Shown here: one piece after another, positions 1 through 64,000 of the stretch
How the letters are laid out: the number at the start of each line of letters is the position of its first letter
Position numbering within the stretch: position 1 is the stretch's first letter
Assembly: GCA_965242865.1 (NCBI GenBank)
Contig: CBDETK010000013.1
Span: 3,200,001-3,264,000 of the forward strand
Direction of reading: 5' to 3'
DNA length: 64,000 nt
Source of the DNA: Candidatus Latescibacterota bacterium
GTDB taxonomy: Bacteria > Latescibacterota > UBA2968 > UBA8231
Position numbers and translations under genes: made by a program
The notes under the pieces: generated by a model
What the model saw: only the letters and a program-made list of their open reading frames with translations
Told to the model about the DNA's origin: nothing
The model's database searches: none

Positions 1-1428
1 GGCGTCCAAGACTCCCGACTCTCGGAAAATGCTTTGGGGGATGTGGATGGCGATGGGGATGTGGATATGGTGGTGGCCTATGTGCGCGGCTCTACGAGAG
101 TAGAAACGGGCTGGATGGTGGCGTCCAACGACGGGCGGGGTGGTTTTGTCCCCACCCAAGAGGTCGCTCTCTTCAAGGGCAAGGGCTCTTACCCCTACCC
201 CCACTTTGAGGGCGTCGATTTTGATGGGGATGGACTCCTCGATCTGGTCGTTTCAGGGAGGGATTCCGTTGACCTGTTGTACAATCAGGGCAAGGACGGT
301 TTTGAAACGGCCCTACAACTGTTTGTACCTGATTTCCTTTTCGTTGGCTTGGCCGATGGTGATGGTGATGGCGATGTGGACCTATTGGGAGTGGAAAGCG
401 GCGACACTCGGCCTAACGTGACGATGTGGTTCAACGATGGCGACGCCGGGTTTGTCCGCCGTGATCGGTTCAGCCTCGACACCGAGGAGGACCTTTTTCC
501 TCGGATACTCCCAGGGCAGCCGCCGGGCGAGGCCGTGCGCCTGTTGTGGACCCGACCCTGCTACCTGCCCCAAGGAGCTTTGCAACTGACCCAACCATGG
601 GCGGCTAGCGAGGAGCCGCCGCTGTTTTTCGAGACCACGGTCGACCCCTGTGACCAACTGCACTTGCTCGCTGATCTGGATGGCGATGGAGCGGTAGAAT
701 TCGTCGGACCGCCCGATCAGGATCTACAATTCGACTCTCGCGACATCACCACCTACCACGGTTTGGCCCTGTGGCGTCTGGACGAGTCGGGCGAGTTGGT
801 ACGCCACGTTCTGCTTGATTCAGAGGTGCTTTTACCGCATCGCGCCATTGCCCACGACCTGACCGGCGATGGCCTGTTGGACTTGGCCGTGGTCGATGGC
901 AATTTAGCTACCGGACCGGCGCTGGTGGTGCTGGTCGGCCAGCGCGATGGGCTGCCCGTCGTCGAAGGCCGCTACCGGCTGCCGGGCACGGGCGGCCAAG
1001 TGCTCCCCGGCGATGTAAACGGCGATGGGGCAACCGATCTGGTGGTGCTGGGGCGGAATATGGCAGGCGGTCCCGTCGGAGCCTTCGTCTTCCTCAACCA
1101 GCATACGCCAGCCACCGCGGTCACTATTGAGACCGCGACTGTCCCCTCAGCCTTTGTCCTCGGCGCCAACTATCCCAACCCGTTCAATCCGGCCACGACC
1201 ATCCCCCTTACCCTGCCCGCCAGTGCCGAGGCGGTGGACGTAACCATCTACAATGTCTTGGGGCAGCCCGTGCGCCGAGTATGGAACGGTTCGTTGGCCG
1301 CCGGCGCACACCGGCTAGCTTGGGATGGCCGGGACGCCGCGGGCAAGCCGGTCGCCGCGGGGGTCTATTGGTATCGGTTGCAGGTGGACGATCAGACGCA
1401 CACCCGCAAGATGGTCAAAATCGAATAG
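1..1428 (+). CDS. FG-GAP/VCBS repeat protein with C-terminal FlgD-Ig/T9SS-like sorting domain (5'-partial)
   Basis: Frame is open from base 1; repeated GDVDGDGDVD/DFDGDGLLD motifs; C-terminal NYPNPFNP...GVYWYRL...KMVKIE. Confidence 0.85.
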   Translation, partial: GVQDSRLSENALGDVDGDGDVDMVVAYVRGSTRVETGWMVASNDGRGGFVPTQEVALFKGKGSYPYPHFEGVDFDGDGLLDLVVSGRDSVDLLYNQGKDGFETALQLFVPDFLFVGLADGDGDGDVDLLGVESGDTRPNVTMWFNDGDAGFVRRDRFSLDTEEDLFPRILPGQPPGEAVRLLWTRPCYLPQGALQLTQPWAASEEPPLFFETTVDPCDQLHLLADLDGDGAVEFVGPPDQDLQFDSRDITTYHGLALWRLDESGELVRHVLLDSEVLLPHRAIAHDLTGDGLLDLAVVDGNLATGPALVVLVGQRDGLPVVEGRYRLPGTGGQVLPGDVNGDGATDLVVLGRNMAGGPVGAFVFLNQHTPATAVTIETATVPSAFVLGANYPNPFNPATTIPLTLPASAEAVDVTIYNVLGQPVRRVWNGSLAAGAHRLAWDGRDAAGKPVAAGVYWYRLQVDDQTHTRKMVKIE

Positions 1429-1447
1429 ACGACCGATTTGGAGGTGC

Positions 1448-3565
1448 ATGATGCGCGGCTTGCTTTTTGCGATTGGATTGTTGACCGCTCCGGTTGGAGC
1501 CTTGGCCTTAACGTGGGATTTCGACGAGGACACCACGTGGGGCTGGACCGCCCAAGAGGCGGGTTCCTATAGCACTAGGGGAACGGAGGATGTCACTACG
1601 GTACACAGCGAAGTGGAAGATGGCGTTTGGCGTCTTGCGCCCGTGCCGGAGGCTCGAAAACCCACCCTTCAGTTGCGCTCGCCGCCGATTGAGGAAGACT
1701 CCGCCCTGTTCGACTCCGTTACCCTCCGGTTACGCATCATCCACCATACCCCCACTGAGGGCAATCTCGTGATGCGATGGTTCAATGCTGAGTACACAAG
1801 ACGCCTCGGGCTGAACCGACGCGAAGGAGATACTCAGTTTCGGATGAGCCGTTATCAACTCTATCCCACTCAATGGGAAGCCATCACCGTAGATATACGC
1901 GCCTTAGAAGCCGCAGCCGTAGCCGACCCAGCCGCCGCGATCGTCTGGCAGGACACCCTTTTTGAATTCCATTTTGACTTGGATCTAAACACCGGCGCAC
2001 AGGGGCCGGCCGATCATCCGTCCTTTGTCGAAGTAGATTGGATTCAGCTAACGGGGGTTGAAGAGTTACTGCTGGGGGAGTTGCCGCCCCGGGCCATCGT
2101 CGTGGAGGCGGGCGTACCCGGCGCGTTGTTCGGCGAACCGGCCTTTTTTCCCCTCGTTGAGGGCATCACAGGCAAAACAGTGATCCTTGGAGAATCGGCG
2201 GGTACTTTGGGGGATGTGGATGGCGATGGCGATGTGGACCTCGTGGCGATGTGGAACCGCCGCACCGCCACCGGAAGTGCCCATGGCTGGGTAATAGCCG
2301 CCAACGATGGCTTCGGCGGCTTTGTCCCCACTCAAGAGGAGACCACAAGCCCAGACCTCGGTCTCCAAGGGAGCGACTTCGATGGGGATGGGCTGTTCGA
2401 CTTGGTCTTTAGTGGCGACCGGATCGTCGAACTGTGGCATAACGAAGGGGAAGATGGGTTTGCGAGCACGTTGCAGCTATCCGGCGTCAAGTTACTTGTC
2501 CTCGCCGATGGCGAGGGCGATGGCGATGTGGACCTGTTGGTTCATGAGCCTGACGACTTATCGTCCCACGTGATTTTGTGGATCAACGACGGCGACGCCG
2601 GCTTCGTCCGCCGGGAGCGGTTCGATCTCGACAGCGAAGAGAGACTCTATCCGTACCCGCGCTCCAAGCAACCGCCGGGCGAGGCCGTGCGCCTGTTGTG
2701 GAACCGCCCCTGCTACTTACCCGTAGGGCCTTGGCGCCTGACCCGGCCGTGGGCGGCTAGTGCGGAGGAGCCGCTGTTTTTTGAGACCGCGCTCAACCCC
2801 TGTACGCTGGACCTAATCGCTGATCTGGATGGCGATGGGGCGGTGGAGTTCGTCGGTTCCCTTGAACTGCGCCGGTTCCTCGGCCTCATCTACCACGGCT
2901 TGGCCGTGTGGCGGGTGGACGCTTCGGGTGGGGTGTCCCGCCATCCCCTGCTCGGTCCGCAGATGATTGCGTCGCATCGCTCCATTGCCCACGACCTCAA
3001 CGGCGATGGCCTGTTGGACTTGGCTGTGGTCGATGGCAACTTGGCGACTGGACCGGCGTTAGTGGTGCTGACCGGCCAGCGCGATGGGCTGCCCGTCGTC
3101 GAAGGCCGCTATCGGCTGCCGGGCACGGGCGGTCAAGTCCTCCCAGGCGACGTAAACGGCGATGGGGCTGTCGATCTGGTGGTGCTGGGGCGGAATATGG
3201 AAGGCGGTCCGGGCGGAGCCTTCGTCTTTCTAAACCAGCATACGCCAGCCACCACGGTCACTACTGAGACCGCGACTGTCCCCTCAGCCTTTGTCCTCGG
3301 GGCCAACTATCCCAACCCGTTCAATCCAGCCACGACCATCCCCTTGGTGCTGCCTGCCCAAGCCGGCGAGGTGGCCTTAACCATCTACAACGTCTTGGGG
3401 CAGCCGGTGCGCCACGTATGGGCGGGTTCGTTGGCCGCCGGCGAACACCGACTGGCTTGGGATGGCCGGGACGCGCAGGGACAGCCGGTCGCCGCGGGGG
3501 TCTATTGGTATCGGTTGCAGGTGGGCGATCAGACGCACACCCGCAAGATGATCAAAATCGAATAG
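1448..3565 (+). CDS. Secreted FG-GAP repeat protein with C-terminal FlgD-Ig/T9SS-like domain; paralog of the upstream gene
   Basis: GGAGG RBS before ATG 1448; signal peptide MMRGLLFAIGLLTAPVGALA; FG-GAP motifs; C-terminus nearly identical to 1..1428. Confidence 0.85.
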   Translation: MMRGLLFAIGLLTAPVGALALTWDFDEDTTWGWTAQEAGSYSTRGTEDVTTVHSEVEDGVWRLAPVPEARKPTLQLRSPPIEEDSALFDSVTLRLRIIHHTPTEGNLVMRWFNAEYTRRLGLNRREGDTQFRMSRYQLYPTQWEAITVDIRALEAAAVADPAAAIVWQDTLFEFHFDLDLNTGAQGPADHPSFVEVDWIQLTGVEELLLGELPPRAIVVEAGVPGALFGEPAFFPLVEGITGKTVILGESAGTLGDVDGDGDVDLVAMWNRRTATGSAHGWVIAANDGFGGFVPTQEETTSPDLGLQGSDFDGDGLFDLVFSGDRIVELWHNEGEDGFASTLQLSGVKLLVLADGEGDGDVDLLVHEPDDLSSHVILWINDGDAGFVRRERFDLDSEERLYPYPRSKQPPGEAVRLLWNRPCYLPVGPWRLTRPWAASAEEPLFFETALNPCTLDLIADLDGDGAVEFVGSLELRRFLGLIYHGLAVWRVDASGGVSRHPLLGPQMIASHRSIAHDLNGDGLLDLAVVDGNLATGPALVVLTGQRDGLPVVEGRYRLPGTGGQVLPGDVNGDGAVDLVVLGRNMEGGPGGAFVFLNQHTPATTVTTETATVPSAFVLGANYPNPFNPATTIPLVLPAQAGEVALTIYNVLGQPVRHVWAGSLAAGEHRLAWDGRDAQGQPVAAGVYWYRLQVGDQTHTRKMIKIE

Positions 3566-3832
3566 ACGCACGATTTGACTGCGCGATCTACAGACCTTGT
3601 ATTGCTGCATAGAGCACTGGCCATAGACGAACCGCTCGGTCGGCTCGAAGGACTGGGCCTTGAATACGACACCTTGGGACAAATCTATCTCCAGACGGAG
3701 CGGCTCGACTAGACTTGGTCGTGCTGGAAAATGCCGTGCGCGGGGGGGGGCAGTGGCATATACATCCTGTCCAACCAGACAAAAACAGACGACTGAATGG
3801 ATAGCCTTGCGAAAAGAAAGGGGAATAAGACG

Positions 3833-5137
3833 ATGAGACGACCGTGGAAAGTACCGCTCCGCAAAAACAGACCCCTGCAAAGCTGCTTGGCGGTGTCGCT
3901 GGCCTTGCATCTGCTGGTGATCTTCGGCATCACGCACCGCGAGCAGGTTGCTCAGTTTCCCGTCCTACAGCCGATCATGGTGGAGTTCACCAAACGCCCA
4001 CCGCCGCAGCGCACCCTCACCCGCCGGCAACGGCCCCGCCAACGGCCCTTAGTGCGCCGCCCCGCCCTGCAAGCCGCCCCGGTCGCCGCGGTGCGCCCGG
4101 CTCCCTCGGCGACGCGCCCCCTGCCGATGTTCAAGACGTCGGCACTTAGGCTACCGATGGCAGCATTGCCGGATCGACTGGTGCTACCCGTGCCGGATTT
4201 CCCCGCTCGGCACATTGGTCCGCAAACGCAGGCTGGGGCATTGGAAGGGACGCGACAGGGGGCCGACGAGATCGACTTGGCCTTAGAACTGATGGATGTG
4301 CAGGCCATGGACACCGGCCAGCACCGGGCGATGGTGGTCGTCGATCCAAAAGACCGGCGTCAACTCAAGGGATTCCTCTACATGTCCAATGTATATAGCC
4401 CTTCCATTGAACGGGCTGAGCGAGAAACATCACGCCGACTTTGGGAAACGCGCCAAATGCAAGAAAACCGGATGCTGCAAGGGTTGGCCGACAAAATGGT
4501 CGCCAGTACGCAGGTTCACGCCGAAGTGCTCGACGCGGTGGCACTGGACGACCCCCAACTATTGCAGGTGCCCTTCGTCCTCCTGACGGCAAGTGGGTCC
4601 TTTGAGTTCACCGAGGCGGAGACAGCTAATCTCGGAGCGTACCTGACTTCGGGCGGCTTTCTGTTTGCGGAGATTGTCAGCGAATTGCGCCCCAACTACA
4701 GCGACACCGAGTTGGACATTCCCGCGGTGCGCTCCCTCATTCGCGCCAGCTTGCAGGCGGCGGGTTATCAAGAGTGGAAGGACTGGCAATTTAGACGCCT
4801 AGAGCTAACCCATCCGATCTATCATTGCTTCTACGATGTGGAGAGTCTCCCCCGCGGGATGCGCGACATGCACTATGCAATAGGAGTGCCGCTCACGCCG
4901 GACTATTTGGAGGGCATCGTCGTCGGGGATCAGTTGGTGGGCGTGTATTCGATGCGCGGATACGCGGATTTCTGGTCGGGGCTGGCCGAGCAGGAATCGG
5001 AGACTTTTGATGTGATCAACAGTCCGTTTTTGGCCAGTGCCGAGGAGCCGCTGGTGTATAACTTGGGCGTCAATTTCTTGGTGTATGCGTTGACGCGAGA
5101 AGGCTCATTGGCCCAACAATTAGTCGATGCAGACTAA
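3833..5137 (+). CDS. Membrane-anchored DUF4159-like protein with TonB-like Pro/Arg-rich N-terminal linker
   Basis: SLALHLLVIFG anchor and Pro-rich linker; C-terminal LGAYLTSGGFLFAE...HPIYHCFYD...LGVNFLVYALT. Confidence 0.65.
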   Translation: MRRPWKVPLRKNRPLQSCLAVSLALHLLVIFGITHREQVAQFPVLQPIMVEFTKRPPPQRTLTRRQRPRQRPLVRRPALQAAPVAAVRPAPSATRPLPMFKTSALRLPMAALPDRLVLPVPDFPARHIGPQTQAGALEGTRQGADEIDLALELMDVQAMDTGQHRAMVVVDPKDRRQLKGFLYMSNVYSPSIERAERETSRRLWETRQMQENRMLQGLADKMVASTQVHAEVLDAVALDDPQLLQVPFVLLTASGSFEFTEAETANLGAYLTSGGFLFAEIVSELRPNYSDTELDIPAVRSLIRASLQAAGYQEWKDWQFRRLELTHPIYHCFYDVESLPRGMRDMHYAIGVPLTPDYLEGIVVGDQLVGVYSMRGYADFWSGLAEQESETFDVINSPFLASAEEPLVYNLGVNFLVYALTREGSLAQQLVDAD

Positions 5138-5175
5138 TATGGAATGTTCATCGGCCCTGTTTTTGCCTATGAATA

Positions 5176-5202
5176 GTCATTCCCGCAAAAGCGGGAATCC
5201 AG
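5176..5202 (+). repeat. dRS3/REP-like palindrome ATTCCC-N8-GGGAAT, copy 1
   Basis: GTCATTCCCGCAAAAGCGGGAATCCAG. Confidence 0.8.
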
Positions 5203-5398
5203 TCTTGAATGATGCAGGCTTGCTATAGTAAGCACTTGACCTATTGGAGTATTCTTGCCGAAAGGAGGTTTCGTTATGCTCATGATGACATTACCTGAAG
5301 CCGAAAAGCGACACATTTTGGCAGCTCTCCAAGTCACCAAATTCGCACGAGGTGCGACATCTCTCTGCTGGTTGTCCCTTGCGTCTAAACGATACCGG

Positions 5399-5425
5399 CT
5401 GGATTCCCGCTTGCGCGGGAATGAC
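5399..5425 (-). repeat. dRS3/REP-like palindrome, copy 2 (inverted relative to copy 1)
   Basis: CTGGATTCCCGCTTGCGCGGGAATGAC; a degenerate third copy lies at 5516-5550. Confidence 0.8.
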
Positions 5426-5557
5426 GCTTCGTAAGTAAAAAAGACGGTCCCGATCAACATTCTATGCTTTCGAGTCATTTAGGACTTATTCGCTTGATCC
5501 TTCCCGCGAACGAACGTCATCCCGCGCCCTGACACGGAGCGGGAATCCATGGAAGCA

Positions 5558-5848
5558 ATGACCAAACAACCCGTCGTGTACATAATGGCGAGCAAGCGCA
5601 ACGGAACACTTTATACAGGAGTAACCGGCGACTTGCCCGCTCGCGTGTGGCAACATAAAAACAACGCCACAGAGGGATTTACTAAAAAATACAGCGTACA
5701 TACATTGGTTTATGTTGAACCACACGAAGATATGCTGTCAGCGATTAAACGGGAAAAACAAATAAAGAAATGGCGCCGTCAATGGAAACTGGAACTCATA
5801 GAACGGCAGAATCCTACTTGGCGTGATTTATATGAAGACCTTGTCTGA
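5558..5848 (+). CDS. Small GIY-YIG nuclease family protein
   Basis: VYIMASKRNGTLYTGVT...RVWQHK...FTKKY...AIKREKQIKKWRR...NPTWRDL; alternative start at 5549. Confidence 0.9.
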   Translation: MTKQPVVYIMASKRNGTLYTGVTGDLPARVWQHKNNATEGFTKKYSVHTLVYVEPHEDMLSAIKREKQIKKWRRQWKLELIERQNPTWRDLYEDLV

Positions 5849-5881
5849 AATGCGGCCCGAAGCTCGTTATCCCTTAAATAA

Positions 5882-7087
5882 ATGAACCGCCTCCTGCTCA
5901 TCGCCCTGTGCTGTGTGCCCCTGTGCTCCTGCGTCGAAAGCCTCGTCAATCCGGGCGTTCAGCCTCTATCTGCGGCCAGTCCCCAAATAATGGTCCACTA
6001 CATGCCTTGGTACGCGGCGAAACCTGTCAGCGGCGAGTGGGGCTGGCACTGGACGATGAATCACTTTGATCCCAACACAATCGCCGACGAGGGCCGCCGC
6101 GAAATCGCCTCTCATTACTACCCATTGATCGGGCCGTACGATTCAAACGACCCTCACGTCTTGGAATGTCACGTTCTGCTTATGAAGTTCGCGGGTATTG
6201 ACGGCGCGATCATCGACTGGTACGGCATCCAAGACCACCGCGATTACGCCGCTATTCACCGCAACACAAACCACCTAATCGCATACATCAAAAAGGCCGG
6301 CTTGAGCTTTGCAATATGTTACGAAGACCAATCGATAAAGCACCTCGTCAACGATGGGGTGCTCCGCGCAAGCCAAGCTCTTAGCCACGGCAAGGATGTC
6401 TTGCGCTGGATGCAGGACCACTGGTTTGTCGCCGACGAATACGCCACGAGCGCAGGCCGCCCCCTGCTCTTCGTATTCGGCCCGCAGTATTTCAAGGGGG
6501 CGGCGTGGAAGGAGCTGTTTTCGGGCTTGCCGCAGCCTCCGTCTTTCTACACCCTGAACTCGCTCCAGGAAGGTGCCGACGGGGTGTTCGGCTGGCCGCC
6601 AGTACACGACGGCCGCGTCGTGCCGCCGGCCGCTTGGCGCGCGTACCTAAACCAGCTCTACGAAAAGGGCGGCGTGGGCACGGCGTTTCCCAAGTTCCAC
6701 GACATCTATGCGGAGGCTGGGGTGCGCGAAAGCTACGGGTATCTCGACGACCAAGGGGGCGCGGTTTTTGGCGAGACGCTAGCCCGCGCTGGGGAGGGCG
6801 CGTCCCTGATCCAGATCGTCACTTGGAACGATTACGGCGAGGGCACCATAATCGAGCCGACCGCAGAGTTTGGCTATCGCTATCTCGAAGCGATACAGAG
6901 CTACCGCAACCAGCAAGCCGGAACGACTTTTCCGTACCGCGCAGACGATCTGCGGCTGCCCATCGCGCTGTACCAGCTTCGCCAGCAAGCAGGGGCCGAC
7001 GGGCGGGCGGACAGCGCAGCGGTGCTTCTGTTCGCGTCTGAGCCTGAGGCTGCAAGCAGCATACTGCGGCGGGACGCCATTGACTAG
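5882..7087 (+). CDS. GH71/GH99-like glycoside hydrolase, probable lipoprotein
   Basis: Lipobox-like LCSC; HYMPWY, YYPLIGPYDSND, TWNDYGEGTIIEP. Confidence 0.8.
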   Translation: MNRLLLIALCCVPLCSCVESLVNPGVQPLSAASPQIMVHYMPWYAAKPVSGEWGWHWTMNHFDPNTIADEGRREIASHYYPLIGPYDSNDPHVLECHVLLMKFAGIDGAIIDWYGIQDHRDYAAIHRNTNHLIAYIKKAGLSFAICYEDQSIKHLVNDGVLRASQALSHGKDVLRWMQDHWFVADEYATSAGRPLLFVFGPQYFKGAAWKELFSGLPQPPSFYTLNSLQEGADGVFGWPPVHDGRVVPPAAWRAYLNQLYEKGGVGTAFPKFHDIYAEAGVRESYGYLDDQGGAVFGETLARAGEGASLIQIVTWNDYGEGTIIEPTAEFGYRYLEAIQSYRNQQAGTTFPYRADDLRLPIALYQLRQQAGADGRADSAAVLLFASEPEAASSILRRDAID

Positions 7088-7135
7088 AGCGAACCGCGGG
7101 GATACCCTTTGACGACCCTTCACCTGGAGCATGTC

Positions 7136-8116
7136 ATGGCCCTAACCCCTGCCGAACGCCAGCAATTCCACGACCTCGGCTACGTAGTCAAAGAAGACCT
7201 CTACGCTCAAGCCGATCTGCAACCCCTCAAAGACGGCCTCACCGCCGTCATAGATCAGACGTGTACCGCTTTGCGAGAAGAAGGGCTGCTCGGCGCGGAA
7301 ACCTTGGCGGCCGACCCCTTTGAAACCCGCCTCGGTGCCCTCTTCAAAGCCAATGTCGCAGTCGGCGAGCGCGTGACGCAAGCGATTATGGGGCGCGGCG
7401 GCGGCGGCTTCAAAGAACAGGCCATTCTCGACTTTTTGCGCCACCCGCCGCTCGTGTCCTGCATCGAAAGCCTCGTCGGCCCCGACATCATTGGCTCGTC
7501 CGTGTATCGCATCCGCCCCAAGGCCCCGGGCTACGCACGCGGGGCCGTGCCGTGGCACCAAGACTCCGGGTATTTCATGCCCCACTGCGACGGGAGCTTG
7601 ATCGTGACCTGCTGGATTCCCCTCGTCGATGCCACCGTTGAAAACGGCTGCCTATACGTCATCCCCAAGGCGCACCGCAGCGGGGTCTATCGCCACTACA
7701 CCGGCGGGCAAGGTGGGTATCTCGAAATCGCTGGCGAAGACTTGCCGACACCCGCACCAGTCGCCTGCCCAATGCGCGCCGGCTCGGTGCTCTTTATGAC
7801 CAATCTCACCCCACACGCCTCCTTTGAGAACAACACCGACGTCGTCCGCTGGAGCGTCGATCTGCGCTACCAAGACGCCGAGGTTCCCAACAACACTGAC
7901 GAAGACCCCAAGGACTTCGACCCAGAACGAGAACGCGACCCGGTCACCATGGCCTGCTTGCCTACGGAAGGGGATTTTGTCATCAAAGACGCGCAAAACC
8001 CAGCGCGCGAAGTCACCGACATCGCCGAATTCAAGGAAATCCGCACCCGCTACGAACAAACCCCCGTCCACAAGCCCGGCCGCGGCTGGACTCCTTTTGC
8101 CGATCGTCAAGTCTGA
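7136..8116 (+). CDS. Phytanoyl-CoA dioxygenase (PhyH) family Fe/2OG enzyme
   Basis: WHQD...CWIPLVDATVENGCL...TPHAS...RWSVDLRY; GGAG RBS before ATG 7136. Confidence 0.9.
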   Translation: MALTPAERQQFHDLGYVVKEDLYAQADLQPLKDGLTAVIDQTCTALREEGLLGAETLAADPFETRLGALFKANVAVGERVTQAIMGRGGGGFKEQAILDFLRHPPLVSCIESLVGPDIIGSSVYRIRPKAPGYARGAVPWHQDSGYFMPHCDGSLIVTCWIPLVDATVENGCLYVIPKAHRSGVYRHYTGGQGGYLEIAGEDLPTPAPVACPMRAGSVLFMTNLTPHASFENNTDVVRWSVDLRYQDAEVPNNTDEDPKDFDPERERDPVTMACLPTEGDFVIKDAQNPAREVTDIAEFKEIRTRYEQTPVHKPGRGWTPFADRQV

Positions 8117-8139
8117 GAAGCTGTCCTTACTACACGCCG

Positions 8140-8231
8140 CCAACCTTTCAAGGATCGAGGGCGGGACGCCCTCGATCCCGGCCACAGCGGAAACAACAGA
8201 AAAGGCGGACGCAAAGTAAGTGTCGCGTACT
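8140..8231 (+). repeat. ~92-bp dispersed element containing a REP-like hairpin; inverted copy at 12101-12192
   Basis: Perfect 12-bp stem GGATCGAGGGCG-GGA-CGCCCTCGATCC at 8152-8178; its reverse complement aligns without gaps to 12101-12192. Confidence 0.7.
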
Positions 8232-8623
8232 TAGGAAGCTATATGGCTTCTTCGATGACCAAGTTCGCGCTCAAGTTGGCTCGGCTGAGTTTGCACATCG
8301 CAAGCGAGCCTGCCGGCGTATGCCCACAAGTTTTTGCTTTCCAAGAAGCGGACGCTCTGGACGCAATCGCCCACTGGAGTAAATTGGCTGCCGGCTTCGC
8401 TGTTGCCCCATCCGCCAAAATCGAACCGGAGACAGTGGAAGCCGGCATCTGCCAGTTGGCGTGCGCCGTACACGTACATGCTATGGTCTCCGAACAGATG
8501 ATCGGGTTCGCCGGGGACGAATAGTACGCCGTGCCGCAGGTCATGCCTAGGGCTAGGCTGATGCAGTACGCCAAAGAGTTGGCTGTTTTCTCCTCGATAG
8601 ACAACGGGTCGCTCGTTGGTCAT
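8231..8623 (-). pseudogene. Truncated duplicate of the alpha/beta hydrolase at 18012-18854
   Basis: 8336-8646 is near-identical to 18567-18877; the match stops after VRFLES, before the nucleophile motif. Confidence 0.85.
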
Positions 8624-8664
8624 GGGTTGTCCCTTTGCTGAGAACGCACTTCGACGGAGTGGGA

Positions 8665-9122
8665 TTACTTGACGAAAACGAGCACACCCCAATACGCCGA
8701 ATAATGCACATACTTGGTGCTGATAACGGCCCCGTCCCCGTCGGGGAAGGGCGACCACGTACTGAGCACCCCAGAATCCTCCTCGTCCCCGTGGTCAAAC
8801 CGCATGAAGTTGGCTTTCCACTTATCCCCTACCTTCGGAGGAATGGAACGGTCCCCTAATAGATCTAGCTCGTCGGCTTGGACGCTGTCCGAGGGGCCTT
8901 CTTCTTCCGCATCTCCGTATCCATCGCGGACCAATGCGTTCAACGCGGCTTGGCTCATACTGCGCCAAGGAAAGAGAAATTCCACTGTCCATGCTTCGTC
9001 TCGATCGGTTCGATCCTCCAAGTTGCCCAATACGACCACCGCACTTTCAGCACCGGAATCCCAGTTGGAAAAAGGGCGACCGGCAGCCGCCGTGCTAGGA
9101 TGCTAAAACGAATCGCATTCAT
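8665..9122 (-). pseudogene. CBM9/DOMON-like sugar-binding protein remnant (internal deletion or frameshift)
   Basis: AGGAGGTG RBS and ATG 9122 give only 24 codons; another frame carries WTVEFLFPW...GDKWKANFMR...WSP...H...WGVLVF. Confidence 0.55.
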
Positions 9123-9171
9123 GTCCCACCTCCTTGGGATTAAGGCTTGGTTTGAGCTCGTCAGAGCCGCT

Positions 9172-11643
9172 CTACTCGCTCTGCAAGCCTTTGGTGATCG
9201 GCTCTCGCATCAGGGCCACTGTGTGCAACAACACTCCCGCACCGGCTGTGGCTGCCGCGGCCAAACTGCCCAGCGCGAGGAACAGCCAGTCGTCGTCTGT
9301 CCGCTGTGCGAACTGGTTCAGCCACTCTTCGACGCCGAGGTACGCCACGGGGCCGATCAGCAGGCATCCTGCCAGCACCAGCCACAGCAGCCGCCGTGCC
9401 AACAGACCCGCCACATGCCGACTCTCGGCGCCCAACGTGCGCATGAAGGCGATATTGCGCCGCTGATGAGACACCGTAATCGCCGTCAGGCCGTAGGCGC
9501 CCAGCGCGGCAATGAGCACGGCCAAGAAAGCTGACCCGCCGACGACCCATAGCCAGATCCGGTCCTCTCGGTAGTACGCGGCCAAGAAGTCTTCGAGCCT
9601 TGACAGATGCAGCATTTCGTCGGGGGCTATCGCTTTCCACGTGCGCTCGATGTGCTCCAAGGCCGCGTTGCCGGCCTTGGGGTCGAGGCGGATGAAGAAC
9701 AAGGCATGATCTGTTACGTTGGAGTCGAGTAAGAGCACTCCCGGTTCGACACTGCTTTTCAACGAATAGAAGCGATAGTCGCTCAACATCCCTACGACGC
9801 GCCCATTGGGCACGCGACGACCTAAGCGTTTCGTAAACTGCACGACTTGGCCGATGGGCTGATCCCAACCGGCTCGGGCGACAAAGGTCTCATTGACCAG
9901 AATGCCCGCTTGGTCCGGTCCCAAGTCTGCGCCCTGTACGAGTTGGAGGCCGAGCGTCTCGACAAAGCTCGAGTCCACTCGTAGGCACTCCGCCCGAATC
10001 TTGCGATCTTCACCGGGCAATATCGTCTCTTGCAGCCACGGCGTTCCCTTCTCTAGGAAATGATCCTTACTCATAGCCACCGACTTGATTCCACTATGGG
10101 CGAGCAGCCCCTCCTTGAGCCGATGTCGGAACGTCCTGTCAATGGCCTCCCGTAACGCATTCGTGTTGAGTACCAGCACATCATCAGGGACTAAGCCCAG
10201 ATCGAATGCCTGCAGGTGGTGTAGTTGCCGAACCATCACCAAGCTCGTACCCGCCAGCCCAGCACAGGCGGCGAACTGCATCACCACTAACGCACCGCCT
10301 AGTGCAGACCGACTGCTGAGTAGGCTGGTGCGACCCACCGCCTCGCTTGGGTTGATCCGGGCGAGGATTAGGCCGGGATAGGCGGCGGCCAAAAGGCTGG
10401 TGAGTACCAGCAGGACCAGTCCGCTAACGATAAAGGGGGGAGCAAGGTAGTCGAGACGCAGGTCTTGACCCAACACCGCATTGAACGCGGGCAACAGTGC
10501 CTCGCCGAGAACCAAGCCAATTACTAGCGACACGCCACACACCACCACCGTCTCGACCCAGAATTGCACCGGCAGTTGACCACGGGTCGCCCCCAAGACG
10601 ACGCGCACCCCAACTTCTAGCCCGCGCGTACTCGCCCGCGCCGTGGCGAGGTTGACGTAGTTGACCACGGCGACAGCCAGCAGCAGCACGGCAATGGCCA
10701 AGACGATATAGGTGGCCAGCGGGTCACGCGGCGGGGCGATGCCGTCGTATCCGTTCCCCTGCGTCACATCGGTGTCCGTGTGTAGAGCCGACAGGGGTTG
10801 CAACGCCACGCTAAGCTCCGCCTTGAGAGGGGCCAGCTTTTTGCTGTAATCGGATGAGTTCTCAATATACAACTGCCGCATCAACGCTTTGGCCTGCTTC
10901 AGATCGTCCCCGTTGGCGTCCTGCCGTAGTTGGACGAATAGGACGCTTCCCCGGTCCCAGAAGTCATCAATCCAGCGCCACAGGCGCTCGGAGTTGTGAA
11001 AGGGCAACAGGATATTCAACTGAATCGACGAGTTCGCCGGCGGCGGGGCGACCACGGCTTGGATGGTGTATTCCTTGCGCTCGGATTGGGGCCACCCCAC
11101 ATCGATCCGTATTACCTGCCCCACCGCCGGCTCGTCGCCGAAGTAGCGGCGGGCGAACTCGCGGCTGACCACGACGCCATCTTTTGCCTGCAGAGCCGTC
11201 CGCGAATCGCCCGCGTCGAGGGGGAAAGAGAACACCTCAAAGAAATTCTCATCGACCAGTAAAAACGGCTCGTCGTTCCATCTATCGCCTATCCGCACAC
11301 GGATGCGCCGACCTTCCAACGACGGTCTGTGACCAGAAGCCAACCGGACCGTTTCTTCAACTTGGGGCACGGCGTTCTGAATAGCCTCGGCCATGGCGAC
11401 CGGGGTGTGATCCCCGAACTTCGCACGGTCATAGCCCGGGATTGTAATATCGAACACCACTCGATATAAGTGCGCCCCGTTCTCGTGGAAGCTATCGTAG
11501 TTCCACTCGTGCGATACCAGCGCGTGAGCTAAGACGCAGAAGCCAAACGCCAGTGATAGACTGCACACTTCAATGAAGCTCAGCAGCTTGTGCCGTCGCA
11601 GAACGCGCACGGCGACCTGTAAGTAATTACCGATCATGTTCAT
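9172..11643 (-). CDS. MacB/FtsX-type ABC transporter permease (two-repeat form, no ATPase domain)
   Basis: MIGNYLQVAVRVL start, YDSFH, NYVNLATARASTRGLEVGVRVVLGA, EWLNQFAQR; RBS before ATG 11643. Confidence 0.9.
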   Translation of the reverse strand: MNMIGNYLQVAVRVLRRHKLLSFIEVCSLSLAFGFCVLAHALVSHEWNYDSFHENGAHLYRVVFDITIPGYDRAKFGDHTPVAMAEAIQNAVPQVEETVRLASGHRPSLEGRRIRVRIGDRWNDEPFLLVDENFFEVFSFPLDAGDSRTALQAKDGVVVSREFARRYFGDEPAVGQVIRIDVGWPQSERKEYTIQAVVAPPPANSSIQLNILLPFHNSERLWRWIDDFWDRGSVLFVQLRQDANGDDLKQAKALMRQLYIENSSDYSKKLAPLKAELSVALQPLSALHTDTDVTQGNGYDGIAPPRDPLATYIVLAIAVLLLAVAVVNYVNLATARASTRGLEVGVRVVLGATRGQLPVQFWVETVVVCGVSLVIGLVLGEALLPAFNAVLGQDLRLDYLAPPFIVSGLVLLVLTSLLAAAYPGLILARINPSEAVGRTSLLSSRSALGGALVVMQFAACAGLAGTSLVMVRQLHHLQAFDLGLVPDDVLVLNTNALREAIDRTFRHRLKEGLLAHSGIKSVAMSKDHFLEKGTPWLQETILPGEDRKIRAECLRVDSSFVETLGLQLVQGADLGPDQAGILVNETFVARAGWDQPIGQVVQFTKRLGRRVPNGRVVGMLSDYRFYSLKSSVEPGVLLLDSNVTDHALFFIRLDPKAGNAALEHIERTWKAIAPDEMLHLSRLEDFLAAYYREDRIWLWVVGGSAFLAVLIAALGAYGLTAITVSHQRRNIAFMRTLGAESRHVAGLLARRLLWLVLAGCLLIGPVAYLGVEEWLNQFAQRTDDDWLFLALGSLAAAATAGAGVLLHTVALMREPITKGLQSE

Positions 11644-11784
11644 GGTTCCTGCTCCTGTCGTGTATCTACTTTCCTTATTAGCATCAAGGTATTCATGCCA
11701 AGGAGACGAAGGGCTTAGTGGGTTGGATATGTGAAGCATGTTCCTTTCGGCCTTCGTTTGTCATGGCCTTCTACCCAAAAGAAA

Positions 11785-11904
11785 AGCAAAATGTATGCCA
11801 TACTATCTAACTTTTTGAAAGACAACAAGATGTGTCGAATTGTCCTCCTGAGCACTCCATTGGCAGTGTCCGCTGGTGATACAGGGGTGTCCGCTGGTGA
11901 TACA
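11785..11904 (-). promoter_or_regulatory. sigma54 promoter with IHF-like site and tandem enhancer
   Basis: TGGCATACATTTTGCT (-24/-12) at 11785-11800; TTTCAAAAAGTTA; TGTCCGCTGGTGATACA at 11867-11883 and 11888-11904. Confidence 0.85.
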
Positions 11905-11938
11905 CTCGCGGTGCAACCAGCACTCCCGTCGGCTTCTA

Positions 11939-12100
11939 TCATTTGCTCTGCAAGCCTTTGGTGATCGGCTCGCGCATCAGGGCCACTGTGTGCAACAACA
12001 CTCCCGCACCGGCTGTGGCTGCCACGGCCAAACTGTCCAGCACGAGGAACAGCCAGCCCTCGTCGATCCGCTGCGAGAAATAGATCAGCCACTCTTCGAC
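11939..12100 (-). pseudogene. 3'-end remnant of a third MacB-type permease
   Basis: Near copy of ~9180-9333, ending ...REPITKGLQSK*; cut at 12100. Confidence 0.8.
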
Positions 12101-12192
12101 AGTACGCGACCCTTACTTTGAGTCCGTCTTTTCTGCTGTTGCCGCTACGTCCGGGATCGAGGGCAAGAGGCTCGCGATTCTTGGAAGGCTGG
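12101..12192 (-). repeat. Inverted, diverged copy of the 8140-8231 element
   Basis: AGTACGCGACCCTTACTTTGAGTCCGTCTTTTCTG...CCGGGATCGAGGGC; begins at the permease-remnant breakpoint. Confidence 0.7.
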
Positions 12193-12281
12193 AAGGCTGG
12201 GAGGGGAGTTGGTGTAGTAAGCAGCATACTAAAAACGAAATACGCTGAATTACGGCGTGGCTGGCCTAGCATTACTATCCG

Positions 12282-13592
12282 CTAGCGTACAATGGGAGAG
12301 GCCCCTAGAATCCCGGCCCATCCTTCGTCCTGTAACTCTACAGCGTGTTCCATGCCTTGGATTATATTGTCCTCAATGGAGCAATACGTCCAAGCCCCAT
12401 AACGACCGATGCTGCTGATGCCAAAGTGCCCCAACTCGCTCCTCTGTCTAGCGGCTTCTCGTTGCGCCAAAGGAGTTATGTGGACGTACGCCGGTGCCAT
12501 GATCACCGAATGCCAGTCCACCAATTTGTGCCCTCGGATTATGCCGCATCCCTCCAATTCAACTAGCACCCGGTCTAGCGTCCTTCTCACTACTGACTCA
12601 TCAACGCGGGCTGCCATAGGCAGTCCTACTTCCACGTAGAGGCTCATCTCGTCGGAGGCGAAAAGGTTGTCGTAGAAACCAACCCGATAGAAGGAAAGAT
12701 CGACTTGCGGGAAATACACCCAATGAACGCCCTCCCAGCTCTTGCGGTCGAAGCCTAAGTTGAAAACTAGCACCTTGCTACAGGTATAAGCATCTGGACC
12801 GTAGTCCCAATCGCATACATCGAGGAACCGAGGTAGTGGAATCGTGTTGACCAACCTGTCGTAGGCCCACGTTCTCTTATTGGTCACTACGGTTTTCTTG
12901 GATATATCGACCGCTAAAACCTGTTCGTTGACGCAGATATTTTCGGCGGGGATATCCTGCGCTAGGGCTTTCACATACTCAAAAGCCCCACCTGCTGGGT
13001 AGGCGAACTCAGCATTGTAACTGGTGTCCTCGCCATGGCCCCGGAAATTCTGGACGATCTCTTCCACCCTGACATGTGGAAAGAATCTCCCCAGCGCCTC
13101 GGGGGCCAAGCGGTCTAGATCCACCGAATAAACCTTCTCGTTGTACGGGATTAGGAACTTTTCCGCAATCGAGTGTCCGTAATGGGCGATGAGCATGTCC
13201 TTGAAGGTGTGTACAACGCGATTTTCGCGAAACAACAGATCGTATAGACACGCTAGGAAATCCGCTTTTTTAAGCTGGTGTATATTCTGTTGGAACGGAT
13301 AATCCACCAATTGACCGTCGTAATATATATAGCACCGCTTGGCCCCTTTGTAGATGCGTTGCGGCTCCATGCGCGAAAAGAGGTATTGCTCAATTTCCTG
13401 CCTCTGAAAATGAAAAAAGTGGCCGGAGTAGTCCCAAGTATAGCCATTGCGCCTAATCGTTTTGCAGTATCCCCCTATTTCCGGCTCCCTCTCGATAATT
13501 GCGTACGCATCATCGGGAAGCCAATTCGCCACCGCTAGTCCAGTAATGCCGCCGCCAATTATCACATATTCTCTTTCCTCTGTATCGCGCAT
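12282..13592 (-). CDS. FAD-dependent oxidoreductase (protoporphyrinogen/amine oxidase, UDP-galactopyranose mutase-like superfamily)
   Basis: IIGGGITGL, GGYCKT, WDYSGHFFH, GRYGAWTY. Confidence 0.8.
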   Translation of the reverse strand: MRDTEEREYVIIGGGITGLAVANWLPDDAYAIIEREPEIGGYCKTIRRNGYTWDYSGHFFHFQRQEIEQYLFSRMEPQRIYKGAKRCYIYYDGQLVDYPFQQNIHQLKKADFLACLYDLLFRENRVVHTFKDMLIAHYGHSIAEKFLIPYNEKVYSVDLDRLAPEALGRFFPHVRVEEIVQNFRGHGEDTSYNAEFAYPAGGAFEYVKALAQDIPAENICVNEQVLAVDISKKTVVTNKRTWAYDRLVNTIPLPRFLDVCDWDYGPDAYTCSKVLVFNLGFDRKSWEGVHWVYFPQVDLSFYRVGFYDNLFASDEMSLYVEVGLPMAARVDESVVRRTLDRVLVELEGCGIIRGHKLVDWHSVIMAPAYVHITPLAQREAARQRSELGHFGISSIGRYGAWTYCSIEDNIIQGMEHAVELQDEGWAGILGASPIVR

Positions 13593-13607
13593 AACAGTAT
13601 CTCCGTA

Positions 13608-14420
13608 CTAAAAGGAGGCGTCCCGGACCACCGAGGCGATTCGACGAATGGCGACGTTCTGACGCGGACCGGTCCTTGCTACTGGGCGGTTCCAGTACGG
13701 CGGACAGGAGAGACGCCATTGATCTCCAGCGCGGCCTTTATCGCGCCCAGTATAGACGTAAGCTACTGAGGCGAGAACCTCGTCCGCGTTATTCCCACCG
13801 TGTTTTTCCAACTCTTGGAGTAACTGAGATTTCACTCTGTGCCCCAGCATGTCTATTTCGGATTCGGTCTCTATCTCTTTGGCTAAATCCACTGTCTGTT
13901 GCCATGCACATCCTTGGCGGATCATCCCGACTATCTTGCGTTTGCGGTCCAAGGTCTTGAGATACTGGCCTATGGAATCAACCGGATCTATCACCCAGAC
14001 CATCTTGACGAGCGGGCTTTCCTCGGCGAGCCAGATCCCCATATTCGCCCCCAGTCTGCAACCGACTATGGTCAAGCGCGAGGTATCAATATGGCCGCAG
14101 TCCCGCAGCAGGAAATTGAGGCCAACCTGATAATCCCGGCGCAGCTCATTGAGATTTGAAGACGCTATTTCGCCGCCTGTATTCCCGTGTCCCTGCGGTT
14201 CTACTCGGACGACGGACATCCCCAACTGCGCCATGGCCCGGCACAAATCAACCGACCAAGTGTAGCTGGCATAGAATTCGGTCAGCAAGGGATGCAGGTA
14301 GAGTACCGGCCGGCTCTGGCCATGGAGAGTACTTTTGGGCTGGTAGTGCGCGTAGTACAACCGCCCATCGAGTACGCCGTGCATCTCTCGACATTTCTCG
14401 CCCAACTCAACCGGCTGCAT
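13608..14420 (-). CDS. alpha/beta hydrolase-fold protein resembling exosortase A-associated hydrolase 2
   Basis: GHGNTGG and atypical elbow VGCRLGA; GGAGG RBS before ATG 14420. Confidence 0.65.
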   Translation of the reverse strand: MQPVELGEKCREMHGVLDGRLYYAHYQPKSTLHGQSRPVLYLHPLLTEFYASYTWSVDLCRAMAQLGMSVVRVEPQGHGNTGGEIASSNLNELRRDYQVGLNFLLRDCGHIDTSRLTIVGCRLGANMGIWLAEESPLVKMVWVIDPVDSIGQYLKTLDRKRKIVGMIRQGCAWQQTVDLAKEIETESEIDMLGHRVKSQLLQELEKHGGNNADEVLASVAYVYTGRDKGRAGDQWRLSCPPYWNRPVARTGPRQNVAIRRIASVVRDASF

Positions 14421-15543
14421 TGCAAGCCTCCCAGTACACTTCCTTGTATCTCTCGCACATTGCATTGAAGTTCCAACGGGCGACCCCTTTGCGTGCTCGC
14501 TCTCCCATCTGTTTGAGCTGTCCGCGGTCATTGAGTAAGTGAACGACTGCCGCCGCTCCTCCTTCGGTATCGCCCCGCCCAATCAGAACGCCAGCCTTTG
14601 TCTCTTCGATGATCTCGATGCAGCCATCGACGCGAGTACATACTACGGGGACGCCCGCCGCCATGGCTTCCAAGACCACAAGGCCCAATCCCTCGTGTGC
14701 CGACATCAGTACAAACACATCCATCGCCGCCATGATAGCGGGCACATCGCGCCGCCAACCTAGTAGGCGGATGCTTTCTTCCAAGCCGTCGCGGTCTATT
14801 TGGCGTTGAATTTCCTGTCGCAACTCTCCGTCGCCGACCACTACTGCCGTCATATTGGGGATCGCATTCCGCACCTGCTTACACACTTCCACAAAATCCC
14901 CGACCCGTTTGCCGGGCTTCATACAACTCACAGTACCGATCACGACACCGTCGCCCCGCAGACCAAGCGCGGCTCTGGCCTGACTACGAGTCGGTAGCTT
15001 GGCGAACTGGAGAGCGTCGAATCCCCCGGAAATCACCCTCACCCTTCCATCCGGTGCGAGACCGTGCTCCATGCAGGTCTTTTTTAACCTTTCCGAAACC
15101 ACGACTTGGACCGCCGACAGCTTGGCGGCCAACCGCTCGCAGGTCAGATAGACCTTTTCGACCGGACTCATCGCCGAGACGTCGCAACCTATACCGTGGA
15201 CCGTATGGATGCACGGAATGTGTAGCAATCGCGCCGCCACCCGGCCGATCAACCCAGCCTTTGGCGTATGGGTGTGGACAATGTCCGGTTTGAACCGACT
15301 GAGCAGGCTCATTATCCGAACCAACGCTCGGAGATCTTTGAAAGGTGTTATTTCCCGGCGGAGCGTCGCTACCGTGATTACTTCTACCCCTCGTGCTCCC
15401 CGGAGATCTTGCAGCAGCAGTCCGCGCTCATTGGTTATGACGCAGACTTGCCAATTGGACTGCGCCAACCGGCTGGCCAACTCAATGACTATACGCTGCG
15501 CCCCGCCAAGCTGTAGTTCGGTTATTATCAACGCTATTTTCAC
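14407..15543 (-). CDS. Glycosyltransferase family 4
   Basis: GGAQR, DIVHTHTPKAG, EGLGLVVLEAMAAGVPVV. Confidence 0.92.
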   Translation of the reverse strand: MKIALIITELQLGGAQRIVIELASRLAQSNWQVCVITNERGLLLQDLRGARGVEVITVATLRREITPFKDLRALVRIMSLLSRFKPDIVHTHTPKAGLIGRVAARLLHIPCIHTVHGIGCDVSAMSPVEKVYLTCERLAAKLSAVQVVVSERLKKTCMEHGLAPDGRVRVISGGFDALQFAKLPTRSQARAALGLRGDGVVIGTVSCMKPGKRVGDFVEVCKQVRNAIPNMTAVVVGDGELRQEIQRQIDRDGLEESIRLLGWRRDVPAIMAAMDVFVLMSAHEGLGLVVLEAMAAGVPVVCTRVDGCIEIIEETKAGVLIGRGDTEGGAAAVVHLLNDRGQLKQMGERARKGVARWNFNAMCERYKEVYWEACNAAG

Positions 15544-15564
15544 GATTTCTCTCCTCGCACTGGC

Positions 15565-16569
15565 CTAGCTATGGGGACGGGGCAACTTGGCTAGTCGGTC
15601 GCCTAGGACAACCATCAACCCCACCAAGCTGCCAACGCATATCCACGTGTAGCTTTGGGCTTGGCCAAAGACGAGTACGGCCAAGATGCCCAGCAGACCT
15701 GTACTTACGACAGCGGCCAACACCAATTGAACGCCGGTAAGGCCGACGGCCCCCAACCGATGCGCCAGATGGTCGCGGCTCCCCTGTAGGATCGGTATTC
15801 CGCGACGCCACCTGCACAGCGAAACGAGCAGCACATCTAGGACGGGCACGGCCAAGACGAGACCGGCTGCCGCCCAGTCTTCTATGCGCTTAGTCCCCAC
15901 GCCCAACTTGATGCACAGGACGCCCAGCAGGAAACCGAGTAAAAGGCTCCCGCCATCCCCCAAAAACATTCGAGCCCGAGGAAAGTTGAAAAACAGAAAC
16001 GCAACCGTGGCACCGACGATCGCGATGCTAGTCAGCGCAACGGGTGCGTCGCCCGCATAAAACCCGAGCACAGCGATAACCGCGGCAGCGGTGGCGGCAA
16101 CCGCGGCGGCTAGACCATTGGCTACGTCGAGGATATTAAACGCATTGGTCAACAGCACGAGCCATGCTGAGGCGGCCACCACCCACAACCAGTCAGCGCC
16201 GATCAACGCATAGGCCACCAGCGGGCAGACGAGGAGTTGGACTGACAACTTGAACCGAGCCGACAGTCCGATCTTGTCGTCGATAGTCCCCAGCACCAGC
16301 AAGACTAAGGCCCCAACCGCAACTCCTTGGCCCAACAGGTCAACGGGATGCTGACCAATGAACGCCAAGGCCAAGACGCTGGCCAAGCACAAGGCTAGCC
16401 CTCCCAGATACGCGACGGGTTCGGCGTGCCGCTTGAGTTTGCCATTGGGCTGGTCAACTATGCCTAGCGTTCGGGCCACAAAAATCGCCACCGGCGACAA
16501 GGCCACGCCCAAGGAAAACGAAACGGCTGTCAGCATTAGTAAGGGCCAAGTGTCCCCGTCAAGTTCCAT
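15565..16569 (-). CDS. MraY/WecA-family polyprenyl-phosphate HexNAc-1-phosphate transferase
   Basis: Polytopic membrane protein; GTIDD, NAFNILD, FLGDGGS, DHLAHRL. Confidence 0.88.
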   Translation of the reverse strand: MELDGDTWPLLMLTAVSFSLGVALSPVAIFVARTLGIVDQPNGKLKRHAEPVAYLGGLALCLASVLALAFIGQHPVDLLGQGVAVGALVLLVLGTIDDKIGLSARFKLSVQLLVCPLVAYALIGADWLWVVAASAWLVLLTNAFNILDVANGLAAAVAATAAAVIAVLGFYAGDAPVALTSIAIVGATVAFLFFNFPRARMFLGDGGSLLLGFLLGVLCIKLGVGTKRIEDWAAAGLVLAVPVLDVLLVSLCRWRRGIPILQGSRDHLAHRLGAVGLTGVQLVLAAVVSTGLLGILAVLVFGQAQSYTWICVGSLVGLMVVLGDRLAKLPRPHS

Positions 16570-16603
16570 TGTAGCACCTCTTTTCCCGACCCCCGACGAT
16601 CAG

Positions 16604-17182
16604 CTAACGGAAGTCGATATATCCCACGCCGATATAGTAGATTAAGGCCGCGGTTTCATACGCGAGTTGCCAAGCTAACTTGAACGGGTTTTCTGTAGAA
16701 TTGCCAAAACCAAGTACTGGGGCTAATCGCCACGATGCCTGTTGCACCGCAATCCCCTTCGATGAAAAGGTCGCCGCCGTGCGCAACAGATGCAGTGGGT
16801 ACGTGACGAGGATCGCCTCTTGCCAGTCTTGGTTGCGGAAAACTCGCTCTATGGTTCTGGCCTCGCCGTACGTCCCGCCCGGGTGCGAAGCCGAGACCGA
16901 AACCGTGCTGTTGGGGGGTATGCCCGCCGCCGCCGCCGCCCGCAATGGGGCGAACACCACTACTTTGGGAGCCATCCCCTGCTCGTAAAGTTCGGCGGCG
17001 CAATCCAACGCCCGAGCGACCTCTCTGCTCGGTCCACTCGGCACAACTATAGCGTCGGCTCGACCGCCGATGTGCGGTACGTAAAAGGCGCGATGCACAA
17101 TCCAAGCGGCGAGTGCCAGCATAATGCCCAAGCTGACCGCCAATAAGCCCACAGCCGCTTTTGTAGAGTAATTGTATCCCAT
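16604..17182 (-). CDS. YdcF/DUF218 (ElyC/SanA-like) protein
   Basis: N-terminal TM; ADAIVV, TYGEA, ILVTYPLHLLR, YETAALIYY. Confidence 0.7.
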   Translation of the reverse strand: MGYNYSTKAAVGLLAVSLGIMLALAAWIVHRAFYVPHIGGRADAIVVPSGPSREVARALDCAAELYEQGMAPKVVVFAPLRAAAAAGIPPNSTVSVSASHPGGTYGEARTIERVFRNQDWQEAILVTYPLHLLRTAATFSSKGIAVQQASWRLAPVLGFGNSTENPFKLAWQLAYETAALIYYIGVGYIDFR

Positions 17183-17212
17183 CGCGGATATCCTCCTCTT
17201 CTATCCACTTTC

Positions 17213-18019
17213 TTACTTCAGCTTTCTGACGGCCCGTACCAACTGCGGGCAACTCCCTGCCAGTTTTTCGGACAACCGCATACGACGCACCCAAGCCGAC
17301 GACACCCAATTGTGCCGCCGGTCCCCTCGGCCTCCCAACTTCGCAACCACGCCTTGAGAATCGTCGTGGTCGTATAGCTCTCGCCGCTTGAGGAAATACG
17401 GATCCGACCGATGCGTATTGGTCCCCGCGACCGTGCTGCATGCTCCAGCATAACCGCACTCGATCACTACGCGCCGTACGCGGGCTGTTGCCAGCCCTCG
17501 CGGGTATGCGAAATACCGCACCGCTTTGCCGAGTCGATCCTCAATCCTGCGCTTTGAATCGCTTACTTCGCGGTAAATCCCGTCGAGGCTGAGCCGGGTA
17601 AGCATGGCGTGGGTCGCGCTGTGCGAACCAATTTCGACTCCCGCTGCGGACAGGGCCGCAATGTCTCGCCATCCGAGTAACTCCCTTCCTTCCAGCCGGC
17701 ACCCGACGAGATCGCTGACCACAAAGACGGTTGCTTTGAATCCGAAACGCTCCAACAGGGGCATGGCCTCGGTCAACACGCTCGCATAGCCATCGTCGAA
17801 AGTGATGGCAATTTCCCGATCAACCGAGTGGTTCCCCCAGCCGTAAAGCCTCTTCACCGACCTCTCAAGCGCAGTGGTGACATAGCCTAAGTTGCGAATG
17901 GCCTCAAGGTGCTCTGCGAACCTCCTCGGGGACACGCTCAACGGACCGTCCCCGGCCTCTATCGCATGGTAGGTCAGGATGGGGAGGGCACTGCGTCTTT
18001 GCGTTTTTTCTTTAGACAT
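17213..18019 (-). CDS. Polysaccharide deacetylase (CE4, IcaB/PgaB-like)
   Basis: PILTYH, ITFDDGY, EIGSHSATH, FAYPRG. Confidence 0.9.
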   Translation of the reverse strand: MSKEKTQRRSALPILTYHAIEAGDGPLSVSPRRFAEHLEAIRNLGYVTTALERSVKRLYGWGNHSVDREIAITFDDGYASVLTEAMPLLERFGFKATVFVVSDLVGCRLEGRELLGWRDIAALSAAGVEIGSHSATHAMLTRLSLDGIYREVSDSKRRIEDRLGKAVRYFAYPRGLATARVRRVVIECGYAGACSTVAGTNTHRSDPYFLKRRELYDHDDSQGVVAKLGGRGDRRHNWVSSAWVRRMRLSEKLAGSCPQLVRAVRKLK

Positions 18020-18854
18020 AGCAATGCTCCGGTTGTGCTCGTCTGACCACCGGGCTGGGCGCAGAAAGCCAATCCACCGTCATCTGGACGACTTCCTTTA
18101 CTTTATCGTGCGAACGGTAGGAGTGGTCGCTATCCTCGACCGTTCTCGCCTCGAATGATATGCCGCCGATACTGCGGCACAACGCCTCATAGTCGCGGGC
18201 GCAGTCGCGGCTAGAGGGGTCGCCAGAGGGATAGATGCCGAGTGCGTGGACGGTTGCGCGGAAGCGGTCTTTGGGCACGAGGTTTTCGATGGGTATATGG
18301 TCAAGACTTTCTTCTTCAGAGGCGTCCACCCCTCTCGGACGGGCGAATTGGTTCTTGGCCTCGGCGTATAAACCCCAGAACTCCACGACCGCGGCTTTCA
18401 GGTATTTGGCGGACCGGCGGATGTCCATGGAGCGCTTATCGGCTAGTTCGGTGGGACTCCACATCACTAACCTTTGCCAGTTCACCGCCGCCTTTGCGAG
18501 ACAATAGAGCACCACCCAAGCACCAAAGCATTGGGCCACGCACGAGACCGCCTCAATGTCCGCTTCGCTTTCCAAGAAGCGTACGCTCTGGACGCAATCG
18601 CCCACTGGAGTGAATTGGCTGCCGGCTTCGCTGTTGCCCCGTCCGCCAAAATCGAACCGGAGACAGTGGAAGCCGGCATCTGCCAGTTGGCGTGCGCCGT
18701 ACACGTACATGCTATGGTCTCCGAACAGATGATCGGGTTCGCCGGGGACGAATAGTACGCCGTGCCGCAGGTCATGCCTAGGGCTAGGCTGATGCAGTAC
18801 GCCAAGGAGTTGGCTGTTTTCTCCTCGATAGACAACGGGTCGCTCGTTGGTCAT
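18012..18854 (-). CDS. alpha/beta hydrolase-fold protein resembling exosortase A-associated hydrolase 1
   Basis: LLGVLHQP, CLRFDFGGRGNSE, Cys elbow AQCFGA, C-terminal DSDHSY. Confidence 0.7.
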   Translation of the reverse strand: MTNERPVVYRGENSQLLGVLHQPSPRHDLRHGVLFVPGEPDHLFGDHSMYVYGARQLADAGFHCLRFDFGGRGNSEAGSQFTPVGDCVQSVRFLESEADIEAVSCVAQCFGAWVVLYCLAKAAVNWQRLVMWSPTELADKRSMDIRRSAKYLKAAVVEFWGLYAEAKNQFARPRGVDASEEESLDHIPIENLVPKDRFRATVHALGIYPSGDPSSRDCARDYEALCRSIGGISFEARTVEDSDHSYRSHDKVKEVVQMTVDWLSAPSPVVRRAQPEHCYV

Positions 18855-19044
18855 GGGTTGCCCCTTTGCTGAGAACGATTATCGATCATTCTCATGGTGC
18901 TTGTTCCTTCCTACCTTGCATTTGCTTGTCGTCTGGTATCGCTTTTACTATGCCAAGGAGACGAGGGGCTTCGTTGGCTTGAGAGAGCCTAGCAATACGG
19001 CTACGGATAAGTGGACCTATCCTAGGTTCACCTATGGGACACTG

Positions 19045-19221
19045 CTAGTCGGGATCGCAACATTTATCTGTCGAGTAAACGCAGGTCTCCGTTCTCCGGA
19101 ACAGCGTTTCCTGTATCCACATGCTGGTGTAGTTGGACCGCTGCTCTGGCTTGCACTCGACGTGATACCCGAAAACGACCTTGCGGTTGTGCGCCCGGTT
19201 TCGCTTCGTCAGCTTTTTCAT
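19045..19221 (-). CDS. 58-aa Cys-rich putative RiPP precursor peptide, copy A
   Basis: AAGGAGGTGAAGT-ATG; MKKLTKRNRAHNRKVVFGYHVECKPEQRSNYTSMWIQETLFRRTETCVYSTDKCCDPD*; first gene after a sigma54 promoter; below the ORF-track cutoff. Confidence 0.8.
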   Translation of the reverse strand: MKKLTKRNRAHNRKVVFGYHVECKPEQRSNYTSMWIQETLFRRTETCVYSTDKCCDPD

Positions 19222-19368
19222 ACTTCACCTCCTTCCTCAGGCCCCTCGGTCTCCTTGGCGTGATGCCCAACAGGTGGTCTCATTGCCCGCCTCCTTTCTG
19301 ACCCTGTTGGATATGTGAAGCATGTTCCTTTCGGCTTTCGTTTGTCATGGCCTTCTACCCAAAAGAAA

Positions 19369-19488
19369 AGCAAAATGTGTGCCATACTATCTAACTTGTT
19401 GAAAGACAACAAGATGTGTCGAATCGTCCTCTTGGGCACTCCATTGGCACTGTCCGCTGGTGATACAGGGGTGTCCGCTGGTGATACA
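19369..19488 (-). promoter_or_regulatory. sigma54 promoter with IHF-like site and tandem enhancer
   Basis: TGGCACACATTTTGCT at 19369-19384; TTTCAACAAGTTA; 17-mers at 19451-19467 and 19472-19488. Confidence 0.88.
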
Positions 19489-19535
19489 CTCGCGATACCG
19501 ACCTGACGAAAACCAGCGTCCTCCGTCGGCCTCTC

Positions 19536-22022
19536 TCACTCGCTCTGCAAGCCTTTGGTGATCGGCTCCCGCATTAGGGCCACTGTGTGCAACAACACCC
19601 CCACACCGGCAGTGACCGCCGCGGCCAAACTGCCCAACCCCAAGAACAGCCAGTCATCGTCGATCCGTTGCGCGAACTGGTTCAGCCACTCTTCGACGCC
19701 CAAGTGCGCCAAAGGCCCGATTAGCAGGCATCCCGCCAACACCAACCACAGCAGTCGCCGCGCCAACAGGCTGGCCACATGATGCCCCTGAGCTCCCAAC
19801 GTCCGCATGAAGGCGATATTGCGCCGCTGATGGGACACCGTAATCGCCGTCAGGCCGTATGCCCCCAGCGCGGCGATCAGCACGGCCAACAGGGCCGCCC
19901 CCCCGACGACCCATAGCCAGATCCGGTCGTCTTGGTAATAAGCGACCAAGAAGTCTTCGAGCCTTGACAGATGCAGTACTTCGTCTGGGGCTACAGCTTT
20001 CCACGTACGCTCGATATGATCAAGAGCCTCGTTGCCTGCCTTGGGGTCGAGGCGTACGAAGAGCAACTCGTGCTGATTTACAGAGGAGTTGAGCAAGAGC
20101 ACCCCCGGCTCTTCAGAGTTGTTTTTTAGCGAATAAAAGTAATAGTCGCTCAGTACGCCTACGACGCGGCCTTGTCCATTGGGCATCTGACGGGCTAGGC
20201 GTTTCTCAAACTGCACGACTTGGCCGATGGGCTGATCCCAACCGGCTCGGGCGACGAAGGTCTCATTAACCAGAATGCCCGCTTGGTCCGGGCCCAAGTC
20301 TGTGCCCTGAACGAGTTGGAGGCCGAGCGTCTCGACAAAATGCCGATCCACGCCTAGACAACGCGCCTCAATAGTGCGGTCCTCACTGGGCAACATCGTC
20401 TTTTTTATCCACGGTGCCCCGCCCAATTCTTTCTCTAAAAAATGATCCTTACTCGTAGCCACCGACTTGATCCCACTATGGGCGAGCAGTCGCTCCTTGA
20501 GTAACTGCCGGTGTCTGCTATGGATGTCCTGGGACAACTCCCTTATTCTGAGCACCAGCACGTCGGCGGACACAAAGCCCAGATCGAATACCTGCAAGTG
20601 GTGCAGTTGCCGAACCATAACCAAACTCGTGCCCGCCAGCCCAGCACAGGCAGCGAACTGCATCACCACTAACGCACTGCCCAACGTAGATCGGCGGCTG
20701 AGCAAACGGGTGCTACGTACGGCCTCGCTGGGATTGGTCCGCGCAAGGATTAGGCCGGGATAGGCGGCGGCTAGTAGGCTGGTCAGCACCAACAGGACCA
20801 GCCCGCCAACGATGAAGGGGGGGGCAAGGTAATCGAGACGCAGGTCCTGACCCAACACCGCGTTGAACGCCGGCAACAGGGCTTCGCTGAGGCCCAAGCC
20901 GATTACTAGCGACACACCACACACCATCACCGTCTCGATCCAGAACTGCACCGGCAGTTGTCGACGGGTGGCTCCCAAGGCGACGCGCACCCCAACTTCT
21001 AGCCCGCGTGTACTCGCCCGAGCCGTAGCCAAGTTGACGTAGTTGACCACGGCTACGGCTAGCAGGAGCACGGCGATCGCCAAGACGATATAGGTCTCCA
21101 ATGGGTCGTGCGGCGAGGCGATACTTTCGTATCCTTTCCACTGCGTCACATCGGGGTCCGTGTGTATGGCCGACAGGGGTTGCAATTCCACTCTAAAATT
21201 CACCCCACGATCTACCTCTTGGCTGAAATCGGATGCGTTTTCAAGTACTAACTGCCGCATCAGTTCTTCTGCTTGCTTCAAATCGCCATCGTTGGCGTTC
21301 TCTTGAAACCTGACGAATAGGACGCTTCCCCAGTCCCAGAAGTCATCAAGCCAGCCCCATAGATACTCGGAGTTGTGAAAGGGCAACAGGATATTCAACT
21401 GAATCGACGAGTTCGCCGGCGGCGGGGCGACCACGGCTTGGATGGTGTATTCCTTGCGTTCGGATTGGGGCCACCCCACATCGATCCGTATTACCTGCCC
21501 CACCGCTGGCTCGTCTCCGAAGTAGCGGCGGGCGAACTCGCGGCTGACCACGACGCCGTCTTTTGCCTGCAGAGCCGTCCGCGGATCGCCCGCGTCGAGG
21601 GGGAAAGAGAACACCTCAAAGAAATTCTCATCGACCAGCAGAAACGGCTCGTCGTTCCACCTATCGCCTATCCGCACACGGATGCGCCGACTTTCCAGTG
21701 ACGCCCCGCGACTGGAAACTAACCGGACCGTTTCTTCAACTTGGGGCACGGCGTTCTGGATCGCCTCGGCCATGGCGACCGGAGTGTGATCCCCCATCTT
21801 CCTATTACCATATACTGGGCTTTTGGCACTGAACACCACTCGATAGAGGTGCCCCCCTTTCTCATGGAAGCTATCGTAGCTCCACTCGTGCGACACCAAC
21901 GCGTGGGCTAGAATGCAGGCACCAAAAGCCAGCGACAAACCGCACACCTCAATGAAGCTCAACAGCTTGTGCCGTCGCAGGATGCGCACGGCGGTCCGTA
22001 AGTAATTACCGATCATTCTCAT
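19536..22022 (-). CDS. MacB/FtsX-type ABC transporter permease; paralog of 9172-11643
   Basis: Same motifs and closely similar sequence throughout; ends REPITKGLQSE. Confidence 0.9.
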   Translation of the reverse strand: MRMIGNYLRTAVRILRRHKLLSFIEVCGLSLAFGACILAHALVSHEWSYDSFHEKGGHLYRVVFSAKSPVYGNRKMGDHTPVAMAEAIQNAVPQVEETVRLVSSRGASLESRRIRVRIGDRWNDEPFLLVDENFFEVFSFPLDAGDPRTALQAKDGVVVSREFARRYFGDEPAVGQVIRIDVGWPQSERKEYTIQAVVAPPPANSSIQLNILLPFHNSEYLWGWLDDFWDWGSVLFVRFQENANDGDLKQAEELMRQLVLENASDFSQEVDRGVNFRVELQPLSAIHTDPDVTQWKGYESIASPHDPLETYIVLAIAVLLLAVAVVNYVNLATARASTRGLEVGVRVALGATRRQLPVQFWIETVMVCGVSLVIGLGLSEALLPAFNAVLGQDLRLDYLAPPFIVGGLVLLVLTSLLAAAYPGLILARTNPSEAVRSTRLLSRRSTLGSALVVMQFAACAGLAGTSLVMVRQLHHLQVFDLGFVSADVLVLRIRELSQDIHSRHRQLLKERLLAHSGIKSVATSKDHFLEKELGGAPWIKKTMLPSEDRTIEARCLGVDRHFVETLGLQLVQGTDLGPDQAGILVNETFVARAGWDQPIGQVVQFEKRLARQMPNGQGRVVGVLSDYYFYSLKNNSEEPGVLLLNSSVNQHELLFVRLDPKAGNEALDHIERTWKAVAPDEVLHLSRLEDFLVAYYQDDRIWLWVVGGAALLAVLIAALGAYGLTAITVSHQRRNIAFMRTLGAQGHHVASLLARRLLWLVLAGCLLIGPLAHLGVEEWLNQFAQRIDDDWLFLGLGSLAAAVTAGVGVLLHTVALMREPITKGLQSE

Positions 22023-22171
22023 GGTGCTTGTTCCTTCCTACCTTGCATTTGCTTGTCGTCTGGTATCGCTTTTACTATGCCAAGGAGACGAGGGGCTTCG
22101 TTGGCTTGAGAGAGCCTAGCAATACGGCTACGGATAAGTGGACCTATCCTAGGTTCACCTATGGGACACTG

Positions 22172-22348
22172 CTAGTCGGGATCGCAACATTTATCTGTCG
22201 AGTAAACGCAGGTCTCCGTTCTCCGGAACAGCGTTTCCTGTATCCACATGCTGGTGTAGTTGGACCGCTGCTCTGGCTTGCACTCGACGTGATACCCGAA
22301 AACGACCTTGCGGTTGTGCGCCCGGTTTCGCTTCGTCAGCTTTTTCAT
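22172..22348 (-). CDS. 58-aa Cys-rich putative RiPP precursor peptide, copy B (identical to copy A)
   Basis: Same RBS and sequence as 19045-19221. Confidence 0.8.
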   Translation of the reverse strand: MKKLTKRNRAHNRKVVFGYHVECKPEQRSNYTSMWIQETLFRRTETCVYSTDKCCDPD

Positions 22349-22495
22349 ACTTCACCTCCTTCCTCAGGCCCCTCGGTCTCCTTGGCGTGATGCCCAACAG
22401 GTGGTCTCATTGCCCGCCTCCTTTCTGACCCTGTTGGATATGTGAAGCATGTTCCTTTCGGCTTTCGTTTGTCATGGCCTTCTACCCAAAAGAAA

Positions 22496-22615
22496 AGCAA
22501 AATGTGTGCCATACTATCTAACTTGTTGAAAGACAACAAGATGTGTCGAATCGTCCTCTTGGGCACTCCATTGGCACTGTCCGCTGGTGATACAGGGGTG
22601 TCCGCTGGTGATACA
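22496..22615 (-). promoter_or_regulatory. sigma54 promoter with tandem enhancer
   Basis: TGGCACACATTTTGCT at 22496-22511; 17-mers at 22578-22594 and 22599-22615. Confidence 0.88.
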
Positions 22616-22726
22616 CTCGCGATACCGACCTGATGAAAACCAGCACACCCTAATACCCCATCACGGCGTATCCATACGTAGCCGCCTCTGCGCTCCGAGA
22701 TGCGTTTTAATAGCGATTTCATGGCA

Positions 22727-23011
22727 CTATACCGAGACAGCCCGTCTGGATACGAATTCTGCTAGGGCTCGCAAACTACTCAGCACTTCGGGATTGAGGT
22801 CGTCGTCGTCAAACTCAAAGCCGAATCGTTCTTCTATTTCTTGCACATAAGTCAGAATTTCAACGGAATCCATTCCAAGGTTGCCGTCGAGAAGGGCTTC
22901 GTCCAAATCAATCAGATTCGGATCTATATCCACCTCCGTCACCTCCAAGAGTAGCACCTGTAACTCGTATAGGAGGCGTTCCATTCGACTATCGCCAGAT
23001 TGGCTCTCCAT
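22727..23011 (-). CDS. Acyl carrier protein
   Basis: 94 aa, acidic; LGMDSVEIL phosphopantetheinylation motif; IEERFGFEF; AGGAGG RBS. Confidence 0.9.
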   Translation of the reverse strand: MESQSGDSRMERLLYELQVLLLEVTEVDIDPNLIDLDEALLDGNLGMDSVEILTYVQEIEERFGFEFDDDDLNPEVLSSLRALAEFVSRRAVSV

Positions 23012-23114
23012 TGTTTGTTTCCTCCTAGTTAGTATAGCCGCGCCTCGGCCTTAGAAGCCGTCTGAATCTCCCTCTGGAGTCGTGTTGAGCACGGTAAGGA
23101 CAGCAGACCGCTTC

Positions 23115-24887
23115 TTATCCCACAGCCGCCGCGAAGTGCCTACGACCCTGTATCTCTTCTGTCCCATCCAACGCAAAAAGCTGCTGAAAATGCTTTCCCT
23201 TTCTCTTCATTTCTGCTGGAGTCCCCTCTTCTACAATTCTTCCGTTCTCAATGCAGAAGACCCAGTCCATTCTTTCTATGACTTCTACATTGTGGCTCAC
23301 TACTATGGTGAACATGTTTTTTCGAGTTTCCAGCAGTTCCAAAACCGATTCTTCCATCTGTCCATCCACCATTGAAGTGCCCTCGTCTATGACTAAAATA
23401 TCGGGATCAGACATTAGTGCTCTCGCTATGCACACCCTCTGCCGTTGTCCGCCCGACAGCCGCGCCCCATTATCACCAATTGTCGCACCGCTAGCCTTCT
23501 CTGTGACGAGTTCAGGTATCCTAAGAGAGTGCAGTATCCTATCTGCATCGGCGACCTCCTCCTGCTTTCCATAAAGCACGTTATCCAACACAGGCCGATT
23601 GAAAAGCAGTGTTTCCTGCGGCACCATGCCGATATTCAGATCCTTCAACTTTATGCTGTCTTTGCCAAATGCACTATGGACGGCTATCTCTCCATCCATG
23701 GGGTCCAAAAGCCCGCACACCATATTGACCAACGTAGTCTTTCCGCTCCCGTTCTCGCCCACAAGCGCGTAGCGCATGCCTCTTTTGAGGTCGAGGTCAA
23801 TGTCGTGCAGAACCAACCCTCCGTGATAGCCTGCTGAGACTTTTCTCATTGTTATCCGCGAGCATTCGGGCCGATTTCGTCTTTCTCCAGCTAGTTCGAT
23901 AGTGTCTTTTAGATGCAGGTTTTCCAGTTCCTCAATCCGCCTCAACGAGACGCTGCCCTCTACCAAGGTCGTATATACTCCCCCTAACTTCCTGACAGGT
24001 TCCACGAGCCAGTTGATGTACTGGCCAAACGCGACGAGAGCCCCAACGGTCATATCCTCCTCTAGTACATCGTGGGCACCGACGAGTAGAACCAAGATCG
24101 GCCCTAAGCCGAGGAAAAACGAGGAACAGGAATGTCTGGTCGCGCCGAAAACCGTGCGCTTTACTTCGAGATCGCCGAGAGCACCTACTTCTTTCTTAAT
24201 ATCCTTGGTAGTATTGGCCCCTTGGGCAAAGGCTTGCACCACCTTCAAGTTCTGGTAAGTCTCCACGAAACGGGCCGTGAGGCGACTTTTGCATTCAGTG
24301 GACATCTGGGTGTACTCTAAGAGCTTGGCTTGAGTAAATTTTGCTATCACCAGAAAAAAGGGGAGTCCAATCACGCAAATAAAGAGCAGCTTCAGATTCA
24401 TCCATCCCAGAATGCCCACAATAATCACCAATCGCAACCCATTTTTCACTACATTTAACAGCGTTTGGGTCAAGACCTTCTGCACATTACCGCAATCTGT
24501 CATCGCCCGATACGAAAGGTCAGCGGCGTTAAAATTGCGTAGATTGAAGTACGGGATCTCTATTATTTTTGCCGCGAGTTCCCCACGTAACTTCAGCATG
24601 ATGTTTCTGCCTATATGAGCACTCAACAGGCGTGAGAGTACGGACAGCACTAACCGCACAATCATCAGACCGAACATGCCGAATACGATCCAGATCAATA
24701 GCTCGCCATTGCGCTCTAGGAGCACCTTATCGATAAGCGTCTTGGTCAGTAGAGGCAAAGCGAGCACAGCCGCTATAGAGATGCAACTGAGGATCAGGGC
24801 CAAGAGCTGGAGCCGCCATTCCCAGCTTATGTACTTGACGTACGGAGTTAGCACACTGAGCAAGTTCGCATTTCTCTTAAACATCAC
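23115..24887 (-). CDS. ABC exporter, fused TMD-NBD (peptide/multidrug type, no C39 domain)
   Basis: N-terminal TM helices; GENGSGKT, LSGGQRQR, ILVIDEGTS, VVSH. Confidence 0.92.
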   Translation of the reverse strand: MMFKRNANLLSVLTPYVKYISWEWRLQLLALILSCISIAAVLALPLLTKTLIDKVLLERNGELLIWIVFGMFGLMIVRLVLSVLSRLLSAHIGRNIMLKLRGELAAKIIEIPYFNLRNFNAADLSYRAMTDCGNVQKVLTQTLLNVVKNGLRLVIIVGILGWMNLKLLFICVIGLPFFLVIAKFTQAKLLEYTQMSTECKSRLTARFVETYQNLKVVQAFAQGANTTKDIKKEVGALGDLEVKRTVFGATRHSCSSFFLGLGPILVLLVGAHDVLEEDMTVGALVAFGQYINWLVEPVRKLGGVYTTLVEGSVSLRRIEELENLHLKDTIELAGERRNRPECSRITMRKVSAGYHGGLVLHDIDLDLKRGMRYALVGENGSGKTTLVNMVCGLLDPMDGEIAVHSAFGKDSIKLKDLNIGMVPQETLLFNRPVLDNVLYGKQEEVADADRILHSLRIPELVTEKASGATIGDNGARLSGGQRQRVCIARALMSDPDILVIDEGTSMVDGQMEESVLELLETRKNMFTIVVSHNVEVIERMDWVFCIENGRIVEEGTPAEMKRKGKHFQQLFALDGTEEIQGRRHFAAAVG

Positions 24888-26008
24888 AGTGTAGTCCCGT
24901 GTGGTTCTTCTTTCATCAATCGCAGGCTATTAACGTGCGAGTTGCTGTAGTCAGGCTTGTTCTGCCGCAGGGCAGGACACGCTATCAGCGAAATGCAGCA
25001 GTCCCTAAGTGCCTCTAAATCCAACTCGCGATTCTCTCGGTAGTGTCTGAGGCCATTTTGCAGATGAGGTATAAGGCTTAATGGGATAGTATCGACAAAC
25101 TCGAAAAGATCTAATTCAAATTTGCCGCGCTTGCTGACCTCAAAGTTGTATGTCTTGTACGTAAAAAGCTCAAACAATATCCCGCACAACGCATAATGGT
25201 CTGTTTCCTGCGTGAATTGCTCAAACCGCAAAACCTGCTCAACGGGAGCATAGGCGGGACTGTACTTCCCCATTTTGTACTCTTTGCCCGCCGGGTGAGG
25301 CTCTCCAGCCGTTACTGTCGTCTCGAAATCGACGAGCGTTACCCCTAATTCGCTCAGGCCGACAGAGAACGGATCCCGAGGACACACCATGATATTTCCG
25401 GGGTTAAGATCGAGAAAGACCTTACCTTTAGCGTGTAACAAGCGAAGGGCCTCCGTCAGCTTAGCTGCTACCCACAATTTCATATCGAGGGTCAGTTCTT
25501 GCGGATACTGGTCTCTGCTAGGTATCGGATAGTACTTATGCAGCGACTTGCCTTCAACGAGTTCGTACACGTAATACAGGATTTTGTAGCGCGTTGGGAC
25601 TATGCCTTTGCAATAGTACTTAACCGCCAGTCCCTTCTCGATGGGCTTCGCGAAACTTTCGTGCTCCAACTCTTGGGCAACGTTAAACTCATTGTCGTAA
25701 AATGCCCTTTCGGCCAACCAAGTCCGAGAACCTACTCTGTCCTCACCCTCTGTCTTTACGTCGCCTAGGAGACCGATATCTTGGCTAGGCAGGACGTACT
25801 TTATGAATACCTGTTTTCCGGTCAGAGTGTCTCGGGCTGCGAGGATATTATGACGTCTTGTGGAAAGTCGTTCGGGAGAGAGCCTGTATTTTCCCAGCCG
25901 GTGAATTGGACGTCTCCTCGCTGGCACGACTTTCGGCTCGAGTACGCAGATAGGCATGCTGCGGAAAATCCACTTTGCAAACTGGCGAATGTGCCTGTTG
26001 ATTTCCAT
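24884..26008 (-). CDS. Ser/Thr protein kinase-like protein with LanKC/LanL-like motifs
   Basis: VFIKY, GKVFLDLNPGNIMV, LVDFE, SPAYAPVEQ, TDHYALCGILFEL; AAGGAGG RBS before ATG 26008. Confidence 0.8.
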   Translation of the reverse strand: MEINRHIRQFAKWIFRSMPICVLEPKVVPARRRPIHRLGKYRLSPERLSTRRHNILAARDTLTGKQVFIKYVLPSQDIGLLGDVKTEGEDRVGSRTWLAERAFYDNEFNVAQELEHESFAKPIEKGLAVKYYCKGIVPTRYKILYYVYELVEGKSLHKYYPIPSRDQYPQELTLDMKLWVAAKLTEALRLLHAKGKVFLDLNPGNIMVCPRDPFSVGLSELGVTLVDFETTVTAGEPHPAGKEYKMGKYSPAYAPVEQVLRFEQFTQETDHYALCGILFELFTYKTYNFEVSKRGKFELDLFEFVDTIPLSLIPHLQNGLRHYRENRELDLEALRDCCISLIACPALRQNKPDYSNSHVNSLRLMKEEPHGTTL

Positions 26009-26056
26009 GTTAGCCTCCTTTATGTAGCAATCGCGGTAAGTTCTTGCTCGCACCCA

Positions 26057-26695
26057 TTAGCGGGACGCATCAGCGACCACTCCTTTCGTTGCACAACTGG
26101 CCAAGAACCGGCGACGGCTTTCCTCTATATCGTCGGCAAATTGCTCGACCATAAAATCGCCGATGCGCCCCGAACTATCGACGCAGAGCATGACACCGTG
26201 TATTTCTCTCGATCCGAGCAGTTGTAGCAACGGTTCTGGCACATGCTCCTTTTCTATTGTGACAGGCTTTCTTTTGGGAGCGTACGAGGCACTTATCTCC
26301 AGCACCTTTATCAGGCTCTCCTCCCCTTCAAACGCGCCGATGTAGAGCGGCTCGTTTCCAATCTCCAGATTGCTTTGTCCCTCGTACCAGTACCCAAACA
26401 TATCGACGTAACAGGCACCGCACTTTGCCTTGTCGTCGAATAGCATAATTATATCGCCATCTCGCCGAATAAAATCTCCCAAGCGGACTATCTCTACCCC
26501 CTGCCGAGTAGGCAACTCGTCCAAGGCGAGTCCCAGTACCCGATCTCCCGCGACTTCCAAGGCAACTTCCCTCTTTAACTCCTCGATCTCGTGCCGGCGC
26601 TCGTCCCGGCCTTGGTTCTTGCCAACCAAGAAAGACACCCCTATGGCTAGGGCCGCCAGCAGCACAACGGCCAACCGTCTGATGTGTGTCATCAT
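26057..26695 (-). CDS. Membrane-anchored CxxC protein, possible thioredoxin-like fold
   Basis: N-terminal TM; IIMLFDDKAKCGACYVD; AAGGAG RBS before ATG 26695. Confidence 0.5.
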   Translation of the reverse strand: MMTHIRRLAVVLLAALAIGVSFLVGKNQGRDERRHEIEELKREVALEVAGDRVLGLALDELPTRQGVEIVRLGDFIRRDGDIIMLFDDKAKCGACYVDMFGYWYEGQSNLEIGNEPLYIGAFEGEESLIKVLEISASYAPKRKPVTIEKEHVPEPLLQLLGSREIHGVMLCVDSSGRIGDFMVEQFADDIEESRRRFLASCATKGVVADASR

Positions 26696-26745
26696 TCGCT
26701 CCTTGTTGTTGGAGTTGATATTGCTCGCAGTCTCAGACCGCACTA

Positions 26746-27813
26746 TTAGGCATCCAAAACCGCGATCCTGTACACCTTTACCACTGGATCGGCTAAGTTG
26801 CCGGAATCGTCGATATAGGCTTCCTGCCGCATATAGAGCAGGCCCTCGTCAGCAGTGCCCACTAACCAGCCATAATCGGAACCAATACGGCCGACTCGTC
26901 TGAACTGGTCGTCATATACCAGATAGTAGCCGAACTCTTCGCCTTCCTCCCTCATCTCCTCAGTCTCGGGAGCCACGACGAGTACGATGTACAGACCTAC
27001 CTCCTGCAAGTAGTACAGGTCTAAGAGATGGGCTGCATTCGACCACTCTTCGACGAAACGCGGGTCACGCTTGGAATCTACCTCGCTGAACAGGTCATTG
27101 GAGACCTGCCGCTCATCTACCAAGTACTTGCCGATGAGCTGCCCCTTGTTGATGTCGTACACCCGCAGGGCATTGTCCAAATTCGTCGTCGCTACCAAGC
27201 TGTCGCCTTTCAGGACCATCCCTTTGTTTTCGTACTTCCGCAGCAGCGACATATTGCCAATAGCAAGCAGCCCGTGCTCGCCATCCTCCGTCGGTCCCAC
27301 TCTGAACAGAAAGTGGCCCCTCGATACCAGTTTGGCGTACCTGCCCGCACCGTTGTACTCCATCTTCTCCACGTACGACCGAGGCCGCTTCTCCACATAC
27401 TTTTTGTCCTTGTCAAACTCGTATGCGTATCGGCTATCCAGCACGATGAGACCACCGCTCGGAGTCCATATAAGGTACTTCGGTTTGGTGAAGTTGCGGC
27501 CCTCTCCTTCCAAATGGCGGTACTCATCAATGACGAGACCGTCCGCCGTTACCTCGACCACGTTGCCGCTCTTTTTGTCCGCAACGACCAGCGTTCCATT
27601 CCCATTGGGCAACACGTGAGTAGCACTGACCAGTTTTTTCCCGTCCTCGGCCCGCAGAACGAGAGTTCCTTCTTCCCGCAGGTCCATTTTGAACGGCGAA
27701 GACCCCGCCTGTTGCACAGGGCAATCTGCCTCTGGATCAACGCCGCATCCCAAAATCGCGGGCAAGGCGAAAAACGCGGAGTTCAAAACCCCTATAATGG
27801 CTGCCTTTACCAT
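26746..27813 (-). CDS. Putative lipoprotein, 6-bladed/NHL-like beta-propeller
   Basis: Lipobox ILGC; LVVADKKSGNV, GEGRNFTKP, LIVLDS; GGAGG RBS before ATG 27813. Confidence 0.65.
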   Translation of the reverse strand: MVKAAIIGVLNSAFFALPAILGCGVDPEADCPVQQAGSSPFKMDLREEGTLVLRAEDGKKLVSATHVLPNGNGTLVVADKKSGNVVEVTADGLVIDEYRHLEGEGRNFTKPKYLIWTPSGGLIVLDSRYAYEFDKDKKYVEKRPRSYVEKMEYNGAGRYAKLVSRGHFLFRVGPTEDGEHGLLAIGNMSLLRKYENKGMVLKGDSLVATTNLDNALRVYDINKGQLIGKYLVDERQVSNDLFSEVDSKRDPRFVEEWSNAAHLLDLYYLQEVGLYIVLVVAPETEEMREEGEEFGYYLVYDDQFRRVGRIGSDYGWLVGTADEGLLYMRQEAYIDDSGNLADPVVKVYRIAVLDA

Positions 27814-27815
27814 GG

Positions 27816-29759
27816 CTATTCCTCCTGACGGTTGCTGTCGAAGTAATCTTCGACGAGATTGACCACCCGATTCACCCCTGCGGGAAAACTGATACACACT
27901 GCGGGTAGGCCGGTTGCATCGTTCAACCTGCTTTCCATAGCATCCACTTGCGCTTTGTCCAGCACTCGCTCCTTTGTGATGAGCCGACCGATCCCCTCCA
28001 AGATCTGCCGCTGCCGTGCGATGAACGCCAACGCTATGGTATCGGCCTTGCCCAGCCCTCTGAGGACTGCTAGACAATCCTCAATGTGATCCAACTCGTC
28101 GAACTCGTTGACCAGCAGTACGTAGGCATCGGGTGCGGTGCCGAACATGGTCGCTATCGCGGGCAGCGAATACAGACTGTGCTTCACCGCCAGAGACGGC
28201 AGGGACACCCCGGATTGCGCCCCGACCAAGACGATGTCAGGTGTGGATTGGGCGATGCCTACCATGGCGCTCTGCAAAAGGGTCACATGACTCTCCATGG
28301 GAATATCCACGCTGACCAGCCCCTCGTATCCGTTGGGGAAAGTGTAGTCAGCACCCAACAATTCCCCTTGGTGTTCTGTCGCTAGCCAACTCGTCGCGTA
28401 CCCCCTACTCTTGAGTTCTTTCCTTATCAAAAGCTGGGCCGTGACTTTCCCCTGGTCCTGCGAGGTGCCAAAAATTCCCAAGACAGGGCAGGTGATCGGT
28501 TCGTCTGGAGCAAAGGCACGGACCAAGGCGCGATAGACCTCTGTATCCACTATCGGCGCTGCCAAGCGCAACCCGCGCTTCTCGAACAACTCAGCATAGG
28601 GCACTTCGTAGAGCAAACACGCACGAGACAAGCTGTAAACGTTGCATCCCTTGGCTAGACAGACCTCCAGCGCTTCCCGCAACAGATCTCTCCGCTTGGC
28701 CTCACTATAGGCGTCCAAATGGCCTATGATCAGCGTATCAACGCCGTCTAACGCCTCTTCTAAGACCAATCGGACCGATGCACCGACAGGTTCCGCGCCA
28801 ATTGCCTCGCCTGCGTCCAATCCTTTTAGCTTGGACGGGGGGATGTCCACCACGCTAGCAATTTCAAACGACAACTGATCGGCGAAGCGGACCAACGACC
28901 TCATTTCCTTGTTGAAAGGATATACGGCTGCCCGCCCGATCCACCCGATGTCGGGTTTTATCGACTCCTTCCCCCAGGTAACCGCACCGCTGATCCACGT
29001 TGGCCCCGCTTCATTCCCGCTCTGGTGAACCATCGGCGGGGCGGTCTCGGCAGAAAAGCGGTGGAATTGATCCTCAATGCGACCTCCCTGTACACGTCGC
29101 CGCTGCTCTAGGAGTAAGGCGATGCCCGACACCCTTGCAGCCGCAAAGCTCGAAGCGGCTATTAGTGCTTTTTGCCCTTCCTTCCAGACGACTCGTTGCC
29201 TGTCACCCCGTGCAATGAATTGGACAGCAGCGTCTGAATCGTAGAAATAGCCGTACTTGCCACGAACCCGGCCGCCATTGACGCCGTACACGCAATCAAA
29301 CTTGGCCGGCGACGAGAGCAGGGCGGGATCGCGGTTCGCACTGACCAGCAATATGCCAGCATCACTCAAGTCTCGGCAGGCCGCATACAGTTCGTCCTCC
29401 CAATCGCGCTCCAGCGTCCCCAAGCTCAGATTGACCGCATCAGCCCCAAGCTCCTTGCACTGGCCTAGGGCTTGGAGAATGACTTCGGGATATGCTCGTA
29501 ACTCCTCCCCGAAGACTTTGATGCTGCTAATCGTCGCCGCGGGTGCAACACGCGCAATCAGGTCCATACAAGCGGTCCCGTGGCCGATTTCGTCCATGCC
29601 TTCCTGCGGCCCCCCTTTGCTCCCCGTCAAGTCAATGACCGCCCCCAACGCGATGTCCTCCAGAGATTTGCCTAGACCGCTGTCTATGACCGCTACGTGC
29701 ATTCCGCTGCCGTGAGACGACTCCAACTCGTGTGCGTGATGCTGACTCAATGCAGGCAT
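27816..29759 (-). CDS. S8 subtilisin-like peptidase fused to a DUF1611/TIGR04066-like P-loop domain
   Basis: Triad VAVIDSG / GHGTAC / ASSFAAARVSG; C-terminal VYPFNKEMRSL, PVLGIFGTSQDQGKVT, DIVLVGAQSG, GTAPDAYVLLVN. Confidence 0.85.
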   Translation of the reverse strand: MPALSQHHAHELESSHGSGMHVAVIDSGLGKSLEDIALGAVIDLTGSKGGPQEGMDEIGHGTACMDLIARVAPAATISSIKVFGEELRAYPEVILQALGQCKELGADAVNLSLGTLERDWEDELYAACRDLSDAGILLVSANRDPALLSSPAKFDCVYGVNGGRVRGKYGYFYDSDAAVQFIARGDRQRVVWKEGQKALIAASSFAAARVSGIALLLEQRRRVQGGRIEDQFHRFSAETAPPMVHQSGNEAGPTWISGAVTWGKESIKPDIGWIGRAAVYPFNKEMRSLVRFADQLSFEIASVVDIPPSKLKGLDAGEAIGAEPVGASVRLVLEEALDGVDTLIIGHLDAYSEAKRRDLLREALEVCLAKGCNVYSLSRACLLYEVPYAELFEKRGLRLAAPIVDTEVYRALVRAFAPDEPITCPVLGIFGTSQDQGKVTAQLLIRKELKSRGYATSWLATEHQGELLGADYTFPNGYEGLVSVDIPMESHVTLLQSAMVGIAQSTPDIVLVGAQSGVSLPSLAVKHSLYSLPAIATMFGTAPDAYVLLVNEFDELDHIEDCLAVLRGLGKADTIALAFIARQRQILEGIGRLITKERVLDKAQVDAMESRLNDATGLPAVCISFPAGVNRVVNLVEDYFDSNRQEE

Positions 29760-29802
29760 AGCTACTTGCGTCCTTGGCTTGTGGTGGCCTTATCTCCTAT
29801 AT

Positions 29803-29923
29803 AGCAAGATGTATGCCATGTTCTATATACTATTGAAAAACAAGGAGATGCGTTGAATCGGCCTCTGGACCGACCTAAGGGCGAGTGTCCGCTGGTGATA
29901 CAGGGGTGTCCGCTGGTGATACA
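29803..29923 (-). promoter_or_regulatory. sigma54 promoter with tandem enhancer driving the maturation operon
   Basis: TGGCATACATCTTGCT at 29803-29818; 17-mers at 29886-29902 and 29907-29923. Confidence 0.88.
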
Positions 29924-30035
29924 CTTTAGCTCACAGGCAGGACGATGCGTAGCGTCCGCGATTGACTTGGGGGGATGGACTCGTTATATGTCTCAGATAT
30001 GAACTACAAACGCTTGGAACTTGGGAGCGGCGACC

Positions 30036-31408
<1,373 letters not shown>

Positions 31409-31412
<4 letters not shown>

Positions 31413-31684
31413 ACCTGCTCGTGGGCTTCTTTATACGCTTTCAGAATCGCACTGATCCGCGTCTGACAGCCTTCGCCTTGGCGCCGGAACCATTCCAGTA
31501 CATCCTTGTCCAGACGCAGGGTAATCTGCGCCTTGCCCGGCACCGGCTTCAAGCCCTTTTGCACGAGGGCCTGAGCGAACATTTCGGGAGACAGAGGCCG
31601 AACATCGGAGTAATCAATGGCCTCATCCTCCATCGCGTCTAGCCGCTTGAGTGTGCGCTTGATAGATTCTTTGTTCTCGCTCAT
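31409..31684 (-). CDS. BrnA-family antitoxin
   Basis: IDYSDV...KAQITLRLDKDVLEWFRRQGEGCQTRISAIL. Confidence 0.88.
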
Positions 31685-31703
31685 TGGCTTTCCTCATCGA
31701 GAT
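31623..31703 (-). pseudogene. C-terminal stub of a BrnT toxin
   Basis: ISMRKANEREQRIY overlaps the antitoxin start; upstream sequence is unrelated. Confidence 0.7.
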
Positions 31704-32009
31704 GTTGCCCCTCGGCCTCCGATTCACAAATGCCCAAAAAGCCAAAGGCAATCGCCGCAGTGCCCGCCGCCGCGCCAAGAGCAAAAGCACCAACGCCTAT
31801 CGCGCCCACGCCCTCGACCGCGCCGGCCTCGACCACGCCCGCGCCCCACGCTATACCAGCCAGCCGCCGCGGCAATTTGCTATCTGTTAATGCCGCCCAC
31901 TAAAGAAAGTTCTGAGAAGAAGGAAGAACCAACAGATAGCAAATTGCCAAACCACGCCGATATTGACGTGCTGGCCGAACTCAAAAAGCATTGGGCCGCC
32001 AAAAATTGG

Positions 32010-32066
32010 CCCATTTCGCCCATTTCGCCCAATTCGCCCAATTCGCCCAATTCGCCCAATTCGCCC
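32010..32066 (+). repeat. 9-bp tandem repeat CCCA(T/A)TTCG x6
   Basis: Read directly from the sequence. Confidence 0.9.
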
Positions 32067-32155
32067 CCAACTAAACCCACGCCAGAGACCAAAATCGTTT
32101 ATGCGCTTGACCCGTAAGCGATTTTTACGCCACAAGACAGCTTAGAGCGGCAACG

Positions 32156-33460
32156 CTACCCGCCCACAGACTCCAAATACGCCACTACCGCCGGAAAGCC
32201 GCCTTGTTCGGCCAAGTCTTTCGCGCTATCGCCGCCGTTGTTCGTAGCGTTCACGTCCGCCCCCTGCTTGACCAGATACTTGACAACCGCCAAATGACCA
32301 GACGCCGCCGCCCATATCAGAGCCGTAAAGCCACCGCGCTCCGTAGCCTCAAGGTCTGCCCCGCGCTCAAGCAGATACCTAATCACCTCAAAATGACCTT
32401 CAAAATGCCCAGCCGCCGCCGCCCCGTACAGAGCCGTAGAGCTGTTCCCGTCCCTCGCCTCGATGTCCGCCCCGAGACCCACCAAAAACTTGACCATCTC
32501 TAAATCACCACTTTCCGCCGCCCAATGCAGCGCCGTAGAGCCGTATCGGTCTGCGGTATCAATCGACAGGCCCGCCGCCAAAAACAGCCGTACAACCTCC
32601 CGATGACCGTTCGTCGTCGCATAGTGCCAAGCCGTAAAACCACCGGAATCCCGCGTCGTGATGTCCGCCCCGCGCTCAATCAGATACCGAACCACGTCCG
32701 TATGACCGTGCAGCACCGCCTCCGACAGCACCGTCAAGCCATTCCGATCCTTTCTATCAACGTCCGCCCCCTGATCAAGCAGATACCCAATCGCCTTAAC
32801 CTGCCTACCCACCACCGCCCTATGCAGCGCCGTCCGGCCCTCACGATCGACAGCCTCAATTTTCGCCCCCTGCCCCACCAAAAACTTGACTACCTCTAAA
32901 TCACCACTTTCCGCCGCCCAATGCAGCGCAGTCAAGCCGTATCGGTCTGCGGTATCAACCGACATACCCGCCTCCACGAACAGCCGCACAACATCCAAGA
33001 AGCCGGGGCTACCGGCCCAAGACACAAAAGCGTCAGCCGTATAGAGAATCCCCCGCGCCTTCAACTCCGCACGAGCCTCCTCCGGCGTCCGGGCAACCAC
33101 GGGCGCCAGCGTATCCGCGACCGCCGCCGCCATGCTATCCACCGCCGCCACTTCCGTACTATCCACCGGCACCGCAACGACCTCCTCGGTCACCGTGCTA
33201 TCCGCCCCCGCTACGGCCGTGCTATCTACTGGAGCCGCAACGACCTCCTCGGGCACCGTCGTATCCTCCTCCGCAGCGGCCGTGCTATCCGCGGGTGTCC
33301 CTGCCGCGGTACTATCCACGCCCACAATCGCGCTCCCCCCCTCCTTGAACAAGTCAAATAGACCACCGCTCGACACCTTGCCCGACGGCTCCACCGGCAT
33401 AGACCGCTCCCCGCAGCCCAACGCCGCGGCCAAACCCAACAAGAGCACCAAAAAACGCAT
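32156..33460 (-). CDS. Ankyrin-repeat lipoprotein with acidic D-S/T-rich linker
   Basis: GAGGAG RBS; MRFLVLLLGLAAALGC lipobox; many G.TALH.AA..G...VV..L...GAD repeats. Confidence 0.92.
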   Translation of the reverse strand: MRFLVLLLGLAAALGCGERSMPVEPSGKVSSGGLFDLFKEGGSAIVGVDSTAAGTPADSTAAAEEDTTVPEEVVAAPVDSTAVAGADSTVTEEVVAVPVDSTEVAAVDSMAAAVADTLAPVVARTPEEARAELKARGILYTADAFVSWAGSPGFLDVVRLFVEAGMSVDTADRYGLTALHWAAESGDLEVVKFLVGQGAKIEAVDREGRTALHRAVVGRQVKAIGYLLDQGADVDRKDRNGLTVLSEAVLHGHTDVVRYLIERGADITTRDSGGFTAWHYATTNGHREVVRLFLAAGLSIDTADRYGSTALHWAAESGDLEMVKFLVGLGADIEARDGNSSTALYGAAAAGHFEGHFEVIRYLLERGADLEATERGGFTALIWAAASGHLAVVKYLVKQGADVNATNNGGDSAKDLAEQGGFPAVVAYLESVGG

Positions 33461-33580
33461 CCTAAATCTCCTCAAGTGAATGAATGATTGAACGATTGCC
33501 CCAAAAAAGCCCCATCGCGCACAATTCGCGCAATCGGGCCAGATTACCAATAATCCGCTTTATCAGTAGTCTAATACCCC

Positions 33581-34018
33581 TTAATTCGCCCCCACAGACT
33601 CCAAATACCCCATCACCTCCCTATGATTTTGCATCGCCGCCACGTCCAGAGCCGTAAAGCCAGAGTTTCCCTTAGCGTTCACGTCCGCCCCCTGACCTAC
33701 TTGAAGCAACGCCCAAATCAGATCCGTAGTGAATCCGTAGCTCCTAGCGTTCACGTCCGCCCCCTGCTCGACCAAATACCGAACCACCGACAAACGACCT
33801 TCTAACGCCGCCCCGTGCAGAGCCGTAAAGCCGTCGTTGTCGGCGGTATTAACCGACATGCCCGCCTCCACGAACAGCTTGACAACCGTAAGGTCGCCAT
33901 TCAAAGCCGCGGAAAAAAAAGCCTCCTCCGTGTAGGCGATACCCAACGCCGCCAACTCGTCACGGGCGTCCGTGCAGCCCAACCCCAGCCCAACCAACCC
34001 AACCAGTAACCAACGCAT
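33581..34018 (-). CDS. Short ankyrin-repeat lipoprotein, paralog of the neighbouring gene
   Basis: LGLGC lipobox; GFTALHGAALEG; C-terminal YLESVG shared with neighbour; one repeat is degenerate. Confidence 0.85.
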   Translation of the reverse strand: MRWLLVGLVGLGLGCTDARDELAALGIAYTEEAFFSAALNGDLTVVKLFVEAGMSVNTADNDGFTALHGAALEGRLSVVRYLVEQGADVNARSYGFTTDLIWALLQVGQGADVNAKGNSGFTALDVAAMQNHREVMGYLESVGAN

Positions 34019-34031
34019 AATAGCCTCCGTT

Positions 34032-34262
34032 CAGCCCAATATCTGGTAGCCGCCCGGCCCCCTGTATCCCCAAGATATTGCGTAGCCAGTTTGACAGCCG
34101 CGCCCCAAGACGGCTAAATTGCCAACCAGCGCGAGCACCTCCCCCGCCCCGAGCTGATACGCTCCTATTTTTTTTGGATTTGAAAATCTGACCGAAACCA
34201 AACAAAGCGCGAGTACCTCCCCAACAGCACTGCCCCTGCCCATACAAAAAAAATGGGCCGAT
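34032..34262. repeat. ~230-bp non-coding direct repeat, copy 1
   Basis: CAGCCCAATATCTGGTAGCC...CATACAAAAAAAATGGGCCGAT; matches 35243-35470. Confidence 0.9.
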
Positions 34263-34417
34263 TCACTGCCCCCCCTGCATCCCTCGACATAGACCGCCCC
34301 AAACGCCTCCTAAGACGCTCAAAAGCAACTGAACAATCACACGGGCCGACCTATCCGCGCAAGCCTCCGCCCCAAAAGAGAAAGACGCTTTTACCGCACC
34401 ACCCGACAGCAAGAGTA

Positions 34418-34900
34418 TTAGGGCTGGCTCAGATCGGCCGGCTCGTTCAGAGCGGGAGCAACGGGCGCGACTTGGCCAACGGGCGCGACTTGGGCTACTG
34501 GCGCGGCCGGAGCAACCGCAGCAACCGGAACGGCTTGCGGCCACTTATTTACAGCAAGCGTCGCCGCGGTAACTGCCACGGCAAGCCATATAGTGACCAG
34601 TCCCCCTATTACCCAATAAAAATGCTTGGATTGCTGGCGCACCTCCTCCTTCATCTCGACGCGTACCTTCTCCACTTCCTCCTTCATCTCGCCGCGCAAA
34701 TCTTTCACCGCCGTATCCATCGAGGCGCGCACCTTCTCCCCCTCCTCTTTGGCTATAAGGCGCATCTCCGCAATCACCTTATCAAACCGATCCTCCACCT
34801 TATCAAACCGGGGTTCTAAGATGGTGCCTATCAACTCAATTTGTTCTTTGTTAAGGGTCGCGGCCCCTTGCTCTTGGCTCGCTGTGCGTTGATCGCTCAT
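34418..34900 (-). CDS. Coiled-coil membrane protein (hypothetical)
   Basis: AGGAGG RBS; RFDKVEDRFDKV and MKEEV repeats; one TM; AP-rich tail. Confidence 0.7.
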   Translation of the reverse strand: MSDQRTASQEQGAATLNKEQIELIGTILEPRFDKVEDRFDKVIAEMRLIAKEEGEKVRASMDTAVKDLRGEMKEEVEKVRVEMKEEVRQQSKHFYWVIGGLVTIWLAVAVTAATLAVNKWPQAVPVAAVAPAAPVAQVAPVGQVAPVAPALNEPADLSQP

Positions 34901-35242
34901 AACTCCCTCCTATGGAGATAGTAATAAAATAGTAGAACACGCCCTGCAATCAGACAAACGCCGGCCGATTCCTACAAAAAAACTCGCGCAAAAAAACAAA
35001 ACTGACCGCCCGGTCTATAAAAAACATCCCCCTCGAAGTCCGAAAAGCAGTGAGTCCGCCCCGCCCCGTCAATAAAAATTGCCTAAAATTTGTCCACTGA
35101 TTGCCGACGGTCAGGGACAACCGACACCCCATCAACCGAAAAATCGCAGCACGGGGCCTGCGTCCCAAATTTCAATAAGAGCCAGACCGCCAACAATAAT
35201 AGAGACAATCGTTCGCAGCATAATCGTTTCTATCCGTTTGTG

Positions 35243-35470
35243 CAGCCCAATATCTGGTAGCCCTGCTCGGCCCTGCATCCCCAAGATATAGTAGCCCAAG
35301 TTGACGCCCAACCTCTCGACGGCTAAATTGCCAACCAGCGCGAGCACCGCCCCCGCCCCGCGCTGATACGCTCCTATTTTTTTGGATTTGAAAATCTGAC
35401 CGAAACCAAACAAAGCGCGAGCACCTCCCCAACAGCACCGCCCCTGCCCATACAAAAAAAATGGGCCGAT
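35243..35470. repeat. ~230-bp non-coding direct repeat, copy 2
   Basis: Matches 34032-34262. Confidence 0.9.
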
Positions 35471-35630
35471 ACCCAAAACCCTGCTAAAAGTTCGGTATCA
35501 GCCCAAGGAGCAAAACAATGCCCTACCAAGATAGCCAACCGACGGCCGCGACACAAGCCCCAGCTGTCCAAAAAAAAGGGCCGATACCCTTCTCGCCAAA
35601 GATTCGGTATCAGCCCAGGAAAGCAACTTA

Positions 35631-36965
35631 ATGAGCTTTAAGCACCGTCTCATGCAAGGGTATCGCGCCTTCCGCACGCGGGTCGTGCTGCGCGTCGCCC
35701 TCCTCGGCGGCACCTTGTGGCTGCTGTTCTACCTACTAGCAGCCGGCGCGAACCATCCGGCCGTCGTCCTCGTCGTCCTCGTCCTACTCTATCAGATCTA
35801 CGCCCTCATCCACTACGTCGAGCGCACCAACCGCGACCTAGCGCGCTTTTTGGCCGCCATCCGCTACGCCGACTTCTCGCAGAATTTTGTCTCGGGCGGG
35901 CTTGGCTCCTCCTTCGACGAACTCAAGACCGCGTTCAACGAGGTCCTCGACGCCTTTCGCCAAGCCCGGGCCGAAAAGGAGGAACAAGCGCACTACCTGC
36001 AAACGGTCGTGCAACACATTGGCATCGGCTTGATTGTGTTCGACAGCGCCGGCGAGGTGTCGCTGATCAACAGCGCGGCCAAGCGGCTTTTGGGCGTACC
36101 GCGCTTGGGCCACATCGCCGACCTCGACCATCCCATCCTGACCGCGGCCCTGCAACGCCTCGGCCCCCAAGGCCGCGACTTGGTGCGCTTGGAGGAGATT
36201 CAGCTCGCCCTGTACGCATCGGTGTTCCGCCAGAGCCACCGCGAGCACACCCTAGTGGCCCTCCACGACATTGGCCCAGCCCTCGACGAAAAGGAAATGG
36301 AGGCTTGGCAAAACCTAATCCGCGTACTCACCCACGAGATCATGAATTCCATCACCCCGATCGCTTCGCTGGCCGCGACCGCAAACGGCATGCTAAAAGA
36401 GGATATCCTCGACGCCGAGGCCACCGAAGACATCCGCAGTGCGGTGAGCACGATCCAGCGCCGCAGCGAGGGCCTGCTGCACTTTGTCGAAGCCTACCGC
36501 GGCCTCACCCGCGTACCAGCCCCCTCCTTTGAGATTGTCTCCGTGGCCGGCCTGTTCGCCCGCGTGGAGCAGCTAATGCGGCCCCAGTTCGTCAAGTCCG
36601 CCGTCGAATTGCGCCTCCAAGTGGACCCGCCCGGCCTCGAATTGACCGCGGACCCCGAGCAAGTCGAGCAGATCCTCATCAATCTGCTGCGCAATGCCCG
36701 CGAAGCCACCGCCCACCGCGCTGGCGCCGGCGTTGACTTGACCGCTCGGCTGGTGCGCGACAAGGTCGTCATCGAGGTCGCGGACAATGGGCCGGGGATC
36801 GTCGCCGAAGCACTCGGCAAGGTTTTCATTCCCTTCTTCACGACCAAGCGCGATGGCTCTGGCATCGGGCTGAGCCTGTGCCGCCAGATCATGCGGCTCC
36901 ACCGCGGATCCATCTCCGCTCGCTCGGAGCCGGGGGTGCGGACGGTGTTTGCGCTGCGGTTTTGA
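35631..36965 (+). CDS. Sensor histidine kinase (PAS-containing, NtrY-like); probable partner of 30036-31412
   Basis: Two TMs; RVLTHEIMNSITPI, INLLRNA, DNGPGI, FFTTKRDGSGIGLS. Confidence 0.93.
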   Translation: MSFKHRLMQGYRAFRTRVVLRVALLGGTLWLLFYLLAAGANHPAVVLVVLVLLYQIYALIHYVERTNRDLARFLAAIRYADFSQNFVSGGLGSSFDELKTAFNEVLDAFRQARAEKEEQAHYLQTVVQHIGIGLIVFDSAGEVSLINSAAKRLLGVPRLGHIADLDHPILTAALQRLGPQGRDLVRLEEIQLALYASVFRQSHREHTLVALHDIGPALDEKEMEAWQNLIRVLTHEIMNSITPIASLAATANGMLKEDILDAEATEDIRSAVSTIQRRSEGLLHFVEAYRGLTRVPAPSFEIVSVAGLFARVEQLMRPQFVKSAVELRLQVDPPGLELTADPEQVEQILINLLRNAREATAHRAGAGVDLTARLVRDKVVIEVADNGPGIVAEALGKVFIPFFTTKRDGSGIGLSLCRQIMRLHRGSISARSEPGVRTVFALRF

Positions 36966-36978
36966 GCGGGTTAGACCG

Positions 36979-37971
36979 CTAGAATGCAACGGCGAGTTGC
37001 ACCGTGGTCGTGCTGACTGGCTGGCTGGCGTAATCCTCGTCTCGCGCCCATTCGATGGCTGGCGAGAACCACGTTGCCAATTCCACCGACAGCCCGGCGA
37101 GCCACCGCCGCGTGGGCAGTTTTAGCGCCCGGGCTTCTGCCGTGCCCTGATAGCCGATGACCACCGTGGCCTCCTGGCCTACAAGGCGGACCGCGCAAGC
37201 CGCTTCGAGCAGCCAACTCGACGGTTGAGCGCCGCGGCCGGCATACTCCACTTCGCGGGCTGCAAAGCGCTCCAGCGAAGCTAGGTATTCGCCAATCAGT
37301 GTGGCGTTTGCGTAACGCAACTCGGCGCGAGCGGTCCAGCCGGGCACGTTATCGCGGCCCCGCGCATCGGCAAGTACCTCTTGGAGAGTGCCTGAAGCCC
37401 CGAGGTCGCTGATATAGGACAGGTTTAGACCGAACTCGGACGCCCCGCGCTCCCGCGCATAGCCGATTGCAGCACCGTACCCGCCATTGAAGCCGAAGAT
37501 AGAACCGTGCAATCGGCCGGCCGCCCACCCGAATTGCAAGGCAAGCTCATTTGTTTCGCCGAGTTGGAGCGTCAGCGGGTCGGCGATCAACGCGGGAGGC
37601 CAATTCGCAAATGGGACGTATTGCTGGCCAGCGGAGAAAAACCACGCGCCTTGCGGCGGCCCAATGGTCAGATTGGCACTGTCGAGCCCGGCTTGCTCGG
37701 CTTCTTCCAGCCCAATGTCCGCTTCTTCGTACAGCAGGGTGGCCCCGGCCCCAACCCAGTCGTTTAGTTCGGCCTCAACCACCAGCTCGGCTTGCCCCAC
37801 GCCAATGCCCGCGGTGTTGTCGCCTTCGTCCGGGTGCCGATAGACTCCTTCCAGTTGGACCGAGCCGCCGATCGCCCACGCAACTTGCTCAGCCTGCTCG
37901 GCCTCGGCCCGCACCAGCCCGTGCCCGACCAATAACGCCGTGCCAACGAAGATGACGCTTTTCACCTTCAT
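36979..37971 (-). CDS. LbtU-family outer-membrane (siderophore) porin
   Basis: Signal peptide; LLYEE, GQQYVPF, DPLTLQLGET; terminal QLAVAF. Confidence 0.75.
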   Translation of the reverse strand: MKVKSVIFVGTALLVGHGLVRAEAEQAEQVAWAIGGSVQLEGVYRHPDEGDNTAGIGVGQAELVVEAELNDWVGAGATLLYEEADIGLEEAEQAGLDSANLTIGPPQGAWFFSAGQQYVPFANWPPALIADPLTLQLGETNELALQFGWAAGRLHGSIFGFNGGYGAAIGYARERGASEFGLNLSYISDLGASGTLQEVLADARGRDNVPGWTARAELRYANATLIGEYLASLERFAAREVEYAGRGAQPSSWLLEAACAVRLVGQEATVVIGYQGTAEARALKLPTRRWLAGLSVELATWFSPAIEWARDEDYASQPVSTTTVQLAVAF

Positions 37972-37982
37972 CCCAGTCTCGC

Positions 37983-38060
37983 TCAATACGGGCGGTCCTC
38001 GACGAGGAGATAGCCTTCGGTGCGATAGAAGCCGAGTTGGTCGGCGGTGACGCCGCTCAT
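37983..38060 (-). pseudogene. N-terminal stub of a PhyH-family gene
   Basis: AAAGGA RBS; MSGVTADQLGFYRTEGYLLVED, then stop within four codons. Confidence 0.55.
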
Positions 38061-38278
38061 CGGGGTTGTCCTTTGGCTGGGGGCTGATTGAGGTTGGGTT
38101 AATGTATGGTTTTACCGATGGGGTCAACAAGCGCGGCCCGGTCGTTCCGCGTATCTTTAGACCATGAGGATTGAGGAGGAAAACAGGATGTTGGAAACGA
38201 TTTTCTTAATTCGCTTTAGGGAGGTTTTGATGAGTACGGCAATTATTCGAGCAGGACGCGGGGCGGCAATAAGCGTTT

Positions 38279-40264
38279 ATGCCTGACCACAGCTACTTTT
38301 CCAACCTAATCTGGCAGATCGCCGACCTGTTGCGCGGCCCTTACCGTCCGCCCCAGTACGAGCGCGTCATGCTGCCTATGACCGTGCTGCGGCGGTTCGA
38401 CTGCGTACTCGCTCGGACCAAGCCCGATGTTCTGGCCGCGTACGACCGCCGGGGCGACCGGTTCCCCGGCGATGCTCTCGACGCCAGACTGAACAGCGCC
38501 GCCGGCCAGCGGTTCCACAACCACTCTCCGCTCAACTTCGAGAAGCTCAAGGGCGACCCGGACAACATCGCCCCGCACCTCGTTAGCTACATCCAAGGCT
38601 TTTCGGCCAACGTGCGCCGCATCTTCGAGTTCTTCGAGTTTGAGGCGGAAATCGAGAAGATGCGCGAGGCCAATCTCCTGTACCTCGTCGTCTCCAAGTT
38701 CGGCGACGTGGACCTGCACCCCGATAACGTTCCGAATGAGCAGATGGGACACATCTTTGAGAACCTCATCCGCCGCTTCAACGAACTAGCCAACGAGACC
38801 GCCGGCGATCACTTCACGCCGCGCGAGGTCATCCGACTGATGGTGAGCATCCTCTTCATTCACGACGACAAACTGCTCGCCACGCCCGGCACTGTGCGTA
38901 AGCTCCTCGACCCGGCTTGCGGCACTGGCGGCATGTTGGCCGAGGCGCAAAACTACTTGCGAGACCACCACCGTGCCGCACAACTCTACGTCTATGGGCA
39001 GGACTACAACAACCGCGCCTTTGCTACCGCAGCCTCCGACATGCTGATGAAGCAGGTTGACCACAACGGCGGCGGCGACAACGTCCGCTTTGGCGACAGC
39101 TTCACGGAAGACCAATTCAAGGGCGAGACCTTCGACTACTTCCTCACCAATCCGCCCTTTGGCGTGGACTGGAAGAGGCAGAAGCGGACGATCCAATATG
39201 AGCACGACAAACTCGGCTTCGAGGGCCGCTTCGGCGCGGGGCTTTCTCGCGTGAATGACGGCTCGCTGCTTTTCCTGCAACATTTAATCCACAAGTTCGA
39301 GCCGGTGCGCCCAAAGGAGCAAAAGTACGGGTCGCGTTTGGCCATCGTATTCAGCGGCTCGCCGCTCTTTACCGGCGGTGCTGGCTCCGGCGAGAGCAAC
39401 ATTCGCAGATGGATCATTGAGAACGACTGGCTCGAAGCGATCATCGCCTTGCCGGAGCAGATGTTCTACAACACCGGCATCGGCACCTATGTCTGGATCG
39501 TCACCAATCGCAAAGAGGAGCAGCGGCAGGGGAAAATTCAGCTTCTCGACGCCCGCGACTTGTGGACCGCGGGCGGGAGCGCAGACAACAAGCGCAGCCT
39601 TGGCGACAAGCGCCGCCATATCGCCGCAGAGCAGAGCGAGGAGATCGTGCAGCTATATGGCCGCTTTGAGGATGGCGATCGCTCCAAAATTTTCGACAAC
39701 GCTGATTTCGGCTACACGCGCGTGACCGTGGAGCGTCCCCTGCGCTTGCGCTACCAGATGACCTTAGAGGACAAGGCCCGTTTTCTCGACGCCTGCCCGT
39801 ATCTGCTCGACGATGTGCAGGCCATTGACGAGGCGTTGGGACGCGAGCCATCGCTCAACTGGAATGCGACGTGGGAGCGCATCGCGGATCTCCTGCACGA
39901 GCACCAATCGCGCTGGAAGAAGGTGGAACAGAGGCTCTTCCGCGATGTGTTCACCGAGAAGGATGCGGAGGCCGAGCCGGTCAGGAAGGATGGCCGAGAG
40001 AACAGGTACGAGCCCGACCCTGAACGGCGCGACTTCGAGAACGTGCCGCTCAAGGACGACGTTGACGCCTATTTCGAGCGCGAGGTGCGCCCTCACGTCC
40101 CCGACGCTTGGATGGACCGCGCCAAGGACAAAGTCGGGTACGAGATCAACTTCAACCGCCACTTCTACGAGTACACGCCGCCGCGCCCGTTGGAAAAAAT
40201 TGACGGGGAGCTGAAGAAGGCGGAGGAGAGGATCGTGCGGCTGCTGCGGGAGGTGGTGGGGTGA
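38279..40264 (+). CDS. hsdM: Type I R-M methyltransferase subunit
   Basis: IWQIADLLRG, HFTPREVI, DPACGTGGML, TNPPFG, GYEINFNRHFY. Confidence 0.95.
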   Translation: MPDHSYFSNLIWQIADLLRGPYRPPQYERVMLPMTVLRRFDCVLARTKPDVLAAYDRRGDRFPGDALDARLNSAAGQRFHNHSPLNFEKLKGDPDNIAPHLVSYIQGFSANVRRIFEFFEFEAEIEKMREANLLYLVVSKFGDVDLHPDNVPNEQMGHIFENLIRRFNELANETAGDHFTPREVIRLMVSILFIHDDKLLATPGTVRKLLDPACGTGGMLAEAQNYLRDHHRAAQLYVYGQDYNNRAFATAASDMLMKQVDHNGGGDNVRFGDSFTEDQFKGETFDYFLTNPPFGVDWKRQKRTIQYEHDKLGFEGRFGAGLSRVNDGSLLFLQHLIHKFEPVRPKEQKYGSRLAIVFSGSPLFTGGAGSGESNIRRWIIENDWLEAIIALPEQMFYNTGIGTYVWIVTNRKEEQRQGKIQLLDARDLWTAGGSADNKRSLGDKRRHIAAEQSEEIVQLYGRFEDGDRSKIFDNADFGYTRVTVERPLRLRYQMTLEDKARFLDACPYLLDDVQAIDEALGREPSLNWNATWERIADLLHEHQSRWKKVEQRLFRDVFTEKDAEAEPVRKDGRENRYEPDPERRDFENVPLKDDVDAYFEREVRPHVPDAWMDRAKDKVGYEINFNRHFYEYTPPRPLEKIDGELKKAEERIVRLLREVVG

Positions 40265-41559
40265 ACTCACTGTGCTCGACATCATCGCAAGACATCGAAT
40301 ATGTCCGCCTCAAGTGGGTTTTACAGGCGATAGAGAGTGGACGACGCGAGGCTAGTGATACCGATGGCAGCGAGGACGGAGTACTCAGCATCGGTGGCGA
40401 GCACGTGGGATGGGGTGGCGAATGGATTTTTGAGAATCCTCGCTATATATCACGTGATTTCTTCAACTCCATGTCGTCTGGAGTAATTAGGGCGAATGAC
40501 GTTCTACTTGTGAAAGATGGGGCGACAATTGGGAAAGCAGCCATCGCTGAGAGAATGCCGTCCAACGAAGCGGCCGTGAATGAACACGTATTTCTACTTC
40601 GTATATCCGATGATAATTTCCCGAAGTATTATTTTTATGTAATCCAGTCCCCTTCAGTTCAAGAGCAGATATGGCTTGAAGTGAGAGGAGCCGCACAACC
40701 GGGGCTGAGTTCGGAGTTTTGCAGCAAGTTAATTGTTCCGAGACCTAGTAAGCGAGTACAGGTACCGATAGCCAACTACCTCGACCGCGAGACGGCGCGG
40801 CTCGATGCACTGGTGGCGGAAAAGGAGCGGTTGCTCAAACTGTTGGCCGAGAAACGCCGTGCGCTCATCACCCGCGCCGTCACTCGCGGCCTCGACCCAA
40901 ACGTCCCGCTCCGCGACTCCGGTGTTTTATGGCTCGGCGAGATTCCGGCGCATTGGGAGACTTGGAAAGTCGGACACCTCGCAGAGGTCGGAAACGGATC
41001 TACGCCCAGCCGCAACAATGCTGCATATTGGAGTGAAGGAACGATTCCTTGGCTCAACAGTAGCGTCGTGAATTACTCCGAAGTCACCCGTGCAGATCAG
41101 TTTGTGACTGCACTGGCAACTCAAGAATGTCACTTGCCCCAAGTCAAACGCGGCAGTGTTCTCGTGGCGATTACTGGCCAAGGGAAAACGAGGGGACGAG
41201 CTGCCGTTCTCTCATTCGATGCGACCATCAATCAGCACCTTGCATTCATCTATCCGAAACAGTCTCACCTTCTGCCATGGTTCTTGAAATGGACGTTATT
41301 TGCCGCATACGACTTTCTTAGAAGTATCAGTGATGATGCTGGAGGAACCAAAGGGGCACTGACGTGCGAAGCAGTAGCGAACCTGCGTGTGCCAGTCCCT
41401 CCGGTCAGGGAGCAGGCGGGCATTCTCGAAAATATCGCCACATCTGTCGAACAACTCGACTCGCTCCGAGCTGTCGCGAAGAATACCATTTCATTGATCA
41501 AGGAACGCCGCTCCGCTATTATCTCTGCGGCTATAACTGACCAGTTGGAGGTAACATGA
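40261..41559 (+). CDS. hsdS: Type I R-M specificity subunit
   Basis: Two TRDs separated by [13 protein letters not shown]...[17 protein letters not shown]...[14 protein letters not shown]. Confidence 0.93.
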
Positions 41560-42854
41560 TGAGGATACGTGAGCTTACTCTTCGCAATTACCGAGTCTAT
41601 ACCGAACAACCGCCGTTCGAGTTCAAAGACCGGTTTACTGTCGTCGCTGGTATCAACGGGAGAGGCAAGACCGCACTACTAGAGGGGCTCGCCCTTTTGT
41701 GTTCACGGTTCCTTCGGGATGTGTCCTCTACCCACAACCGCTGCCGGACCATTACTCCGTCGGAGGTTCACATAGGCACGGTGTCAGCCGAGTTAGGCAT
41801 GAAGGTCGACTGCGCCAAGATTCCGCTCAGTTACAAGCTTATCTACGACAAGAAGTCCCGACGTACCGAGACAACCAAATTGTCCTTAGCAATCAAACAA
41901 GAGGTGAAGAAGGCATACAGCGACCCCGCACGTGATGACGGTGCAGCACCACTTGCGGTCTACTATACGACAGACAGAGCAGGCTACACGACAGACAGAG
42001 CAAGCTACCGCCAGCCGCGGAATCTTCCAACAGAAGTGCCGCGTGGTCAGGCAGCCGCGTACTCGGGTGCGCTCCTCAATCGCGCTGTGAACTTTCGCGA
42101 CCTCATGGCCCGCTACCGGAGCGCGATCATGGTCGGGCGTACCGAGCGGAAGAATAACCCCAGCTATCTCGGCGACCCTGCCGTCGCAGCGATTTCACGT
42201 GCTCTCACCACTTTCTTGGGCGGTTTTGAGAACCTGCGTGTCCAAGAGGAGCCGCTTCGCCTGTTGGTCGACAAGGATGGAGAGACTTTGGACTTGTCGC
42301 AGCTCTCGGACGGGGAGCGGTCCTTCTTGGCGATAGTCTGTGACCTCAGCCGCCGGTTGGCACTAGCGAACCCGTTGCTCTATAACCCGCTTAATGGTAC
42401 AGGTGTGGTCTTAATCGACGATTTGGAGTTGCACCTGCATCCGAAGTGGCAGCGCGAGGTGCGCGAGAAACTCCTCAGCACCTTCCCGAACATTCAGTTT
42501 ATCGCGACCACGCACTCGCCCTTCGTGATCCAAGATCTCCGACCTGGTGAACTCATCGACCTCGACCTCAAAGAGTCCGCCGAGTACGCGGACAAAAGTA
42601 TCGAAGACATTGCTGAGAACGTGATGGGCATCAAGCTACCTCAAAAGAGCAAGCGTTACCTCGATATGATGGACGCCGCTGAAGAATACTTTCGCTTGCT
42701 CCGAAACGCTAGCGGAAATCCAGACAAACTGGCCGAAGCCGAAGAACGCCTGAATGAACTGTCCGTGCCATTCAGTGACGATCCGGCGTTTCAAGCCCTA
42801 CTCAAGTTAGAACGGGAAACGATGATCGGTAGAGGTGACTATGCGACCGGTTGA
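41556..42854 (+). CDS. ABC/AAA ATPase, PtuA (Septu/retron effector)-like
   Basis: [51 protein letters not shown]. Confidence 0.85.
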
Positions 42855-43527
42855 CAAAGGGGCCGCTCCCACCGTTTATACCCATTACCAAAAGGCCGAC
42901 TTGGACCTAAAGCACCGAATCGGCGACTACTGTAGCTACTGCGAGCGACAGATCGAGACCTACTTGGCGGTCGAACATATTCAGCCAAAAGTCAGTTGCC
43001 CCGCACTTCAGAACTCTTGGGAAAACTTCCTCCTTGCTTGTGTCAACTGCAATTCGAGTAAAGGGGACAAACATGTGGTTCTTAGTGATCACTATTGGCC
43101 GGACCGCGACAACACCCTCCGTGCGCTCGAATACGTAGAAGGAGGACTGGTGCGACCCCATCCCTGCCTTAAAGAAGCAGATCGAGTCAGGGCCGAAAAT
43201 ACAATCACTTTGACAGGCCTTGACAAGATCCCCGGGGCACCGGGTCGCAAACCGACTTTTTCTGATAGGCGCTGGCTGAAACGGCAGCAGACGTGGCAAC
43301 AGGCGAAAAGGGCTCGTGCGCGTCTAACCACACAAAACACCAGCACATCAATGCGTGAACAGATCGTCGAGACGGCCGTCAATTGTGGTATGTTCTCCAT
43401 CTGGTGGACCGTGTTCGCTGGCGCTGTCGATATGCGTCGAAGGTTACGCGAGGCTTTCACTGGCACTCACGGAGCATCGTTTGATGCCAACGAAAACCTA
43501 GTCCCCCGCGCCGGAGGTCAGTTGTAG
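42841..43527 (+). CDS. HNH endonuclease, PtuB-like
   Basis: YCSYCER...VEHIQPK...[16 protein letters not shown]; overlaps the ATPase stop. Confidence 0.85.
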
Positions 43528-43529
43528 CT

Positions 43530-46165
43530 ATGAGCATTCGCAGCCATTCCGAAGCCGCCTTCGAGGCCGTAATCGAAGCGCACCTGCTCCAAAACGGCTA
43601 CATCCCCATGGCCAGCGAGGGCTTTGACCGCGACCGTGCGATCTTTCCCGCCACCGTCCTCGCTTTCATCCGCGAGACCCAGCCCGTAGAATGGGCCAAA
43701 CTAGAAGCACTCCACGGCGACCAGACCGGCGAGCAGGTTCTCACAGACTTGTGCAAGTGGATGGACGCCAACGGCTCGCTCGCGACCCTGCGCCACGGCT
43801 TCAAGTGCTACGGACGGACGCTCCACGCGGCATTCTTTAAGGCGGCCCATGAACTGAACCCGGAACTCAAAGCCCGCTACGCAGCCAACCGGCTCGGACT
43901 CACCCGCCAACTCCGGTTCTCCCCTCAATCGGAGAAATCGCTCGACATAACGCTGAGCCTGAACGGCATCCCCATCGCCACGGTCGAGCTCAAAAACCCG
44001 CTCACCGGGCAGACGGTAGAGGATGCGATTGGCCAGTACCGGCGCGACCGCGACCCCCGCGAGCCGATCTTCGAGTTCAAACGCCGCACACTCGTTCACT
44101 TTGCCGTCGATACTGAGTGCGTGTGCATGACCACGCGCCTAGCCGGCGACGCGACCCACTTCCTGCCCTTCGACAAAGGATGCAACGGCGGCGCTGGGAA
44201 TCCGCACGATGGCCGGGCCTACCGGACAGCGTACCTCTGGGAAGAAGTGCTCGCCCGGGACAGTCTGCTCGACGTGCTCGCCCGGTTCATCCATTTGCAG
44301 ACCGAAGAGAAGCGCGACGACCACGGCCGCAAAGTAAAGGCTGAGGCGATGATCTTCCCGCGCTACCATCAGCTCGATGCCGTTCGGCTACTGGTGCAGA
44401 AGGCGCGCTGCGAGGGCGTCGGCAACAACTATCTCATTGAGCATTCGGCTGGCAGCGGTAAGAGCAATACGATCGGCTGGCTCGCGCACCGCCTCGCTTC
44501 CCTGCACGACGCGGCAAACGAGCGCGTCTTCGACAGCGTAATCGTGGTGACCGACCGCGTCGTGCTAGACCAGCAACTGCAAGACACGATCTACCAGTTC
44601 GAGCACAAGCTCGGGGTCGTGCAGAAGATCGACGAGCGTTCCCGACAGCTTGCCGAGGCGCTAGGGAACGCCGTCCCAATTATCATCACCACGTTACAGA
44701 AGTTCCCCTTTGTGTCGCGGCAGTTGCTCAAGATGGCGGAGGAGCAGGGCGTTGAGGGGACAGGGGTACTGCCTACCCGACGCTGCGCCGTTATCGTCGA
44801 CGAAGCACACAGTTCACAGGGTGGGGAAGCATCAACGGCTCTCAAGGAGGTCCTCGGAGGCGAAAATCTGCTAAAAGAGGCTCGGAAACGCGCGGAGGAG
44901 GAAGGCCGCGAAGACCAAGAGGAACTGTTCCGCAGCATGGCCAAGCGCGGCCGGCAAGCGAACCTGAGTTTCTTCGCCTTCACGGCCACGCCCAAACACA
45001 AGACCCTTGCCGTGTTCGGCCAAAACGGCGAGCCGGTCCATCGCTACGCGATGCGTCAGGCAATCGAGGAAGGCTTCATCCTCGACGTGCTCAAGCACTA
45101 TACCACGTACGCGACCTATTTCAAATTGCTCAAGGCTTGCGAAGACGATCCAAACGTCGAGCGGAAGAAAGCAGCGCTGGCGTTAGCGCGTTTTCTACGC
45201 CTGCACCCCCACAACATCGCGCAGAAAACTGAGGTGATGGTCGAGCACTTCCACGCCGTCACGCGCCACAAGATCGGCGGCCGCGCCAAAGCAATGGTCG
45301 TCACCGGCTCCCGGCTCGAAGCGGTGCGATACAAGCAGAGCTTTGATCGCTACATCCAAAAGAAGCAGTACGCAATCAAAACACTCGTAGCCTTCTCGGG
45401 CGAAGTTCGCGACGACCAACTTCCGAGCGAGTCATATACCGAAGAGAAGATGAACCTAGGCATCCGGGAGAAGGAACTGCCAGAAAAGTTCGCAACCCAG
45501 GAGTACCAAGTGCTGCTCGTGGCGGAGAAATACCAGACCGGATTTGATCAGCCGCTCCTGCACACGATGTACGTGGACAAGCGGCTGGCAGGCATCCAAG
45601 CGGTTCAGACGCTCTCCCGCCTGAACCGCACCCACCCGCTAAAGGAGGACGCGTTTGTTCTCGACTTTGTAAACGACCGCGCAGAAATTTGTGCGGCGTT
45701 CAAGGTCTATTACGAAGGGGCGGAAATGGGAGCGGAGGTCGATCCCGCCCGCATGTACGCGGTCAAGGGAGAGCTCGACGCGGCCGGGATCTATCTCGAT
45801 GAAGAGGTTGAGCGGTTCTGTGCAGTGTATTTCGAGCCAAAGCAGCGTCAGAGCGTCCAAGATCACCAAGCAATGAACGCCGCGCTCAATCCTGCGGTGA
45901 CGCGCTTTATCGATCTGCGGAAAGACGACGCGGCCGAGGCCGAACTCTGGCGCGGAAAGGTCCAAGCGTTTCGCAACCTCTACGGCTTTCTGAGCCAAGT
46001 CATCCCATCTAGATGGGCCGACCGAACTGGGCAGCGGGGCCGTGCATGAGGAACCGATGCCGCTTTCGCAACTCATTGACGTCGTCAACGGACGCTTTGG
46101 GACCGACTTCAATCAGGCCGACCAGTTCTTCTTCGACCAAGTCGTCGAACGAGCTGAGGCGATGG
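43530..46165 (+). pseudogene. hsdR: Type I R-M restriction subunit with C-terminal deletion/frameshift and truncation
   Basis: ELKNPLTGQ, HSAGSGKS, DEAH, FTATPK intact; frame breaks after SQVIP (~46008); another frame resumes LDGPTELG...RFGTDFNQADQFFFDQ and runs into the TA locus. Confidence 0.8.
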
Positions 46166-46171
46166 GGGCTA

Positions 46172-46468
46172 TTACAACACTAACGCCCGCCGTACTGCGT
46201 CCGGTTCCCTAGCGATAATCGTCAGCAATACCCGAGCCGATCCCTCCGGCTGCCGCTTTCCCTGCTCCCAGTTGCGGATAGAATACACGCTGAATCCGAA
46301 GAGCTGTGCAAACTCCTTCTGCGTCATATTGAGCCGTTGACGCACATCCCGCACATTGACGCGCTCAGGTATTAAGACGCGATGCTCCTTGTTGCTCGTC
46401 GTCTCGCCTTCCGCATACTTCAGTGCATCGCGTAACCCATCTATAATCTCGTCGCCGATTTTACTCAT
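46172..46468 (-). CDS. HigA-like HTH antitoxin
   Basis: MTQKEFAQLFGFSVYSIRNWEQGKRQPEG. Confidence 0.88.
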   Translation of the reverse strand: MSKIGDEIIDGLRDALKYAEGETTSNKEHRVLIPERVNVRDVRQRLNMTQKEFAQLFGFSVYSIRNWEQGKRQPEGSARVLLTIIAREPDAVRRALVL

Positions 46469-46502
46469 GCTCTCCTCTACCGAATGCTTTCAACCTGACC
46501 GA

Positions 46503-46868
46503 TCAGCGCAAGAACTGATCTTTAAGCTGCTGAACCAAACGACGCATGGCTACTTTTTCCGACTCTGCTAAATCGCTCTCTACACTTTTCTCGTAGGCCG
46601 AGAGCAGAAAGAGCGGCATGCGCTCGCTGTGGTAATAATAGATCACGCGCAGGCCACCTCTCTTGCCTTGCCCTTTTATGCCCCAACGAATTTTGCGGAT
46701 ACCACCTGTTCCTCGGATGCGATCTCCACGCAGTGGATTCACGGCAATAAAAGCGACAAATTCCTCTCGGTCCGCCTCCGTCATAATCCGAGAAACGGCC
46801 GAGAGGAAAGTGCGCGTTTCGACTACCGTTATATATTGGAATTGCTCATTCACCAAGCGTCCGCGCAA
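46503..46868 (-). CDS. RelE/HigB-family toxin
   Basis: GDRIRGTGGIRKIRW...GKRGGLRVIYY; toxin precedes antitoxin. Confidence 0.88.
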   Translation of the reverse strand: MRGRLVNEQFQYITVVETRTFLSAVSRIMTEADREEFVAFIAVNPLRGDRIRGTGGIRKIRWGIKGQGKRGGLRVIYYYHSERMPLFLLSAYEKSVESDLAESEKVAMRRLVQQLKDQFLR

Positions 46869-46931
46869 CCGGGCTCGCGCCTCTGCGTCTCTTCCGTTTG
46901 CCGCTACGGCAGAGGTGCCGTTTGTGAATAC

Positions 46932-47612
46932 CTACCGAGCGTCCGACAATCCGCCGTTCTGGAATACGAGTATTATGTCGTCGTATGAGAGAACCGTCTT
47001 TGCGCCAAGGTTCACGCGCGTCAGCGGGTTGCCCTTTAATTGCACGACATCGGCGATGGACATGCCCATCGTGAGCTCTACCGGCTTTCCCGCTAATTCT
47101 TCCTTAGTCGCGGCAAAAGTAAAGGCAAACATCTCCTTTACCGTCGCCACGTTGTACGCGTCGGGGTGCTTGCCGAATTTGAAGCGAACCTTTGTTTTGG
47201 AGCCGCCCGCTTCCCTGAGGTGAATCTCCATTTCGTCTTTTTCCACCTTGGATTTTTCGATCGTCACCCTAGTCCCGCGCCTGTAGTGGCGGACGGATGC
47301 CTCTTCCATATTGGCGGCTTCCAACCGCGCTTCTTCGGCAAAGTCTTCCGCATCAGAAGCCAGTATGTCCCTCACACCGTCTAACGCCCCTCGGTACGAA
47401 ACTTCTGGCCCCGGGAATATATGGGTAACATCCGTACTGCCGATCAGATGCTGGATGCTGACCACGCCGATCTTGAGGTAAAAATCTTTGCCCTTTACGG
47501 ACTTGCAGAATGCTACGATGGCGGGCCGGTCGGTTTGGGCTTCGGCCACCACCGGGACGATGGTCCCAACCACGAGCCAAGCAATCAACAGCATGGGCTT
47601 TAGTGCTTTCAC
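46932..47612 (-). CDS. Secreted hypothetical protein
   Basis: AAGGAG RBS; signal peptide ending AEA; C-terminal GMS..DV....G.P. Confidence 0.6.
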   Translation of the reverse strand: MKALKPMLLIAWLVVGTIVPVVAEAQTDRPAIVAFCKSVKGKDFYLKIGVVSIQHLIGSTDVTHIFPGPEVSYRGALDGVRDILASDAEDFAEEARLEAANMEEASVRHYRRGTRVTIEKSKVEKDEMEIHLREAGGSKTKVRFKFGKHPDAYNVATVKEMFAFTFAATKEELAGKPVELTMGMSIADVVQLKGNPLTRVNLGAKTVLSYDDIILVFQNGGLSDAR

Positions 47613-47671
47613 GTTCTATCTCCTTATGAGGGTGCCGCTTTCTCGCGGCGGTTAGCGGTTAGTAAACGGCT

Positions 47672-48583
47672 TCAATGCGCGTACCCGTCGGGATTGTCTC
47701 GACGCCAGTTGGGCCGGTAGCCTTCCTCGGCGTCAAAGCCATAAGACGGCCCGATCTGGTTTTCGGTCTGCCAAGGCCAAGCCTGCCCGCCGATAATGCG
47801 GAACTGCTCGCCCTGGCCGCAGAGCCAATAGAATATATGGGCATAGTAGCGCGCCGTGCCGTGCCCGCCGTAATACGCGCTCTGAAAGTCGAAGTCCTCC
47901 TCGACGATCCAGTTGCGGGCCGGCCGCGTGGTGCGCCAGTAATTGTACTTGAGCATCCGACGGAGGCCCTTAGCGGTGGACTGGCCACGGCGGTGGAGGA
48001 TGCTCTGGTGATGGATTCCGATGGTGCCAGCCGGGCCAGCGCAAAACACGCCCCCTTCTTCCCGGTCGCGGCGAGCAGGTTGAATGTGCGAGCCGGGCAC
48101 CAACTCGGTCGGTCCTAACTCTACGGGCGTGTCTTGGGGAAAGTAGAAGACCTCCAAAAAGCGCAGCTCCGGGCCGAAAATGTGGTCGGCATCTTGGTGC
48201 CAGCCTTGGGGTTCGGCCGGGCAATCAACCCGGTGGTGGCTGGCTAAGACCGGCAGGCCGACGTTGGGGCCTAAGAGCGAGCGCATGGCACCGGCTAATT
48301 GGGGATTGAGCAGGACGTGTTCGACGAACCAGTCCTCCAAGAAAATGGAACTCGGCTCGTGGGTGAAGCGGATGCGGTCGAGGTCGGCCTCGGTCAGGCC
48401 GGCGGGGATGTAGCTCGGCTGGGCCGGAATATCGCCATCGAGCCAAGCGCAGGTGCGCTGGTTGATCGCGTCGGGCACGACGCCTTTGAGCAAGAGATGG
48501 CCCTCGCGGCAGAATTCGAGGACTTGGGAATCAGTGAGCGTCGGCTCGCAGTCAAAGGTGCGTTGGCATGGGTCGTAGTGCAT
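47672..48583 (-). CDS. PhyH-family dioxygenase
   Basis: GWHQD, YFPQDTP..LGPT..VPGSH, SILHRR. Confidence 0.85.
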   Translation of the reverse strand: MHYDPCQRTFDCEPTLTDSQVLEFCREGHLLLKGVVPDAINQRTCAWLDGDIPAQPSYIPAGLTEADLDRIRFTHEPSSIFLEDWFVEHVLLNPQLAGAMRSLLGPNVGLPVLASHHRVDCPAEPQGWHQDADHIFGPELRFLEVFYFPQDTPVELGPTELVPGSHIQPARRDREEGGVFCAGPAGTIGIHHQSILHRRGQSTAKGLRRMLKYNYWRTTRPARNWIVEEDFDFQSAYYGGHGTARYYAHIFYWLCGQGEQFRIIGGQAWPWQTENQIGPSYGFDAEEGYRPNWRRDNPDGYAH

Positions 48584-48736
48584 GATCCGTCTTTTGTTTG
48601 GCGCGTATAACGCATATAAGCTACGGGCCTAAAAACTAGCCAAATTCTGCCCGTCCTGTCCATCCCCCCCACTAGGTCGTACGCGCCGTAAATGGTTATA
48701 CTCTTGCGTCGGCACAATTAAACGGAGCACCTCGCG

Positions 48737-50923
48737 GTGGAATCAGCAAAAAAAATAGCCAGCGGCGGCTTGCTCGTCGCCCAGCGGCTCTACGACCTCG
48801 TCGCCGAACAAATTGCGCCCGGGACAGGCGTGGCGGTCGAGCACTTTTGGGCGGCACTGGGGAAAATTGTCCAAGACTTGGGCCCCAAGAATCAACAGCT
48901 CCTCCAGCGGCGCGACGACGTGCAGGCCCAGATCGACGCCTATCACCAAAAGCGGCGCGGCGAGCCGTTGGATCCCAAGGGCTACCGAGCCTTTCTCGAG
49001 GCGATTGGATACTTGCTTCCCCCGGGCGAGGCGCATCGAATCCGCCCGGAACATATCGACCCAGAAATCGCCTCCCTCGCCGGCCCCCAGCTCGTGGTCC
49101 CGGTGGACAATGCGCGCTACGCGCTCAACGCGGCGAATGCGCGCTGGAGCAGCTTGTACGACGCCCTGTACGGCACGGATGTCATTGCGGGCCGCGTCCC
49201 GGTGGGCGCGTACCAAGCCGAGCGCGGCGCCCAAGTCATCGCGCACAGCGAGGCGTTTCTCGACGAGGTCGTCGGCCTCCAACGAGGGGCGTACCGGGAG
49301 GTGGCGGAGTTTTTTCTGCGCGAGACGGGCGGCGGGCACACCTTGGGCGTCCGCTTTGCAAGCGGCCAAGAGGCTGGCCTCAAAGACCCCGGGCAGTTCG
49401 TCGGCTATGCCGCCGACGGAGAGCGGCTGGGCAGCGTCTTGCTCCGCCACAATGGGTTGCACATCGAAATCCAGATTGACCGCACCCACCCCATTGGGCG
49501 ATCGCACCGCGCTGGCGTCAAAGACGTGCTCTTAGAAGCGGCCATTACCACGATCCAAGATTGCGAGGATTCCGTGGCCGCAGTCGATGCCGAGGACAAG
49601 GTCCTCGTCTATGGCAACTGGAATGGCCTGATGCAGGGCACGCTAGAAGCCACCTTTGTCAAGGATGGGCAAACCCGGACGCGCCGCTTGCGTGCCGACC
49701 GCACCTTTACCGCCCCCAACGGCCAGCCCTTGACGCTGCCCGGGCGCAGCTTGTTGCTGGTGCGCCACGTCGGCCTCCACCTGTACACGGATGCGGCGAC
49801 CACGGCCGACGGCGCAGCAATCCCCGAGGGCTTTCTCGACGCCATGGTCCTCAGCTTATCGGCGATCCACGACCTCAAGGGCCGGGGCCGCTACCGCAAC
49901 AGCAAGACCGGCAGCGTCTATACGGTAAAGCCCAAGTTGCACGGCCCGGACGAGGTGGCCGCGACCGTCGAGCTGTTCTCGCGCGTGGAGGAGGCCCTAG
50001 GACTAAATAAAAACACCCTGAAAATCGGCATCATGGACGAGGAACGCCGCACCACAGTCAATCTCAGCGAGTGCATCCGCTGCGCGGCCGAGCGCGTCGT
50101 CTTTATCAACACCGGCTTTCTCGATCGGACTGGGGACGAGATCCACACCAGCATGGAGCTGGGGCCTGTGCTGCCCAAAATGGAGATCAAAGAGCAGCGT
50201 TGGCTCCGCGCCTACGAGGACTGGAATGTGGACATCGGCATCGCAACCGGCTTGGTGGGAAGGGCGCAGATCGGCAAGGGGATGTGGACGATGCCCGAGC
50301 GGATGCGCGAGATGGTAGAGACCAAGATAGGCCATCCCCAAGCGGGGGCGACGACCGCGTGGGTGCCGTCGCCGACCGCGGCCACCCTGCACGCGCTGCA
50401 CTACCACCAAGTCGATGTTTTCGCGACCCTCGGCCAGCTAGCCGAGCGAGAGCGGGCCTCGCTCGACGCGATTCTCAGCCCGCCGGTGCTCAATCGCCGG
50501 CTCAGCCCCGCCGAGATTCAGCAGGAGCTAGACAACAACGCCCAAGGGATTTTGGGCTACGTAGTGCGCTGGATTGGCCAAGGCATTGGCTGCTCCAAGG
50601 TGCCGGACATCAACCACATCGGCCTGATGGAAGACCGCGCCACCTTGCGGATTTCCAGTCAGCACATCGCCAACTGGCTACATCACCAAGTCGCCAGCGA
50701 GGAGCAGGTGCGGGCGACCTTTGCTCGCATGGCCACCGTGGTCGATTCGCAAAACAGCGGCGACCCGGCGTATTGCCCCATGGCCCCCGATCTCGACGCC
50801 AGCATCGAATTTCAAGCGGCCTTGGACCTAGTGTTCAACGGCCGCACCACCCCGAATGGATATACGGAAGGCGTGTTGCACGAGCGGCGGCGAGCGGTAA
50901 AGGCCGCCCGACGAATCGCCTAG
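48737..50923 (+). CDS. glcB: Malate synthase G
   Basis: [57 protein letters not shown]. Confidence 0.96.
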
Positions 50924-50949
50924 GACCCCTCAAGCAAGGAGACTATAAT

Positions 50950-51705
50950 ATGGAATCACCGACAAAAGTCGCCCTCGTCACGGGCGCGGGCAGCGGCATC
51001 GGTCGCCACTCGGCCCTCGCGTTGGCCGAGGCCGGCTATGCGGTGGCCCTAGCGGGCCGGCGTCAAGATGCCTTAGCGGCGACCGCGGCCATGGCGGGAG
51101 CGAATGCCCTTATGCTGCCAGTGCCCACTGACGTGGGCGATCCCCAAGCCGTGGCCGCGCTGTTTGCCCGAGTCGCCGAGTGCTTCGGCCGGCTCGATGT
51201 GCTGTTCAACAACGCCGGGGCCGGCGCCCCGGCCATGCTGTTGGAAGACCTCGAATACGAACAGTGGCAAAAGGTCGTCGCCGTCAACCTGACCGGCGCC
51301 TTCCTCTGCACCCAAGCGGCCTTCCGCATGATGAAGGACCAAACGCCGCGCGGCGGGCGGATCATCAACAACGGCTCGGTCTCGGCCGCAGCCCCGCGCC
51401 CCAACTCCGCCCCCTATACCGCCACCAAACACGCCATTACTGGCCTCACCAAATCAACCTCGCTCGACGGGCGCAAATACGACATTGCCTGCGGTCAGAT
51501 CGACATTGGCAACGCGGCGACCGACATGACGCAGCGAATGAACGCTGGCGTCCCGCAGGCCGATGGCTCCAAGCGGGTCGAGCCGCGCTTTGACGTCGAG
51601 CACGTGGCTCGCGCCGTAGTGCAGATGGCCGAGCTGCCGCTGGACACCAACGTGCTGTTTATGACCATCATGGCGACGAAAATGCCGTTTGTCGGGCGGG
51701 GGTAG
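50950..51705 (+). CDS. SDR-family oxidoreductase
   Basis: AGGAG RBS; [18 protein letters not shown]. Confidence 0.92.
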
Positions 51706-51715
51706 GAACGTCACC

Positions 51716-52450
51716 ATGACCACCGCCGACGCCAAGGCCCAACTCGACGAATACGGGTACGCCGTGCTCAAAGGCGCGTTGACTGCGGAGCAGGCCAACG
51801 CCTTGCGCGCCCGCTCGGCCGCGCTGCTCGCCGCGGAGCGAGCCGCCGGGGGCGAGCATCTCTACCTCGACGGCTGCGCCCAGCGCGTATGGAACCTCGT
51901 CAACAAGGGGCGCATTTACGAGGAAATGATCCAGCTACCGCAGGTCCTCGCGCTCCAAGAGCACCTGCTAGGCGACAACTGCATCTTGAGCAGCTTCACC
52001 GTCAATCTCATCGGCCCGGGTGCGCCGGCTGGCCGCCTGCACCTCGACTTTCCGCTGGGCAGTTTTCCCCAGCCGCCGCCGTCCATCGCCCTGTGCGCCA
52101 ACACCATCTACGTACTCGACGACTTCGCGCCTGAAAACGGGGCTACGCGAATCGTGCCGGGCAGCTACAAGCGCGGGTGTCCGCCCGACCCGGAAAAAGC
52201 ATACGACGACGTCATCCAGCTAGACGCGCAACAAGGCGACATTGTAGTCTTCCACGGCGCGACTTGGCACGGCAGCGGCGCCAATCACACCGAGCAAGAG
52301 CGAATGATTCTGTTGGGATTTTTCTGCCGCTCGTTTGTGAAGCCGCAGCAGGACCAATTCAAGCTGGCGCGGCCCGAGGTCGTCGCACGGGCGACGCCGA
52401 CCCTGAAGCGCTTGCTGGGCTTTGAAGCGCAGTCGGGGATGCGGACGTAG
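51716..52450 (+). CDS. PhyH-family dioxygenase
   Basis: LHLD, DDFAPENGATRIVPGS, TWHGSGAN. Confidence 0.9.
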   Translation: MTTADAKAQLDEYGYAVLKGALTAEQANALRARSAALLAAERAAGGEHLYLDGCAQRVWNLVNKGRIYEEMIQLPQVLALQEHLLGDNCILSSFTVNLIGPGAPAGRLHLDFPLGSFPQPPPSIALCANTIYVLDDFAPENGATRIVPGSYKRGCPPDPEKAYDDVIQLDAQQGDIVVFHGATWHGSGANHTEQERMILLGFFCRSFVKPQQDQFKLARPEVVARATPTLKRLLGFEAQSGMRT

Positions 52451-52540
52451 GGCTGCGATACGGGCCGCCAACTTGCGAGCACAGACGGCTGCGATTTCGA
52501 CAATCCACGAGACGCTAACGCTTCAACAACGGGAAAAACT

Positions 52541-52936
52541 ATGTCCATGGACCAGCTAAACCACTACCAGCGCAAGCTCGCTTACGAAATGGATTCGTGG
52601 GATCTGTACGTGGCGTTGGGCGAGAACGAACCCATCGCTGTCGTCGATGGCCGTTCCGCCGAGGCGTATGCCCAAGAGCACATTCCGGGCGCACTCAACC
52701 TGCCCCACCGGGCGATCTGCTCCAATTCCACTGCTTCGCTCGACAAATCAAAGCTCTATGTCTGCTACTGCGATGGCATCGGCTGCAACGCCTCGACCAA
52801 GACGGCGTTGAAACTGTTGACGCTGGGCTTTCAGGTGCGCGAACTCATCGGCGGCCTCGACTGGTGGAAGCGCGACGGCTACGCCACCGCCGGCGACGAG
52901 GCGCGGCCCGGGACCGAGGTCCAGTGCGGATGCTGA
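52541..52936 (+). CDS. Rhodanese-like protein
   Basis: HIPGALN, YCDGIGCNAS, LIGGLDWW. Confidence 0.9.
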   Translation: MSMDQLNHYQRKLAYEMDSWDLYVALGENEPIAVVDGRSAEAYAQEHIPGALNLPHRAICSNSTASLDKSKLYVCYCDGIGCNASTKTALKLLTLGFQVRELIGGLDWWKRDGYATAGDEARPGTEVQCGC

Positions 52937-52937
52937 G

Positions 52938-52970
52938 CTAGGCGATGACGTTCGTATCGACGACGATCAA
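52938..52970 (-). pseudogene. N-terminal stub of a VapC/PIN toxin
   Basis: TTG start overlaps the antitoxin stop: MIVVDTNVIA*. Confidence 0.7.
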
Positions 52971-53185
52971 GGACGCCCTTCTTTGATGCCTTTAGACAGA
53001 ATCGTTTGTGTAAGAGGTTTGGCGGGCTTAATCGGGGCAGGTAGGTCGAGCTTCGCGGGCTCTTCAAGGCTGTTTTCTATAAGTGCTAACACATGGTGCG
53101 CCATGGATCGCTGGTGCTTGGCGGCGTCCTCTTTGAGGCGGCGATGCAGGTCAGCGGGGACTTTCTTGATAAGTATATCGGGCAT
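52967..53185 (-). CDS. FitA-like ribbon-helix-helix antitoxin
   Basis: MPDILIKKVPADLHRRLKEDAAKHQRSM. Confidence 0.8.
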   Translation of the reverse strand: MPDILIKKVPADLHRRLKEDAAKHQRSMAHHVLALIENSLEEPAKLDLPAPIKPAKPLTQTILSKGIKEGRP

Positions 53186-53273
53186 TTGTGAAACTCCGCT
53201 TTTGGTAGCATTTTGCTATAAAAATACTACGAGCACAACGCGAGGCTCGATGGCCTAGTGGATTGGCAAAAGA

Positions 53274-53306
53274 AAACCCCAAGTCGTTATCGCCAACTTG
53301 GGGTTT
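53274..53306 (-). terminator. Rho-independent terminator after tRNA-Glu
   Basis: AAACCCCAAGT...ACTTGGGGTTT stem followed by a T-rich tract on the minus strand. Confidence 0.75.
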
Positions 53307-53309
53307 AAT

Positions 53310-53385
53310 TGGTAGCCCGTACGGGATTCGAACCCGTGTTACCGGCGTGAGAGGCCGGCGTCCTAGGCCTCTAGACGAACGGGCC
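53310..53385 (-). tRNA. tRNA-Glu(CTC)
   Basis: 76 nt, GGCCCGT...CCGGC-CTCTCAC-GCCGG...GGTTCGAATCC...CCA. Confidence 0.96.
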
Positions 53386-53414
53386 AAAGTTCGTTTTTAG
53401 CCTGACAGGTTCAA

Positions 53415-53490
53415 AAAATAGAATTCCCAAATTGTATTGTCAAGGTGTGCGGCCGGGCCGTTTGACAGTCGCGGACCGGCGTGGTACTGT
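53415..53490. promoter_or_regulatory. Divergent sigma70-type promoters (tRNA and PhyH gene)
   Basis: Minus strand TTGACA-N17-TATTTT (53443-53415); plus strand TTGACA-N17-TACTGT (53462-53490). Confidence 0.6.
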
Positions 53491-53529
53491 TGCCCTGCAC
53501 ACAGAGACCGCCCCGCTGAGGAGAACCAC

Positions 53530-54354
53530 GTGAACGAAATCGAAACCTTTGAATTCGACCGCCAAGGCTACATCGTCATTGAAAACCTGCTCGACGAGAC
53601 CCAAGTGGCCGCGCTGGCCGAGGCCGTCGATGAGCTGGAAGAGCACGCGCTCGCGCACGTTGCCCAGCCGCCGCGCAAGCAAAGCGGCTGGGGGGCCAAC
53701 TACCACGCCAATCCCGAGCGCGGCTATCACGCCAACGGCGAGCGGGCCGAGGGCAAGACCCTCATCATTGAAGATTACTGGAACGCCAACCCGGCCTTTG
53801 ACCTGTTGCTCGACCACCAGCCGACGATGAACTACATCCGCGGCATCGTCAAACAGCGGCCGACGATCAACAACTCCGAGATCCGCATCCGCTACCGCGG
53901 CAACGCCACCGGCTGCCACGGCGGCACCGTCGCGGCCAGCCAAAAGTACCGCTATAGCTACACCGAGCACGGCATCGACTGCATGATGGTGCGGATGGTC
54001 TATTTCATCCACGATTGCACCAACGAGCAGGGGGCCTTTTGCGTGGTGCCGGGGACGCACAAGACCAATTTGCCCTCGCCCCACAGCAACGACCCGGACG
54101 AAGACCCAGACATGATCGGCCTAGCGGTCAAGGCTGGGGACGCGATTCTCTTCACCGAGAATTTGCGCCACGGCGGTTTCACCAACCGCTCTGAGCAGAC
54201 GCGCAAGACCCTGCACGTGGGGTACGGACCGCATTGGATGATGTCGCAAAACATCGCCACCATGGACGAAAGGCAACACATCACCCCAGAGACGTTCGCC
54301 CGCCTCACCGAAGCGCAGCGGGATTTGTTCCGGGCCTATCCACCTCAGCACTAA
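53530..54354 (+). CDS. PhyH-family Fe/2OG enzyme with HGG motif
   Basis: GAGGAG RBS with GTG start; FDRQGYIVI, CHGG, FCVVPGTHK, NLRHGG. Confidence 0.85.
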   Translation: MNEIETFEFDRQGYIVIENLLDETQVAALAEAVDELEEHALAHVAQPPRKQSGWGANYHANPERGYHANGERAEGKTLIIEDYWNANPAFDLLLDHQPTMNYIRGIVKQRPTINNSEIRIRYRGNATGCHGGTVAASQKYRYSYTEHGIDCMMVRMVYFIHDCTNEQGAFCVVPGTHKTNLPSPHSNDPDEDPDMIGLAVKAGDAILFTENLRHGGFTNRSEQTRKTLHVGYGPHWMMSQNIATMDERQHITPETFARLTEAQRDLFRAYPPQH

Positions 54355-56906
54355 GTCGGAAACTCTTCGTAGTAGCGGTCAAAGGCCGCGGCCGTGCCGC
54401 AGATGTAAAGCGCGTCCTCGGGCTCCAGTACCAACGAAGCCGGGATCTCCATGATCACATCGCCAGCTCGCTCAACAGCCACCACCGAGCAGCCCGTGCG
54501 CTCGCGGATGCGGGCGGCGAGCGGGTGGCGTCCAGCGAGCGGGCCGGGCCTGAGCTTGACCATCTTGATCCGGGGCTTGTGCGAAACCGTCTCGCCGAGG
54601 ACGTGGTGAACCAGCAACTGGCCGGCGACTTGGCTGACCGAGAGCGCGAAATCAGCCCCAGCGCGCTGCACCCGGTCTGCGTTTTCAACGTGGGACACGC
54701 AGGCCAACAGAGGAATTTCTGGGACGTGATCGCGGACTACGGCCGCGGCGAACAGGGCGGCCCCGTCGCTGTCGAGGGCGAGGATGACGACCCGGGCCTC
54801 TGCAATGGCGGCGCGGTCTAGGACGCGCACATCGAGCACATCGCCGACCGCATCGACGCCGGCCCTTTCGACCGCATCGACGACCCGCACGTCCTCGCCC
54901 GCCGCACGGAGAATCTCGACCAGCTTCTGCCCGACATCGCCAAAGCCAATCACCGCAATCGGCCCTTGCTGGGTAATTGGCCGGGCCATGTCGTTTAACC
55001 TGTGAATGCTCGCGGGCGTACCGACCGCCACTAAAATGGCCCCGGGCAGTAGCTTTTCCGCCGCGGCTGGCGGCGACCCGAGCGCGTCGTCCGCCCACTG
55101 CCCGACGATGTGGGCCCCGGTCCGGGTGTAGAGCTCGGCCTCGGCCAAGGTGCGGTTGGCGAGCGGGCTTTGGTCGTGAACGCGCAGCTCGGCCACTTCG
55201 AGGAACGAGTCGAGCGGCTCTACGCCGGCCACGCGCGGCCCGATCTTCGCACTGGCGCGGACGGCAATTGCCGCGGCGAGGACATGGTTGGGGGTAAAGG
55301 CCACGGTCGCACCCGCCAGCAACATGGGGCCGCGGCGCTGGGGGTGCTCTATCATCGCCACGATGGGACCGGCAAAGCCGGCCTCGCGGGCACTGAGCGT
55401 AAACAGCGCGTTGTCGTCGTCGGAACCGTTGGCTACCAGTGCCTTCGCCTCGGTCAACGGCTGTAGGTCCAGAGTCTCTGTCGCTAGGTTCGCGTGTACG
55501 ACCTGTACACCAGCCCTCGTCTGAAGCGGCCGCGCCGTTGCCTCGTCCTCTTCGATCACCACCAGCGGCCGGTGCCGGCTGGAAAGCTCGTCGATTAGGG
55601 TCTCGACCGCCGGGCCGTAGCGGTAGATGACCACGGCGTCTTCTACTGTAGGCAAGGTGCCTTCGGTTGGATTTTCGTCAAAGAGCGGGGTATTGAATTT
55701 GTCGATCTGAAACACCCCGAGTTGGGTGTCGCCCCCATGCGCCACCCGGCCTTCTAGGAGGACGGCGCAGCCCTTGAGTGCCAGCGGCGTGAAGAGATTT
55801 AACAGGAATGCCGTGAAGATCAAAATGCTAAAGGTCTCCTGACCGATGACCCCTTGCGCCAAGGCCAGCGCGGCCAAGATAAACGCCATCTCGGCGCGGC
55901 CGCACATGCCCACGCCCACCGTCATTGCCTCGCGCCAAGACATGCCAAGGCGCAGGGCCATGCCGCCGGCACTAAGCACTTGCCCGGCGATGACCGTCAC
56001 TGCCAGCAACGCGATAAACGCCACGCTCGCCGCGCTAATGTCAAACGAAATGGAAAAGCCCAGCGAGATGAAGAAAATTGGCCCGAGGAACGAATAGGCA
56101 ATGCCGTAGGCGCGGTCGTTTACCACCTTGACTAGGTTGGGGTGGGCGACGCGCTCTTCAAAGAACAGGCCCGCCAAGTAGGCACCCAAAATCATGTGCA
56201 GCCCAATGGCCTCGGCAAAAAGACCGGCTGCAACGGCGGCCAGCAGTACAAAGGTAAAGCCCTTGCCGCCTTCGGAGCGGAAGGGCAGGGTGAGGCGGGG
56301 ATAGACGAAGGTGCCCAACAGCAGCGCGACCGCGAAGAACCCCACCACTTTGCCCAAGTTGACGGCGAGGTCCAAAGGCGCAAAGGTGCCCCCGGACAGC
56401 GCGCCGATCACGAGGCTAAAAAAGATCAAGGTCAAAAGGTCGTTGATGATGCAACTAGCGATGATGATTCGCGCAATGCGCGTATCAGTCAACCCCAAGT
56501 CCTTGAGGCTTTTTAGGGTAATTACAACGGCGGTAGCGGTGCCGATGATCAGCCCCACGAAGACCGAGGCGGCCAGCTCCAGCCCGAAGAGTTGGGCGAC
56601 GGCAAAGCTGACCGCAAAGGGCACTGCGGCCCCGGCTATCGCCACCCCCAGCGAGCGCTTGAGCGCGGCGAAAAACTCGTTGGGCTGGGTCTCCACCCCG
56701 GCGTGGAACATCAGAAAGAAGATGCCGATCTCGGCCAACAACCGGATGGCCTCGTCCGGCTCGACCCAGCCGAACACGGCCGGCCCCACCAAGACCCCGA
56801 CGATCAGTTCGCCCATCACCGTCGGCAGGCCCAGCGGCCGTAAGGTCACGGCCACCAGCCAAATTCCGGCGAGCAAGATGAGTAAATCGAGCGCTACATC
56901 GTGCAT
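54351..56906 (-). CDS. CPA2 cation:proton antiporter fused to two TrkA-N/TrkA-C (RCK) pairs
   Basis: GELIVGVLVGP and polytopic N-terminal half; VIGFGDVG; RCK_C-like segments. Confidence 0.85.
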   Translation of the reverse strand: MHDVALDLLILLAGIWLVAVTLRPLGLPTVMGELIVGVLVGPAVFGWVEPDEAIRLLAEIGIFFLMFHAGVETQPNEFFAALKRSLGVAIAGAAVPFAVSFAVAQLFGLELAASVFVGLIIGTATAVVITLKSLKDLGLTDTRIARIIIASCIINDLLTLIFFSLVIGALSGGTFAPLDLAVNLGKVVGFFAVALLLGTFVYPRLTLPFRSEGGKGFTFVLLAAVAAGLFAEAIGLHMILGAYLAGLFFEERVAHPNLVKVVNDRAYGIAYSFLGPIFFISLGFSISFDISAASVAFIALLAVTVIAGQVLSAGGMALRLGMSWREAMTVGVGMCGRAEMAFILAALALAQGVIGQETFSILIFTAFLLNLFTPLALKGCAVLLEGRVAHGGDTQLGVFQIDKFNTPLFDENPTEGTLPTVEDAVVIYRYGPAVETLIDELSSRHRPLVVIEEDEATARPLQTRAGVQVVHANLATETLDLQPLTEAKALVANGSDDDNALFTLSAREAGFAGPIVAMIEHPQRRGPMLLAGATVAFTPNHVLAAAIAVRASAKIGPRVAGVEPLDSFLEVAELRVHDQSPLANRTLAEAELYTRTGAHIVGQWADDALGSPPAAAEKLLPGAILVAVGTPASIHRLNDMARPITQQGPIAVIGFGDVGQKLVEILRAAGEDVRVVDAVERAGVDAVGDVLDVRVLDRAAIAEARVVILALDSDGAALFAAAVVRDHVPEIPLLACVSHVENADRVQRAGADFALSVSQVAGQLLVHHVLGETVSHKPRIKMVKLRPGPLAGRHPLAARIRERTGCSVVAVERAGDVIMEIPASLVLEPEDALYICGTAAAFDRYYEEFPT

Positions 56907-56962
56907 GAGGAAGACGGCCTGCTTGCTCTAAGGAGGCATTTTCTGCGGTTCCCGCTAGACAG

Positions 56963-57232
56963 CTAGCGCCGTCGGCCCCGCCGGGGCTTGCCGCGCGGGC
57001 GCGAGAAGGGGCGGGCGGTCATTTCCTCGACGACTAGGTCAAAGCCCTTGAGGTTTTGCCCGTTGAGCATGTCAATGGCCTCGCGGGCCGCGGCCTTGCT
57101 GGGCATGTCGATTTGGCCCCAGCGGCGGCGTGGGTCAATGGTGACAGCGGCGACCGCACCGAACAACTCAAACAGCGTGCGGAGGTCGTCCTCAGTGGTG
57201 TCAGCAGACAGATTATCGACGCGAATCTTCAT
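56963..57232 (-). CDS. RRM RNA-binding protein
   Basis: IRVDNLS.DTTEDDLR.LF..FG...AI..LNGQ; Arg-rich tail. Confidence 0.8.
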   Translation of the reverse strand: MKIRVDNLSADTTEDDLRTLFELFGAVAAVTIDPRRRWGQIDMPSKAAAREAIDMLNGQNLKGFDLVVEEMTARPFSRPRGKPRRGRRR

Positions 57233-57423
57233 CTAAACTCCAAAATAAAAAAGGGAATTATATAGATGCCTAAGCAGGGTGCATCGGCATAAAATCTCTA
57301 CAAATTTTGCTAAACTTGGTTAAATTTGTAAAACATTCGAGTTCAAAAACTTTGACGAATTTGCCAAATTTGGTTAAATCGTCAAAAAAACCCTATCCGC
57401 TTAGACAACTATATAAGCCCCAT

Positions 57424-57458
57424 AAAAAAGGGGGTGATGCGGTGTACATCACCCCCTT
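57424..57458 (-). terminator. Rho-independent terminator after the cold-shock gene
   Basis: AAGGGGGTGATG...CATCACCCCCTT stem with T-tract on the minus strand. Confidence 0.75.
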
Positions 57459-57483
57459 CTGCACTATGGTAAAGCGCAAGGGT

Positions 57484-57696
57484 CTAAGTAAGTGCTACGA
57501 CGCTCTCAGCCGCCGGGCCTTTCTTGCCCTGAACGACTTCAAACTCCACTTCCTGCCCGTCGGACAAGGAGCGAAACCCCTCGGCCCGGATCGCGCTGTG
57601 GTGGACGAAAACATCTTCGCCGTTTTCGCGCTCGATAAATCCGAAGCCCTTCGCGTCGTTGAACCACTTTACGGTTCCCTTCTCGCGGTCTGCCAT
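57484..57696 (-). CDS. Cold-shock protein (CspA family)
   Basis: [15 protein letters not shown]...DVFVHHSAI. Confidence 0.95.
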
Positions 57697-58006
57697 GAGT
57701 AAAATCCTTTGCAATGTGCGGTTAGTGCAGAGCGTGCGAATAACTTTGAGTAGGAATCTACTGCTTCAGGCTTTTCGGTAGGAAAACTACATCAGGCCCG
57801 GGGGTAGGAATCTACGCGGATCCGAACGACTGCCAACGCGGTCCATAAACGCCCCTACAACTATTGCAGAGACAAACAATGGGCTAAATATAGTCAATCT
57901 TAGCCGCAACACAAGCAACTAATTCGCCAGCCACCGGGCCATCTCTCCCCCACTCCTTGGTTTGGAATTGGCCCTGCGGCCTCTATATTAAAGGAATTCA
58001 CACCCA

Positions 58007-58717
58007 ATGGAGAAACGGACCATGAGCGCGACCGGACCGGGGTTTGCCGCCGAAGATATGAGCCTTTTTGTGCGGATGCAGCGCGTGTTTTATGCACCTC
58101 GCACGGCTTTTGCCGCAGTGCGCGGCCAAGAGAGCGCACACGACTGGTTGCTGCCGGCGCTCTTGGTTTGCGCGGTCGGGATTGGTGCCCATCACCTAGC
58201 CTTCAACGCGGCCCCTCCAGCCGTCCAGCAGCAACTAGAGAGCTTGGACGAGGCCGAGCGGCAGCGCCTAGCGGCGTTCCAAGCGCATGGCTGGATGGTG
58301 ATCCCGGTGGGGCTTTTCTCTTCTTTGGTCGTGGTCGGGGGCGTGCTGTTGGTGCTGGTGCGCTCGGTTTTCCAAGCCGAGGTTAGCTACCGGCAAATGC
58401 TGGTAGTCAAAGCTTATGCGGCCCTAGTGGTGGCTGTTGAGTGGGCGGTGCAGGCGGTGCTGGTGCTGGCGACGGGCAACATTGAGGCGCATATCGGGCT
58501 GGGCCTTTTCCTGTCCGAGGAGGCGGCCGCCACGTTTGGCGGCCGGGTACTCATGGCCCTCAATCCCTTTGACCTGTGGCAGATTGGGATCATGGGCGTC
58601 GGGTTGAGCGCGCTGACCGACGCGCCCGTGCGGAAGGCGACTGTCTTGCTGGGGCTTTTGTGGCTGGTCTGGCTAATCGGCGGAACCGTCATCGAGACCA
58701 TCGGGCGGACCGCTTGA
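58007..58717 (+). CDS. YIP1-family membrane protein
   Basis: VFYAPRTAF, several TMs, NPFDLW. Confidence 0.75.
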   Translation: MEKRTMSATGPGFAAEDMSLFVRMQRVFYAPRTAFAAVRGQESAHDWLLPALLVCAVGIGAHHLAFNAAPPAVQQQLESLDEAERQRLAAFQAHGWMVIPVGLFSSLVVVGGVLLVLVRSVFQAEVSYRQMLVVKAYAALVVAVEWAVQAVLVLATGNIEAHIGLGLFLSEEAAATFGGRVLMALNPFDLWQIGIMGVGLSALTDAPVRKATVLLGLLWLVWLIGGTVIETIGRTA

Positions 58718-58735
58718 CGTCAGGCGTGAGTCTTT

Positions 58736-59749
58736 CTACCTCCCCACCTCCACTCCCTGCACCCCAAACACTTCTGCGAGAAAATTCTCGCCCATACGCA
58801 CGTAGCCCGTAGCGTCTGGATGGAGATTGTCGGGCAGATATTCGGCGAGGCTTTCGTCAAAGAGCTTGAGACCGCCGATGTAATAGATGGTGTCGTCGCC
58901 GCGCCGCTTAAACGCTTCGACCGCTTCCGCAACCTCGACCCGCATCTGCTCCAAGGTTAGGCCGACCGCATTGGGCGTGGTCTCGCGGTCGTGCCCCCAA
59001 ATCGGCGAGCAGACTGCCAACGGGGTGTGGGGATGACCGTCGCGGATGGTGGCAATGGTGCCGAGGACGGCCGGGCGGAAGGCACGCGGCCCGAGGCTGG
59101 CCGCACCGTAGATGTTGATGCCGAGCTTGACCGAGATAAAGTCTGCGGGCAGGTCGCGGATTAGCCGGGCGATGAACGGGTCGGCGTGGCACTGGCCGCC
59201 GTAGCCCAGCGAAGTGAGGTTGAAGTCTCGAGCGCGAGCGACCACCCCGGGCCAAGTGGTAGCGGGCGATCCGGCGTTGCTGCAATGAGTGATCGAGCTG
59301 CCATAAGTAACCCACTTCAGCCGAGTGTCCTCGCTTTTTTCGCAACGCGCTCCCGCGGGCAATTCGAGGTGGCGCAGGGCGACGGGCATGGCCGGCGACA
59401 GCCAGATTTCCAAGGATTTCTCGCCCGCCGGCAAGCCCGCAAAGCGGACCTCGGTCGCACCCGCCCGATATGCAGCCGTGGCCGCGATCGATCCGTTGAT
59501 GCACAGGTCAAAGCAGCCGTCTTCGGCCAGCGGCTCGCAGCCGACGACTAATTCCTCGGCATCCGAGACCAAGCACACTCGCACGCCCGAAGGCATCTCG
59601 GCCCGCTCGGCCAAGCCGCTCGCCCCGGGCGAGTACAAGTCCAAATCTACGTGGGGAATGCGCCAAGGCTTGACCCAGCCCGGCCCCTGTTCGAGCGAGA
59701 GGGCACCGCTCCACGTCAGGCGGGGGTCTGTAGCAGGAATGATGGGCAT
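58736..59749 (-). CDS. SGNH/GDSL hydrolase
   Basis: YGSSITH, KLGIN, DNLHP. Confidence 0.85.
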   Translation of the reverse strand: MPIIPATDPRLTWSGALSLEQGPGWVKPWRIPHVDLDLYSPGASGLAERAEMPSGVRVCLVSDAEELVVGCEPLAEDGCFDLCINGSIAATAAYRAGATEVRFAGLPAGEKSLEIWLSPAMPVALRHLELPAGARCEKSEDTRLKWVTYGSSITHCSNAGSPATTWPGVVARARDFNLTSLGYGGQCHADPFIARLIRDLPADFISVKLGINIYGAASLGPRAFRPAVLGTIATIRDGHPHTPLAVCSPIWGHDRETTPNAVGLTLEQMRVEVAEAVEAFKRRGDDTIYYIGGLKLFDESLAEYLPDNLHPDATGYVRMGENFLAEVFGVQGVEVGR

Positions 59750-59831
59750 AAAAATCCTTTCTGTGTGGAAGGGAACAGGCTCAATTGGTGCGCGAGCGAA
59801 CTACGGTTCCGCCATCGGCTTCTATCAGCCA

Positions 59832-60629
59832 TCAATAATACGTCTCCGCGTTGTGTACTGGGTCGTAGCCCACTTCGCGCCGGGGCGTTTCAATGTCAAA
59901 GATGTTGTAGGTGTTGTCCGAGATCGCAAAATAGTGCGCGCCGCTGGGCAGGTCACCGGCGCAATGCCGCTGGAAGCAGGCGTGGACCAAGCGGGCGGCG
60001 TCCTCTTGGTGGCACCAGACGGCAAAGTAGCCCCGTTCCGCGGCGCGGGCGTCGTTTTGTGCATTGACGCCACCCCAACGCATGGCAACCGCGCTGTGGC
60101 CTTGGTCGGCGACCTTTTGCACCCATTCCTCCACGTGGGCTTTTTCGCGTCCGTAGTCGTTGATCGGGTGTGCGGGCACGGCCGCGGAAATTCGCTCGGG
60201 CCAATCGGTTATCTGGTCGAACTGCCGCTCGGCCAAGGTCCAGTAGAAGCCCGGTTGGTGAAAGTCGTACAGTCCATCCACCGCGTGAACCGAGCTGGAG
60301 CCGACGATCATCGGCGGCTCGTCTTGGGCCAACACCGCTGCAAAAACCAAGTCGGTCATCCGGTTCATGGCCGCCAAGCCGCCGCACCGAGCCAGATAGA
60401 CGACCAAGTCGCACCCGGGAATCAGGGCGCGAAAGGCATCCGGCGATTTCGTAATATCGAGGTCGATAAAATCCCCGCCGGCATCCGGCTCGGTCGCCTT
60501 GTCTGGCGCACCGGGCAAATCCACGGAAACTATGCGGTAGCGCGGGTCGAGCCGCGGCATATAGGTCCGCAGGCCCGAGCCAATCGCGCCGCGCCCGCCG
60601 ATGAGCAACACCTTATATACTGACGCCAT
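59832..60629 (-). CDS. NAD(P)-dependent epimerase/dehydrogenase (uronate dehydrogenase-like)
   Basis: GGRGAIG, SSVHA, YGREK, ISDN...GYDP. Confidence 0.75.
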   Translation of the reverse strand: MASVYKVLLIGGRGAIGSGLRTYMPRLDPRYRIVSVDLPGAPDKATEPDAGGDFIDLDITKSPDAFRALIPGCDLVVYLARCGGLAAMNRMTDLVFAAVLAQDEPPMIVGSSSVHAVDGLYDFHQPGFYWTLAERQFDQITDWPERISAAVPAHPINDYGREKAHVEEWVQKVADQGHSAVAMRWGGVNAQNDARAAERGYFAVWCHQEDAARLVHACFQRHCAGDLPSGAHYFAISDNTYNIFDIETPRREVGYDPVHNAETYY

Positions 60630-60804
60630 GCAACGCCTCCTTTTGTGCAGGCAAACCTAAGCGACGCACCGCCGATTGACCAGCCTTTGCTACGCATCTG
60701 GATGCTTCTAAAAGGCCGCGATCACTCCCTTTTTCAGCTACTATGGCGACGCGGCGTTCGTCCGGCGACCAAGAGACCAAGATAAAGAACCGCGGATGTT
60801 GTCC

Positions 60805-61763
60805 TATAGCAATCCGAAATGCCTTGAAAGGTTAATATGATTCAAGCGGTGCTCGGCGTTCAGTCGGGGTTCATCCGTACGTGGAAGAAGCGGTATCTAT
60901 CTGAGGGGGTCGAATGCTTGCGCTTAGGCTATAAAGGCTCGCTCTCCTATTTGTCGGCCGCTCAGCGGGCGCAAATTACCCGCTGGTTAGCCACCCCATC
61001 GCCGCCCTCGGTGGCGTCGTTGGCCTCCTATATCCAAACACAGTTTGGCGTGGTCTATCGCTCCTCACAGCGTTATTACGCTCTGCTCTCGCAGGCGGGC
61101 TATCGTCGGAAGAAGCCCCACGCCCGTTCGCCCCAAGCCGACCCGCGCCAAGGGATCGCACGGCGCGCTGAGATAAAAAAAACTAGCCGCGTATATGCCA
61201 GATCTCCAAGCGGGGCGTCTGAGTGCCTTTTTTGTTGACGAGTCGCACCTACCCTGGGGGGATGCTGGGGGCCGATCCGATCAACGGCTTAGGGTGTGCA
61301 TGGACAACGCCCGTCAACGCCAGACCGATTATGGGGCCTTGGATGTCGTCAAGGGGACCTTCCTGATGCAAAGCGATCCCAAGGCCAATTCGCAGCATAC
61401 AGTGGACTTTATACGCTATATACAACAGCGTCGTCCCGGTCAACGGTTATTGATTTTTTGGGATGGGGCTTCCTATCATCGTCAACAGGCCATGTGCACC
61501 GTTCTCGAAACGATACAAGCGAACCGACCACCGGTTCCATGGAAGGTATGCTGTATGCGATTGGCCCCTTATACACCGCAAGAAAATCCCGTTGAAGATA
61601 TTTGGTTAAAAGGGAAGACTTTTGTGCGTACCCATGCGTTGCGGACCACAAACTTTGAACCGATCAAAGACCTCTTTGTCAAGGGAATTCGACGAAAAAA
61701 TACTTCCAGTTCCCTAAATTAAAGCAATATATAACATCTCTTAAATAATTTAGAATTGCTATA
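60805..61763 (+). mobile_element. Degenerate IS630-family element
   Basis: Ends TATAGCAATCCGAAAT / ATTTAGAATTGCTATA with TA duplication; ORFs 60837-61238 (HTH) and 61195-61722 (VDESH, WDGASYH, NPVEDIW) joined at an A8 run (61175-61182). Confidence 0.85.
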
Positions 61764-61790
61764 TCAGTTCCGTCTAGAGAATCTGCACAG

Positions 61791-62162
61791 TCAAACCAAT
61801 TCCTCAATCTTCACCGCACCATTTTCCACTACGTCCACTCTTAGGCCGTGTCCTCGGAGCAATCCCATTCCTACAAGGGGATCAGTATCTGCCGCATCCA
61901 CTTCTACCGTGCGGTCCTGTCCGTTCCATAAAACGGTTCCTACATACGCGTCGAATACGTGCAAGCTGCCATCGGCTAGTAGTGCTTGGGCGCGATTTTG
62001 CCAAGACAGGGCCAGTCGGTCTATCAACGCCATCGGGAGCGTCAGGTGACCGGTGAAGCCAGTGTCGATTATGGCCTCAATTTCATGCTCATCCCCGGTA
62101 ATGCCACGAAGGGTAAGGCGGATGGTCGCCTCGCAATTCTCATTTACTCTGCCCTCAATCAT
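61791..62162 (-). CDS. Clan AA (retropepsin-like) aspartic protease
   Basis: AIIDTGFTG, PLVGMGLL; ATG 62162 overlaps the upstream stop. Confidence 0.85.
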   Translation of the reverse strand: MIEGRVNENCEATIRLTLRGITGDEHEIEAIIDTGFTGHLTLPMALIDRLALSWQNRAQALLADGSLHVFDAYVGTVLWNGQDRTVEVDAADTDPLVGMGLLRGHGLRVDVVENGAVKIEELV

Positions 62163-62434
62163 ATTGAGCTCCCTGTATGCGACTGCCCGAACCGATGTAC
62201 CGCCCGATGCCCGATACGCACCAACCACGGCTGCGCCGCCGGGCAACGCGCCAACAGTTGACCAGAGGCGGCAAGGGTGTCGTCCCCCACCTCGAACTCG
62301 CCTGTCTCAATATCAATCGCCACGATCCGGCCCCTATTGCCTTCTTCCACCTGCAACCTCACTCGTTGCTCGTAGATCGCCTGACCTCGCCGGGCGAACT
62401 CCTCTTTGCTATAACGCGGCTGTCGCACTCTCAT
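62159..62434 (-). CDS. Small DUF5678-like protein
   Basis: RRGQAIYE...GRIVAIDIETGEFEV...VRIG. Confidence 0.65.
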   Translation of the reverse strand: MRVRQPRYSKEEFARRGQAIYEQRVRLQVEEGNRGRIVAIDIETGEFEVGDDTLAASGQLLARCPAAQPWLVRIGHRAVHRFGQSHTGSSI

Positions 62435-62828
62435 GCTGATTCTCCTTTCTCGATCTCGTCCGCAGATTCTTGAGCCGCACGGCCGGCAGCCTTTTCAGGC
62501 GTTGATTACTCGGATCAACCTCAATACCCACGGACTCCAAGGCCGTAACGCCGAGCAACGGTTCGGCGTTTTCCTCGCCGAAAAGGATCGTTCCGCCGAC
62601 GATCTCCCCCATAAATTCGATGTCCGCTGTGGTGATGTTCATTTTGATTTCGCGCCCGTCTGCCAGTTCATACACCCGCGCCCCCTTGGGCCTAAGCCCG
62701 ATGCCCTCCAGACTGGATCGGGGGACTAGGCAATCCGTCGCGCCTGTGTCAACCAGAAACAGCCCTTCCCAAGCTCGGTCTGGTTCAGCCGGATTCCGAA
62801 TGGTAACAGTAACATGCGTCGCGCCCAT
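62409..62828 (-). CDS. Clan AA aspartic protease
   Basis: FLVDTGAT, ELADG, PLLGVTALES. Confidence 0.85.
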   Translation of the reverse strand: MGATHVTVTIRNPAEPDRAWEGLFLVDTGATDCLVPRSSLEGIGLRPKGARVYELADGREIKMNITTADIEFMGEIVGGTILFGEENAEPLLGVTALESVGIEVDPSNQRLKRLPAVRLKNLRTRSRKENQHESATAAL

Positions 62829-62917
62829 TATAGCCCTCCTCTCGGTTGTTCAGCGGCCTCCACGACCTCCACCTCACAATTTCCCCGATGAGCTTGACCC
62901 GCGCAACCGCGTCCCCC

Positions 62918-63088
62918 TCACTCGGCGGCCTCTATAACAGCCTCCGAAGTGATGGTGTAAGCGATGGACTCGCGGCTCCTGACGAGCAGCTTGGCAAACG
63001 GGTCGCGCACCCGCACCAACCGCGGGTGCGGCGTGGCGCAGTCGAAGACGACGTAGAGCCAGTATTCGTCGCGGAGATTGCACGCCTT
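62918..63088 (-). pseudogene. C-terminal remnant of a DUF3883 domain (typical of SNF2 helicase tails)
   Basis: KACNLRDEYWLYVVFDCATPHPRLVRVRDPFAKLL...AAE*; no start codon. Confidence 0.65.
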
Positions 63089-63091
63089 GAG

Positions 63092-63907
63092 CTACTCCTT
63101 CACAGCCCCTGCCGTCAGCCCCTGCGTGAAAAATCGCTGGGTGAAGAGGAAGAACAGCACCGTCGGCACCAAGGCGATGATGGAGGCCGCTGAAATGTAG
63201 CGCCAGTTGACCCCAAAGACGCCTTGGAGGCTGGCCAACCCCAATTGCAGGGTGTACAGCTCGCGGCTTTTGAGCACCACGAGCGGCCACAGAAAATCGT
63301 TCCACTGGGCCACGAATGTAAAAGCCGCCTGAGCGGCGAGGGCCGGTTTGACTAGGGGCAGCATAATACGCGCATAGATGGTCCACGGGCCGCAGCCATC
63401 TATGCGGGCGGCGTCCTCTAGATCGGTGGGAATGGTGGTGAAGGCTTGGCGCAAGAGAAAGATGCCGAAGGCATTGACCGCCACCGGCAGGATGACGCCC
63501 GCATATGAATCCACGAGGCCCAGCTTCAAGGTGACGATAAAGAGCGGGATTAAGAGGACTTGGAACGGCACCATGGTCGTGGCCAATATGCAGTAGAAAA
63601 TGGCTTGACGGCCGCGAAAGCGCATGCGGGCGAGAGCGTAACCAGCCAGCGAGCAGCACGTCAAGTTGAGCAAGACGGTGGCGATGGCAATGTAGAACGT
63701 ATTGAACAGGTAGCGCACAAACGGGAGGATGTGCCAAGCCTTGGCAAAGTTGCTCCAGACGATGGGGTCGGGAATCCACTGCGGAGGATGGGCGAACAGA
63801 TCGGCCGCTTCGGATTTGAGCGCGGTGGATAGCAGCCAAGCGAACGGGGCCAGCAAAACAGCGCCGACCGCGCACAAGACTGCGTAGAGCAGAACGCGCT
63901 GGACCAT
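63092..63907 (-). CDS. Carbohydrate ABC transporter permease (MalG-like)
   Basis: LEDAARIDG EAA loop; WNDFLWPL. Confidence 0.93.
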   Translation of the reverse strand: MVQRVLLYAVLCAVGAVLLAPFAWLLSTALKSEAADLFAHPPQWIPDPIVWSNFAKAWHILPFVRYLFNTFYIAIATVLLNLTCCSLAGYALARMRFRGRQAIFYCILATTMVPFQVLLIPLFIVTLKLGLVDSYAGVILPVAVNAFGIFLLRQAFTTIPTDLEDAARIDGCGPWTIYARIMLPLVKPALAAQAAFTFVAQWNDFLWPLVVLKSRELYTLQLGLASLQGVFGVNWRYISAASIIALVPTVLFFLFTQRFFTQGLTAGAVKE

Positions 63908-63908
63908 C

Positions 63909-64000
63909 TCAAGCTCCCCGCCCGGCGAGGCGAAAGTTGAGCAGGGCAAAGACCAATATGACGACCAACAAGCAGAGCGAAACGGCCGCGGCGTACCCCA
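63909..64000 (-). CDS. Sugar ABC permease (MalF-like), C-terminal part; gene continues beyond the window
   Basis: GYAAAVSLCLLVVILVFALLNFRLAGRGA*. Confidence 0.75.
   Translation of the reverse strand, partial: GYAAAVSLCLLVVILVFALLNFRLAGRGA

Follow-up and report, generated by a model that had tools for sequence, protein, structure and literature searches.

A 58-codon open reading frame (ORF) that stands in two identical copies in the DNA analysed here is probably a genuine, translated precursor gene for an exported, leader-cleaved, Cys-containing peptide, RiPP-like or bacteriocin-like in kind. The DNA, called the window below, is a stretch of 64,000 nucleotides from a Candidatus Latescibacterota bacterium. 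Both copies lie on the minus strand, at 19045..19221 (copy 1, stop codon included) and 22172..22348 (copy 2), and translation of the two intervals gives the same protein, as the initial annotation of this sequence had claimed. From the translation and the homologues, residues 1-19 are taken as a leader and residues 20-58 as a core; these last 39 residues contain, as that annotation correctly read them, four Cys and eight Ser/Thr and end in CCDPD. (The frame had also been described as missed by the ORF track; it is absent from the track, but this is an effect of length only, and it is listed once the minimum is set to 40 aa.) The exact 58-aa protein is already present, unnamed, in a large protein collection with NCBI and ENA sources. 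In the genome the peptide is tied to a subtilase-DUF1611 fusion, an acyl carrier protein (ACP), an ABC exporter, a CxxC membrane protein, a lipoprotein and MacB-type permeases, and from the sequences we infer cleavage after GY, export, periplasmic disulfides and any phosphorylation or acylation.

Each copy of the gene is carried on a minus-strand cassette that comprises two upstream activating sequences (UAS), a sigma-54 promoter, a conserved 5'UTR of about 150 nt, a ribosome binding site (RBS), the peptide gene and 162 nt downstream. Cassette copy 1 (18883..19506) and cassette copy 2 (22010..22633) form a direct repeat of 624 nt with 100% identity, the first mismatches lying at 18882 and 19507. 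The downstream end of copy 2 enters the true start of an ADOP/MacB permease gene, and the 162 nt downstream in copy 1 contain a 13-nt remnant of a permease gene start. In contigs from two public runs, which do not extend across the full window, a 484-nt unitig of the repeat is covered about twice as deeply as its flanks (24.9 vs 10-15 and 417 vs 177-198), which is consistent with two copies, although the runs may be the assembly's own source and are hence not independent proof. Because the two window copies are identical in DNA, they are by themselves uninformative on selection.

Judged from its relatives, the ORF is a real protein-coding gene. The family comprises 23 proteins in a collection of 5.8 billion, with a near-invariant leader, MKKLTKRNR..RK..FGY. 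Residues M1, K3, L4, K6, R7, N8, R9, K14, G18 and Y19 are invariant across the 23 aligned members, as are C23, C47, C54 and C55, the four fixed Cys of a core that is otherwise hypervariable, with all indels in frame. The core is Ser/Thr-rich and includes a conserved S-N-Y-T-T-T stretch. Between the window gene and its nearest relative pN/pS is 0.19 in the leader and 0.74 in the core, and the leader value summed over 21 pairs of 7 distinct genes is 0.195. Among nine homologous copies, the ATG start is kept in all, and a purine-rich RBS of the AAGGAG type precedes every one (the AAGGAGGTG string in eight, two of which have AAAGGAGGTG, and AAGGAGAAT in the ninth); the sense frame is open in all nine, and the antisense frame that shares its codon boundaries is also open in seven. 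Homologues occur in three other genomes of the genus (E 1e-29 to 6e-8), so that the family is found in 4 of the 168 genomes of the phylum, in one genus only, and its profile detects no peptide beyond that genus. A tBLASTn search near homologues of the S8 fusion, proposed with the expectation of a conserved leader and a variable core, gives exactly this result, and the idea of a leader-plus-core precursor tied to the S8-fusion gene is sustained by the homologue searches. As far as sequence can indicate, the gene thus has the general marks of a RiPP or bacteriocin precursor: among homologues the leader is conserved and the core varies, and genes for processing and export lie alongside.

The neighbouring genes, all on the minus strand, suggest what the processing might be. 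Downstream of peptide copy 2 is an ADOP/MacB-type duplicated FtsX permease (19536..22022; TIGR03434 4e-66, DarB 2e-18). Downstream of copy 1, and predicted to be co-transcribed or co-regulated with it, are the genes at 12282..18854, which encode two alpha/beta hydrolases (hydr1_PEP-like and hydr2_PEP-like), a polysaccharide deacetylase, a DUF218 protein, a WecA-like transferase, a GT4 transferase and an FAD oxidoreductase. On the other side of copy 2 lie the ACP gene (22727..23011), whose product keeps the DS(V) motif, and the gene for an ABC exporter half-transporter (23115..24887) that has a transmembrane domain and an ATPase. A double-glycine-leader bacteriocin with a C39 ABC exporter was considered as a candidate and rejected: the leader ends in F-G-Y and has no double glycine of the GG/GA/GS type, the ABC_membrane domain begins at residue 29 of the exporter, and there is no C39 peptidase domain.

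The gene at 24884..26053 encodes a Ser/Thr-kinase-like protein whose best NCBIfam matches are the kinase domains of LanL (4e-13) and LanKC (2e-9). It thus resembles part of the class III/IV lanthipeptide synthetases but differs from them in having a kinase domain only and in scoring far below their cut-offs. A class III/IV lanthipeptide was rejected as a candidate: the trifunctional lyase-kinase-cyclase synthetase is absent, and the kinase region alone matches. A looser, lanthipeptide-like scheme would have the kinase-like protein phosphorylate Ser/Thr, the phosphate eliminated and Cys added to give thioether rings, and to this the Ser/Thr-rich core, the conserved S-N-Y-T-T-T and the four fixed Cys would be suited. 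We consider it unlikely, given that the matches span the kinase domain only (48.6 bits against a cut-off of 650), that no lyase or cyclase domain is found in the cluster, and that disulfides are indicated by distant sister systems, in which the kinase is missing but a periplasmic CxxC redoxin is retained.

The next two proteins would fit such oxidation. The product of 26057..26692 (211 aa) is membrane-anchored, has an invariant C-x-x-C and is probably a periplasmic thiol-disulfide oxidoreductase; the product of 26746..27813 (355 aa) is a lipoprotein (its lipobox is ILGC) that probably folds as a 6-bladed beta-propeller of the DUF5128 kind. At distant loci the genes in the same positions match Redoxin/AhpC-TSA and DUF5128 (2.4e-14), respectively. 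For the window's own proteins the probable redoxin and propeller identities rest on language-model features (0.95 and 0.87), motifs and gene position; Pfam, NCBIfam, BLASTP and hhalign return no match for either, BLASTP and hhalign against the positional counterparts in Melioribacteraceae give no significant similarity, and a sequence search of the PDB gives nothing useful. The AF2 models are poor (pLDDT 37.5 for the CxxC protein and 40.2 for the lipoprotein).

The product of 27816..29759 is a cytoplasmic protein of 647 aa in which a subtilase (S8) is joined to a P-loop domain of the DUF1611/TIGR04066-like type. Its subtilase part has conserved Asp/His/Ser motifs, and S204 is invariant in 15 of 15 sequences; like the kinase-like protein and the ACP, the fusion is without a signal peptide. 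The best NCBIfam match of the subtilase domain is QhpE, with 90.8 bits (up to 147.6 in paralogues, cut-off 165), and the C-terminal half matches TIGR04066 over residues 276-517 with 63.2 bits (cut-off 200); paralogues score 99-124 bits, with nearly the full model aligned. The fusion is found in 88 of the 168 genomes of the phylum. The gene order of the cluster is conserved in relatives, and in one relative the space that separates the sigma-54 promoter from the S8-DUF1611 gene is taken up by a member of the peptide family. In the nearest peptide-bearing relative the fusion is absent and several cluster genes look fragmented; either the peptide gene can persist without the fusion, or the cluster is decaying, or there are assembly errors.

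Subtilases are suited by a hydrophobic P4 and an aromatic P1 residue. Since conservation stops and indels start right after Y19, and since V-F-G-Y offers a hydrophobic P4 and an aromatic P1, cleavage after Y19, at the GY|H site that the initial annotation predicted, is plausible. A complex prediction of fusion and peptide (score 0.25, mark 0.32) provides no evidence either way. The peptide might instead be an uncleaved small secreted or cytoplasmic protein whose basic N-terminus is itself functional, for example in binding a polyanion or a partner; cleavage is a prediction, and conservation is highest in the N-terminal 19 residues. But an N-terminus that is conserved where the C-terminus is hypervariable, the occurrence of paralogues in tandem, and the presence of a dedicated subtilase and exporter together make up the usual signature of leader and core, and this alternative appears quite improbable.

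The peptide ORF comes first after a sigma-54 promoter and is preceded by a strong RBS, both as initially described. The -24/-12 promoter, TGGCACACATTTTGC (TGGCAC-N5-TTGC; 19370..19384, and 22497-22511 in copy 2, minus strand), begins 163 nt 5' of the ATG, and the UAS, two tandem 17-mer activator sites of sequence TGTATCACCAGCGGACA (19451..19488, and 22578-22615 in copy 2, minus strand), lie at -267 and -246. The RBS, AAGGAGGTG (19226..19234, and 22353-22361 in copy 2, minus strand), ends 4 nt before the ATG. A third cassette (11722..11910, minus strand) has a UAS pair (11867-11904) and a promoter (11786-11800) that are 96% identical to the repeat, with the peptide gene deleted, and would drive a second ADOP/MacB permease gene (ORF 9172-11739, true start probably near 11658). 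A fourth promoter (29804-29818) with its UAS pair (29886-29923) occupies 29804..29923 on the minus strand, before the S8-DUF1611 operon and divergent from the gene for an NtrC-type response regulator and sigma-54 activator (30021..31412, plus strand). The activator has a receiver, an AAA+ and a Fis-type HTH domain (Response_reg 8e-23, Sigma54_activat 2.2e-66, HTH_8 3e-15). To these four cassettes of the cluster is added one elsewhere in the genome, where a fifth UAS pair and promoter would drive genes for HlyD, an ABC ATPase and a MacB permease.

These motifs are far in excess of chance: TGGCAY-N5-TTGC occurs four times in the window against 0.41 expected, a count reached in none of 100 shuffles, and the 17-mer occurs eight times against 0 expected. 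The UAS and promoter are conserved across species, and among the nine homologous copies of the peptide gene seven have the sigma-54 motif at -163 to -175, the other two being the second of a tandem pair and a copy at a contig end. With GG at -24, GC at -12, the spacing, the repeats, an activator gene and an rpoN gene in the genome all present, the elements have every predicted feature of sigma-54 promoters served by a bEBP through upstream activating sequences.

The ORF comes first after the promoter and behind a conserved 150-nt UTR, and one cassette would work without it; it might therefore be read as an upstream ORF or leader peptide with a regulatory function, or as a chance ORF within a conserved 5'UTR, the permease and hydrolase genes that follow being under its control. 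This reading is very unlikely: there is purifying selection on the leader codons, and Cys are conserved in the variable core; the peptide gene precedes three different downstream genes and also occurs in tandem arrays; and the UTR is without covariation-supported structure (RNAalifold on six 5'UTRs, covariation term +0.81, 1 compensatory pair among 31) or, for 18700-19600, any match in Rfam. The 3' spacer folds with z = -1.66, and a scan for terminators gives nothing convincing behind the peptide gene: it has 5 sites where 3.7 are expected, and neither copy is directly followed by one.

Among the known systems closest to the precursor and its neighbours is the CLI_3235 system of Firmicutes (precursor TIGR04065, TIGR04066, the radical-SAM protein TIGR04068 'CcpM' and the ACP-related TIGR04069), to whose precursors the initial annotation had likened the leader. 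The CLI_3235 cluster of Paenibacillus polymyxa (SacP23) is reported to have a subtilisin-like protease, an ACP-related protein and an ABC exporter; the subtilase, TIGR04066 and ACP-related genes are separate, the product is a secreted antimicrobial peptide with an Edman-blocked N-terminus, and the leader is 19 aa by that paper's prediction (PMC10731318). Both systems share a short precursor with an N-terminal leader and a Cys-rich core, a subtilisin-like protease, a TIGR04066/DUF1611-type protein, an ACP-type protein and an ABC exporter. The window system differs in that it is without a radical-SAM maturase, its precursor is undetected by TIGR04065 and its protease and DUF1611 protein are fused; it adds the CxxC membrane protein, the propeller lipoprotein, the kinase-like protein, the MacB-type permeases and sigma-54 control, and its host is not a Firmicute. 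A true CLI_3235 (TIGR04065) precursor, matured by a radical-SAM enzyme into a sactipeptide-like product, would agree with the leader pattern of the initial annotation and with the TIGR04066-like domain, subtilase, ACP and ABC exporter, as in the published cluster (PMC10731318), but has hardly any probability, in that neither TIGR04065 (cut-off 26 bits) nor any other NCBIfam model matches one of seven family peptides at E<=10, TIGR04065 run against the entire genome in six frames finds no match at E<=10, none of 55 scanned window ORFs (21 + 34, Pfam) has a Radical_SAM domain, and the TIGR04066 and TIGR04069 scores (63 bits against 200, and 14.6 for the ACP against 70) lie below their cut-offs. 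What fails in the earlier suggestion is therefore membership of TIGR04065, with no match and no radical-SAM gene; what stands is kinship at the level of the system. The TIGR04066 and TIGR04069 matches suggest superfamily-level kinship only, and by its gene content the window system is a distant cousin of the CLI_3235 system.

Two other comparisons bear on single steps. QhpE, a subtilisin-like peptidase, cleaves the leader of QhpC, the small subunit of quinohemoprotein amine dehydrogenase. The window fusion resembles it as a cytoplasmic subtilase without a prodomain that presumably acts on a small Cys-containing peptide; it differs in scoring below the 165-bit cut-off and in having neither a QhpD-type radical-SAM gene nor dehydrogenase subunit genes beside it. 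The heat-stable enterotoxin II of E. coli is a disulfide-bonded peptide secreted in two steps via a MacAB-type pump. There, as with the MacB-type exporter DarB of darobactin clusters (which the window permease matches), Cys-containing peptides, a periplasmic thiol oxidoreductase and MacB/FtsX permeases come together; unlike MacAB and DarB, the window permeases are duplicated ADOP forms without an ATPase of their own, and export and oxidation are predicted steps.

The gene set extends well beyond the peptide family. In another family of the phylum, all seven fusion loci (fusion 37-40% identical) carry a small ORF, preceded by a strong RBS, that has the form MK.L[ST]KP...IYGYE and a Cys-containing core that varies, and in Melioribacteraceae three contigs carry four ORFs, MKK...YLYE, with Cys-rich cores. 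These distant loci also carry an ACP-like gene, a membrane-anchored CxxC Redoxin and a DUF5128 propeller lipoprotein (both Pfam-significant), and MacB and ABC genes. The likeness of their leaders to that of the window family is at the level of a motif only, and the profile of the other family does not detect the window peptides. Among the 46,651 ATG-ORFs of 30-110 aa in this genome, only the two copies of the peptide gene fit the shared leader pattern, a weak control as the pattern was written after both families had been seen. At three scanned fusion loci (two paralogues in this genome and one other) there is no ORF with the leader motif.

If the ORF is such a precursor, a pathway can be proposed. 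The NtrC-type activator (30021-31412) would turn on all the promoters; the cytoplasmic subtilase domain would then cut the leader off after Y19 (V-F-G-Y|). Further modification may come from the DUF1611 part of the fusion together with the ACP, and from the kinase-like protein, for example N-capping or acylation, or phosphorylation of Ser/Thr in the S-N-Y-T-T-T stretch. The ABC half-transporter would carry the peptide to the periplasm, where the membrane-anchored CxxC protein and the propeller lipoprotein may oxidise or fold the four Cys into two disulfides, and the MacB/ADOP permeases would expel the product or protect the producer. The co-regulated HlyD-ATPase-MacB operon elsewhere in the genome could provide the missing ATPase and adaptor. 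That two proteins separate in the Firmicute CLI_3235 system are fused here is an argument for a coupling of leader cleavage to the DUF1611 activity. A broader and more speculative proposal, which we hold to be possible though doubtful, is that this represents an undescribed class of peptide-maturation pathway, widespread in the phylum (as is the fusion) and present in Melioribacteraceae, in which a leader-cleaving subtilase is joined to DUF1611, which together with a dedicated ACP would cap or acylate the freed N-terminus, and a dedicated CxxC redoxin of the periplasm and a DUF5128 propeller would then fold the exported Cys peptide.

Taken together, these observations turn an unannotated 58-codon ORF into a testable precursor and expose an uncharacterised, conserved gene set (subtilase-DUF1611 fusion, ACP, CxxC redoxin, DUF5128 propeller, and ABC and MacB transporters). 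A literature search, with most subscription journals outside its scope, returned nothing for DUF5128, nor for DUF1611 together with RiPP. The peptide family is narrow, limited to one genus; the gene-set context is widespread but undescribed, and it is found together with small Cys-containing peptides in many uncultured bacteria, among them relatives whose records come from sponge metagenomes. DUF1611/TIGR04066 and DUF5128 thereby gain a concrete functional context. The cluster also offers a clear case of one sigma-54 activator, with five identical tandem binding sites, predicted to control peptide, processing genes and pumps. If the broader proposal is true, the peptides would constitute a RiPP-like family that is new and has a leader code of its own, MK.L.K...hydrophobic-[FY]-G-Y.

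The product of the peptide gene is MKKLTKRNRAHNRKVVFGYHVECKPEQRSNYTSMWIQETLFRRTETCVYSTDKCCDPD (58 residues), with identical translations from 19045-19221 (-) and 22172-22348 (-). The ORF is listed at a minimum length of 40 aa and falls just below the usual 60-aa limit. Both copies are contained within a direct repeat (18883-19506 and 22010-22633) of 624 nt with 100% identity, whose mismatches begin at 18882 and 19507, and the hidden ORF in two identical copies that the initial annotation had proposed is thus confirmed. Each peptide ATG is preceded by AAGGAGGTG, which ends 4 nt short of the start codon. The last 13 nt of repeat copy 1 correspond to the beginning of the permease gene that follows copy 2; copy 1 is therefore a duplicate of the copy-2 unit, positioned before the hydrolase gene. 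(In contigs from three runs, 18877 is joined directly to 19538, which leaves out 660 nt, with a shorter side of only 26-30 letters; this may reflect strains without the first cassette copy or a repeat artefact. Some public runs containing part of the window are labelled sponge metagenome, with shares of 0.15-0.38.)

When 61 related genomes were searched in six frames, clear homologues turned up in three further genomes of the same genus: one with a single copy (79% identity), one with four copies, three of them distinct, on one contig, and one with two copies. A collection of 5.8 billion proteins contains 23 family members, none of them named or assigned a Pfam domain; among 1.84 billion cluster representatives, a profile search returns only 3, and the family is present in 4/168 genomes of the phylum, all in a single genus. 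Within the 23-member alignment, M1, K3, L4, K6, R7, N8, R9, K14, G18, Y19, C23, C47, C54, and C55 are invariant, while the stretch between C23 and C47 varies in both sequence and length, always by whole codons. Across the 19 codons of the leader, pS is 0.340 and pN 0.066, a ratio of 0.195 (summed over 21 pairs of 7 distinct genes, which are non-independent and so give a direction rather than a test). The window and its nearest relative give ratios of 0.19 for the leader vs 0.74 for the core (residues 20-58), again a direction rather than a test given non-independent relatives. The sense frame is open in 9/9 copies and the antisense frame that shares its codon boundaries in 7/9, with stops in the remaining frames; an excess of sense-synonymous changes speaks for the sense frame. 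Judged by these sequence patterns, the ORF is a coding gene with a leader/core layout.

The sigma-54 promoter motif TGGCACACATTTTGC begins at -163 from each peptide ATG, and two copies of the 17-mer TGTATCACCAGCGGACA, a putative activator-site (UAS) pair, lie at -267 and -246. The window contains 4 instances of the promoter motif vs 0.41 expected, a count reached in 0/100 shuffles, and 8 of the 17-mer vs 0 expected; all are on the minus strand of one gene cluster, and a sigma-54 gene is present in the genome. At four places in the window a promoter and a UAS pair form one unit, and two of these units include the peptide gene. The third (11722-11910, minus strand), with promoter and UAS 96% identical, has lost the peptide gene and lies directly before the second ADOP/MacB permease gene. 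The fourth (29804-29923, minus strand) precedes the S8-DUF1611 operon, divergent from a gene whose domain matches indicate an NtrC-type response regulator/sigma-54 activator (30021-31412, plus strand). There is no kinase gene immediately beside the activator gene; a histidine kinase with HATPase_c (35631-36965, plus strand), 4 kb away, may be its sensor partner.

Comparison between species shows conservation of the UAS, an A/T-rich spacer, the -24/-12 elements, and a 5'UTR of ~150 nt. The 5'UTR between promoter and RBS (19222-19369), with an internal GAAAGGAGGCG, is well conserved despite the diverged peptide core; it yields no covariation-supported structure and no Rfam match. Three long ORFs that overlap the conserved promoter/UTR cassette (18847-19263, plus strand; 22345-22722 and 11715-12272, minus strand; 138, 125, and 185 aa) produce tblastn 'hits' at every recurrence of the cassette, and seem to be artefacts of conserved non-coding sequence rather than genes. 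The genome contains ten exact 17-mers, the eight in the window and one tandem pair on contig 13 (5187330/5187352). This fifth pair, at locus L055 (5187330-5192072), has its own TGGCACACATCTTGC and precedes genes for an HlyD-family adaptor, an ABC ATPase, and an 811-aa MacB-type permease, which probably belong to the same regulon; the adaptor and ATPase could supply what the 'orphan' ADOP permeases of the window lack.

From the activator side, the minus-strand genes encode a subtilase (S8)-DUF1611/TIGR04066-like fusion (27816-29759), a 355-aa lipoprotein (26746-27813), a 211-aa CxxC protein (26057-26692), a Ser/Thr-kinase-like protein, an ABC half-transporter, an ACP, and peptide copy 2. These are followed by an ADOP/MacB permease, peptide copy 1, two alpha/beta hydrolases, a polysaccharide deacetylase, DUF218, two glycosyltransferases, an FAD oxidoreductase, the peptide-less cassette, and the second ADOP/MacB permease. 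The hydrolase, deacetylase, and glycosyltransferase genes are putatively co-transcribed with the peptide gene. The 647-aa fusion matches Peptidase_S8 (2e-7) and DUF1611 (1.8e-11), scores 90.8 bits with the QhpE model (cut-off 165) and 63.2 bits with TIGR04066 (cut-off 200), and carries no signal peptide; the Asp, His, and Ser motifs of its subtilase domain are kept, with Ser204 invariant in 15/15 sequences. The kinase-like protein matches a LanL kinase domain (4e-13). No C39 domain is found on the half-transporter and no radical-SAM domain among the 55 window ORFs scanned. The gene order is maintained in relatives, and in one of them a peptide family member sits directly between a sigma-54 promoter and the fusion gene. 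With its conserved leader, variable core, and kept neighbourhood, the gene bears out the earlier idea of a leader/core precursor linked with that S8 fusion.

Two ankyrin-repeat proteins (32156-34018, minus strand) adjoin the cluster. Elsewhere in the window are a type I restriction-modification locus (38279-46049, plus strand; HsdM, HsdS, and HsdR, with an AAA_21/AbiEii-like ATPase and an HNH nuclease between S and R) and four scattered PhyH-type dioxygenase genes (7109-8116, 47672-48583, 51689-52450, 53437-54354). In the nearest peptide-carrying relative (L023/L024), the ABC gene is split in three and the permease in two, truncated versions of the kinase, ACP, and WecA-like genes are present, and the space between cluster and activator gene is too short to contain the S8 fusion or the bulk of the propeller gene. 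There the peptide ORF is intact, the hydrolase gene directly follows the permease, and the second cassette is absent; this cluster looks degraded or mis-assembled.

The fusion itself is widespread, occurring in 88/168 genomes and 26/49 genera of the phylum (E<=1e-10), often in several copies, and in one Melioribacteraceae MAG (34% identity). Two more are in the window's own genome, on contig 13 (36-38% identity). The paralogue at 2917535-2919361 (L049) neighbours genes for an ACP, a BtrH_N-like protein, a histidine phosphatase, a glycosyltransferase, TPR proteins, and a CAAX-type protease; that at 3593456-3595300 (L050) neighbours an ABC exporter, a DUF5128-like protein, a solute-binding protein, a histidine kinase, and its own sigma-54 activator, with a 47-aa ORF ending CCCCG upstream. 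Fifteen fusion loci were scanned for small ORFs starting ATGAA(A/G) with hydrophobic-aromatic-[GLA]-Y in residues 9-30. Each of the 7 loci belonging to another family of the phylum has an ORF of the form MK.L[ST]KP........IYGYE with a variable Cys-containing core behind AAAGGAGGTGAT; two of the 15 are duplicate entries of these 7 loci, with the same ORFs again. Three Melioribacteraceae contigs hold 4 ORFs with MKK...YLYE and a Cys-rich core, and the leader-motif ORF is absent at three scanned loci (the two own-genome paralogues and one other). The leaders of different families are alike at the motif level only, V/I-F/Y-G/L-Y being common to all three types, and in cross-searches neither family's profile recovers the other.

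An ACP-like gene, a MacB-type permease, and an ABC exporter recur as flanks of distant fusion loci. At these loci a membrane-anchored CxxC protein matches Redoxin/AhpC-TSA above the Pfam threshold, and a lipoprotein matches DUF5128, a 6-bladed beta-propeller (2.4e-14 and 1.6e-12). Direct sequence and profile comparisons of the window's two proteins with these counterparts are negative, and AF2 models of both are unusable. The window's CxxC protein has a membrane anchor, an invariant C-x-x-C, and language-model features of 0.95 for redoxin-like clusters; its lipoprotein has a lipobox and features of 0.87 for propeller clusters. Mainly from positional equivalence, together with these features and motifs, the pair is probably a redoxin and a propeller.

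Among known systems, a lanthipeptide synthetase system, a QhpC/QhpE system, and a double-glycine/C39 bacteriocin are all rejected. The assignment to the CLI_3235 family made in the initial annotation is also wrong, since TIGR04065 does not detect the peptide and the defining rSAM maturase has no counterpart among the 55 window ORFs scanned. The CLI_3235-type maturation system is nevertheless the nearest described relative of the fusion system. A published cluster of this type (PMC10731318) has separate genes for a precursor whose predicted leader is 19 aa long, an ABC transporter, an rSAM, a TIGR04066 protein, an ACP-related protein, and a subtilisin-like protease. In the window, protease and TIGR04066-like protein form one polypeptide. 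In place of the rSAM, the window appears to hold the periplasmic redoxin-propeller pair, plus the kinase in the genus variant. The published cluster yields a secreted antimicrobial peptide, the one expressed product of the CLI_3235 type, with an Edman-blocked N-terminus; the authors question their own SignalP-based cut site (PMC10731318). Literature searches returned nothing on DUF5128 or on DUF1611 with RiPP, and among the papers listed for DUF1611, subtilisin or precursor peptides none mentions DUF1611. TIGR04066 or TIGR04068 is named in three papers; a sponge-Latescibacterota paper, in the passages searched, mentions only generic antiSMASH RiPP classes.

Taken together, these analyses establish, at the level of sequence, a sigma-54-type promoter with activator sites on a leader/core gene, within a kept neighbourhood of one cytoplasmic protease fusion, ACP, inner-membrane exporter, two extracytoplasmic proteins, and MacB-type permeases. 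In the proposed mechanism, the subtilase domain of the fusion would remove the leader, most likely by cutting immediately after Y19, since conservation ends there and 4/23 members have a two-residue deletion directly after it. Subtilases favour a hydrophobic P4 and an aromatic P1, and V/I-F/Y-G/L-Y would place such residues at these positions. A second step, coupled to cleavage, is suggested by the joining of protease and DUF1611 in one protein and by the ACP that is always present. N-acylation is a reasonable guess for this step, if an unlikely one, prompted by weak matches of some fusion paralogues to the N-acetyltransferase DgcN (best 1.6e-8) and by the Edman-blocked CLI_3235-type product (PMC10731318). 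The kinase-like protein and a conserved S/T-N/D-Y/H-T-T-T stretch are both specific to the genus-level variant, and phosphorylation of this stretch is a tentative possibility. The ABC half-transporter would export the peptide, after which the CxxC protein and propeller would make two disulfides from C23, C47, C54, and C55. The ADOP/MacB permeases would then expel the peptide or protect the producer, and the co-regulated adaptor and ATPase elsewhere in the genome could serve them. The peptide, with its chemistry all predicted, represents a new family within a wider, undescribed variant of a maturation system that is itself poorly characterised.
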